NCBI RefSeq assembly: GCF_006345805.1
Contig: NW_021833122.1
Coordinates: 15,323 to 79,322 of the forward strand
Length of the DNA stretch: 64,000 bases
DNA from: Octopus sinensis
Lineage: Eukaryota
Direction of reading: 5' to 3'
In this document: positions 1 to 64,000 of the stretch, piece after piece
Position numbering within the stretch: the stretch's first letter is position 1
Layout: the number at the start of each line of letters is the position of its first letter
Position numbers and translations under genes: made by a program
Notes under the pieces: generated by a model
What the model saw: the letters and a program-made list of their open reading frames with translations, nothing else
Databases searched by the model: none
What the model was told of the DNA's origin: nothing

Positions 1-80
<80 letters not shown>

Positions 81-99
81 ATATATATATATATATATA

Positions 100-139
<40 letters not shown>

Positions 140-148
140 ATGTGTGTG

Positions 149-180
<32 letters not shown>

Positions 181-1775
181 ATGTAGAAACGTAACATACG
201 GGTTGATATGCGTGAGGAAAATAAGACAATGTAGAAAATGCTAAAATGATTTTATCACGAAATACATTTTAGTACTGTTTCCGTCTTTTAGACTTTGTTC
301 ACTAAGAGTAAAATACGAAAAACAATTATATTGCTGAAAGGAACAGAGACTGAGGCAGACTATCTGAAGACTTTGGAAATATCTAACTATTTAAAGACTG
401 TGGAAATATCTACAAAACATTTCACTTAATTTGTTTTCTCCAACTTAATTGTTTTTCTTATTTTACACTTAGTTGAAAAAGTTTAAATGAACGAAACCGG
501 TACTAAAAGGATAAAATTAAATACAAAATAAGTTAATATCGAACAATGAGAATGATTGCTCAACACCACATCAGTGGATAGAGATTTGCATGTATGTGTG
601 TATCTGTGCATATATGCAAAGTACCATATGATGTATAGAGTAAAGTGTGATGTATAATAATTTATGGATCTGCACAAAACATATAAAATATGCACAATTA
701 TATATCATCACTCAATGTTAGTAAATACCGTGAAGTCATCGAAGATGAAAAAGAGATAGCTGTGAATCGAAATTTCGTTGCTTACCTATATGCTGTTAGA
801 GTAGTGGTTGGGTTCAATACTTGATAAGTATAGTCTTAATATCTTGGTGATGTTTACTTGGTTGTTGTTTAGGGAAACAGTGCAGGACTAGTATTAGGTA
901 TGGATTATGCTTGTGCGTAAAATATTAAGGTTTAGTGACGAATGTATCTATACTGTGAAGGTGATGAAAAACTAAAACCATAGTGCATGCTATGAGTGAC
1001 ACGTCTCTTTTATACTAAAGAATAATGTGAACTGAACAACAGAAAGATACATATTCTGTTCGTCAATATAAAGCATATACTCCAGGAAATGTCCTATAAT
1101 CATAACTAGTTCAGTAATTCATTGGAATTAGTGGTATATTATTTAATGAAGTAGACAAACACAACTCCGGGCATTGTGCGCTTTGTTTTATGTGAATGAT
1201 ATTCTTTGACGATTTAGGAGGAAATATTTGGCCCAGTATTCATTTCTAACGTGGACACAAAGCCACGTCTTGAAATAAAAGATAGAATTCTTTAAAATGA
1301 CCTCAGTATTTTGTTAGTAATTCATTTATCGACTCCTAGTGGATAAGGCATTAAGAGGAAATTGGTGGGTTTGGCTTTCTGAAATGTATGTAACGGTAAC
1401 TAAATATCGCAATGTAATTTGTTCGCCACTCTATCGATTTCATCACTCACCGCCCACATATTTGAGACAGTATTAATCAACCAACTTCACGTATGAAAAC
1501 CAACATATGATTATAAAATATGCTTTACTCCTACTAATTATTTACAACGAGTAAATGGTTGGAACCAGTAAGAGAATAGATGGAGATTTTATTGCTCTGA
1601 AATTATGATCATTTCAGTTTTCGACAAACTGTTTATAATTTCCATATAAACTATCATACACACATACATAGACACACGCTCAAACAAACAAATACACACA
1701 CAATACATATATATATATATATATATATATATGCGTGTTTGTGTGTGTATGTGGGTGTGGGTGTGTTTGTGTAAA

Positions 1776-2062
1776 GGCGCATGGCTCAGTGCTTAGAGCA
1801 TCGAGGTTACGATCGTGTGATTGCGAGTTCGATTCTCGGACTGGGCTGCGTGTTGTGTTCTTGAGCAAGACATTTTATTTCACGTTGCTCCAGTTAACTC
1901 ACCTTTGCCTTTCCCGTGGATAACATCAGTTATGTGGAGAGAGGAAGCGGGTATGCATGGGCGACTGCTGGCCGTCCGCAAACAACCTTGCGGGACTTGT
2001 GCCTCAAGGGTAACTCTCTAGGTGCAATTCCATGGTCTTTCGTGACCGAAGGGTGTCTCCTC
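1776..2062 (+). mobile_element. tRNA-derived SINE
   Basis: A-box-like TGGCTCAGTGCTTAGAGC and B-box-like GAGTTCGATTCTC head, then a non-tRNA body ending in an (ATAC)n/(TA)n tail. Confidence 0.8.
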
Positions 2063-2753
2063 CTATACATACATACATACATATATATATATATATACTT
2101 GTCAAATTTTTTTAATATTTTCTCAAGGTTTTCCCTTGTTAACTGTTTTTAACACGTTCTTATTATTATCAAAGAATGTATATATGTATTGTAATATTTT
2201 GTTACAACCAGTACCTAACACAACAAAGATTTTACATGTTACTTTCGACAATCTTTTTCTAAAAAAGTGAAATCGATCAAGTAAATAAACATCTTTTAAA
2301 ATTGCATTTCAAACCTTCTTTCATATATATATATCCAAATAACTTACTCAATAATTTTACATTTTCAATGCAAAACCAAACTGCTAACGACTAATTAATT
2401 TACTCTGGCATATTCGTTAAAAAAATGTGGTTATTAAAATTACATGATTTTCTAATGATATATTGGACTATCTAAGATATTGGACTATCTATGTGTGAGT
2501 GCTACATTAGTAAATTCTTGCATGCATTAATTTCTTTGTAAAAAGAAAAAAGATTGGCATCGTGATGTTAAATACGTTTAAGAAATACCCGTATTAGTAA
2601 GATAATGTTACGATTTTAACCAGCAATGAGACCTTACATGATAAAAGACGCACCTAGTATTCAGGTGGTCAGATACAATGCATTGTGATGATGGTGGAAA
2701 TGAAATACAAAACCCACAAAAACACGTTACTCACCGTTTCTATCTAGTATTAA

Positions 2754-3047
2754 CTAAGATACACAGTCGCATCCAGACTTGTAAGGAGGCCTCTCGTCAA
2801 GAGATTTATGCATTTTGTATGTGCCCTTACAATAACTAAAAAAACCACACATATTAGTCATTATACAACTTGATGCGCAATCTATGAGTGAACGTGCGGT
2901 TTGAGTTCCAATCAACCAGTTATCCAGGCACGCTATCTTGCTCATTTTTCCATAATAACTTGCATGGTTCGATTCGCCAATCTCCAACGTCACGAGAAAT
3001 ATAATGGTGAAAACCCGCAGTAGGTTGTAGAGTACATGCATTTTCAT
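2754..3047 (-). CDS. Left-arm copy of exon A: signal peptide + Cys-rich PAN/Apple-like module (exon 2,735-3,049)
   Basis: 97-aa ORF MKMHVLYNLLRVFTIIFLVTLEIGES...RSLIDCASSCIMTNMCGFFSYCKG...GCDCVS*. Hydrophobic N-terminus and C-x3-C-x5-C-x2-F-x-Y spacing. On the minus strand, a TTTTTCAG acceptor sits 2 nt before the ATG and a GTGAGT donor 19 nt after the TAG. Confidence 0.6.
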   Translation of the reverse strand: MKMHVLYNLLRVFTIIFLVTLEIGESNHASYYGKMSKIACLDNWLIGTQTARSLIDCASSCIMTNMCGFFSYCKGTYKMHKSLDERPPYKSGCDCVS

Positions 3048-3107
3048 TCCTGAAAAATATATAAAGCAATATATACATGTGTGTGTATGTGTGCATGTGT
3101 GTATCTC

Positions 3108-3495
3108 TGTATCCGCTCAGTCGAAGTCGACTCTCAGTCACTCGTTGGATCAGTGTTCTCCAGTCAGTTCTATCATGGGCCGCTTCTTTCAGATTGGATA
3201 TGTCCATTCCGCTATCACTCTTGATGGGTTCAAGCCAGCGAGTTCTTGGTCGACCTCTTCCTCTTTTGCCACTGACCATTCGGAGCATGATGTCCTTCTC
3301 CAGGGATTTTCTCCGCATAATATAACCAAAATATGCCAATCTATGCTTGGCGATCCTAGCTTCTAGCGACATTTTCGGCCTTATCTTCTTAAGAACTTTT
3401 CCATTGGTGAGCCTCGCTGTCCATGGAATCCGCAAAAGTCTTCTCCAACACCAAAGCTCGAATGCATTTATTCTCTTCTGGTCAGCTTTTACTAA
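3108..3495 (-). mobile_element. RTE (BovB-like) LINE, 5'-truncated 3' end
   Basis: Translation RINAFELWCWRRLLRIPWTAR...RLAYFGYIMRR...GKRGRGRPRTRWL...DRTDWR is the typical RTE ORF C-terminus. Confidence 0.9.
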
Positions 3496-4919
3496 AAGGA
3501 AATGGAGCAGTAATATAGTGGATACTTTGTTACATTCATTTGTATCTCGATGTATAAAGTCATACATAAAATATTTGAAATGAAAAGGCATAGAATCAAC
3601 AAAAGAAATAAGCATAAAAGAATCTCCAATATTACTAGGACTTATTATCATTTATTTTCTAAAATCTTATAAACAAACTTCCACAGCTCCATGTATATAT
3701 ATATATATTATATATATATATATATATCGATATTATCCACAAATCTTATATATATGTAATTCACTAGTAAAACAAATTATATTTTTTATATCATGGGAAA
3801 ATCGTAGAGTAAAAAATGTTTGACTACACGATGAAAGGGAGTTTGCTAGTTATTAAAGTTATACTTTAGAAAAATCTAACGGATTATAAAATCTACCTCA
3901 TATTAAACATTTTATTTCGTATAAAAATATAAATTCTCTCACATGTCAGTGCACTATAATTTTTTTATATACATGCTACTTTTCTTAGAACAATAGAAAG
4001 TATAACTTAGTACACCGAAATGCTAAATAATAATAGTTATTATAACTTTTGTCCGAAATACATTCAAAAATATTATCGTAGCATACAATATATCATAGCA
4101 TTTCCCTTTTTCCTCTTTCATATCCTAATCTTTTTGTATCTTATACCCGACATAAAAAATTCATGTGTTTTTCTTCTCCCACTTTTCTCCCATTTTGTTA
4201 CAATTCATTATTTTTCGCCCCTCATAAAATGTTTTCTTGTTTTCTTTCTATAACCTTATTAAATTTTTTGCGCATAAATATTTAAATTCCTCTCCAAAGT
4301 ATGTAAACAACAATTTTTCTCTGAATAAGGAAATTTATACAAGAGTACATTGAAATGCAAAATAACTAATAGTTATTTTACTATATAATACTTATTTTGT
4401 CAAATCTATTATAGTATTTTAGCAAGATTTCATTTGATAATATCACTCCACAGGACCTCGGCGTCCTAATGAATTATTGCTTACGTTATTTGAATATTTG
4501 TTCTTTCGTTATTTGAATATATGTTATTTATTACTTATTTCGTTGCTCACTACCAGAAAGTAAACATCTTCCCTGTGGATATCCAGGCATAATATGGGGT
4601 TATTTTACATGTATCATCGCTCGAATGGAGATGATCTAAATATAATGGCAGGATTGAAACATATGTAGGATTCTTCTATAATTATTTCTTTTGCTGATTC
4701 TGTTTCTTTTAATTTCAAATATTTTATGTATTACTTTCTTCATCGTAACACAAATAAAATTAACTAAGTTTCCAATATATTTCTTTATTTTCTTTCATTT
4801 ACTTTACACATTATTGGTTTATCCAAATATGTTGCAGAACTTTCTTTCAATACATTTGATAAAACCAGTTGATATCTGGATTTAAAAAAATAATATCCCA
4901 GATGATAAAGTTGCAAACT

Positions 4920-4962
<43 letters not shown>

Positions 4963-4966
<4 letters not shown>

Positions 4967-5345
4967 AACCACGTAGTTCCGGGTTCATTCCCACTGCGTG
5001 GCACCTTGGGAAAGTGTCTTCTAATATAGCCTCGGGCCGACTAAAGCCTGTGAGTTGATTTGGTAGACGGAAACTGAAAGAAGCCTGTCGTATATATGTA
5101 TATATATATATATGCGTGTGTGCGTGTATGTTTGTGTTTGTCCCCCTATCATTGCTTGACAACCGATGCTGGTGTGTTTATGTCCCCGTCACTTAGCGGT
5201 TCGGCAAAAGAGACCGATAGAATAAGTACTGGGCTTACAAAGAATAAGTCCTGGGGTTGAGTTGCTCGATAAAGGCGGTGCTCCAGCATGGCCGCAGTCA
5301 AATGACTGAAACAAGTAAAAGAGTAAAAGAGAGTAAAGAGTAATA
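4963..5345 (+). mobile_element. Abundant tRNA-derived SINE (head clipped); left arm only
   Basis: B-box-like GGGTTCATTCCC, internal (TA)/(TG) tract, GAGTAAAA-repeat tail. Same family at 17,530, 43,445 and 63,300. Confidence 0.85.
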
Positions 5346-5384
5346 TATATGTGTGTGTGTGTGTGTGTTTGTGTGTATATATAT

Positions 5385-5418
<34 letters not shown>

Positions 5419-5584
5419 CATACATATACACACAGGGTTAGCCCAAATTAATGGAATCACCTTAAAATTTCGAACAAATTTATCTTAAATTTGTACAGGA
5501 CCGCCTTTCGCAGTAATTAACAACTTGAATTCTACGAAGATTTTAAAAATTATTCCACACGAGGAAGTTGCAAACTCAATATAT

Positions 5585-5637
<53 letters not shown>

Positions 5638-5704
5638 TTATACATTACATGTGCGTGTATGTATATATATATATGTGTGTGTATGTGCATATATATATAT
5701 ATGC

Positions 5705-6306
5705 ATATAAATTCAACAACAATTGAGGAATGGCCTTAATAGGCCATTCGACCCACTAGAAAGAGCAGCCAGGACTCAAACCGCTAAGTAGTAGTAATTC
5801 AGATATTAAAGGAAAATTTAAAACATTTACCCTAATTCATCTTTAGACAATGCATTGTTTCGGTGTTTTTAATGGCAAACCAGCTTAATTAAATTAAATT
5901 AAGTCAATCTACCAAAGGCTACACCTCATCGGTAAAGAAGCCAGGAGAGACAGATATACACGAGGCAGTTGTATCTATGCCCTAGGAATATCTGCCTAAA
6001 ATTTTCAAAACCATCGTACTCGCGCCAACTTATCAGCAGTAAATATAAACTACTGATTCAATTTCAGAATTAGTCAGAAAATCATCAATTAATCAATATA
6101 GGGTAGCAAAAAATTCAATAGAAATTTATCGCCACCAGCGGTCTAGTGAGAAAGAGAAAATAGTCAAGACTATATATATAAATTCAACAACAATTGAGGA
6201 ATGGGCTTAATAGGCCATTCGACCCACTAGAAAGAGCAACCAGGACTCAAACCGCCAAGTAGTAGTAATTCAGAAATTAAAGGAAAATTTAAAACATTTA
6301 CCCTAA
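5705..6306. repeat. ~130-bp direct repeats (5,705-5,835 and 6,177-6,306) bracketing ~340 bp; left arm only
   Basis: AAATTCAACAACAATTGAGGAATGG...ACATTTACCCTAAT occurs twice with about 4 substitutions. Confidence 0.85.
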
Positions 6307-6354
6307 TACATACATACATACATACATACATACATACATACATACATACATACA

Positions 6355-7594
6355 CAGGGTTTGTCCAAAGTAATGGAAACACCTTAAAATATCAAACAAA
6401 TTTATTTAAATTTGAGTAGGACCGACTTTCGCAGTAATTACCAACTTCGATTCTGTGAGGTATAAACTCATAAAAAGTTTGAATTGTTTCCAAAGGAAAT
6501 TGTGTCCAATCTCCAGCTAGAGAGTCTCCAGTTCTTGTAATGGTGATGATGGAATATATCAACTCTTGTTTTACAGAAATGCACCAAAAATGTTCAATAA
6601 TATTGAGATCTGGGGACTGTGGTGGCCAGATGTTCAACTTCAGTAAACATTTTAGCTGTGTTAATTGGTGCATTGTCATCCTGAAACATTGCGTTTCCCT
6701 CCAGAAACAGTTCCGCAACCATAGGATGGATTTGATCAAATGAAATGCTTAGATTGCCTTGACTATTAATTCTACCATAAAGAGAAACCATTGGGCTAGC
6801 GGAAGTCCAATAAATAGCCCCCACGCCAGATCATCACAGATCCTCATCCATGTTTAACACTTGGAAGAAGGCAGTCTGGGACAAATGTTTATTTTGGTTG
6901 TCTCCTCACGTGTACTCGGCCGGTGGTTGGAAATAAGATAAAGGATGAATCATCCGAGAAAATAACTTTTTCAGCTGCTCTAGGGACCAATTCTGTAGGA
7001 TTTTATTCCATTCTAAATGCTTTTCGATGTTTGTATCTGAAGGTAGTGATTTTCTGATTGGAGCCTTCCCGTGAAATCCAGATTTTTGCAGCTCTCGGCG
7101 AAGAGTTTTTGTAGAATCTGGGTCCCGGAGGTGTTCATTAAGCTCTGCAGTAATTTTTCGGGCTGTACTTCTGTGATCCTTTCTAAGAATTTGCATAATA
7201 GTCCAACGGTCCCTATCTGAAAGTATTGTTTTTCTTCCGGAGTTTTGTTTGGACGAGGAGGTTTTTTTACTCTTTCTCAAAGGCTATTATTACTTTCGAG
7301 AGAGTACCTCTTGATACACCAAACATTCGGCTGTTTTCATTAACCTACCGCCTGCCATACGAGCAACAACAATTTCACCTGTTGAAAGTCCGATAGATCT
7401 GTTATTTTAATGAAGTTTACTTTCATTTTTCTGATGATATCTGAAGAGAAACAACTATTTTAGCAAAACATATTAAGCAACACTAATAATAAATCAAAAG
7501 ACATAAAAATCAACAAGCTCTTGATAGTTTTATAGATATTTCAACATTATGATGCTAAGATGTTAGGTGTTTCCATTATTTTGTCCAACGCCTG
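6355..7594 (-). mobile_element. Tc1-family (DD34E-type) DNA transposon, degenerate
   Basis: Imperfect ~30-bp TIRs (CAGGGTTTGTCCAAAGTAATGGAAACACC / CAGGCGTTGGACAAAATAATGGAAACACC). Frameshifted transposase: SGRKTILSDRD..., FQDDNAPIN, WPPQSPDLNIIEHFW. Confidence 0.92.
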
Positions 7595-8600
7595 TATATA
7601 TATATTAGCTGAGATACTTGGCGTTGCTCCAGACTAGAATGGCGTGGTTTATGTATTGTTTTACATGTTTCAGCCATTTGAGTGCGGACATGCTGGAGCA
7701 CCGCCTCTAATCAAATAAATCGACCCCCAGTATTCATTCTTTGTAAGCCTAGTACTGATTTTATCGTCGTCATTTGTCGAACCACTAAAGATTAAGCACA
7801 CGTATTAAATATTAATTTAAGGGTTTGTATGTTACTGTAAATGGCTTGCAAATTTGGAACTGCTACGATAATTATTAACTGGCAATTGTACTGTAAATAT
7901 ATAAACTAAGAGGATCTTAGTGTTGTCGCATGAAAATTGAAAGTGAATGAATAAAAGTGTTACAATATTATAGTGTTATCACATTAGAATTAATACCGGA
8001 AGAATAAAAATGGAAACAATATTATTTCACAATATAGATGTTATTGTTTTACTTTTGACACCTAATAAAGAACCAGTGCAAGACATTGCTCCGGGCCCGC
8101 ATTAGGTGAGAAATTGAAAACGTTTTGGGACCATGATATACATATAGTAAGAGAGACACATACAGGCATATATTTACGCATGTCATAGACACATATACAT
8201 ATGCATGTGTGGATATGTGTGTCCATCTTTAAAGATATATCTAACGTGAAAACACACACACAGTCACAGGGATATATATAATGATGCACTCACACAAACA
8301 TAGACACTCATATACGAAGTATGACGTTGACGCCGAACACGGAAATGACACAAACTGAGACTCGTACACATTCACACACAAACACACACACACACATCAC
8401 ACACATACTCACTCATATAGAAAATGTCACGTTGTCGTCGTCGTTTTCGTGTTCGTATAAAAAGTCGTGAACTATATTTTTCTATAGCAAGATTACCTCT
8501 ATTAAATGTTATATTGTGTTAATCGATTAACGAAATAAAAGCACATGTACGAACTGCTAATTTAACAGTAAATGCCGCAATAATTATTCCATAATTATTC

Positions 8601-8639
<39 letters not shown>

Positions 8640-8640
<1 letters not shown>

Positions 8641-9662
8641 GAGGGGCGTTCAATAAGTAATGCCCCTGACCCACTTGCAATTGTTTGATCTAGCTGAAAT
8701 TTTGCAAATGCAATTATTTATATCTCTATAGATTAAATGAAAAACTACAGCTCTGAACTAATTCTGGTTTATGATTTACAGGTGTTTGAACTGAGGCAAG
8801 TGTGAAATGGAGCCTGTTGAGTGTCGAGCAGTGATCCGGTTTTTGTATTTGAAAGGACGCACACCACGGGAGACTTTTGATGAAATGAAAGTAACTTATG
8901 GTGATGGTGCCCCATCATATGACCTTGTAAAACGCTGGAATCGTGAATTCAAACATGGTCGGAACTCTGTGGAAACAGCTCCCAAATCTGGTCGCCCCCT
9001 TTCTGCCATTGATGAGGCATCTGTCCGTCAAGTTGAGGCTGCCATTTTGGAAGATCGACGCATAACTATTTGCTAAATAGCCCATGAGGTCAAGATTAGT
9101 ACCAGGTCAGTGGAAACTATCATTCATGACCATTTGCATATGCAAAAGGTGTCTGCCAGATGGATTCCCAGGCTGCTCACACCTTTCCAGAAGCAAGAAC
9201 GCATCGAGTGCTCGAGGATGAATTTGGAGATGTGCCAAGATGAGTCAAAATTTTTCAAAAGACTGATTACACAGGATGAAACCTGGGTCAATCACTATGA
9301 TCCAGAGACCAAAGCCGAGTCAATGCAGTGGGAACACCGTGACTCACCTCCTCCAAAGAAGGCAAAGGTGCAGCCCTCCGCTGGCAAGGTCATGCTGACA
9401 GTCTTCTGGGACCAGGACGGAGTAGTGATGACAGATTTCCTGGCAAAGGGTACCACAATTACAGGAGCCTATTATGCTTCACTTTTGAGAAAATTAAGAG
9501 AAGCTATCAAAATCTAGAGGTGGGGCAAGATCAGCAAAGGCATCCTCCTCCTGCAGGACAACGCTCCGGTCCACAAGTTGCGTGTCGCCAGATCAGAAGC
9601 ACAGGCGTGCGGCTATGAACTCCTCCCCCCATCCCAATACTCACCTGACCTTGCACCCTCTG
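8640..9662 (+). mobile_element. mariner transposon (Hsmar2/irritans-like TIR), 3'-truncated with in-frame stops
   Basis: TA|CGAGGGGCGTTCAATAAG end. Transposase motifs WIPRLL, ITQDETW, LLQDNAP, HPQYSPDLAPS; the sequence breaks just before the third catalytic Asp and there is no 3' TIR. Confidence 0.92.
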
Positions 9663-9793
9663 AACGATATTTTTCTATAGCAAGATTACCTCTATTAAAT
9701 GTTATAATGTGTTAATCGATTAACGAAATAAAAGCACATGTACGAACTGCTAATTTAACAGTAAATGCCGCAATAATTATTCAATAATTATTC

Positions 9794-9831
<38 letters not shown>

Positions 9832-9909
9832 AGATAGATAGATAGATTAGATAGATAGATAGACAGATACAGGCATACATACATAAAAGCACATAAGGTT
9901 TGGTAAAGA

Positions 9910-11975
9910 AAATGTGATCACGTGTCTTCGTTCATGCTGTTGTGATTATAAAACCTCATTGTAAACAATGTTCCTTGTTTTTCTTGAGCGTATGTAAAGT
10001 TGTTTGTTTTGTCTCCCACTATTGTGCAGCCAACATACAGTTGTTCGGAAAAAAGGACTCGTCGAAGAATATGCCAGTCACAGACGGCCTGATCCTGGGA
10101 TTTATTAGTTGACATCGGAAAATTGAAACGAAGACGGATCTGCAGTTTTCTGAATGAAATGGGAAATTTCTTCTCCTGATGGGATAAATGGAATTCTTGC
10201 AATGAAAACGTCATCACATTTTCTACATCCATAAATTATTGCCTCGATAAACTGTGGCAACATTTTCTTTACTACCAGTCTTGTCCCATTGAAAGGTCGT
10301 GGCGGTTCTAGATTTCGGTGCAGCATACAGGAGTTCCAACTTTAAATGGTAATAAGTGTGGAAGTAGTCCGTCAGTCTCCAAAGAATTGATAAAGTTTGG
10401 TGGATAAATATTGGTGAATAAATTCTGGAATTGGACCAAGTGATTTATAAGTGTGAAGATAATCATCAGCTGTTCGTTATGTTTATTAACAGCGACGTTT
10501 TTTGGAGACAATATTGCTCTGTGACCAATTGTGGTTTTGGTAATTTTCTGTAAGGTTATGAAATACTTTGTCTTTGAGGTCATCATCATGCGGCGTCTAG
10601 GGGCACCTTGCCATCGCCAAGTGTCAAAATATCCTGTTCAAATGTTGCGGACATTTGGTCAGTATGAAGTTGAGCTCGCACGTTAGTGGTCAGAGTCAGG
10701 ATCGTAACAAGATGACACAGAGGCCAGGACTTCACACTCGCTTGGATCTTATCTGTTCTAGTGCCTTTGGAATGACAAGAAGGATCTGCTTGAAATCAAC
10801 CGAGAACAGAAGCATTACAACTCCCACTGGAGACTGATATATCTAATGTTTCTAGAGATCCCTTGTGAGCCACGGTGCACTCGCACAGACGATGAGGTCA
10901 CACATTCTAAGGACCGGTTCCTGGTCTGAGCTTTTGCTCATGTTGCATGAAGGCATCTCAGATGCTTCTAAATTGAGAGGTAGCTTAAATGTCGAGTGTA
11001 TTGTTCTGCCTCCGGGCAACAAAAATATCTGCAATCCATGAACTGCCGCAATATCTTGGTGCTCCCTGAATCCTGCAAGGTAGAGCGTTGTAACAAATGT
11101 TTTTCTTGTCCCTCGGTGCTCCTGGCAGGTCATATGTGGGTAATTCATTTCCACCCGGAGTATTAATTCTGTCTTCGACGTCAATCAGATCTCTCTTGTA
11201 GACTTCATCGTTGATGCCCTCTATATCAGCATAGAGCAGTGAAACTTGAGGCTTAATGTCTTCACCGAGGTCATTTCTCTACTTGAGCAATAACGAGGAA
11301 AACTCGCACAGTTTGTATGTCTATAGCAATACAGCATATAGTGCCCTGAGACTTTTAGGTGGTTTCGATTCAGCAGAGTCTCCTAAAGTTGCATTCTACT
11401 GTACACGGTCTTTTAATAGACCTTGTCGCATTCAGGCGTCTCTGTACGTTGCGCAGACATAACCATCAACTGAATGAGGGCCAGGAAAGTCGTTGGCCCT
11501 CTGACCTCTTCTAGTAGTAGACGACGTTAGAGACACTCGTGTTGACTGGGATGTACTGTGTAAATCGCCCAAGGCAATTATCAAACTTAATGCCGGGGTA
11601 ACAATGAACATCTTGATCTGCTTTTTTCGGAGGCATTTTTTCAATTCCAGGTATAATAGGATGGAATCTGTTCATACAGCAAGGTTTGAACGAATGAGTC
11701 ATCTTGACAAACCTTAAATAATGCGGTGAGTGTTGTGTCCCTTGGTTCTTCTGCCAACAGAGAAGCATTAACGTCGGTGATGTACACCCAGTGACCCTTT
11801 TCCAGGTGAACTGATGGAAGGTGGGATGTCGCTTGTGAAGTGGAAAGCCAAAGATAACTTCGTTCCTACTTATGTACCGTCACACCTGATAGTAAGTCCC
11901 CTTAACCCAGCAGCGTTCTTGTTGAAGGCCAAATATTGGTGTGTCGCAACCTTTGTTGACATACGTATAAACGTA
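9910..11975 (-). mobile_element. Helitron Rep/PIF1-helicase remnant
   Basis: Frameshifted motifs LLPGGRTIHSTFKLPLNL, FKQILLVIPKG, RAILSPKN, LPFKVGTPV/LHRNLEPPRPFNGTRLVV, NKSQDQ, and the VDGYVCATYRDA linker typical of Helitron RepHel. Confidence 0.88.
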
Positions 11976-11979
11976 CTTG

Positions 11980-12312
11980 ATTTTGCTTTGTCTATTTCTT
12001 AGTATGACTTATTGTTTGTATTTGTCAGCTTCCTTGAATATGTAAACAGTTTTTTGTTTTGTTCGTTTTCTGTGGCTATTTCCATTAGATTTCCTTGCTT
12101 CTGAAGTAGGTATTTTTGCCGTTCTATGGGGGTTATTTTGTAATAGTTTTCTACCTGTATAAGGCCTCCACCACCTTCTATACGTTGTATATGTAACCTT
12201 TCTATGTCAGATTTTGGGTGGTGCATCCTAGATCCTGCCATTATTTTTCTGGTATTCCTGTCTATTTAGGTTAGTTCATTTAGTGCCCAGTTAAGGATAT
12301 TGCAACTATAAC
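11980..12312 (-). mobile_element. Old 5'-truncated R4/Dong-type LINE fragment (left-arm copy, with a ~140-bp deletion)
   Basis: GSRMHHPKSDIERLHIQRIEGGGGLIQVENYYK is homologous to 29,717+. Confidence 0.85.
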
Positions 12313-12405
12313 TTATTATTATTATTATTATAATTATTATCATTATCATTATCGTTGTCGTTGTCGATATCATTATTATTATTACTATTATCATTATTAT
12401 TATTA

Positions 12406-12496
<91 letters not shown>

Positions 12497-12530
12497 ATTA
12501 TTATTATTATATTATTATTATTATTATTAT
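12313..12530. repeat. (ATT)n array: empty counterpart of the LINE-filled (TAA)n array in the right arm
   Basis: Flanks match 28,105 and 31,006 in reverse complement; no LINE is present here. Confidence 0.9.
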
Positions 12531-13308
12531 TCTGTAGATTGAAGCCCCATTAGCAGTAAAAGAGTTCAATCTCCTCGTCAACTTTTTAAACATTTTCTGC
12601 ACTGCGCTGCTAGGATTTCCGTTTAGCAACACAATATGCTTTTCAAGGGGTGCATTTCAATATCTTTAAACTTCTTTCAACTTTCGGTGAAAGCAAATAT
12701 TTTGAAAGATGGCAATGAAAGAAGTAATATGAAAAGAAAGACAACACTAGCGTACCGCTGATAATAGTAAACGACGCCACCGCCAGCTCAGCAAAACCAA
12801 GCACTGAGGCGAACATTTTTGACCCTAGCAGAATCAAAACATCTGACTGGTGAACAAGGCATCAAGTGAACAACAACAACAGCAACAACAAGACCATAAA
12901 AAACTAAATATATCTAAACAATGTAAATGAAAGTGAGTAATTAAAATAGAAAATGTTGTAACTAGCGTGAACACCAGTGCCGCCTCCGTCGAAGCCACTA
13001 CCATGGGCTCTACCATAGAGGCTAGAGTGACTACATCCAAAAGAGATAATGGAAAGGGGATTCGTTTTGCGCTCGCTGCAACAAATCGGAAAGGTTTCCT
13101 TCTGGATGATGAGTTACAACGGGCCGGACGATGTGTGGAATAAAAAAGAAAAACATGCAAGGAGTGTAGCCCTCAAACAACCAACCAAGTTGATGGGAGT
13201 AAAATAGCGCCGGGTTTAGAAATGCTACTGAGATTCAGATTCCAAACTTCCTAGGGAGCATGTGGGTGGCTAAAACACACATGAACTCGAGGCTAGATAG
13301 GAAGATAA

Positions 13309-13354
<46 letters not shown>

Positions 13355-13375
13355 GGTTGGATGGGTGGATGGACG

Positions 13376-13425
<50 letters not shown>

Positions 13426-14575
13426 AGAGAGGGATAACTTTCTTTATCGGCCACGCAGGGCTGAATACAAAGGGGACAAGTACATATGTAGAGCTTTTCT
13501 TTTCGAAGAGGGAAAATGAAAAAAGGAACAAAAAAGGAAACAAATGTAAAATTTCGATCAAAAGGGATCGGTGAAAGCGATCAAAAGGGATCGTGTATCA
13601 CAGAAGCACATTTTTTTTAACAGTAAGAAACAATATTAGGTTCAGAATAAAAGTAAAGTTAGTTCTACTGACTGGTGAAACCAGCTTATCTGTTTGCACT
13701 GGTTTCGATAAAGATGATATGGTCATAAAATAATATCGTGAAATATTTTCCACAGACGTAAAGATAGGTGAACAACATTAACTTACCTTAGAAGTTGCCG
13801 TCAAAATATTTCTCTTTTCTTAAATGCGTTCTTAAACTAAGAGGTATTATGAAGTTGCTTTCTTCTCTCTTCTCAGAGTGCTTTGCAATTTAGATGATAA
13901 GTAAATGATGAACTTTACTATTTGCTTCAGTACAATTTTAATAAATCTCTACTTCTACCCATTGATCATCACAATCAAACCAATCTACTGTATTGATACG
14001 GTTGGTGAACGAAAGAGGTATATTTTAAAATCACAATATATTGACAGTTTAATGTATAACAGCTTTCTGTTGCTTTGGATATATAACACTGGATATATTC
14101 GCATTTTAATTATGGTTCAAACCACTTTACAGTATTTATTTTAATACTGAACTATGCGTATGTCTCTCGCCAACGTCACATTTTGAATGCCAGATTTGTC
14201 TTCGATCGGTTAAGTTGTTAATAATATATTTATTTTAATTCGATACATATTGATCTAACTACAAAATTTAAACATGTTAGAAAATGAAATAATCATGAAA
14301 ACGCATTAACAATTATCCAACAGGTTGTAACGAATTGGTCAAATGCATATACAGTGTGTAAATAAATGTTTGGCAATATATTGTTTCCAAGAACTGAAAA
14401 CATTCAGAAGCTTCCTTCTGATGACCAGGTACCATTTACTTTCCTATGAAGGCTGCCTGCTTATCAGAAAGAAGTGAACATCCTGTCTGATGGCGAATCG
14501 TATCATACACAGAAAGGAGCACAGAAATAAGCAGGGAGAGAAAATAGAAAAAGGTTAAGTGGCTAGCGATCTATC

Positions 14576-14595
14576 ATGAAAATATATATACATAT

Positions 14596-14662
<67 letters not shown>

Positions 14663-14739
14663 CATATATATATCTTATATATCTTATATATATATATACA
14701 TATATATAAATCTTATATATCTTATATATATATATATCT

Positions 14740-14771
<32 letters not shown>

Positions 14772-14872
14772 TATATCTTATATATATATATATATCTTAC
14801 ATATATATATATATCTTACATATATATATATATATATAATATATATATATATCTATATATCTTATATATATA

Positions 14873-14965
<93 letters not shown>

Positions 14966-14976
14966 TATATATATAT

Positions 14977-15072
<96 letters not shown>

Positions 15073-15083
15073 ATATAAATGTG

Positions 15084-15126
<43 letters not shown>
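14576..15126. repeat. Long interrupted (TA)n/(TG)n microsatellite
   Basis: Seen directly; much shorter in the right arm (~26,020-26,105). It explains the spurious IYIYI ORFs. Confidence 0.95.
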
Positions 15127-15129
<3 letters not shown>

Positions 15130-15359
15130 GTAGTACCAGAAAAGGAGGAATTTCGATTATCCCCACGTGGTGAGTTGTAATATATATAAGAGATTAAAAA
15201 AGGAAAATACACACACTTTATGTAGTTTTAATATCATTTTCAATATATCGACCAGTTTCTCTTTTGCTATTCATGATTTTATGGTTTACTTATTTGAATA
15301 TGTATTTTCTTAAGAAAAAAGTTTTGTCCATTTGTGTGTGATGATATTTACGAGTGAAT

Positions 15360-17040
15360 GACTTCACAAGTAGAAAAATAAGAGGAGGTAATTGGTTATC
15401 GTTATTATTGGGAGATAGCTGTTCAGCTTTCCGTAAGGGGAGGGGAATATATATGTACCACAAAAATTGGGTTTCGAAAATCTTGTATAGTGAGGGGATT
15501 TATGTACAGTGATGTAATCGTGAATCAAAAGTGAATAAAAGTTGGTTATGCGTGCATATTAAGACAGTGTTCGGTATTTTCAATGAAAACAGTTTCTTTT
15601 TGTAAACGTTCTCATGGAGAGATTGTGTCTTTGCACTGGTAGAAGGGGGAGGCTGTGAAATTTGTTTGATGTTATCTGCACATTTTTCTATATGTTCAGT
15701 GAGAGGAATTTGCCTGTATTGCCTGAAACAGATTTGCTCTTTATGTAGAGTGGTTCATATTCTCATGGTCATGCTCATCTGTTCAATATAGTTGTGTCTG
15801 CAAAAAAAAAAAACAATTAATGAAGACCCATTAATGAAGAGGCAATAATGGTTACACACGATGTTATCAATCTTTTCACCATCCCACATGACTATGGAAT
15901 AAAAGCAATTAAATTCAGGTTGGAAAAGTGCCCCGAAGTACTTCCTGAACGCATAAATCAGATCTTTACAATTTATAATTCAGAACAATTAGTTCCTATT
16001 TGATGACTTAGACTATCGTCAAAGTTGCGGAATTGTGATGGGAGCGAAAGCATCCCTGTTCTTGCAAACCCTATAATGGGTTATTTTGAATTTACTTTAT
16101 GTGAAGTATCACTTCAGAAATATGGTTACCCATTTTACTTTTACGTAAGAGAAAGTTCGAAAAGATACGTGGAAGACTGTTTTATCATTTGGAAGGAGAA
16201 CATCGACAAACTTTTGAATTTCAAATCAACACTAAATGATATAAATAGTAACATTCAATTCACAATGGAATATAACAAAGAATAGCCCCCATTTTTAGAT
16301 ACCATGATAATAAAAGTCAACAATCAAATCATAACTGACATTTATTATAAACCAACTGACTCAAAACAATATCTCCGCTTTAGCTCTTGCCACCCCGAAA
16401 CACATCAAAATAAATATCCCTTTAAATTTGGCAAAAAAGATTTGCACAATAGTGTCTGAAAGAACAACTCGGGATCTTCGTCTTCAAGGTCTCAAACAAC
16501 GCTTACTGAAAGACAATATCCACCCTCACTTATAGACGAGGGAATTAAACGTGCCAAAACCTAGACATAAAAACACTAAGAACAAAAAAATATCACATTA
16601 CACCTCATCCCAAAACCATTACTATTTATATCAACATACAACCTCATTGTGAGGCGTTCAACACTATTCTGCAAAATCTTCCTTCACTAATAGAGATCCT
16701 AAATTCAACGACATCCTGAAAGCGCACAAATTCATCAAATGCAAAAAGCAACACAAATCGCATCGCTAAAGAGACTAATAACAAATGAGAAGCTTTACAA
16801 AACAACCACGAAACCAACGGTTAAAAGGTGTGGACGCCCAAACTGTAGAACCTGCTCCAACGTACTTGAAGGTTCGGATTTCATTTTCAAACAAGGACAG
16901 AGATTCACAATTAAAACTAGTTTCACTTGTACCTCTGAGAACTTAATTTATGTAATAACCTGCTCAGGTTGCGGACACAACTATATTGGACGGACAGCCG
17001 AGTATGACCTTGAAAAGATGAACGACTCTACATAAAGAGC
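15360..17040 (+). mobile_element. Penelope-like element remnant: RT + GIY-YIG body (15,815-17,040) with its 3' end inverted upstream (15,360-15,801)
   Basis: KRYVEDCFIIW...IQFTMEY (RT) and CGRPNCRTC...NLIYVITCSGCGHNYIGRT (GIY-YIG). The endonuclease C-terminus lies on the opposite strand upstream. Confidence 0.88.
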
Positions 17041-17057
17041 ACTTATGTTATATAATT

Positions 17058-17129
<72 letters not shown>

Positions 17130-17529
17130 TTACATATGTATATATATGTAATTTATAGATGTCAATATTTATCTGTGGGTATCAGATGGACACCTATAAT
17201 GTATATAAGTGTGCGTCTAAGCACATAATAATGCATGGAGCGGTATGTATATGTATACTATTTAAGTATCCATGATTCTACAGGAGTATATATAAATATG
17301 TATATCAGTATGTTTGCATGTATCTATGTGTGTCTATGTATGTATTATGTATGTCTGGATGTATGTATATATCTACTTGCCCTTTTAGTATGTATTCGGA
17401 CACATATAAAAGTATGTTGATTATTATGTGTGTAGTATATATGCACATACAGGGAAGGGTGTATGCGTATGAATGTATAACTGGTTTATATGTGAATATA
17501 TGTATATATATATATATATATAATATATA

Positions 17530-17754
17530 TATATATACTCTTTTACTCTTTTACTTGTTTCAGTCATTTGACTGTGGCCATGCTGAAGCACCACCTTCAG
17601 TCGAGCAATTCGACCCTAGGACTTATTCTTTGTAAGCCTAGTACTTATTCTATCGGTCTCTTTTGCCGAACCGCTAAGTTACGGGGACGTAAAACACCAG
17701 CATCGGTTGTCAAGCGATGTTGGAGGACAAACACAGACACACAAGCACATACAC

Positions 17755-17798
<44 letters not shown>

Positions 17799-17958
17799 GA
17801 CGGGCTTCTTTCAGTTTTCATCTACCAAATCCACTCACAAGACTTTGGTCGGCCCGAGGCTATAGTAGAAGACACTTGCCCAAGGTGTCACGTAGTGGAA
17901 CTGAACCCTGAACCATGTGGTCGGTAAACAAGCTACTTACCACACAGCCACTCCTACG

Positions 17959-17962
<4 letters not shown>
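17530..17962 (-). mobile_element. Abundant tRNA-derived SINE, full length; left arm only
   Basis: Head GGCGTAGGAGTGGCTGTGTGGTAAG...GGGTTCAGTTCC on the minus strand; same body as 4,963-5,345. Confidence 0.88.
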
Positions 17963-18007
<45 letters not shown>

Positions 18008-18029
18008 ATATATATATAATATATATAAT

Positions 18030-18445
18030 CCACCTGGATTACTGCTCACAGCTATGGTCACCCACCAGTGTGAAATTAACAGCGGACCTTGAAGCAATCC
18101 AGAGAAGATTCACAAAGAAGATCGTCTCTTTGCAACAGCTCAGCTACTGGGAAAGATTGAAACAGCTAAGACTCTACTCCCTGGGGAGAAGACGGGAGAG
18201 GTAGAACGGGACGACACTGCATATTGCCAAAGTTCCCAGCGATGCCATTACGCTTCACGACCAGCTTCTGCAAGAGCCTGGGTTTCAAGGGCCCACAGCT
18301 TTTTAATTTAAGGACTTGCACAAAGTAGATGTAGCGTTTTTTAAATCAAAGCTGGACATCTTCCTGTCAAGAGTCTCAGATGAACCTACCTCACGACAAG
18401 AGGTGCAAATCAGAGTAGCTATATCAAACTCCATTCTTCACCAAG
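18030..18445 (+). mobile_element. CR1/L2-group LINE 3' fragment; left arm only
   Basis: HLDYCSQLWSP...LEAIQRRFTKKI..L..LSYWERLKQLRLYSLGRRRER, followed by FKSKLDIFL. Confidence 0.8.
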
Positions 18446-18624
18446 TGCCACATATTTGAGGAGGTTCTTCGTAATAACAGTGTAGCACAAAACGGCAGTG
18501 CATCAGCATGGCCGCAGCTCTGAGCTGAAACAAGAAAGAAAGTATATATATATACATATATATATAACATATATGTATGTATGTACGTATGTATGTATCT
18601 ATCTATGTATGTATCTATGTATGT

Positions 18625-18900
18625 ATGTATGACAGCTGCATCCTCGTTACACGAGGAAAGCCGTTGCCAAGAAGAATTGCTGAATGATTCATGATTGTTG
18701 CCATGCAATACCCTTATAGGATTTTGAAGCCCGGCCACTCCTTTATTACATAATAGAGAATTGTGCTGGCTGGCAGGAATAACAGGTGCCACCATATGCA
18801 CTCTCTAACATGTCTTTTAGATCTCCAACTGAGAGGCATACCCTTCCGCGTTTTACAGACTTTCTGTTAGGAATTTTAATTGTAGTCAACGCCCATTCAA
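18625..18900 (-). mobile_element. Degenerate two-C2H2-finger sequence with (CATA)n tail, probably a LINE (RTE-type) 3' end
   Basis: Inverted homologue of 23,150-23,725. C-x2-C...GL..H..x.H pattern, with an abrupt transition into a tetranucleotide tail. Confidence 0.5.
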
Positions 18901-19114
18901 CTACGTGTGTTTCTATGTGTTTATAGCATATATTGCATTTTAAGCTTTCTGTGTGTATGGTAAATGCTGCATTTCAGCATATGTATGTACATACTCTATA
19001 CTGTGTTTGTAAATTGTATATATATATATATATGTATATATATGTATATATATATATATATATATCTATATATATGTATATATATATATATTATATATAT
19101 ATATTATATATATA

Positions 19115-19189
<75 letters not shown>

Positions 19190-19814
19190 GTATATATATA
19201 TGCATATATATATATATATGCATATATATATATATGCATATATATATATATAATATGCATATATATATATATATATATGCATATATATATATATATATAT
19301 ATATGCATATATAATATGCATATATATATATATAATATATATATAACTGGAACCACGTAGTTTCTGGAATCAAAGAGAAATCAGGCATGCACAGACTAGA
19401 TTAATGAATGGTAGATAAATGAATAATTAATTAACAGCGATCTCAGTCTTGTTTAATAAATTTTGAACACATGGAATGAGGAGTTTTTTTAGGTATTAAG
19501 AAAGCAATAACGGGTTTGTTATATATGCAACGCATAGACACACATACAAATGAATATAGACATATAGATAACTATATGCAAAAACATGCAAAATACATGT
19601 ACATAAACACACACACAACATATAAATACATATACATATATATATACGTTTACATATTTGTTTTGCAAGATTTTTTATGTGAAATCGTTTATTGAAACAG
19701 ATATTGTTGTATTTCGGAATGGTCATTTTGCCAGTTTAGCCAATAAAAACACACGCACTATATATTTAGTGTTACTTTGCTTCAGCGTTATTTATTTTTT
19801 ACATTAATCTTAAT

Positions 19815-20960
19815 CTTATTTCGGCCAGAATTATTTCGTCACACTCCTGTGACCGCATCAGTAGTCCTTTGCTTTCTTCTTTCTTATTTGTGTGTCTCTG
19901 GAGAGGCTTATATTCAATCCCTACAAAAACAATATCGAAACCCTGATAACAGTAGCCCAAACGATAGCTTAAATCTAACCAAGCACAGACACACTAGAAT
20001 CAACCATGAATTAAAGAAAACTTATAAAAGACAAATTGAATAACTACCGCCACAAAATTTAATTTTCGCTCCAAGCACCCAAAACAAACAGACCTAACCG
20101 AAAATATAAAACCATGACGTCATTTGGTATAACCCAATCTGGAACATCTCATCCAATATCGCGAAACAATTTCTGACCACTCTGATCGCTGCTTCCCTAA
20201 AAATGGAGTGTACAGCAAAATATTTAACCGTCATCCTATAAAACTATCCTATGCAAATTCATCAAACTTAAAGCACCATGTCCATAGGATTAACAGCGGT
20301 AAACTGAGACGGAGGGTAGTTAGCACTCAAAATAACCTTCTTGACATTAACCATAACTCATACGACTAACGTAAAAACAACGTTTATACTACCAATCAAC
20401 AGAACAATACTTAATTTTCCAAGATAACCATCTTAAAAACAATACAAGCAACAAATCAAATAAGTAACTGAGAACACCTAATGATAATAAAATGATTATA
20501 GTAACACCAAAATACCGAACAGCACCAATCACTCCCGCGCTCGATGTGCACAAACCACCAAAATCAAGCCGTTATTCTCATGCAGAGATAAATTCAATTG
20601 CCCTTTGGATAACCAATATATGACTAAGAACGGCGTATATAAGTGCACTATAAACATTCGAAGAGGCCCCTACATATATATGGGGTAGCAGCTGAGTTTT
20701 TCAAAAGTCGATACCGCAAATACATGGCCAGATTTCGAAATATCCTCAAACGACATGTAACTGGCCGATTTTATCATAACTGGCCGATTTTAACATAACT
20801 GGCCGATTTTATCTGGCAATTTAAGGAAGCAAAGACAACCATACATGATCCATAGTTAGACATGCGAGTCCCTACAACATTATATCCCGCAAATGCCAAT
20901 TATGCTCCGAGGTGTCACTCTCGATAATGTTGACAAAGGCGCGTATTATAAATAAAGTCA
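19815..20960 (+). mobile_element. Penelope-like element remnant (second subfamily; RT thumb + GIY-YIG)
   Basis: Frameshifted VIWYNP...KIFNRHPIKLSY and CRDKFNCPLDNQ...VYKC...FFKSRYRKYMARF motifs. Confidence 0.7.
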
Positions 20961-21199
20961 CTCAACATTTACCCGGATGCCTACACGTAGCTAAACACAC
21001 ATTTATACACTACAATCAAGATAATACATAACTTGATATATACATGGTAGCACATTATTTTATGCACATGAACTAGAGGAACCATATTTGAATACCCTGT
21101 ATTTGACATATGATCATGCCATCTAGATCTATCCATGTACATATATGTATAAGTGTATATGTATGCATGAAAAACAAAAATATATATAATGTATATGTA

Positions 21200-21241
<42 letters not shown>

Positions 21242-21509
21242 TTATTTTCTTTGCTCGACTGCAGCCAGTGTCTTATTTCTATTTTTCGGAGTTTTTAAAG
21301 TGCTATTAGCGTCTTTTCGCTTCTACTTTCTATAGCGTGGACGGATTATAGCCAATCCCTTGTTTAACATTTGTAAAGTTTACCCATCAAAATTATATTT
21401 CCGTGGTAAAATCATTAATCATTTTTACATTTTAGTATTATAATATATATATATAGGCATACATTCAAATAAATACGCAAATGTTTATGCATATATATAT
21501 ATATGTGTA

Positions 21510-21548
<39 letters not shown>

Positions 21549-21569
21549 TACATATATATATACATATAT

Positions 21570-21876
21570 CGCCGTCATCACCGTGACCGACCAGGCTATC
21601 AGATGTTACTACACATCGCTTGTCACATTGCGCTTCACATTGTTTTAGCCTTCAAATTACGCCACCCCACTGGCTAAGCGAGTAGGCCAACAGATGCAAG
21701 AGTTAGAGAAAGTTGTGGCGAAAGACTACAGCAGGGTTCACCCACTCCTTGCCGGAGCCTCGTAGAGCTTTATGCGTTTTCGCTCAATAAACGCTCACAA
21801 GGCCCGGTCTGGGAATCGAAACCTCGATCTTACAACCGCGAGTCCGCTGCCCTAACCACTGGGCCATTGCACCTCC
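21570..21876 (-). mobile_element. tRNA-derived SINE (head related to 1,776-2,062)
   Basis: Minus strand GGAGGTGCAATGGCCCAGTGGTTAGGGCAGCGG...GGTTTCGATTCCCAG (A and B boxes), then a non-tRNA body. Confidence 0.8.
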
Positions 21877-21974
21877 ACACACACTCACACACACGCACAC
21901 ATATATATATGCACACACATAGATACATACAACTGCTTAATATGAAATACAAACACGGACCCATAAACACACTA

Positions 21975-22260
21975 CACTGAACTCTAAGACCAGTCCAAAA
22001 CCAACGAACCATGACAGACTAGCTCGGAAATAATGAACTATTTTTCCACAAATTATTCGAAATCAGATCATGCCATGCTTTCCCCCTCCCAACGAACCTT
22101 CCACACTATTTCTTAAAATGGTAACTATCCTTGCCAAACACGCATACATGACAGGAGAGGAAGAAAAATGTTTGATTAGTTCCCTAAAATTCTGTATAAA
22201 TATTTCAATATGATTTCTGATGTATTTTTCACTAGGTAATACACGCTTTCGCATATCAAA
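21975..22260 (+). repeat. Old dispersed repeat, possibly a Penelope-like RT fragment; related copy at 42,535-42,740
   Basis: Shared CTCTAAGACCAGTCC..AAAACC..GAACCATGACAG.CTAGCT and CCACACTAT..CTTAAAAT blocks. Confidence 0.55.
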
Positions 22261-22648
22261 TACTATCTACATATGCTTTCTGCACATATAATTATAAACA
22301 ATCATAATTTTTCATTAACTTAGTAATAATTATGAATTTATTTCACTGCCTATTTTGGACACTTTTATGCGGACTGTTTAACCACAAAGCCCTGCCTGAC
22401 ACTTTCTTGTCATAGTCAAAGACTATCACTGTGTTTTAATACATCAATATTAACTATTTTTAACACTGCAAAGGCTACACAAAGCCTTACACTTCACTTT
22501 TGAAAGTCTTTTTTAAAAACATTTGAAACCAGTCAAGATAATAAACATATTTAAAAGACCTCTGCATTTTAAATACTCCTCCCTATATATTATCACTCCT
22601 GCGGTACCTTCAAACCTTACTTTGTTATGTATATATATACATATATAT

Positions 22649-22702
<54 letters not shown>

Positions 22703-23024
22703 ATATATATACATACATACATATATACATATATATATATATACATACATACATATATATATACACATTATATACACACACACACATATATACACATTTA
22801 TATACACACACACACACATATATATATATAAATTAGAAAAAAACACTATGTAATTCAAACAATGATAGACATGAACAAATCATAAAGAAAAAATAAAATA
22901 TAGAACTAGATCACAAAAAGTAAAATGAATAAACAATAACAATATATACAATATATAAAATATATGCAATATATAATAACTAAAAATATTTTTTATTATT
23001 ATTATTATTACTATTGTTATCATC

Positions 23025-23055
<31 letters not shown>

Positions 23056-23149
23056 CATATTGTATATACACAATATACAATATGTACATACACATACTGA
23101 AATACAGTACTTAAAATGCAATATATGCAATAAACACACACAAACATAC

Positions 23150-23725
23150 GTAGTTGAATGGCCGTTGACTACTATTAGAATTCCTAACAGAAATTGTGTA
23201 AAATGCGGAAGGGTATGCCTCTCATTTGGAGGTCTAAAAAGCATGTTAAGAGAGTGCATATTGTGCCACCTGTTTTTCCTGTCAGCCAGGACAACAGTTG
23301 TCTAGTAAGTAATAAAATGTGTAAAAGCTTGGCCGGGCTTAAAAGTTATGTAAGGGCATCACATAACAACACTCATGAATCATTCAATGACCTTTCTTGG
23401 CAATGACTTTTCTCGTGTAAGGAGGATGAAGCTGTGTGATATATATATATATATATTAAAATTCATAACAGAACATGTGTAGAATGTGATGTGGAAGGGT
23501 GTGCTTTTCAGTTAGAGGTCTACTAATACATGTTAAGACAGTGCATAGGGTGGCACCTAATTTTCCTGCACACCAGCACGATTATCTATTATGTAATAAA
23601 ATGTGTAAAAGCTTCGCCGGGCTTCAAAATCATATAAGGGTATTGCATGATAACAAACATGAATTATTTCAGAAATTCTTCTTGGCAATGGTTTTTCTCG
23701 TGTAACGAGGATGCAGGTGTCATAC
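23150..23725 (+). mobile_element. Two tandem degenerate copies of the two-C2H2-finger LINE-like 3' end (23,150-23,440; 23,480-23,725)
   Basis: CVKCGRVCLSFGGLK/KHVKRVH...CLVSNKMCKSLAGLKSYVRASH and ...GLLIHVKTVH...LLCNKMCKSFAGLQNHIRVLH. Confidence 0.5.
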
Positions 23726-24053
23726 ATACATACATACAGACAGACAGACAGACAGACAGACATAATACATACAGAGGCACACTTAGATACATGCAAACGT
23801 ACTGACATACATACATAAGTATATAGACTGCTGTAGAAACATGGAAACTTAAATAGTATACATATACATAACGCTCGATGCATAATTATGTGCTTAGACA
23901 CATACTTATATACATTATAAGCGTCCATCAGATACCTACAAATACTAACATGTCTGAATTTCATATATATATATATATGGCTAAGTATATATCTATATAT
24001 ATGTGTGTGTGGTGTGTGTGTGTGTGTAAGTATATATATATATATATATATGT

Positions 24054-24105
<52 letters not shown>

Positions 24106-24124
24106 CAGAAATTATATAACGGAT

Positions 24125-25790
24125 TTGCTCTTTATGTAGAGTGGTTCGTCTTTTGAAGGTCATACTCGGCTGTCCGTCCAATATAGTTGTGTCCACAACC
24201 CGAGTAGGTTATTACGTAAATTAGGTTCTCAGATGTACAAGTGAAACTAGTTTTAATTGTGAATCTCTGTCCTTGTTTGAAAATGAAATCCAAACCTTCA
24301 TCTACGTTGGGGCAGGTTCCACAGTTTTTGGGTCCACATCTTTTAACCGTTGGTTTCGTGGTGGTTTTGTAAAGCTTCGTATTTGTTAGTAGTCTCTGTA
24401 GCGATGCGATTTGTGTTGCTTTTTGCATTTGATGAATTTCAGGGTGTCGTTGATTTTTTAATCTCTGTTTAGTAAAGGAAGATTTTGCACAATAGTGCTG
24501 AATGCCTCACAATCTCTGAGGTTGTGTGTTGATATAAATAGTAATGTTTTGAGATGTGGTGTGATGTGATGTTTTGTTGTTCTTAGTGTTTTATGTCTAA
24601 GTTTTTGGCACATTCAATTCCATCATCTATAAGTGAGGGTGGATATTGTCTTTCAGTATGCGTTGTTTTGAGATCTTGAAGACGAAGATCCCGAGTTGTT
24701 CTATCAGACACTATTGTGCAAATCTTTTTTGCCAAATTTAAAGGGATATTTATTTTGATGTGTTTCGGGTGGCAAGAGCTAAAGAGGAGTTATTGTTTTG
24801 AGTCAGTTGGTTTATAATAAATGTCAGTTATGATTTGATTGTTGACTTTTATTATCATGATATCTAAAAATGCTTGTATTCATTTAGTGTTGATTTCAAA
24901 TCCAAAAGTTTGTCGATGTTCTCCTTCCAAATGATAAAACAGTCATCCAGGTATCTTTTCCAATTTTCTATAAGTAAAATTAAAATGGCTAACGATATTT
25001 CTGATACTTCATATACGGTGAATTCAAAATAACTAATTATTGGATTCGCAAGAACAGGGATGCTTTCGTTCCCATTACAGTTCCGCAAATTTGACGATAG
25101 TCTATGTTATCAAATAGGAAATAATTATTCTGAAGTATAAATTTTAGAGATTCAATAATAAAGATCTGATTTATGCGTTCCGGGAGAATTTCGGGGCATG
25201 TTTCCAACCTGAATTTAGTTGCTTTTATGCCATAGTCATGTGGGATGGTGTGAAGATTGATAACATCGTGTGTAAACAATATTGCCTCTTCATTAATTGG
25301 GTCTTCATTAATTGTTTTTTTTTTTTGCAGACACAACTATATTGTGCAGACGAGTATGACCATGAGGAGGAGAACTACTCTACATAAACAGCAAATCTGT
25401 TTCCCGCAATACAGGCAAATTCCTCTCACTGAACATATAGAAAAATGTGCAGATAATATCAAACCAAATTTCACAGCCTCCCCCTTCGACCAGTGCAAAG
25501 ACACAATCTCTCCACAAGAACATTCAAATAAAGAAACTTTTTTCATTGAGAAATACGGAACACGTCCTAATATGCACGCATAACCAACTTTTATCTTATT
25601 GCATATTTTGATTCACGATTACATCACTGTACATAAATCCCCTCACTAAACAACCCTATTTTTTGTGTGTACATATATATTCCACTCCCCTTACGGAAAG
25701 CTGAACAGCTATCTCCCTTGCCTACAACAACAACAACAATAATAACAATATCCAATTATCTCCCCTTATTTTTCTACTTGTGAAGTCATT
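24125..25790 (-). mobile_element. Right-arm copy of the Penelope-like element (body on minus, inverted 3' end 25,328-25,790 on plus)
   Basis: NWKRYLDDCFIIW; NLIYVITYSGCGHNYIGRT; ORF 25,257-25,583 carries the GIY-YIG C-terminus. Confidence 0.88.
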
Positions 25791-26049
25791 CACTCGTAAA
25801 TATCATCACACATAAAATGGACAAAACTTTTTTCTTAAGAAAATACATATTCAAATAAGTAAACCATAAAATCATGAATAGCAAAAGCGAAACCGGTCGA
25901 TATATTTAAAATTATGTTAAAACTACATAAAGTGTGTGTATTTTCCTTTTTTAATCTCTTATATATATTACAACTCACCACGTGGGGATAATCGAAATTC
26001 CTCCTTTTCTGGTACTACTTTACACACACACACACACACACTCATATAT

Positions 26050-26105
<56 letters not shown>

Positions 26106-27247
26106 TTTCATGATAGATCGCTAGCCACTTAACCTTTTTCTATTTTCTCTCCCTGCTTATTTCTGTGCTCCTTTCTGTGTATGATACGATTCGCCATCAG
26201 ACAGGATGTTCACTTCTTCTGATGAGCAGGCTGCCTTTATAGGAAAGTAAATGGTACCTGGTCATCAGAAGGAAGCTTCTGAATGTTTTCAGTTCTTGGA
26301 AACAATATATTGCCAAACATTTATTTACACACTGTATATGCATTTGACCAATTCGTTACAACCTGTTGGATAATTGTTAATGCGTTTTCATGATTATTTC
26401 ATTTTCTAACATGTTTAAATTTTGTAGTTAGATCAATATGTATCGAATCAAAATAAATATATTATTAACAACTTAACCGATAGAAGCCAAATCTGGCATT
26501 CAAAATGTGACGTTGGCGAGAGACATACGCATAGTTCAGTATTAAAATAAATACTGTAAAGTGGTTTGAACCATAATTAAAATGCGAATATATCCAGTGT
26601 TATATATCCAAAGCAACAGAAAGCTGTTATACATTAAACTGTCAATATATTGCGATTTTAAAATAACCCTCTTTCGTTCACCAACCGTATCAAATTGATT
26701 GTGATGATCAATGGGTAGAAGTAGAGATTTATTAAAATTGTACTGAAGCAAATAGTAAAGTTCATCATTTACTTATCATCTAAATTGCAAAGCACTCTGA
26801 GAAGAGAGAAGAAAGCAACTTCATAATACCTCTTAGTTTAGAACGCATTTAAGAAAAGAGAAATATTTTGACGGCAACTTCTAAGGTAAGTTAATGTTGT
26901 TCACCTATCTTTACGTCTGTGGAAAATATTTCACGATATTATTTTATGACCATATCATCTTTATCGAAACCAGTGCAAACAGATAAGCTGGTTTCACCAG
27001 TCAGTAGAACTAACTTTACTTTTATTCTGAACCTAATATTGTTTCTTACTGTTAAAAAAAATGTGCTTCTGTGATACACGATCCCTTTTGATCGCTTTCA
27101 CCGATCCCTTTTGATCGAAATTTTACATTTGTTTCCTTTTTTGTTCCTTTTTTTCATTTTCCCTCTTCGAAAAGAAAAGCTCTACATATGTACTTGTCCC
27201 CTTTGTATTCAGCCCTGCGTGGCCGATAAAGAAAGTTATCCCTCTCT

Positions 27248-27298
<51 letters not shown>

Positions 27299-27323
27299 CA
27301 TCCGTCCATCCACCCATCCAACC

Positions 27324-27369
<46 letters not shown>

Positions 27370-28210
27370 TTATCTTCCTATCTAGCCTCGAGTTCATGTG
27401 TGTTTTAGCCACCCACATGCTCCCTAGGAAGTTTGGAATCTGAATCTCAGTAGCATTTCTAAACCCGGCGCTATTTTACTCCCATCAACTTGGTTGGTTG
27501 TTTGAGGGCTACACTCCTTGCATGTTTTTCTTTTTTATTCCACACATCGTCCGGCCCGTTGTAACTCATCATCCAGAAGGAAACCTTTCCGATTTGTTGC
27601 AGCGAGCGCAAAACGAATCCCCTTTCCATTATCTCTTTTGGATGTAGTCACTCTAGCCTCTATGGTAGAGCCCATGGTAGTGGCTTCGACGGAGGCGGCA
27701 CTGGTGTTCACGCTAGTTACAACATTTTCTATTTTAATTACTCACTTTCATTTACATTGTTTAGATATATTTAGTTTTTTATGGTCTTGTTGTTGCTGTT
27801 GTTGTTGTTCACTTGATGCCTTGTTCACCAGTCAGTGCTTGGTTTTGCTGAGGTGGCGGTGACGTCGTTTACTATTGTCAGCGGTAGGCTAGTGTTGTCT
27901 TTCTTTTCATGTTACTTCTTTCATTGCCATCTTTCAAAATATTTGCTTTCACCGAAAGTTGAAAGAAGTTTAAAGATATTGAAATGCACCTCTTGAAAAG
28001 CAGATTGTGTTGCTAAACGGAAATCCTAGCAGCGCAGTGCAGAAAATGTTTAAAAAAAGTTGACGAAGAGATTGAACTCTTTTACTGCTAATGGGGCTTC
28101 AATCTACAGAATAATAATAATAATACTGATATAATAATAATAATAATAATATAATAATAATAATAAATAATAATAATAATAATAATAATAAATAATAATA
28201 ATAATAATAA

Positions 28211-30930
28211 TACTCCGCAAATATAACATCACAGAGAATGATTTGCCTGAAATAAAAGAAAAGCTGAAGCAAGATATCCTTGCCAAAGCACAAAGGATCC
28301 GCCGGTACAAGAAACGACAACGCTTCTTTGAAGAAAACAAAAAGATCAACTCTAACCCCAAAAAGTTCTACCAAGAACTGGAAAAAAATAAAATAGAAGT
28401 CACTGCAGCACCAACGGCAGAAGGATTGGAAGAATTCTGGGGAGAAATATGGTCGGCGAACGAACCACCAAAAAAAAGGAGTATCAGAATAACAAACTCG
28501 GCATCTGAACAACTTTGGACCCCCATAACAACTGAAGAGGTCACCCAGGCACTGCAAAGACTAAGCAACTGGAAGGCACCTGGGCATGACAAGATCCCCA
28601 ACTTCTGGTTGAAATATCTAACAGGAATGCACAAAAAGCTGGCTGAAAACTTTAACAACGTACTAGCAGAGCCAGAGACAATGTCTGAATGGCTCACGAA
28701 GGGGAAAACCATCTTAATTCCCAAATCAAATGAAACAGAAAAACCAGAAAACTACAGACCAATAACCTGCCTCCCTACTATGTTCAAGGCATTTACTGCA
28801 GTGATATCACAAAGGCTGAACAAGCACCTGGACGAAAACAAACTGTTCCCAGAAGAGCAGAAAGGATGCCGCAAAGGCTCATATGACTGTAAAGATCAAC
28901 TAATGATTAATAAAGCCATAACTGAAGACAGCCACAGAAAGAAGAAAAGCCTCAGTATGGCCTGGATTGACTACAAAAAGGCGTTTGATAGCATCCCCCA
29001 CACATGGATCCTCGAAACACTAGCCATTAACAAAGTAGCACCAACAATCATAAAATTCATAGAGCACTCTATGAATAAATGGCAAACAGTCCTACACCTC
29101 CAAACAAAAGAGGGACTCATGAAAACCAAATACATCCCCATTAGAAGAGGAATATTCCAGGGAGACACGCTCTCTCCACTCCTTTTCTGCTTGGCACTGT
29201 CACCTCTATCTGATATGCTAAATAGAACTGGATGCGGATATAAATGTTACGGCAAAACGATCAGCCACCTTCTATATATGGATGACCTAAAACTATACGC
29301 TGCAAATGACAAACAGCTGGAAACACTATTAAAGACAGTTCATGGATTTACCAAGAAATAGATATGAAATTTGGATTAGAAAAATGCGCCAAAGTAACCC
29401 TGAAAAGAGGAAAACTAGTTAAGAGTAACAACATCACACTAGATAAAACCAATGAAATAAAAGAATTAGACCAAAGCCAAACTTACAAATACTTAGGAAT
29501 CCATGAACTAGATAAGACACAACACACACAAATGAAAGAGAAAATAAAAAAGGAATATTATAGACGAGTTAGATCAATACTAAACACAGAGTTCAATGCT
29601 AAAAACAAGATAATAGGTATCAACACTTAGCTGTCCCAGTTATAAGTTACAGCTACAATATCCTTAACTGGACACGAAATGAACTGACCAAAATAGATAG
29701 GAAAACAAGAAAAATAATGACAGGATCTAGGATGCATCACCCAAAATCTGACATAGAAAGACTATATATACAACGTATAGAAGGTGGTAGAGGCCTTATA
29801 CAACTGGAAAACTACTATAAAATAACCACCATAGGACTGCAAAAATATCTACTTCAGAAGGAAGGAAACCTGATCCAGATAGCGGCAAAACAAGAGCAAA
29901 ACAAAAAACTGTTCTCAGTATTTAAGGAAGCTGACAAATACAAACAAGAAATCATACCACCTAATAAATATGAAGAAGAAGAAGATGAAGAAACAACAAA
30001 AGCTATAAAACAAATGAAATGCAAACTAAAAATAGAACAGCAACGAACCATGATAAAACGATGGCAAGAAAAGCCCCTTCATGGTAAATACTGGACTAAA
30101 CTAAACGCAAAAGAAATAGACAAAGAAAAATCCCAGCAATGGTTGAGAAGCTCAGGACTCAAAGCAGAAACAGAGGGATTTTTAATTGCAGCACAAGACC
30201 AAAGCCTCCCCACCAGAAATTACCAAAAACATGTAATGAAGAGAAATATTACAAGTAACTGCAGAATATGTGGAGATGGACAAGAAACAATAAATCATAT
30301 TATCTCTAGCTGCCCAGTCTTGGCTAAGAAGGAATATATTCACAGACATGACAGAGTTGGAACCTACATACATTGGAAGCTATGCCAACATTATGGAATA
30401 ACAACAGAAAAAAGATGGTATAGGCACACACCAGAAAAGGTCACAGAAAACGAGAAAGCAACCATACTCTGGGATATGCCGATACACACAGATAGAGAAA
30501 TTAAGGCCAACAGACCAGATATAGTTGTCAGAGATCATGAAGAAAAAAAATGCTTTCTAATTGATGTATCAATACCGGCTGATGACAACGTGTCTCTAAA
30601 AGAAATGGAGAAACTCTCAAAATACAAAGACCTGGAAATAGAGGTAACTAGAATGTGGAATCTGAAAACAGAAACAATTCCTATCATAGTAGGTGCATTA
30701 GGCATGATAAAAAAATATTCAGACAAATACATAACAAAAACACCAGGACTTACAAACACATATAACATACAGAAAATTGCACTACTAGGCACTGCACACA
30801 TCCTACGCAGAACACTTTCCATACAATAACCATCAGAGCATCACAACAAATCACAGCACATACCCAAGGCACACAGAGCTGCGCTCGGTAGTGAAGTGAA
30901 AGCACGCTATAAAAATAAAACTACTGAACG
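28211..30930 (+). mobile_element. Young 5'-truncated R4/Dong-clade non-LTR retrotransposon (RT + CCHC knuckle + restriction-like endonuclease) inserted in (TAA)n
   Basis: RT motifs WKAPGHDKIPNFWLK, NYRPITCL, AWIDYKKAFDS, GIFQGDTLSPLLF, YMDDLKLY; CRICGDGQETINHIISSC; NRPDIVV...LIDVSIP...KYKDL. Two apparent 1-nt frameshifts (~29,355 and ~29,628). ~100-bp 3' UTR and TAA arrays on both sides. Confidence 0.95.
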
Positions 30931-30991
<61 letters not shown>

Positions 30992-31005
30992 TAATAATAA
31001 TAATA

Positions 31006-31470
31006 AGCTATAGCTACAATATCCTTAACTGGGCACTAAATGAACTAACCTAAATAGACAGGAATACCAGAAAAATAATACCAGGCTCTAGGATGCACCA
31101 CCCACAATCTGACAGAGAAAGGTTATATATACAACGTATAGAAGGTGGTAGAGGCCTTATACAGCTAGAAAACTATTACAAATAACCACCATTGGACGGC
31201 AAAAATACCTACTTCAGAAGCAAGGAAATCTAATGCAAATAGCCACAGGAAACGAACAAAAAAAAACTGTTTACATATTTAAGGAAGCTGACAAATAAGT
31301 CATACTACCTAACAAATATGTGGAAGAAGAAACAACAAAAGTGGTAAAACACATGAAATGCAAACTAAAACTAGAAGAACAACGGACCATGATAAATCAA
31401 TGGCAAAAAGCCCCTTTCATGGCAAATACTGGATTAAACTAAATGTAAAAGAAATAGACAAAGCAAAATC
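31006..31470 (+). mobile_element. Old R4/Dong fragment, right-arm copy; cut at its 3' side by the Helitron remnant
   Basis: Homologous to 29,645-30,130 and to 11,980-12,312. Confidence 0.85.
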
Positions 31471-31474
31471 AAGT

Positions 31475-33540
31475 ACGTTTATACGTATGTCAACAAAGGT
31501 TGCGACACACCAATATTTGGCCTTCAACAAGAACGCTGCTGGGTTAAGGGGACTTACTATCAGGTGTGACGGTACATAAGTAGGAACGAAGTTATCTTTG
31601 GCTTTCCACTTCACAAGCGACATCCCACCTTCCATCAGTTCACCTGGAAAAGGGTCACTGGGTGTACATCACCGACGTTAATGCTTCTCTGTTGGCAGAA
31701 GAACCAAGGGACACAACACTCACCGCATTATTTAAGGTTTGTCAAGATGACTCATTCGTTCAAACCTTGCTGTATGAACAGATTCCATCCTATTATACCT
31801 GGAATTGAAAAAATGCCTCCGAAAAAAGCAGATCAAGATGTTCATTGTTACCCCGGCATTAAGTTTGATAATTGCCTTGGGCGATTTACACAGTACATCC
31901 CAGTCAACACGAGTGTCTCTAACGTCGTCTACTACTAGAAGAGGTCAGAGGGCCAACGACTTTCCTGGCCCTCATTCAGTTGATGGTTATGTCTGCGCAA
32001 CGTACAGAGACGCCTGAATGCGACAAGGTCTATTAAAAGACCGTGTACAGTAGAATGCAACTTTAGGAGACTCTGCTGAATCGAAACCACCTAAAAGTCT
32101 CAGGGCACTATATGCTGTATTGCTATAGACATACAAACTGTGCGAGTTTTCCTCGTTATTGCTCAAGTAGAGAAATGACCTCGGTGAAGACATTAAGCCT
32201 CAAGTTTCACTGCTCTATGCTGATATAGAGGGCATCAACGATGAAGTCTACAAGAGAGATCTGATTGACGTCGAAGACAGAATTAATACTCCGGGTGGAA
32301 ATGAATTACCCACATATGACCTGCCAGGAGCACCGAGGGACAAGAAAAACATTTGTTACAACGCTCTACCTTGCAGGATTCAGGGAGCACCAAGATATTG
32401 CGGCAGTTCATGGATTGCAGATATTTTTGTTGCCCGGAGGCAGAACAATACACTCGACATTTAAGCTACCTCTCAATTTAGAAGCATCTGAGATGCCTTC
32501 ATGCAACATGAGCAAAAGCTCAGACCAGGAACCGGTCCTTAGAATGTGTGACCTCATCGTCTGTGCGAGTGCACCGTGGCTCACAAGGGATCTCTAGAAA
32601 CATTAGATATATCAGTCTCCAGTGGGAGTTGTAATGCTTCTGTTCTCGGTTGATTTCAAGCAGATCCTTCTTGTCATTCCCAAAGGCACTAGAACAGATA
32701 AGATCCAAGCGAGTGTGAAGTTCTGGCCTCTGTGTCATCTTGTTACGATCCTGACTCTGACCACTAACGTGCGAGCTCAACTTCATACTGACCAAATGTC
32801 CGCAACATTTGAACAGGATATTTTGACACTTGGCGATGGCAAGGTGCCCCTAGACGCCGCATGATGATGACCTCAAAGACAAAGTATTTCATAACCTTAC
32901 AGAAAATTACCAAAACCACAATTGGTCACAGAGCAATATTGTCTCCAAAAAACGTCGCTGTTAATAAACATAACGAACAGCTGATGATTATCTTCACACT
33001 TATAAATCACTTGGTCCAATTCCAGAATTTATTCACCAATATTTATCCACCAAACTTTATCAATTCTTTGGAGACTGACGGACTACTTCCACACTTATTA
33101 CCATTTAAAGTTGGAACTCCTGTATGCTGCACCGAAATCTAGAACCGCCACGACCTTTCAATGGGACAAGACTGGTAGTAAAGAAAATGTTGCCACAGTT
33201 TATCGAGGCAATAATTTATGGATGTAGAAAATGTGATGACGTTTTCATTGCAAGAATTCCATTTATCCCATCAGGAGAAGAAATTTCCCATTTCATTCAG
33301 AAAACTGCAGATCCGTCTTCGTTTCAATTTTCCGATGTCAACTAATAAATCCCAGGATCAGGCCGTCTGTGACTGGCATATTCTTCGACGAGTCCTTTTT
33401 TCCGAACAACTGTATGTTGGCTGCACAATAGTGGGAGACAAAACAAACAACTTTACATACGCTCAAGAAAAACAAGGAACATTGTTTACAATGAGGTTTT
33501 ATAATCACAACAGCATGAACGAAGACACGTGATCACATTT
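31475..33540 (+). mobile_element. Helitron Rep/helicase remnant (right-arm copy)
   Basis: Near-identical reverse complement of 9,910-11,975. Confidence 0.88.
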
Positions 33541-33618
33541 TCTTTACCAAACCTTATGTGCTTTTATGTATGTATGCCTGTATCTGTCTATCTATCTATC
33601 TAATCTATCTATCTATCT

Positions 33619-33656
<38 letters not shown>

Positions 33657-33787
33657 GAATAATTATTGAATAATTATTGCGGCATTTACTGTTAAATTAG
33701 CAGTTCGTACATGTGCTTTTATTTCGTTAATCGATTAACACATTATAACATTTAATAGAGGTAATCTTGCTATAGAAAAATATCGTT

Positions 33788-34810
33788 CAGAGGGTGCAAG
33801 GTCAGGTGAGTATTGGGATGGGGGGAGGAGTTCATAGCCGCACGCCTGTGCTTCTGATCTGGCGACACGCAACTTGTGGACCGGAGCGTTGTCCTGCAGG
33901 AGGAGGATGCCTTTGCTGATCTTGCCCCACCTCTAGATTTTGATAGCTTCTCTTAATTTTCTCAAAAGTGAAGCATAATAGGCTCCTGTAATTGTGGTAC
34001 CCTTTGCCAGGAAATCTGTCATCACTACTCCGTCCTGGTCCCAGAAGACTGTCAGCATGACCTTGCCAGCGGAGGGCTGCACCTTTGCCTTCTTTGGAGG
34101 AGGTGAGTCACGGTGTTCCCACTGCATTGACTCGGCTTTGGTCTCTGGATCATAGTGATTGACCCAGGTTTCATCCTGTGTAATCAGTCTTTTGAAAAAT
34201 TTTGACTCATCTTGGCACATCTCCAAATTCATCCTCGAGCACTCGATGCGTTCTTGCTTCTGGAAAGGTGTGAGCAGCCTGGGAATCCATCTGGCAGACA
34301 CCTTTTGCATATGCAAATGGTCATGAATGATAGTTTCCACTGACCTGGTACTAATCTTGACCTCATGGGCTATTTAGCAAATAGTTATGCGTCGATCTTC
34401 CAAAATGGCAGCCTCAACTTGACGGACAGATGCCTCATCAATGGCAGAAAGGGGGCGACCAGATTTGGGAGCTGTTTCCACAGAGTTCCGACCATGTTTG
34501 AATTCACGATTCCAGCGTTTTACAAGGTCATATGATGGGGCACCATCACCATAAGTTACTTTCATTTCATCAAAAGTCTCCCGTGGTGTGCGTCCTTTCA
34601 AATACAAAAACCGGATCACTGCTCGACACTCAACAGGCTCCATTTCACACTTGCCTCAGTTCAAACACCTGTAAATCATAAACCAGAATTAGTTCAGAGC
34701 TGTAGTTTTTCATTTAATCTATAGAGATATAAATAATTGCATTTGCAAAATTTCAGCTAGATCAAACAATTGCAAGTGGGTCAGGGGCATTACTTATTGA
34801 ACGCCCCTCG
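33788..34810 (-). mobile_element. mariner transposon, 3'-truncated (right-arm copy)
   Basis: ORF translations are identical to 8,807-9,517. Confidence 0.92.
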
Positions 34811-34813
34811 TAT

Positions 34814-34849
<36 letters not shown>

Positions 34850-35807
34850 AATGAATAATTATGGAATAATTATTGTGGCATTTACTGTTAAATCAGCAGT
34901 TCGTACATGTGCTTCTATTTCTTTAATCGATTAACACAATATAACATTTTATAGAGGTAATCTTTCTATAGAAAAATATAGTTTACGAGATATTATACGA
35001 ACATGAAAACGACGACGACAACGTGACATTTTCTATATGAGTGTGTATATGTGTGATATGTGTGAGTGTGAATGTGTACGAGTCTCAGAGTGTGTGCATT
35101 TCCGTGTTCGGCGTCAATGTCATACTTCGTATATGAGTGTCTATGTGTGTATGAGCGCATCATTATGTATATCCCTGTGACTGTGTGTGTTTTCACGTTA
35201 GATATAACTTTAAAGATGGACACACATATCCACACATACATATGTGTATGTGTCTATGACATGCGGGAATATATGTCTGTATGTGTCTCTCTTACTATAT
35301 GAATATCATGGTCCCAATACGTTTTTAATTTCTCACCTAATGCGGGCCCGGAGCAATGTCTTGCACTGGTTCTTTATTACGTGTCAAAAAGTGAAATAAT
35401 AACATCTATATTGTGAAATAATATTGTTTCCATTTTTATTCTTCTAATGTGATAACACCATTCACTTTCAATTTTCAATTTTCATGCGATAACATTAAGG
35501 TCCTCTTAGTTTATATATTTGCAGTACAATTGCCAGTTAATAATTATCGTAGCAGTTGCAACGTTCCAAGTCATTTACAGTAACATACGAACCCTTAAAT
35601 TGAGGGTGCTTAATCTTTAGTGGTTCAGCAAAAGACAACGATATAATCAGTACTGGGCTTACAAAGAATAAATACTGTGGTCGATTTATTTGATTAAAGG
35701 TAGTGCTCCAGCATGTCCGCACTCACATGACGGAAACGAGTGAAACAATAAATAAACCACGCCATCCTAGTCTGGAGCAACGCCAGGTATCTCAGCTAAT
35801 ATATATA

Positions 35808-36668
35808 CAAGCGTTGGACAAAATAATAGAAAAACCTAACATCTTAGCATCATAAGTTTGAAATATCTATAAAACTGTGAAGAGCTTGTTGATTTTTATA
35901 TCTTTTGATTTCATATTAGTGTTGCCTAATATGTTTTGCTAAAAGAGTTGTTTCTTTTCAGATATCATCAGAAAAATGAAAGTAAACTTGATTAAAAGCA
36001 TTTAGAATGGAGTAAAAACCTACAGAATTGACCCTAGAGCAGCTGAAAAAGTTATTTTCTCGGATGATTCATCCTTTATCTTATTTCCGACCACCGGCTG
36101 AGTACACGTGTGGAGACAACCAAAATAAACATTTGACCCAGACTGCCTTCTTCCAACTGTTAAACATGGATGAGGATCTGTGATGATCTGGCGTGGGTGC
36201 TATATATTGGACTTCTGCAAGACCAATGGTTTCTCTTTATGGTAGAATTAATAGTCAAGGCAATTTAAGCATTTCATTTGATCAAATTCAATCTATGGTT
36301 GCGGAACTGTTTCTGGAGGGAAACGCAATGTTTCAGGATGACAATGCACCAATTAACACAGCTCAAGTGTTTACTGAAGTTGAACATCTGGCCACCACAG
36401 TCCCCAGATCTCAATATTATTGAACATTTTTGGTGCATTTTAGAAAAACAAGTAAAGAGTCGATATATTCTACCATCAACATTACAAGAACTGGAGACTC
36501 TTTAGCTGAATAATGTACAAAATTTCCTTTGGAAACAATTCAAACTTTGTATGAATTCATACCTAGTAGAATTCAAGTTGGTAATTACTGCGAAAGGCTG
36601 TCCTATACAAATTTAAGATAAATTTTTTCGAAATTTTAAGGTGTTCCCATTACTTTGGGCAAACCCTG
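35808..36668 (+). mobile_element. Tc1 transposon (right-arm copy) with a ~380-bp internal deletion
   Basis: Both TIRs present, with FQDDNAP and WPPQSPDLNIIEHFW. The HTH-coding part (left ~7,024-7,405) is missing. Confidence 0.9.
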
Positions 36669-37965
36669 TGTATGTATGTATGTATGTATGTATGTATGTA
36701 TGTATGTATGTATGTATGTATGTGTGTGTATATTTACACACACACACACACATACACATACATATATATATATATATTGAGTTTGCAACTTCATCATGTG
36801 GAGTATTATTTTTTTAATCCAGATATCATCTGGTTTTATCAAATGTATTGAAAGAAAGTTCTGCAACATATTTGGATAAACCAATAATGTGTAAAGTAAA
36901 TGAAAGAAAATAAAGAAATATATTGGAAACTTAGTTAATTTTATTTGTGTTACGATGAAGAAAGTAATACATAAAATATTTGAAATTAAAAGAAACAGAA
37001 TCAGCAAAAGAAATAATTATAGAAGAATCCTACATATGTTTCAATCCTGCCATTATATTTAGATCATCTCCATTCGAGCGATGATACATGTAAAATAACC
37101 CCATATTATGCCTGGATATCCACAGGGAAGATGTTTACTTTCTGGTAGTGAGCAACGAAATAAGTAATAAATAACATATATTCAAATAACGAAAGAACAA
37201 ATATTCAAATAACGTAAGCAATAATTCATTAGGACGCCGAGGTCCTGTGGAGTGATATTATCAAATGAAATCTTGCTAAAATACTATAATAGATTTGACA
37301 AAATAAGTATTATATAGTAAAATAACTATTAGTTATTTTGCATTTCAATGTACTCTTGTATAAATTTCCTTATTCAGAGAAAAATTGTTGTTTACATACT
37401 TTGGAGAGGAATTTAAATATTTATGCGCAAAAAATTTAATAAGGTTATAGAAAGAAAACAAGAAAACATTTTATGAGGGGCGAAAAATAATGAATTGTAA
37501 CAAAATGGGAGAAAAGTGGAGAAGAAAAACACATGAATTTTTTATGTCGGGTATAAGATACAAAAAGATTAGGATATGAAAGAGGAAAAAGGGAAATGCT
37601 ATGATATATTGTATGCTACGATAATATTTTTGAATGTATTTCGGACAAAAGTTATAATAACTATTATTATTTAGCATTTCGGTGTACTAAGTTATACTTT
37701 CTATTGTTCTAAGAAAAGTAGCATGTATATAAAAAAATTATAGTGCACTGACATGTGAGAGAATTTATATTTTTATACGAAATAAAATGTTTAATATGAG
37801 GTAGATTTTATAATCCGTTAGATTTTTCTAAAGTATAACTTTAATAACTAGCAAACTCCCTTTCATCGTGTAGTCAAACATTTTTTACTCTACGATTTTC
37901 CCATGATATAAAAAATATAATTTGTTTTACTAGTGAATTACATATATATAAGATTTGTGGATAAT

Positions 37966-38009
<44 letters not shown>

Positions 38010-38204
38010 GGAGCTGTGGAAGTTTGTTTATAAGATTTTAGAAAATAAATGATAATAAGTCCTAGTAATATTGGAGATTCTTTTATGCTTATTTCTTTTG
38101 TTGATTCTATGCCTTTTCATTTCAAATATTTTATGTATGACTTTATACATCGAGATACAAATGAATGTAACAAAGTATCCACTATATTACTGCTCCATTT
38201 CCTT

Positions 38205-38592
38205 TTAGTAAAAGCTGACCAGAAGAGAATAAATGCATTCGAGCTTTGGTGTTGGAGAAGACTTTTGCGGATTCCATGGACAGCGAGGCTCACCAATGGA
38301 AAAGTTCTTAAGAAGATAAGGCCGAAAATGTCGCTAGAAGCTAGGATCGCCAAGCATAGATTGGCATATTTTGGTTATATTATGCGGAGAAAATCCCTGG
38401 AGAAGGACATCATGCTCCGAATGGTCAGTGGCAAAAGAGGAAGAGGTCGACCAAGAACTCGCTGGCTTGAACCCATCAAGAGTGATAGCGGAATGGACAT
38501 ATCCAATCTGAAAGAAGCGGCCCATGATAGAACTGACTGGAGAACACTGATCCAACGAGTGACTGAGAGTCGACTTCGACTGAGCGGATACA
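38205..38592 (+). mobile_element. RTE LINE 3' end (right-arm copy)
   Basis: Identical translation to 3,108-3,495. Confidence 0.9.
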
Positions 38593-38652
38593 GAGATACA
38601 CACATGCACACATACACACACATGTATATATTGCTTTATATATTTTTCAGGA

Positions 38653-38965
38653 ATGAAAATGCATGTACTCTACAACCTACTGCGGGTTTTCACCATTATA
38701 TTTCTCGTGACGTTGGAGATTGGCGAATCGAACCATGCAAGTTATTATGGAAAAATGAGCAAGATAGCGTGCCTGGATAACTGGTTGATTGGAACTCAAA
38801 CCGCACGTTCACTCATAGATTGCGCATCAAGTTGTATAATGACTAATATGTGTGGTTTTTTTAGTTATTGTAAGGGCACATACAAAATGCATAAATCTCT
38901 TGACGAGAGGCCTCCTTACAAGTCTGGATGCGACTGTGTATCTTAGTTAATACTAGATAGAAACG
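38653..38965 (+). CDS. Exon A of candidate secreted-protein gene (signal peptide + PAN/Apple-like module); in-frame TAG at 38,944-38,946
   Basis: Acceptor TATTTTTCAG|G at 38,650/1, ATG 38,653, donor G|GTGAGT at 38,965/6 (phase 1 if read through the TAG; the other two frames also stop before the donor). Confidence 0.6.
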
Positions 38966-39635
38966 GTGAGTAACGTGTTTTTGTGGGTTTTGTATTTCAT
39001 TTCCACCATCATCACAATGCATTGTATCTGACCACCTGAATACTAGGTGCGTCTTTTATCATGTAAGGTCTCATTGCTGGTTAAAATCGTAACATTATCT
39101 TACTAATACGGGTATTTCTTAAACGTATTTAACATCACGATGCCAATCTTTTTTCTTTTTACAAAGAAATTAATGCATGCAAGAATTTACTAATGTAGCA
39201 CTCACACATAGATAGTCCAATATCTTAGATAGTCCAATATATCATTAGAAAATCATGTAATTTTAATAACCACATTTTTTTAACGAATATGCCAGAGTAA
39301 ATTAATTAGTCGTTAGCAGTTTGGTTTTGCATTGAAAATGTAAAATTATTGAGTAAGTTATTTGGATATATATATGAAAGAAGGTTTGAAATGCAATTTT
39401 AAAAGATGTTTATTTACTTGATCGATTTCACTTTTTTAGAAAAAGATTGTCGAAAGTAACATGTAAAATCTTTGTTGTGTTAGGTACTGGTTGTAACAAA
39501 ATATTACAATACATATATACATTCTTTGATAATAATAAGAACGTGTTAAAAACAGTTAACAAGGGAAAACCTTGAGAAAATATTAAAAAAATTTGACAAG
39601 TATATATATATATATATGTATGTATGTATGTATAG

Positions 39636-39922
39636 GAGGAGACACCCTTCGGTCACGAAAGACCATGGAATTGCACCTAGAGAGTTACCCTTGAGGCACA
39701 AGTCCCGCAAGGTTGTTTGCGGACGGCCAGCAGTCGCCCATGCATACCCGCTTCCTCTCTCCACATAACTGATGTTATCCACGGGAAAGGCAAAGGTGAG
39801 TTAACTGGAGCAACGTGAAATAAAATGTCTTGCTCAAGAACACAACACGCAGCCCAGTCCGAGAATCGAACTCGCAATCACACGATCGTAACCTCGATGC
39901 TCTAAGCACTGAGCCATGCGCC
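39636..39922 (-). mobile_element. tRNA-derived SINE (right-arm copy of 1,776-2,062)
   Basis: Reverse-complement identity with 1,776-2,062. Confidence 0.8.
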
Positions 39923-41517
39923 TTTACACAAACACACCCACACCCACATACACACACAAACACGCATATATATATATATATATATATATATGTATTGTGT
40001 GTGTATTTGTTTGTTTGAGCGTGTGTCTATGTATGTGTGTATGATAGTTTATATGGAAATTATAAACAGTTTGTCGAAAACTGAAATGATCATAATTTCA
40101 GAGCAATAAAATCTCCATCTATTCTCTTACTGGTTCCAACCATTTACTCGTTGTAAATAATTAGTAGGAGTAAAGCATATTTTATAATCATATGTTGGTT
40201 TTCATACGTGAAGTTGGTTGATTAATACTGTCTCAAATATGTGGGCGGTGAGTGATGAAATCGATAGAGTGGCGAACAAATTACATTGCGATATTTAGTT
40301 ACCGTTACATACATTTCAGAAAGCCAAACCCACCAATTTCCTCTTAATGCCTTATCCACTAGGAGTCGATAAATGAATTACTAACAAAATACTGAGGTCA
40401 TTTTAAAGAATTCTATCTTTTATTTCAAGACGTGGCTTTGTGTCCACGTTAGAAATGAATACTGGGCCAAATATTTCCTCCTAAATCGTCAAAGAATATC
40501 ATTCACATAAAACAAAGCGCACAATGCCCGGAGTTGTGTTTGTCTACTTCATTAAATAATATACCACTAATTCCAATGAATTACTGAACTAGTTATGATT
40601 ATAGGACATTTCCTGGAGTATATGCTTTATATTGACGAACAGAATATGTATCTTTCTGTTGTTCAGTTCACATTATTCTTTAGTATAAAAGAGACGTGTC
40701 ACTCATAGCATGCACTATGGTTTTAGTTTTTCATCACCTTCACAGTATAGATACATTCGTCACTAAACCTTAATATTTTACGCACAAGCATAATCCATAC
40801 CTAACACTAGTTCTACACTGCTTCCCTAAACAACAACCAAGTAAACATCACTAAGATATTAAGACTATATTTATCAAGTATTGAACCCAAACACTACCCT
40901 AACAGCATATAGGTAAGCAACGAAATTTCGACTCACAGCTATCTCTTTTTCATCTTCGATGACTTCACGGTATTTACTAACATTGAGTGATGATATATAA
41001 TTGTGCATATTTTATATGTTTTGTGCAGATCCATAAATTATTATACATCACACTTTACTCTATACATCATATGGTACTTTGCATATATGCACAGATACAC
41101 ACATACATGCAAATCTCTATCCACTGATGTGGTGTTGAGCAATCATTCTCATTGTTCGATATTAACTTATTTTGTATTTAATTTTATCCTTTTAGTACCG
41201 GTTTCGTTCATTTAAACTTTTTCAACTAAGTGTAAAATAAGAAAAACAATTAAGTTGGAGAAAACAAATTAAGTGAAATGTTTTGTAGATATTTCCACAG
41301 TCTTTAAATAGTTAGATATTTCCAAAGTCTTCAGATAGTCTGCCTCAGTCTCTGTTCCTTTCAGCAATATAATTGTTTTTCGTATTTTACTCTTAGTGAA
41401 CAAAGTCTAAAAGACGGAAACAGTACTAAAATGTATTTCGTGATAAAATCATTTTAGCATTTTCTACATTGTCTTATTTTCCTCACGCATATCAACCCGT
41501 ATGTTACGTTTCTACAT

Positions 41518-41549
<32 letters not shown>

Positions 41550-41585
41550 CACACACATACACACACAAACACACACACATATATA

Positions 41586-41751
<166 letters not shown>

Positions 41752-42149
41752 TTTTTTTTGTTAGGGAATAAAAATTCCGGCATAACAGGGGTTCAAATTA
41801 TTCTCAATGAAGAAATATATATTTTCATTTATAGATAGTAGGCCCATTCATCTCACCATATAAAAAATAATTTTTATTTTAAATACTTACTATTTTATAA
41901 CTTGGTTACACGTGTTTCATGAGGTATATTTCCCGGTTCCTAAACCACTCCGTGCTTTGCTGGAACCATTCTTAAAATGTAATCCCAATCATCAGGCCCT
42001 TATATCACTTTGTCATCGTTCAATACTATAAACTATATTGTAATTTTTTTTAATCCATAAGTATGTAGGTACGTGATAAAATTATTTTAGCATTTTCAAC
42101 CTTGCCTTATTTTACTCATACATATCAACTTGTATGTTGCTTTTTTTTA

Positions 42150-42340
42150 CATAAAAGGATATCGATATCTTTCCACAAATACCTGTTGGAGAATTGGAAA
42201 CGCTACTTGGATGATTGCCCCATCCTATGGTCCCGCACACTCGACCAACTTAATGATTTCAAAAACTTAGTCAACAGTGTCAACAACCATATCCAATTTA
42301 CAATGGAATATAGTCAAGACCAACTCCCTTTTCTCTCGTA
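42150..42340 (+). mobile_element. Penelope-like RT fragment
   Basis: ENWKRYLDDCPILW...NNHIQFTMEYSQDQLPFL. Confidence 0.8.
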
Positions 42341-43444
42341 CAGACACATAACATTCCCGCCAACACAAAACACACAAATATACACACGCACACACACGGA
42401 CGCACACATACACACGCGCGATCAAACTCATACACACACGCGCACACACAACACCCTGACAATATAAAACACCAGCACATGTATATATACACACACATAG
42501 AGACGTGCACAGTGACACACACACTCACACCATTCTTACCTCTAAGACCAGTCCCCAAAACCACTGAACCATGACAGCCTAGCTTAGAAACGAAAATCCT
42601 TTTGATTCCACATTGCTCTTCCTTCCTACCACACTATCCCTTAAAATAGCAAATATTCCTTAGCTACACACAAGACCAAATGTCAGAAAGACAGGTCAGT
42701 TATTCTTCTGCAAATTTTTGTAAATTCTTAAATATATCTCCTTCTGTGTATATATATATACTACCAAGCAAACATGATTTTTTTAAACTCATAATAATTT
42801 TCGGAGTCCCGTTCTGATTACTTTCTTAAATGCTTTCTTGTAACCCGTTTTTAACATTCTTTTATTATTATCAAAGAATGTATATCTGTATTTTAATAAC
42901 CAGTACTTAACACAACAAAGCTCATACAATGCTTTACATTTTACTTTTGACGATCTTTTTCTAAAAAAGTGAAACAGGTTAAGTAAATAAACATCTTTAA
43001 GATTGCATTTTCAAACCTTCTTTCATATATATTTCCACACGTACGGTACCTTACAACTTTACTTTGTTATATATATGTATATATTTATATGTCCATATGA
43101 GTTAGATGAGGGAGTGCTGAAAGGTGCCTTGCATTAGGTAAAAGGAAAGAGTAGGGGATCAATTACTCGTGAATTTATTTAATATACTCAGTTATCTAAA
43201 TCACAGACATTTCAATTTTTGTAAGCCCTGTAAAAGAACTCGGAGATTTGAATCACCGACCAGATCTTTCGTGAGTCTCTTAAAGCCAGGAAATTTTCTA
43301 CATGCCCTCGTATACATACATACATATGTACATGCATACATACATACATACATAAATACATACATACATACACACATACATACATACATACGTACATACA
43401 TACACACACATGCATATAAATATATATATTTACATATATATATT

Positions 43445-43979
<535 letters not shown>

Positions 43980-44826
43980 GATACATGCATACATAGGTAT
44001 ATAGAAGCATCTACTTTTCGTATGCCTGCCGGCATAGAACATATTAGATATATTGTTTCGTAAACTGTAAGAGAAGAAAATGTTTCTTTCTAAATGATTG
44101 TTATGGAGACAGCACCAAATCTTTATAAACGTAGCAAAAAGAAAACAGAAACAATAGTTCATTCCAAAGATTTATTCAATGTTAGAATAATGAATCCAAG
44201 TTAATTGTTCAATATATGCGATATCCTAACAAATCTTTTCATTCAAAGAATGCTTAAAGGTCGTTTCCCAATGGTATTCGTGCACGAGGGTCGTAATCAA
44301 TTACATAACTAATATTAATAAACCAGATATTTTACATGTGAATGACCTCTCTCATTTATTGTCAAAACTCTAACAGCTCAAAGGGACCATCTTTCATAGG
44401 TCGCTCTATCTGCTAGAAATAGAGAAATCTCCCTTAAATTACATCCTATCATCTTGAAACGAATGATATGCTAGATCGGAATAATAAGACAGATGGAAGG
44501 AATGGTCATGTTAGAACAAATTCTTCCAGGGGGATTCTCACTGAAAGTTCATTTTGTGATAAATAACAATAACAGATTTCTATTATTTCTGTCTAGTATC
44601 AAACTCTGAAATTTGTGTAAAAGAAACTATAATTGAAAATGAATTCGAAGCTTGGGAAAATTGTGTATCGAATATAATAAATTTTAAACTAATACAGAAC
44701 TTTTCACAGCACTTTTCACGGTACTGTAGGAAATAAGATATTTTGTTTAAAACGTTAATGAAAGTGTGCACCAAAATCTTGTCTGTTCCTTTACATTTAA
44801 TATTTTATTATTCATTATTCATGCAG

Positions 44827-44918
44827 ACAGAAACAGGGTGAAAATTTATGAGTTGACCAATGAAACGTTTAAAAATAATCCCCTTGATACGTTCTGGGAT
44901 GATTGGCCTGTCGACAAG
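44827..44918 (+). CDS. Candidate exon B
   Basis: TTCATTATTCATGCAG|...AAG|GTAATA; 92 nt, phase 1 to 0; (D)RNRVKIYELTNETFKNNPLDTFWDDWPVDK. Confidence 0.6.
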
Positions 44919-46812
44919 GTAATAAATTTTCAAAATTTCCAAATTATTTTCATTTCGTAAAGCAGTCAACATAATAGTCAGCTCGCTATGTATTGAAGGA
45001 TGTAACTTTTATGTGTTGTTCATGTCGTTACTGCAATGGCGTGTGTAATTTCGTTTCTTCATTTTTTTGGTTTTATTGCTTTTTAAATCCTGTTGTCAAA
45101 CATGCTTCGGTTTTGATACGTGTCTTATTTTCTTTTATATCTTTCTATGCCAGTTGCTTGGAGATCATCTAAATGCACACGCACATTCACAGACAAGCAC
45201 GCTCAAAACACACACACACACTCATACACACACAAGCACAGACACGTACCCTTATATTCGAGCACACACACATACATTCACAAGCATTCTTGTTATGTTA
45301 GACGTAAATGAGTACTTAGAAAGAAGTTCAAGTTGCGACGGAAACGCTACGTGATCCTTTTATTTGGAGGAAATAACAACCAAATCTAGAACAAATCAGA
45401 AATTAACTTTCTACTGGGTCCTGTTTCCCGAGAAACAATATCTTGGGAAACCTATACGATTAGAACATCTTCCAACCTTTGTCATCTACCAGGGAGAATA
45501 TTTAGGGTAAAAGGAAAAATACAACAGTAGATGAGAAGCCAAATCGTTCGACCTGTAGAGTTTTGCTTTTGAATATTTGTGTTCAAATACCGTCGGGCTC
45601 AAACTTGTCTTTCCTTCTTTCAGAATTGATAAAATAGAGTACCAGTCTAGTACTGGAGTCGATGGAATCGACTATTCCAACACAAGGCTAGTGAATTTGC
45701 AAAATCAAAAGAGCGTCGGACAAAATGATTTGTGGCATTTCGTACGGTTCTCTACCGTACTGCACACACTCATTTATCGTCTGCAATCGACGCAACTGTA
45801 ATTGGAAATGGTTTTATCAAATTCGAAAGGATGAAGCAGTAAATTGACTTCGCTAGGGTTGAGATTCTGAAGGTAGAGAACCGTATGGAATGTTATAAAA
45901 TATTTTCTCTGACTGTCTTCATCTCTTCTCAGATATTATTATGACGACGTTCGGGTGTGCGAAAGATTGTAGGAATAGTATTACCCAAATAAATATTCGT
46001 ATATAGTTATCTACAATGGACTTTCGCAGAATTAATTTGTTCACCCAGAATGTATTCTGTACCACACCAAACGTCGATACGATAATATACTAATAGTGTA
46101 ATCCAATACTGACGATCAACGCTGAGGATTGCCCGCCATCGACTGCCGACAGTCAATTGTTGACAGTTCACACAGTTTCTTTATTTCATTGAAAAACACC
46201 AGTCCAATTTTGGTCACGTGGGGATGGTCATGATGTTTCTCCTCCAACAGTATGTATGAATCTATGTATCGATGGTTTATGCATATTATAGAAAGGATCC
46301 AGATCTTCTCCGTACTGTGTTTTCACCTTATTACAGTAATGGGGATAAAACCACTGCTAATCAGAACATGAATGGTTTGAAAACAATAATTTCCAGGAAT
46401 TCATTTTCATATCCATTCATCATTATTCTGTGAATCGTGGTTCACAGAATAAAAACAAAGAATCTGTCCTACAGACACACTTGAATTTACACAATTTAAG
46501 TCAAACGTCAGTAATCTATTGTCCATTTCCACCTCTTATACATTGAACAAAAATACACGCATATTTTTTTCCAGAATCTTCTCTCTCTTAAGGCTTCCAC
46601 TAAATATTTCTCTTGTCATTACTCTCATACAACAGTCTTTCTCCATTTCCTCATTGTCACTCTCCACCTCTCACTTGCCCTCTGATGAGCAGTCCATCTG
46701 TACCCATACTTTTCTCTCCATCTGCGTCACGCCCCCTCCCTTTCTCAATCTCTCTCATTCTCGCCTTCCTTGTCAAATTTCTATTTGATTTCATTCGAAA
46801 TTTTATTTGCAG

Positions 46813-46964
46813 GTGAAACTCTTCGTGATAAAAAATAGTACTGAAATACTCTCATTAACTTTCAATGCAAAAAATTCAAGTAGCACGGAATGGTTCAATC
46901 CCACTCGGCTTCTTACGACACCGTGGTTTGGAAATGTAACAGCAACGTACAAGTTTTATGATGG
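46813..46964 (+). CDS. Candidate exon C
   Basis: TTTTATTTGCAG|...GG|GTATAT; 152 nt, phase 0 to 2; VKLFVIKNSTEILSLTFNAKNSSSTEWFNPTRLLTTPWFGNVTATYKFYD(G). The 3' boundary is less sure because the frame stays open to 46,998. Confidence 0.6.
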
Positions 46965-47364
46965 GTATATATTAACATTTTATTTATTTGCATTATAGAT
47001 ATTCGTTGCTGATAACTATGATTTCTCGTCTAGGCAGTTGCATATTTTGGTAGGAGGTTACAGTCGACTATGATACGTCGATATCAGTAATTAACTAGTA
47101 TTATTTTATGGACAATGATATCAGGCATGATCGTAGCGGGATTCGGAATCAAAGCATTGAGGAACGAAAATAACTACAAATAGCTTATTGTATGACACAT
47201 CACTGATTGTTTCTTTTAAATGATGGTGGGGGTACATTTTGGGTATTTCATCCTCATTACAGAAATTGGGTTGTTTCTCCCGAGATCAAAATTCTTTAAC
47301 ACGCAATAAAACAAATATACTAATTGTAATAATAATAATATTAATTATAATAATAATATCATAA

Positions 47365-49190
47365 ATAAATAGAACAGGACAGCAACTTAACAACACTTAT
47401 ACACAGGCACAGACACAGCACAAAATAACAACAAACAAAATAACACACAACATAACAGAGCAGCTATAACCGATGAGGGTGTCGAAGCGACTGAACAAAT
47501 AACGAAAGTAGAACTAAACATCAAACAGTCGATACATGTGAACCAACGTGAACGTCACCCCAGGCTACAAAAAGAATGATAATAAACAGCTCTGTAAAAT
47601 GATAAATAGATACAACAGACCCTTGTAAGAAATAATCAACATATCAAAATATACACTAGATATCAATAAACTAAATGAGTTGATCTGGAAACTGGACCCA
47701 AAATCCCTACAAGGAAAATACAATGCCAGCCAGATCTCAGTCTCGAAAATGGAAACGGATCATAATTTTTAAAAATCAGAAACAAAAAAGTCTTATCATT
47801 ACTTTGTAAATTCGGGAAAACGGGATCAAAATAAAATGAAATAAGGCCCATATAACAAAATAATGCAACGCAAAAATTAAGAAGATACCTGGGAGGTGAT
47901 AGGAAATGTTAAACAGGGCATAGTAGGAAAATTTGGCGCATAAAACTTTATGAAAAACGGAAACGCTTATGCAACTAAATAGAGAATTCAAAATAATCAT
48001 AAATTTATTTGATAGGAGTTTAAATAAAATAAATCTTTATCTATAGATAAGAGGCCAACCACTTCAGCAATTTAGTTATATAATTCATAATTTCAGCAAT
48101 GACATCGGAATGAGCAGTGGGTTGTACAAATGTGCCACAGTCACACTGAGTAGAGGCAAATTATTTAGCCCTGAAAACACAGCACACGACATAGACACAG
48201 AAATTAGAGAATTAGATCACAACCACCAATACACATTTCTAGAAACAAACGAAACAGGGGATAAACATGCTGGCCATACCAATCAAAAATACAGTTTTAA
48301 CAAAATAAACTGAAAGATCAGTGAATTGAGAAACCTAGATGGGTGGGGGTAGAAAACAGAAAACTACTAACAGTGTACCGAAGTCACCACGCCAAAGCAG
48401 ACGCAGACAGAATATATCAACTCCACTCAGAAGGAGGCTCTGTTCTGATACAGATAGAGATCTACTATAAAATAACAACATTCAGACTAGGAAAGTACTT
48501 AGAGACAAAGAGTGGAAGTCTATTACATTAAGTAAAGCATCGCGACAAGAAGAAAACGCTTTTCTCTATTTCACAACGAGGTGACAAAATACTTAAATAG
48601 CCTCAGATGAAAACATAGAAGAAATGGTCAAAGAGACAGAAAACAACATGAAAACAAAATTACAGAAGATACTGAAGAAGAAATGGAAAGAAAAATCACT
48701 CCATGGCTAATACCCTGCAAGACTTGACGGAAAGAAAGTGAGCCTCATTAAAAGCCAACGACGGTCCAAAAGCTTTAGATTACAAGGTGATATGGAAGTA
48801 ATGTTTCTCACTGCACAAGACCAATGCCTGAATACAAACATTTATAAAAACACAATAATGAAAACAGACCCGCTAAAGCAAATGCAGAATGTGCAAGCAG
48901 CACAATGAGCCAGTTGACCGCAGCGTCTCGTGCCAAATTTGAATATATATACAGATAGAGATAAAGTCAGCAGTTATATCCTCTGGGCAACATGCCAATA
49001 TCACAACAGTAGAACTGACACTAGAGAGTATAAGGATGTGCCAAATAAGGTACAAGACAACGACAAAGCGACAATCATCTGGGATATGGCTGTTCAAACC
49101 GAGAAAGAAATAAAAGCAAACATCTTAGTTATCATAATGAGGAAAAAACCCCACCAAATTAGCCTCAATCTACCAAATGTTGAATAGTTA
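47365..49190 (+). mobile_element. Old, internally deleted R4/Dong-type LINE between TAA arrays
   Basis: CATVTLSRGKL, HHAKADADRIY...EGGSVLIQIEIYYKITT, ATIIWDMAVQTEKEIKAN fragments. Confidence 0.75.
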
Positions 49191-49219
49191 AATAATAATA
49201 ATTATAATGATAATGATCA

Positions 49220-49299
<80 letters not shown>

Positions 49300-49475
49300 G
49301 TAGTTGTAGTAATAGTAATAGTAATAGTAATAGTAATAGTAATAATAATAATGATGATGATGGTGGTGGTGGTGGTGGTGGTGGTGGTGATGATGATGAT
49401 AATAATAGTAATAATAATAGTAATAGTAGTAATAATAGTAATAATAATAGTAATAGTAATAATAATAATAATAAT
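49191..49475. repeat. Compound trinucleotide array (ATA/CTA/GTA/ATG/GTG)
   Basis: Seen directly. Confidence 0.95.
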
Positions 49476-50031
49476 CTGCCCTGATGCAGTACCAGACAGT
49501 GGCTCTCGTGGCTTCTGATCTTAGCTCATTGGAAGTGTTATCATGTACATTGTTTTGTCTCTGTATAAAAGATGGGATACAGCAAATATTCTGCTCAATA
49601 CCACAGATTTTCTTGTCAGTTGTTTGACCATAACCAGTTGAGCGTGTCCGTTAGTGGCTGACGATATGTACATCTCTGATCACGAGCAGAAGTAGTGAGG
49701 GAGCATCATAGCTGTGTGATGAAAGGAAATCTTAGAGGTTTGGATAATCCACCTTTGGAAACATGGGTGGTTCGTTCAACATCCTTAAACAACTCTTATT
49801 CAGGGACATTTTGAGCGGGATGGGTTACTCGACCAGAAGAAAATTCTATATGGGCTCCACCTGCAAGGTCATGCACTGTTTATCTTGATATGAGATCACC
49901 ATGTGGTGCACATATGGTTGTGATGCATGTGCCTAGCGTACCCTTACCAGACGGGTAGTCATGATGTGTATGCTGCGCTTCGTATATTTTACCCCAGTGT
50001 CACTTTGATGGCATGCACTGTTCTCTCACTC
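49476..50031 (+). mobile_element. ~555-bp apparently non-coding retroposon-like element embedded in TAA arrays; 5'-truncated copy at 54,636-54,748
   Basis: Its last ~115 bp recur at 54,636-54,748 with the same 3' end (CTCACTC) followed by (AAT)n. No listed ORF. Confidence 0.65.
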
Positions 50032-50071
50032 AATAATAATAATTATAATGATGATGATGATGATGATGATG

Positions 50072-52300
50072 CAATTTCCCTTTCTTAAAAGTGACTTTGG
50101 AACACTTTTCAATGCCAAACTCCATCCCGATATCATCACTGAATTCTTTCACAGTATGTAATAATCCTTCAAGCTCTTCATCATCTTTGCCATATAGCTT
50201 TAAATAATCCCTATAAAATAGATAGCTTATTTTCCTGTTGTCAATTTTGTAGCCATATCCTGTTCTATTCAGTTCACTTGAGAGTGGTATTAGTGTTATG
50301 CAGAAAATTAAGTGAGTCACCTTGGAAAATTCCACAGTTTATGCTAATATTGTTTAAGCGCAATACTCCATTAGAATGATGTAATTGGAGCTTTGTGTTC
50401 CATAGTGACATATTATACTTTAAAAAATCTGAAATCACAGGAGAAATTTTGAAAATGTCCAGCGATTTCAGAATCCACGAATCCGGTATGCTGTCAAAGA
50501 CTTTTTTATAATCAATCCATGAAGAGCTGAGATATCTGCGCTTGTTATGGCAGTTCTGAAGAGCCTCGTCTGCATCCTTTTTGTTCTGTGGGAAAAAGGT
50601 TATTCTCTTCCATAAACGTATATGTTTTCTCTACTAGAATAGATGTCAAAATCTTATAGGTAGTAGATAAACATGTTATAGGCCGGTAGTTTTTAGGGTC
50701 TTCGTTTTGTTATTTTTGGGGAGGAGGTAAGTAATACCATTTGCCATCCAATGGGGAGTTTTTTCCGGGTCTTTCCTAATACTATTAAATAGTATTACTA
50801 ACATCTTGTGTGCGGACTAGAGTGATGAGAGCCAGAAATTTGGTACTCTATCAATACCAGGGGAGTCCCACTTATGAGCCTTCGTAAGTGCTCTCCTTAG
50901 GTCGGCGATTGAGATGTCTTCCCATACCTGTTCTTGCAGGTTTTTGTAGTCATCTTGGGTGCGTTTGATCCACTCTGCATTTTCATTGTATGGTTTCTCA
51001 TCACTTCAGATCCCCTTCCAAAAATTTTCAACTTCTTCCATTAGGGGTGGATTTTCAGAGGTTACTTTTTTTCCCTATTTCCCTGTAAAGTGATTTGTCA
51101 TTGGATTTGGACATCTTATTTTGTTTGTAGAATTTGATTCTTTTCTCAAATCTGCGTATTCTCTGAGCTTTTGCTTGAACTTTTTGTTTAAGTGTTTCTT
51201 TCGCTGACATTAGTTCTCTTGTTGAGTGTCCATATTTTCTCACAATCTTCCTGCCTTTTCTTGATCTTACATCATTTTCAGAAATTAGCTCAGTTAATAT
51301 TGATATCTCCCTGCGCAATGATTCAATTTCAGTTTTAATTCTACTCCTCCAGTTTGATTTTCTTTTCGAATTTGGTATTGTTGGGTTTGGGGTGTTAAAC
51401 AGCGTCTTTCGATTACCTTAGCGACAGAGTAAATAATTTCATTTAATTATTAAGATCGGGTTTTAGTTGTTGTATGATTTCTTGTGTAACGCAGTTGCCA
51501 ATTTTATTTGTGTTTTATGTTGATGTGCATTTGAGAGTTTATGGAGTGGTTCCCTATCATTCATAGTTGTATGCCCTACAACTGCAAGCTCATTCAGAAC
51601 TTCTTGCATTATTTCAATGATAGATATTCAGTGTTGTTCAGCAAACATGTGGTCTTCAAATTCTGTTTCGACATTATTTCCGGGCTGTTTTTCTAGGATC
51701 ATTATATTTTCCTTTTTCTTCAGGATCTTGAGTCGTTTCGGCAGATGGTCGTCTTTCAGTAAATGCTTGTGGCCCCACATTGCTCTCCTCAGCTTCGTTA
51801 TTTCTTTCCTGACTTACATTTAGGTCATTCTCTACCACTTCTTTTAATAGAGGTTAATTCTGTATCTGTGAGTCTGGTATTTCTGAAGATATCTCTTCTA
51901 GCATTTGCTAATCTGTTTTTATCCAGGTTTGGTCTGCTAGCTGGATTCCGGCTCCTCCAAATTCCGTAGGAGTTTGCAGTGTGTTTCTGTTGGTTGGCCT
52001 ACTTAATGCAAAGTAATAAGCATATATTACTTCTTTATATTCTTCCCGGTTCCATTTAGTTCTTTTAGATTTTTGATTTTCTGGTCGTTGTGGTGGTGAA
52101 ATTTGGGGGCTTAATTTGGGACAAATCCCGTTTAAGTGACCTTCCAGGTTCGTACTCGTGGAAGATATTCTGCCATTTGAAAATTTTTCGCCATCAGGCT
52201 GGCAGCCTCCTGACGGGCGCGCTTCCTGTATAACCATTGGACAAACGATTCGGTGTACTGTTAGAAATTTTCTTTTCAAGTAAAGTTAAATTATTATTAA
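50072..52300 (-). mobile_element. R4/Dong-type LINE 5' half (N-terminus through RT), inverted relative to the 3' half
   Basis: KRTKWNREEYKEVIYAYY, AKETLKQKVQAKAQRIRRFEKR, KNYRPITCL, WIDYKKVFDS, YLKLYGKDD...MEFGIEKCSKVTFKKGKL. Confidence 0.85.
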
Positions 52301-52364
52301 GTTTTCATTAAAAAAAGGAAAGAAAAGAAAGAAAAACATTAACCACTAATCTTCATACAGGGGC

Positions 52365-53880
52365 CTCATGAGCAGGAAGAAACCTATAAATACCTAGGAA
52401 TAAATGAAGGCTCTGGTATCCAGCATGCAAGCATGAAAGACAAGGTTAGGAAGGAATGTTCGAGCAGTCCTGCAGTCTGAGCTGAATGCATATATAAGGT
52501 GTTGGCCATAAATTCCTTAGCAGTCCCAGTTGTTCTTTATAACTTCAATGTGCTTAACTGGAATATCAGTGAAATAATGAAAATTGACAGAAAAACCCGC
52601 AAGCTACTGACTTGTAATAAGATACACCATCCAAAGACAGACGTGGATCGTCTTTACCTTCCCAGAGCTCAGGGAGGACGAAGTTTGATCCAGCTTGAAC
52701 TTACATACAAAACCACCACAATCGGACTGGCCAAATACCTTGAAGCAACCAACGATTGGATGCTAAAACTTGTTGAAAAACATGAAAGACCTAAAAAAAC
52801 TTCACTCTATTCTCAAAGAGAGCAAAAACTTCGCTGCTGATCTCTTAGATACCCACCAGATTGAGCAGGCTGAAGGAAATGCACCAACTGCAGCTGCAAA
52901 GAAAAGAAAATTAATTGCAAAGCGCATGAAAAATTAGCTAGCAGATGGGAACAGAAACCTCTCCATGGCAAGTATGTGGCCCGTAGCAAACAAGCTGATG
53001 TCGACCAGAAACACACGCACCAATGGTTACGAAGTTCAGGGCTAAAAGTAGAGAGTGAATGTTTCATATTAGCTGCTCAAGACTAAAGCTTATTAACCCG
53101 GAACTACCAAACCAATGTGATATAAAATGGAGCTCACCCAAAAGGCCGATTCTGTAACGATGAGATTGAAAGAATAGACCACCTAATCTCAGGGTGTAGA
53201 GCCTTAGCGCCTGCAGAATATAAAGCAAGACATGAAAGAGACGGCTAGTATTTACATTGGACAATATGTCGGCATTATAAAATCAAAACCGCTGACAAAT
53301 GGTATAAACACCATCCTGAAGTTGTGACTGAGGGAGAAAATGTGTCGAGTCTATGGAACTTCCCCGTACGGACCGACAAGACTATAAAAGCTAATAAACC
53401 GGATATTATAATAAAAGATCAGACAAAAAAGATGTGTTTATTAATTGACATGAGTATTCCTTGCGATCACAATATAGCGGCGAAAGAATTTGACAAGATT
53501 ACTAAATATAAAGACTTGTTAATAGAAATTGAAAAACTGAGGCATCTCAAGGCGACTACAGTACCAGCAATTGTAGGATCTCTAGGAATGATAAAAAAAG
53601 GTACTGAAACCTATTTGAAAGTGATTCCAGGCTTGCCATCCCTACAGGAAGTGCAGAAAAGCGTATTAACTGGAACGGCTCATGTACTGAGAAGAGCATT
53701 ATCGTTGTGTAAACAACATCCATCCATGAATTTATTTATTTATTAATTTTTAAATATACATTTTATCTGTGAATTTCCGCGTGTAATCTGGGAATGCATA
53801 CAATGAGCTTCTCTGCCCTAGATGTATGGAAAACACTCGGCGAGAAACTGAAGAAAATTTGAAGAAAGAAGGTAAAACAC
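52365..53880 (+). mobile_element. R4/Dong-type LINE 3' half (post-RT, knuckle, RLE) followed by (ATA)n
   Basis: EQEETYKYLGINE, AINSLAVPVV, HHPKTDVDRLYLPRAQGGRSL, NKPDIIIKD...LIDMSIP...KYKDL. Confidence 0.9.
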
Positions 53881-53932
<52 letters not shown>

Positions 53933-53934
53933 AC

Positions 53935-54595
53935 TCAAAAGATACCAGGAACCCTTCTAATGGGTTACAGCATGTAAACCTATGGCCTATTTCCAGCCAA
54001 TGTAGGCCACTAGCCCAGAAGGAATATAAGAGACGCCACGACAATATAGCCAGGCTTGTCCATTGGACACTTTGCAACAAGTATGGAATTGACAAAGCAA
54101 AAATTGGTACGACCACAAAATTGAAGGCATCGTCGAAAATAGAAATGTAAAGATCCTGTGGAATTTTATGATTCAGTGCGACCATGAGATTGAGAATAGG
54201 AAGCCAGACATAGTCTTAATTGAGGAAGAAAAGAAACTATGCTGGATCATAGATATGACATGCCCAGCTGACAACGAGGTATACGATAAGGAAAAAGAAT
54301 AGTCGAGAGATATGACAGGTTAGCTTGGGAAGTTAAGTAGTTGTGGTCGATGAAAAAGGTAGCAGTAGGACCAATTATTGTCGGAGCTCTGGGAACAGTG
54401 AACAAAAATCTTGAGAAGTACGTGGAACAAATACGGGCTGCAATAAGGGTGGAGCACTTGCAGGAAACAGCACTGCTTGGAAGCGCTCGAATACTCCGGA
54501 AGGTGCTCGAAAACTAAGAGGTGTTACCTTAATTCACTGCTTGTGAACAGCTGAAACCGTAGTACATCTCCAGTGTTAGAAGCTGTGTAAAGGCA
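53935..54595 (+). mobile_element. R4/Dong-type LINE 3' end (different subfamily) with (AAT)n tail
   Basis: KRRHDNIARLVHWTLC, ILWNFMIQCDHEIENRKPDIVLIE. Confidence 0.8.
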
Positions 54596-54959
54596 ATAAT
54601 AATAATGATAATAATAATAATAATAATAATAATAATGTGATGCATGTGCCTGGTGTACCCTTATCAGACGGGTAGTCATGATGGGTATACTGGGCTTCGT
54701 ATATTTTACCCCAGTGTCACTTTGATGGCATGCTCTGCTCGCTCACTCAATAATAATAATAATAATAATGATGATGATGATGATGATGATGATGATGCTT
54801 CACGCAAACGAATGTAAAATGGAGGAAATTAGTTACTCAGTTTAAAACATCAAGAAACAGATTTTTCCTAAATTGTAGTTACCAAAAAGTAGCGTTAAAT
54901 ATTTATCGATTAGCCTGCGATATGACAAATCTATCCATTCGAAGAACAAGGAAGTGATA

Positions 54960-55960
54960 TCATGTAAAAATCAACGCTGAACAGGCAGACATCTCTCTCA
55001 TTGTCACCGTGAATGCTTTAAGGCCATCAAATACATCATCAAAAGCAAAGTGCGTAAAATGGATTGGAGAGGATTATAGATATGTGTTGAAAGATTTCTA
55101 TACAGCCCTGCTAAACACAAAAATTAACCTCCTTGCACAGGCAAAAGGAGCTAGGAAATCAAGGAAAATTTGAAATAATATAAACCTCCCTGCAACCAAG
55201 GAACTATTGAAACAGCGAATACCGCTGAAGGCCCTGCAGCTTAGAAAGTATGATAAAAGAATGAAATGTTATCGACAATACAGGATGCAAAGAAATTTTA
55301 TAAAACCCAGGACTAGACCGGATTCATAGATTCAAGTTGAATTTTGACAGAATTACAGCAAAAATACGTTGCATCTCTTACTGATGTTGTCCAGAACCCA
55401 GAGCAAAAACCTGCCTGGTTGACTGAAGGAACAACATACCTTGTACCAACATCTAAAGACAGAAAAATCCAAATAACTACTGATCAATAACATGTTTCAA
55501 CATCATCTAAAATAATCTTACATTTATACTAACTGAAAAGATATACGATTTCTTTGAACAGAACTCTACTTTTCCACAAGCGCAAAAAGGTTATAAAAGG
55601 AATTCTTATGGTTGCAAAGATCAATTATCCATAAATAAAATGAATGTAGAGAATTGCCGAGCAAAAAGTAAAAACCTGAGTATGGCATGGATAGACAACT
55701 GGAAGGCATTTGATAGTATCCTACATAGTTGGCAACTGAAGGCACTTCAGACATATAAGAAATCTCCTGTCATCTCCAAGCTCATATATGATAGCATGGC
55801 CAAGTGGAACACAAGTCTCGCTGTAAACCATAGTAATATTATAAGCGAATCTAACAACATCAACATCAAACTAGACATCTTTCAATGTGACTTTCTCTCC
55901 CCATTTCTCTTTTGCATGGCACCGATCGCACTCACAAACCACAGAAAAACTCAAATATAA
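54960..55960 (+). mobile_element. Degenerate R4/Dong-type RT fragment
   Basis: AWLTEGTTYLVP, NLSMAWIDNWKAFDSILHSW, DIFQCDFLSPFLFC. Confidence 0.8.
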
Positions 55961-56224
55961 CATAAAAGCCGAGGCTGAAATGATTGTAGGTCTGCTTGCT
56001 TAGAGCTGAACTGGTGCTAAATAATAAGATATGATTTCCCTAAATTACTGTAAATTTTATATTCTATGTAATAAGTAACAAACACGAACAGATATATTCT
56101 CAATGATAATAAGATAAACAGAACGATTTCATTAAAAGAAACTTGGTGCCGTAAATACAATCGTAAAATTCTCCAACTATGAAAATGTTTATTACATTCA
56201 TCACTTCTAATATATTTGTTACAG

Positions 56225-56328
56225 CGGTGGCTTTTTCAGCATCAAAACAAGCGGAGGAATCTACCTACTCCATGGATCGATAGATATTTCCATTACTTAC
56301 GAAATTCTCTATCGAATGAACATCAATG
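56225..56328 (+). CDS. Candidate exon D
   Basis: TATATTTGTTACAG|...G|GTAAGA; 104 nt, phase 2 to 1; GGFFSIKTSGGIYLLHGSIDISITYEILYRMNIN. Confidence 0.45.
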
Positions 56329-56394
56329 GTAAGAAATATATTTCCATGTTACATAAGCAAAGCATTGCATATATTTGTCTGTGTATATATAAGT

Positions 56395-56461
<67 letters not shown>

Positions 56462-56714
56462 TGTGTGCATGTATGTGAGTATGTGTGTGCGTGCGTGTCT
56501 GCGTATGAACGTATGTATGTTGTTTACACTTCCCAATTTTATTAGTATTCTTCTTAAAAGGAGGCAACTAGTTTAAAACAAAGAAAAGTGCTACCGCTGG
56601 TTTTTCGATCATATATATATTTATTAGAAATCGATCTTTAAGAATAGTCAGCTTACAGATTGTATTGGGTAAAATCCGTGTGTCTCGGTCAGTTTTTTTT
56701 AGAATATATTAGCT

Positions 56715-56930
56715 TCTCTCAATTACCACTGCGACATTTACTGACATAACCAAGAGCTCCAGTAATTATTGATATAAATGTGATTCTACAGTCAAGGTAG
56801 AGAGATAGCTGTTGCCGTAGCTGCACATAGATATTCTCCTTCTTGCTGATTTTGCAAGAGATATTTCCATCTTCAGTGCAGTTGACTAACGTCATTGTAA
56901 CGACTTTTCTTTCACGCCTCAAGTAACTAC
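56715..56930 (-). mobile_element. Degenerate RLE-domain LINE fragment
   Basis: KKENIYVQLRQQLSLY...ISIITGALGYV resembles the K..KY..L...P.I.GALG end of the Dong ORFs in this window. Confidence 0.55.
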
Positions 56931-57562
56931 GTCAGGTTTGTTATTTTGGGGCTTGGTAGAAGTTTTAAAAGAAATGCTCAACTAATATTGACTAGGGAAC
57001 CGCAAGTCGATATTTATTAATCATGTCGTGGATTGCGAATTATTTGACAGGTGCAGTTGAGTGATGTCATCCGGTATTTGAACACTGTCTGTACTGTTCA
57101 TAATCTATTGTTTTCATCTTTTTCTTGCGATAGTTTGTCAATATTCTTGTGTATATTTTATGTAAATTTGCAGCTGATATTTTATGTAAATTTGCTAGCT
57201 TTGATAACTTTGAAGCGGGTTTTCTTGTTAAACCAGCTCGGTATACCAAATGTTAATATCAGTGCATGTGTTGTATATGCACTGTTGTATATTATTTCGT
57301 TACACACTCTTTGTTTCAGTACATTCGAATATATATTTTCATTAATACCTATGTCTGTACACGTTATGTACAAAAGGGAAGCTCGGAGATAGGCCGGTGA
57401 TGCAAAAGTTCGAGAAACGGCTTTACCACTTCCACTTGTTAAATATCAATATTTATTTTGATCATCTCTGTATCAACGGAAAATGTAATTAAATAAATTT
57501 ACTTTGCAGTACACTATAGAATCCGGGCATAAATATTTCGATCGTGAACAGAATACATATAT

Positions 57563-57918
57563 ATTTCTTTATTACCCACAAGGGGCTAAACATACAGGGG
57601 TCACACAAGGACAGACAAAGGGATTAAGTCGATTACATCGACTCCAGTGCGAAACTGGTACTTTATTTATCGACCCCGGAAAGATGAAAGGCGGAATTTG
57701 AACTCAGAATGTAACACCTATTTCTTTATTACCCACAAGAGACTAAACATAGAGGGGACAAACAAAGACAGACATAGGTATTAAGTCGATTACATCGACC
57801 CCGATGCGTAACTGGTACATAATTTATCGACCCCGAAAGGATGAAAGGTAAAGTCGACCTCGGCAGAATTTGAACTCATACGTAATACCGCTAAGCATTT
57901 CGCCCGTCGCGCTAACGT
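57563..57918 (-). mobile_element. Two tandem partial copies of a third tRNA-derived SINE family
   Basis: Head GGCGGCGAGCTGGCAG...GAGTTCAAATTCTGCC and core CTTTCATCCTTTCGGGGTCGATAAAT. ATTTCTTTATTACCCACAAG is repeated at 57,563 and 57,719. Confidence 0.75.
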
Positions 57919-59189
57919 GTCTGCCAGCTCGCCGCCTTAAATAGAAGGCACACATTACTCTTTATCTTTTATTAAACTTTTAATACTTTTGATATATATT
58001 TAAAATAATATAATTAAATTAATTTTATGTATTGGCTTATGTTTTTCATTGTTTGATTTGCCTAATAGTGGTTTTATCTCTAATTTAATACAATATATAT
58101 ATATATATATTTCTAATTACTGATGTGTTTACAGTGTTATGTATTTGAGTGGGGATTTAGGAAGTATAGACTTTTTCTGTTGGCTTGCTGTATGTTTGTT
58201 TCGTGGGAGCTTTCCTTTCTTGTTTCTTGTTACATGAGTGTATGTGATGTTGTGTATAGTTTGTGTAATGTGAGTAGTGTTTTCTTTTAATTGGACTTCT
58301 AATATATATTGCATTAATTATGTTGTTGTAAGTTATCAGAGGCTAATTGAATAGGATGTGAATGCGCGCCATAGTTGAAATGTTTCTTGCAAAACAGTGT
58401 TGTGCGCCCAAGTATTGTCATTATGCAAAGTTTCATATTTTAATCATACGTAATGCACTAATTAATACTGATATTCTTTCCACCCTCATGATCCACTCCG
58501 GATATATTTGAAATTTAAGGTTTAGTACTTTGATAGCTTTTCTACTAAGTTATATTTTACTAAGCAATATTTGCTCGAGAATGTGTTGTGATATCTATCA
58601 GCGTGCCTTTGTTTCTTTCCCAGTTCTTTATCATTATGTTCGTCTTCTTATTACGCTTCGTCTTGTGGTAGTTGTTACTTTGGACAACTTTATTCCAGAT
58701 TATTGTGGCCAGGTCATTGTAATGTATTGCATTCGGTACATGCGTGAACGAGGTCTTGTATGCATTCACATCGAAGCGTTGGTATATTGCGGTTTGGTAA
58801 AGACTGGGAAACCGGGGAAAATGTAGTCAATCATTTCATAGTGCCTTTTGCATATCCTATATTTTGTGTCAGGATCCGTTTCAAGATTATATTTCAATAC
58901 GTGTTTATCTAGGAGTAGTCTTTTTGTTTCTGAGTTTAAGCAGAAAAGAAGAGATTGACACTAGCTGCAGAGTGAGAGACATTCAAAGCCAAAATAAAGA
59001 CCATAAAACTATATCGGTTTTTATGAGACATGTCTATTTGCATTTATAACTGAAGAAGTTTCATGGAATCGTTTCTGACTCCTTTTCCTATATGTATTTT
59101 CATTGCATACGTATTTTTCAAACATTTTGTATATAACCACAATCTGAAATTGAACTGTTTTAATAAAAAAAAACATTCTTTCATTTCAG

Positions 59190-59239
59190 ATACTGAGGAA
59201 AGAGTCGCAGATAGGTTGGATGTCTACGCATATTCATAA
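59190..59239 (+). CDS. Candidate terminal coding exon E
   Basis: TTCTTTCATTTCAG| acceptor; phase 1; (D)TEERVADRLDVYAYS*. Confidence 0.5.
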
Positions 59240-59418
59240 GAGGTTCTGTATTATTGCTGAAAATATGTATAGTAATACACACATACATAAATAGATACAT
59301 GTATACACGCATTCAAACTTTTATAGATGCATTCATACATTACAAAAAACCATTCGTACGTTCATATATACATACAAACGTGCATACATACATACATTCA
59401 TACATACATAGTACATAC

Positions 59419-59470
<52 letters not shown>

Positions 59471-59497
59471 ATACATACATACTTTGTAGCAAAGCAA

Positions 59498-59656
59498 CAA
59501 GAACATCACAAAAATATCACAAAAAAGAGCTACTCAGTCTTTTACGTTACCATTCGTCGGGCAATTGTGATCAAGAAAATTGATCACAACTACCCGACGA
59601 ACGGGAACGTGAAACTCTGAGTAGCTCTTTTTTGTGATATTTTTAGATGTTTTTGC
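59498..59656. repeat. ~158-bp fold-back (77-bp arms, 5-nt loop)
   Basis: The arms align in reverse complement with about 9 differences. Confidence 0.9.
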
Positions 59657-60479
59657 AGTTTTAATATTAAAGCATATTACTGTATCTTCGGTATTCCACT
59701 ACAGTTTTCTTCTCACCTCTTTTCACATTAATGTGTTTACTAAGATATATATACATATATGAATATGTGTGTGTGTGCGTTTATGTGCATATGTGTATGT
59801 ACAAATACAAACACAGTCACACATGTATCTTTAACAAAAATATTATCCACATTGATCTTGAAGTCTCTGGATTCAAAACCATCATCGGACACTGGCACAT
59901 TTGTGTTTATCTTGGCCTTATATATCTCTGATCAATTAAAATATTCTGACTAGACGTGATCCTATTGAATGAGGAGTATGTTGTAGGGTCGGTTGCAAAA
60001 CAAATATATCAAGGAATATTTTTGATATCAAATGTGTTATTGTTCACTATACTGTGATGCATGTCGAAATTTGTAATCAAGCGAGTCCTTTTAGTTTATT
60101 GGTTTCAGGTTTTGTGCCTGTGTTTCTTCAACTCATAGAGGTATGTGGTGGGTGAAAGTATTTGTTGCTCGGTGCATGTATCACTAAGGTTCATTTCCAT
60201 CTTTTTTGAAGGGGACAGGAATTCATGATTTATTTTTTACTTTCGGAAATGTGAAAGTTATAGTAAAGAGTTTAGACTATGTTCATTAACGCTTGTCAGT
60301 TTTTGAGTGTTCACAAAACAATATCAATGTGTAAAATAGTTTAATTCAGCAGGGTAAAATATACGAGGTTGTAGATTGGTTTAAGACGATCCCAAACAAA
60401 AAGAATGCCTTTCCTACAATTTTACACCAAAGATTATTACGCATCAATAACAAAACCTAAGCTCAGCATTGCCACAATT

Positions 60480-61570
60480 ACACAAGGACAATAACTACAA
60501 TAAACGACACAGAAACAAGCAAGGAAATCCCTTCTCTTCCTCAACAATGTTTTCTCGATGAAGAAAAACTTTAAAGAAACATTTGAGCTAAGTATTGACT
60601 GTAAGACGAAGTGACATCGACGGCTTTTACATATTAGCAAACTTTCAGAGAAAATTCCATTCTCTACAAGGATTACGGTCTATTCCTGCCAAGAAACTAC
60701 GGCCAACAAAAATGGATAAATTAAGGAAAGGGCTACATCAAGTATTCGGAAACCGTAGGCGTGTTCTTTGCAGTAAACACACACAAATTTAGCCATCTTC
60801 TCGACGCTACACTTGACTTAGCATCCAATGCATATAAACTTAAAAAGATTAAAAGCAAGTTCAATGTCTACGCAGGTAATCCATACACTGCTAAAAGCAT
60901 TGTTAAAAACATTGTATAGAAGATATCTCCAAGAGACGTTCGTCTTTATCCTCCATCAAAATAAGAACTCCATATAACGAAGCTCTCAATTACACTGATT
61001 GTAAGGTAAAAGTACCATATAAGAGCGCACCTATAATAAATAAAATATCATAAGAATGGAATAAAGGAAAATTATCTTCTTCAGCCTATCCATCACGAAA
61101 CCATAAGCCATTAGCCATATAATTCTTCAGAATCTTTAGAATACACTTCCCCTCTGAACAAAAGTATCACACATTGCTTTACAAAAATAACATTAGAATA
61201 TTATATTCCACGTCTATTAATTTCGAAAACATTGTAGTCAATTGCAACCACAAAATTTCTGAAGGTATAACCTAAACTCACACACATAGCAGCAACAATT
61301 GAAAATCTCTCCTGTCTTCTGATAAGAAGTGATATTGCCTATGGCTCAACTGTAGCCATGAACATGCAATGTTCGACATATATAAAGTGTACAGCAGGCC
61401 TGTTCAAGATAGGATACAACCAAAATACTATTCGCAAATCAAACGAAAAAATATCGGTATTAAACGAAATTATGTGTAAAATAATGATATGCCCGATATC
61501 ATATTTAGTCATGAATTTCGTAAACAAAACTTTGAATTTGTTTCTTCCTGCAATCACATCTTCAAAATAA
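60480..61570 (+). mobile_element. Very old Penelope-like element (same type as 19,815-20,960)
   Basis: KMDKLRKGLHQVF, LLDATLDL, RKIIFF...RIHFPSEQKYH, TYIKCTAGLFKIGY fragments in shifting frames. Confidence 0.6.
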
Positions 61571-61706
61571 TAAAGCCCTTCAAACCAATAGTTATATTCA
61601 ACCTTCTGAATATGAAAATCTCTTACGTACTTTTCTCTACCTATTTAACCACAATCTATAACTGAAGAATGAATCTAGCTTATAAGTTGTTCTAATTTTG
61701 CATATG

Positions 61707-61783
<77 letters not shown>

Positions 61784-62699
61784 TGCTCTGTATTAACATT
61801 GCGCATACAATAAATCCTTAAGAAGTTATCTCCCTAAAGCACGAGGGTTACATATTTTGAAGTAGTAACCAAATAACTACTACAACTCAGAAAGCTGCTC
61901 ATCTAACATTTACACTTACCTTCATACATTTGTGGGGCTTAAATCTCAAGATAAACAAATTTCAACTCTAACTATACCTTGAACTCGAGTTGATACTCGT
62001 TATCACAGAGTCTTCTATGTTTGACTGTTAACCTCCTCATTATAGTCTCTCTTATTGATGAGTAATAACCTTTGGTGTAAAAACCCATGGAAAGGGCATA
62101 AGCCTCATCTATTCCTCCGTATGTGTGATACTCGAGAGGCAGTACAGAGCTGCTTTTTTGTTTCCGGCGAGAATTTGTCTATGTCTTTAACCATGTTCGA
62201 AGAGATGACATGTCTGCCGAATAGGTTGTTATTGAATCTGGGTTTGTCCTCTAACAATTGACATGTGGTGAGAAATTAGCTAAACGATTCAACTTTACAC
62301 CTACATTCATCAATTTATACACTTTAAAGCACAGTTTAAACTGTTTTTCTAAAACTTCGCACATCATATCACAAGACTTACCGGTTTGATTGTTAATATT
62401 AGCGACAACAAGTAAAGAGATATGTTGAACAACTACACTTTACACCTATTTATACCTTTTTCAGAACATTTAAAAGACTACATGACCTCTTCTTTGATAT
62501 ATTTAAATGAGCACACTTAATTACGTGGAATTAGATGCTAAACTTAAGTCTCATCTATGACATTCACTTTCCGGAAACAAAAGGATAAATGGGCGATTTA
62601 TCAAAGTAAAATCGATAACTAAACAAGTCAACATTTTACAAAAGTCAACACAAGTAGTCTACAACTAAACCACATTTACTGACCTACTAATTTTTTCGC

Positions 62700-62750
62700 C
62701 GATAATGAGTGTTTATTTAAAATATCCCGTTAAATAAACACTCATTATCG
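62700..62750. repeat. Perfect 21-bp inverted repeat with 9-nt loop
   Basis: CGATAATGAGTGTTTATTTAA-aatatcccg-TTAAATAAACACTCATTATCG. Confidence 0.95.
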
Positions 62751-63097
62751 CTATGGGCTCCGTGTGGGCAGTCATCTAAAAGTTTTTGTGCATCTTGATG
62801 CTGACATACGTTCCTTGTTTTTTCTGATGAGAAGACGGCATAATGCACCCCTTATTCCTTCGAAATTAGGAATATGCAGCCTTCGAAACATATGTCGAAA
62901 ATAAAGGAATTTTGTTAATTTGTCGTTCAACTCCATTCTTTCATTTATTTGTATTAAAAAAAAACACACAAATTTCCACACGATAGCACGTGATCTCTGC
63001 CCTAGGCATGTAGCTTCAACTGTGTTTTTCTGACGTGAATTTGCTACCCAGGTATCGGTTAACCGAATTATCCATAAGATAATTCATTCAACTACTC

Positions 63098-63135
<38 letters not shown>

Positions 63136-63299
63136 TATTGTATTTTCTTTTACTTCATTTAACAATTAAACTGCAGCCATGTTGCTGCACTGCCTAGTAT
63201 AATTTTATATCGATTTTTCGACAAATGTAATTACATTGTTATAATCCTGTCACGTATGGAATTGTTTAATTTTCGGGGATGTAAACACACCAGGTGGTG

Positions 63300-63469
63300 C
63301 TATTAAGTTAGACATGGCCTGGGCCAATAATGGCCGAAACCTATCAAAGTATCAAAGTATAACACCAACATCGGTTATCAAGCGATGGTAGTGAGGGGAC
63401 AAATCAGACATATATATGCACAAACACAAACTCACACACACACGCACACACACACACACACACACACAC

Positions 63470-63519
<50 letters not shown>

Positions 63520-63660
63520 ACGGGTTCTATTCCGTTTCCGTCTACCAATCCCACTCATAATAATTTAGTTGGTCAGATTAGTTGCCCAAGGACGAGTGGG
63601 ACAGAACTTCATGCCATGTGTTTTGGAAGCATGCTTCTTGCAACGCAACCACACCTACAC
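63300..63660 (-). mobile_element. Degenerate copy of the abundant tRNA-derived SINE
   Basis: CATCGGTTATCAAGCGATG...GGGGACAAA...GACGGG...TTTCCGTCTACCAA blocks. Confidence 0.7.
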
Positions 63661-64000
63661 TTCGGATAATTTACTCACTCTATTTATAAATATAGGTGTG
63701 CGTCTTATTCCTGACGTTTGGACATTAATACAACTTACGTATATGAATGTATATATTCATGCATATATACATACCTACATACATACACACACACACATAT
63801 ATATATGATTTTTTTCAGAATGAGATAAAGAAACCAAGGCTGTGAAGATTTTAAGACATTTATGAATATGACTTACAGATGTTGCCAGGATATTTATTAT
63901 ATCCCTTCATCGGAGACGGCGTGAGAGAATAGTTAAGCAATAGATAATTTAGATAAAATACGAAATAGAGAGTGAAATGGAGGAATGAAAATGGATGTTT

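Follow-up and report, generated by a model that had tools for sequence, protein, structure and literature searches.

Mosaic identity between the arms of an inverted duplication in Octopus sinensis is consistent with repeated arm-to-arm gene conversion

Our analyses suggest that the two arms of a large inverted duplication in the genome of Octopus sinensis have repeatedly been overwritten with sequence from one another. Within the window, by which we mean the whole 64,000-nucleotide stretch analyzed (contig NW_021833122.1, positions 15,323 to 79,322), tracts of perfect identity between the arms alternate with strongly diverged blocks, and repeated kilobase-scale gene conversion between the arms of an old duplication is, with a probability of roughly three in four, the best explanation of the sequence patterns. 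Conversion of this kind and scale had been proposed in an earlier note on this DNA, and the proposal finds support in private changes on both arms, the placement of the indels, the classes of divergence, and a young rearrangement shared by the two arms.

The inverted repeat itself was confirmed by a similarity search and by global alignment, the left arm being collinear with the reverse complement of the right (Table 1). The left arm touches base 1 of the window, so that its length, at least 19 kb, is a lower bound. The spacer is edged on either side by a long (TA)n run (19,017-19,345 and 22,626-22,835). The locus resembles the palindromes of the X and Y chromosomes in that inverted arms of more than 10 kb flank a unique spacer, and indirect signs that sequence may have moved between the arms are seen in a mosaic beyond chance, an old two-sided divergence, and the shared young rearrangement. 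The overall identity of the arms is 97.1% (426 substitutions in 14,858 aligned columns), and ~62% of the aligned columns lie in tracts that are at least 99.9% identical. Identity above 99% along the whole arm, as in the X and Y palindromes, is not found: some blocks are 90-92% identical, and the inner ends only ~80%. Divergence climbs toward the center of symmetry, from 7.8% through 10% to ~20%, the last value coming from BLAST comparison of the inner ends.

Table 1. Features of the inverted duplication. Positions are those of the window; partners are the matching segments of the right arm.
Feature	Position	Strand	Partner and remarks
Left arm	1-18,944	+	Collinear reverse-complement match to 41,696-23,110; outer edge beyond window start
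Right arm	23,110-41,696	-	Reverse-complement partner of left arm
Spacer, ~3.3 kb	19,346-22,625	.	Without arm homology; asymmetric
Identical tract T1	131-765	+	0 substitutions in 635 columns; partner 41,567-40,933
Putatively unconverted island	766-893	+	9 substitutions in 128 columns (7.0%), 8 of 9 transitions; partner 40,932-40,805
Identical tract T2	894-4,868	+	0 substitutions in 3,972 columns; partner 40,804-36,830
RTE/BovB-like LINE, tail ORF	2,920-3,651	-	Inside T2
Diverged block D1	4,869-8,577	+	147 substitutions in 1,894 columns (7.8%); partner 36,829-34,876
Tc1-like transposase, broken	6,392-7,280		Inside D1
167-bp unit, copy 1 (L1)	8,468-8,634	+	Copy 2 (L2) at 9,661-9,827
Identical tract T3	8,578-12,003	+	1 substitution in 3,426 columns; partner 34,875-31,438
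Diverged block D2	12,004-12,388	+	About 10%; old LINE fragment, then (TTA)n run; partner 31,437-30,931
Right-arm-only LINE insert, 2.7 kb	28,213-30,930	+	5'-truncated; RVT_1 and zf-RVT domains
Intermediate tract	12,430-12,786	+	~3% diverged; partner 28,212-27,853
Identical tract T4	12,787-13,978	+	0 substitutions in 1,152 columns; partner 27,852-26,695
Intermediate tract T5	13,992-15,382	+	16 substitutions in 875 columns (1.8%); partner 26,694-25,765
Diverged block D3	15,383-17,366	+	193 substitutions in 1,910 columns (10.1%); partner 25,764-23,744
Left-arm-only insert, ~1.2 kb	17,367-18,577	+	SINE-like element and piece resembling LINE 3' end
Innermost arm homology	18,578-18,944	+	~80% identical to 23,773-23,110

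The left arm and the reverse-complemented right arm were aligned globally with MAFFT, and tract borders were taken from a penalized-likelihood segmentation of this alignment; positions are given in left-arm coordinates unless stated otherwise. Four stretches (T1 to T4), between 0.6 and 4 kb long, are almost free of substitutions, two further stretches are intermediate at ~1.8% and ~3%, and blocks diverged by 7-10% lie between the tracts. These diverged blocks, together about 4.3 kb, are similar to one another (7.0, 7.8, 10.3, and 10.1%). The map agrees closely with the one in the earlier note, which had given ~85-92% identity with large indels for 4,869-8,615 (D1 holds three inserts confined to the left arm, a SINE-like element of 413 bp and two others of 911 and 384 bp), ~88% for 11,999-12,310 (D2), ~96% for 12,540-12,810 (the ~3% tract), near identity for ~12,850-13,970 (T4), and ~90% for 15,250-17,100 (D3). 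The single substitution and single 1-nt indel that it reported for ~8,620-11,998 were recovered at 10,728 and 10,768, and a (TA)n run at 8,625 differs by 3 nt between the arms. Two of its claims stood in part. The near identity of ~240-4,868 holds for T1 and T2, and the island of 7% divergence between them had been overlooked; an identity of ~80% over 17,130-19,020 applies to 17,000-17,366 (76-81%) and to the innermost homology, the sequence in between being an insert confined to the left arm. Tract T5, broken by an (AT)n run that differs in length between the arms, is also absent from that note. Just outside T1, two substitutions, at 118 and 130, adjoin a (TA)n run, and on the right arm the innermost homology (23,773-23,110) contains a tandem duplication of ~280 bp. 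As for the island, A-to-I-like hypermutation was considered as its source and rejected, A/G differences being found in both directions.

The alternation of identical and diverged sequence is far stronger than expected from scattered mutations. The longest runs without a mismatch span 3,972, 2,150, 1,275, 1,152, and 635 columns, and when the substitutions were shuffled 10,000 times, the longest such run averaged 228 columns and never exceeded 505; a chance origin of the mosaic is excluded. The larger length differences follow the same pattern. All 21 indels of at least 8 bp lie in diverged blocks or at their edges and none inside an identical tract, and the arm-specific SINE-like and LINE insertions likewise avoid the identical tracts. 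Inside those tracts there are eight length differences, three of them in T2 and all in simple runs there; all eight are of 1-5 nt and nearly all fall in microsatellites or short single-base runs.

These small leftovers bear on the possibility that the palindrome is real and its perfect tracts are a product of consensus calling or polishing, in which pooled reads erased the variants specific to each arm. Long-read polishing is known to fail in repeats above about 98-99% identity, and with reads from both arms mixed, the true identity of the perfect tracts could be 99% and not 100%. Polishing could not, however, turn 90% into 100%, as reads map unambiguously at 8-10% divergence, and the contrast between low and high divergence, with the inference of conversion, would survive. 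The eight short length differences and the one substitution that remain within the identical tracts suggest, moreover, that the arms were built separately, and the 128-bp island at 7% lies within an otherwise identical stretch. We regard such a collapse as unlikely.

The ends of the tracts coincide, several of them exactly, with breaks in the homology of the arms. T3 terminates at a deletion in the left arm at about 11,998-12,018, split into 8 and 125 bp by the alignment and in truth one deletion of 133 bp (~140 bp in the earlier note, which had pointed to indels at the tract ends); the right-arm bases there align to a young LINE, which makes the deletion the derived state, on the left arm. 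T4 is bounded on one side by a 39-bp indel with CTGA microhomology, at 12,804, and on the other by a 13-bp indel at 13,979, both of which that note had also listed. Simple repeats are found at other tract ends, with an (AT)n run and a SINE-like insert at 4,930 and a (TA)n run at 8,610-8,636. The LINE present only in the right arm sits in a (TAA)n run and carries an (ATA)n tail of its own (30,931-31,006). The arms fall into at least three classes of divergence, 0%, about 2-3%, and 7-10%, with ~20% at the inner ends by BLAST, and the classes point to events of different ages; the intermediate tract at 12,430-12,786 we read as an older conversion event. Conversion is expected to be GC-biased; the GC content is ~36.9% in the identical and ~33.1% in the diverged tracts (length-weighted means), a modest difference confounded by transposon composition, and the values of single tracts are inconsistent among the identical ones (32.5, 41.6, and 38.3%) and range over 29.8-34.8% in the diverged ones.

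The age of the duplication can be approached through extra copies of the same elements inside the window, which served as outgroups for assigning changes to one arm in two of the diverged blocks. In the old LINE fragment of D2, 9 changes are specific to the left arm, 7 to the right, and 31 are shared; for the SINE-like fragment of D1 the counts are 9, 8, and 31. By this comparison the arm copies are sisters, each of which has been mutating over a long time, and the two-sided private changes argue that the duplication is old and that neither arm has simply been overwritten or wrongly assembled. The same counts speak against a reversed history, in which a young and once identical palindrome acquired its diverged blocks by fast mutation or by ectopic conversion from dispersed transposon copies. 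Donors for such conversion do exist: every diverged block contains sequence of transposon origin that has relatives in other parts of the window. Replacement of one arm would nevertheless leave one-sided private changes and few shared derived ones, and not 9 versus 7 and 9 versus 8 with 31 shared each; each arm copy has its closest relative in the other, and drift is seen on both sides. With the arm-specific insertions all outside the identical tracts and the diverged blocks so alike in their divergence, as if from a single old duplication, we find the reversed history very improbable.

A more prosaic explanation is that the assembler joined two haplotypes of one locus head to head, perhaps through self-complementary (TA)n sequence, so that the patchwork would reflect allelic variation. 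The (TA)n runs on both sides of the spacer are of a kind that can mislead an assembler into wrong joins, their two strands having the same sequence, and in highly polymorphic marine invertebrates a pair of haplotypes looks like such a patchwork, identical blocks alternating with divergent ones and transposon insertions being polymorphic. The runs are just 200-330 bp long, however, below the length of long reads and the overlap required by assemblers, and the window contains no Ns. Haplotype bubbles are normally in direct orientation, whereas these arms are inverted around an asymmetric spacer of 3.3 kb. Divergence here reaches 7-10% over ~4.3 kb and ~20% at the inner ends, and 21 indels of at least 8 bp come on top, far more than the allelic diversity of cephalopods. 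The rise of divergence toward the center, finally, is possible for a real palindrome and not for two alleles. A false duplication thus appears improbable.

An indication of the direction of transfer comes from a 167-bp unit at the left end of T3, present in two copies on the left arm (L1 and L2) and at 34,983-34,818 and 33,789-33,623 on the right. Within 8,468-8,577, L1 and L2 agree against the right-arm copy R1 at seven sites, L1 and R1 against L2 at two, and L2 and R1 against L1 at none. This 7:2:0 grouping of the two left copies suggests that the arms had already diverged when a duplication comprising a mariner element and the unit appeared on the left lineage; the mariner and the second unit copy occupy 8,639-9,827. 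The resulting 1.2-kb rearrangement is now identical in the right arm, as would be expected after a transfer between the arms, and implies, on nine informative sites, that the copying went from left to right. The pattern would also follow from patchy conversion inside the left arm, between L1 and L2.

A Pfam domain search on selected open reading frames, together with the sequence itself, gives broken transposon ORFs only, and the multicopy protein-coding gene families typical of X and Y palindromes are absent from the arms. T3 contains a 3'-truncated Mos1-like mariner, with its inverted-repeat end at 8,639, and fragments of a Helitron-type PIF1 helicase, all of them broken. From the look of its translated ORFs, D3 seems to hold a fragment of a Penelope-like element; the Pfam search gave this assignment no support. 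Homology searches with the LINE-tail ORF and the LINE ORF led to widespread LINE families, BovB/RTE-like and, for one, also found in starfish, corals, and fish, and the closest DNA match to the right-arm LINE was a Logan contig from SRR7158634 at 92.5% identity, the accessions turning up in none of the papers searched; an exact look-up of three arm ORFs in public assemblies gave no match. A homology search with a C2H2-like ORF at the inner right arm returned no homologue, and no host gene is therefore established in the arms. A foldback-type or giant transposon with long terminal inverted repeats was also considered as the source of the structure; the arms are pieced together from fragments of unrelated transposons and are not the ends of a single element, which argues against it.

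With only frameshifted or truncated transposon genes in the identical tracts, coding selection cannot explain their 100% identity. More generally, the tracts might be functional elements held under extreme constraint with no conversion at all, an idea for which we found no supporting point. They consist of the same broken genes and of microsatellites, Rfam and tRNA scans came back empty, and constraint would not yield zero changes in 3,972 bp beside blocks diverged by 8%; of all the alternatives, this one is the hardest to believe.

Under the preferred reading, repeated conversion between old arms, the two arms would act time and again as repair templates for one another. A break in one arm would be repaired by copying from the other, presumably on a chromatid folded back on itself and through either synthesis-dependent strand annealing or double-strand gap repair, and a single event would overwrite roughly 0.6 to 4 kb. 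Events at separate times would leave some tracts at 0% and others at about 2% or about 3%, surrounded by sequence at 7-10%, with ~20% at the inner ends. Large indels, transposon insertions specific to one arm, and (AT)n runs, where the arms do not match, would halt the copying, and blocks that had drifted to ~90% identity and offer no long perfect matches may have become barriers that split the palindrome into separate conversion domains. In T3, at least the left end would have been copied from left to right, carrying the 1.2-kb insertion or duplication along. That conversion is still ongoing we infer from one haplotype. To a narrower version we give a small weight: a neutral, gene-free palindrome in decay, in which conversion would persist only in near-identical islands, fenced by blocks that have passed the threshold of divergence and indels for recombination, and insertions would spread between the arms. 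In a bolder version, transcription of the locus into a long hairpin RNA would be the reason why the perfectly matching transposon arms are kept.

The nearest parallels are the palindromes of mammalian sex chromosomes (P1-P8 of the human Y and those of the primate and mouse X), which likewise have inverted arms, a spacer, and multikilobase conversion tracts. Conversion tracts in the human Y palindrome P6 have a mean length of 2,068 bp and a maximum above 9 kb (PMC3723533), and the tract sizes here match them. In mammalian sex-chromosome palindromes, rearrangement is clustered about the symmetry center (PMC8327919), and here, too, divergence and rearrangement are greatest at the inner ends. Those palindromes are described as more than 99% identical from one end of the arm to the other and as bearing expressed gene families (10.1101/800185; PMC8327919), whereas the octopus arms, at 97.1% with ~62% of columns in identical tracts, contain blocks diverged by 7-10% and nothing but transposon debris. 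The proximal and distal units of human IGK are likewise described as an old inverted duplication that is partly homogenized and partly diverged (PMC11327106); duplications of that type carry functional genes, and selection may shape their mosaic, while the present locus appears neutral. Palindromes homogenized by conversion also arise outside mammals, as a study on willow sex chromosomes describes (PMC7023750); the willow palindromes bear genes and lie in a nonrecombining sex-determining region, and the octopus locus is known from the sequence of the window alone. The literature searched contained no cephalopod case of such arm-to-arm conversion.

Conversion between palindrome arms is a textbook process, and the locus adds an example in which no gene is involved. 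It exemplifies tracts ending at breaks in homology, tracts of several ages in one structure, and an insertion apparently copied between arms, and it may be a starting point for estimating conversion rates in cephalopods. It also calls for caution in assembly and variant calling, as identical tracts of 1-4 kb in a diverged palindrome are easily collapsed or misphased. If the bolder version were true, the hairpin RNA could feed small-RNA silencing or be a substrate of ADAR, which would be notable in a coleoid cephalopod. More broadly, the locus suggests that kilobase-scale conversion between arms may be intrinsic to inverted duplications, independent of a sex-chromosome context or of selection on gene families.

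The window, 64 kb without Ns and at ~33-37% GC, holds a large palindrome whose outer edge lies beyond it. A repeat search and BLAST place the left arm, which already begins at window base 1 and reaches ~18,944, collinear with the reverse complement of 41,696 to ~23,110. Arm homology is absent from the spacer of ~3.3 kb (~19,346-22,625), and long impure (TA)n runs bracket it on both sides (19,017-19,345 and 22,626-22,835). Such runs read the same on either strand; (TA)n and (AT)n runs may mark sites of breakage or termination, and they pose a risk for the assembly too.

After a global alignment of the left arm with the reverse-complemented right arm, we tabulated all differences and divided the substitutions into segments by penalised binomial likelihood. 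The 426 substitutions among 14,858 aligned columns are laid out as a mosaic that chance does not explain: the longest mismatch-free runs span 3,972, 2,150, 1,275, 1,152 and 635 columns, all beyond the 505 reached at most (mean 228) by the longest run when the substitutions were shuffled 10,000 times.

Segments of the arm-to-arm alignment and transposon-derived features within them, in left-arm coordinates unless both arms are given
Feature	Position	Substitutions	Divergence or identity	Remarks
Tract	131-765	0/635	0%	
Island	766-893	9/128	7.0%	
Tract	894-4,868	0/3,972	0%	
Diverged block	4,869-8,577	147/1,894	7.8%	left-only inserts of 413, 911 and 384 bp
Tract	8,578-12,003	1/3,426	0.03%	substitution at 10,728; 1-nt indel at 10,768
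Diverged block	12,004-12,388		~10%	followed by 2.7-kb right-only insert, 28,213-30,930
Intermediate tract	12,430-12,786		~3%	
Tract	12,787-13,978	0/1,152	0%	
Intermediate tract	13,992-15,382	16/875	1.8%	
Diverged block	15,383-17,366	193/1,910	10.1%	
Left-only insert	17,367-18,577			
Inner arm end	18,578-18,944 vs 23,773-23,110		~80% identity	local tandem duplication in right arm
RTE/BovB-like LINE tail	2,920-3,651			homology search
Tc1-like transposase	6,392-7,280			
Mos1-type mariner	8,639 (5' inverted-repeat end) to ~9,700			3' end missing
Helitron-type PIF1 helicase pieces	~9.9-11.9 kb			
Old LINE fragment	~11,980-12,414			
Putative Penelope-like fragment	~16-17 kb			by the look of translated ORFs only

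A patchwork of this kind had been described by eye in the earlier note and read there as ongoing gene conversion between the arms. Its list of tracts is essentially correct by alignment and segmentation, as are the three indels that it named (a deletion put at ~140 bp, which is 133 bp by alignment, at ~12,000, a 39-bp indel and a 13-bp indel), but it overlooked the 7% island at 766-893 and the 1.8% tract at 13,992-15,382, and much of the range 17,130-19,020, listed as ~80% identical, is in fact an insert. All 21 indels of at least 8 bp are located within or bordering diverged blocks, among them the left-arm SINE-like insertion and the right-arm 5'-truncated LINE in a (TAA)n run; the eight length differences within identical tracts are all of 1-5 nt, and almost every one falls in a microsatellite or a short run of a single base. 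In the island, eight of the nine substitutions are transitions, and ~4.7 kb of otherwise identical sequence surrounds it; it may be a gap between two independent tracts, a patch of later ectopic origin, or one restored during the repair of a single long event. With the patchwork confirmed, we put the probability that it reflects arm-to-arm conversion at roughly three in four.

The tracts end where homology breaks. The tract 8,578-12,003 starts within a (TA)n run and ends exactly at the 133-bp deletion; here the bases of the right arm align to a younger LINE copy, so that the deletion is the derived state and belongs to the left arm. The tract 12,787-13,978 is bounded by the 39-bp indel, with CTGA microhomology, and the 13-bp indel, and 894-4,868 ends ~60 bp ahead of an (AT)n run bearing a SINE-like insert. 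Runs of (AT)n lie at tract ends at 1-117, 4,930 and 8,610-8,636. The segmented alignment contains at least three divergence classes (0%, ~2-3% and 7-10%), with the inner ends ~20% apart by BLAST, and hence events at different times and not a single one. Polishing collapse could turn 99% identity into 100%, but it is incapable of making the contrast with the 90% blocks, and microsatellite lengths are independent between the arms. Two haplotypes joined head to head are likewise disfavoured as the source of the structure: the window has no Ns, the orientation is inverted around an asymmetric spacer, the (TA)n runs are short, divergence and indel load are very high, and divergence rises in a gradient toward the centre.

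The age of the duplication can be judged from the diverged blocks 4,869-8,577 and 12,004-12,388, for which further in-window copies of the elements they contain served as outgroups. Derived sites in the SINE-like fragment of the former are left-specific in 9 cases, right-specific in 8 and shared in 31, and in the old LINE fragment of the latter the counts are 9, 7 and 31; in each case the nearest relative of one arm's copy is therefore its counterpart in the other arm, and drift has been similar in the two. Such two-sided drift is the expectation of an old duplication, unlike that of one arm overwritten from elsewhere or mis-assembled, and the private changes on both sides contradict a young palindrome that diverged secondarily. 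Separate diverged blocks are also alike in divergence, at 7.0, 7.8, 10.3 and 10.1%.

A direction of transfer is suggested by a 167-bp unit that occurs twice per arm, flanking the truncated mariner (8,468-8,634 and 9,661-9,827 on the left; 34,983-34,818 and 33,789-33,623 on the right). The direct repeat ends in (TA)n, and the mariner has its 5' inverted-repeat end and no 3' end. Normal mariner insertion leaves a TA duplication only, and we reject it for the segment 8,468-9,827, where the 167-bp direct repeat flanks the element; the structure has the look of a tandem duplication or of a product of templated repair. Informative sites were taken from the stretch of copy 1 that the identical tract does not cover (8,468-8,577). 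At seven of these the two left-arm copies agree against the right-arm partner of copy 1, at two that partner agrees with left copy 1 against left copy 2, and at none with copy 2 against copy 1. The (TA)n length of left copy 1 also groups with copy 2, and the two unit copies are ~1.8% apart, as against ~7% between the arms. On these site patterns, it is simplest to suppose that the left-arm lineage gained the 1.2-kb mariner-plus-unit segment once the arms had diverged, and that a later copying event carried the segment into the right arm, whose version now equals that of the left; the direction would thus be left to right. The same sites could also be explained, less parsimoniously, by patchy conversion between the two unit copies inside the left arm. 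Since left-to-right transfer would have copied a 1.2-kb stretch without a counterpart, it points to gap repair or synthesis-dependent strand annealing, beyond heteroduplex mismatch correction alone.

No host gene was established in the arms, whose ORFs are transposon fragments, and scans of the sequence for RNA families and tRNAs gave none; the entire 64 kb appears transposon-rich, with no recognisable host gene. Look-ups of exact arm ORFs in public assemblies gave no match, and the homologues of the transposons carry no taxonomic information. Selection maintaining the identical tracts is contradicted by their content of broken transposons: being broken and apparently neutral, they cannot owe to purifying selection a stretch of 3,972 bp that is unchanged beside 8% blocks. 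The SINE-like family (~400-520 bp; 4,963-5,354, 17,500-18,027 and 43,410-43,930, with fragments at 7,659-7,788 and 35,617-35,752) has copies 80-91% alike, often adjoining (AT)n runs, one of them a left-arm-only insertion. The right-arm-only, 5'-truncated LINE (28,213-31,006) has long but broken ORFs with RVT_1 and zf-RVT domains; its position in a (TAA)n microsatellite, with an (ATA)n tail of its own, suggests that it targets matching microsatellites. Its closest DNA match is a Logan contig from SRR7158634 (92.5% identity), and more broken, related LINE ORFs lie outside the palindrome at 51,908-53,746. Similar ORF fragments occur inside the left arm (16,007-17,032) and just beyond the right arm (42,102-42,467), and a GIY-YIG-like motif seen by eye in one of them suggests Penelope-like elements; the Penelope-like fragment gave no significant Pfam match. 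Both inner arm ends carry degenerate C2H2 zinc-finger-like ORFs oriented away from the spacer (22,940-23,736 and 18,427-18,973), and no database homologue was found for the C2H2-like ORF of 70 aa; here a tandem duplication of ~280 bp is present in the right arm (23,173-23,453 and 23,454-23,736).

As a mechanism, we propose that a broken arm would be repaired from the other arm, the same chromatid being folded back on itself, and that each event would homogenise ~0.6-4 kb, sizes that fall in the range of conversion tracts in the human Y palindrome P6 (mean 2,068 bp, maximum >9 kb; PMC3723533). The ~90% blocks, which offer short perfect matches only, and the large indels would stop both initiation and extension, and the palindrome would come to divide into separate conversion domains. 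Toward the centre both divergence and rearrangement increase, a pattern that resembles the instability which primate X palindromes show about their axis of symmetry (PMC8327919). The process is the same as in Y and X palindromes and inverted segmental duplications. Usual for Y and X palindromes are arms that exceed 99% identity throughout and carry gene families, and neither feature is found here; a more fitting description of the locus is an old, decaying inverted duplication, free of genes, in which conversion probably continues. Our literature search turned up no account of a cephalopod palindrome undergoing gene conversion. What the present analysis adds is evidence of an old two-sided divergence, tract ends at homology breaks, several tract ages and what would be the directional transfer of a young insertion.
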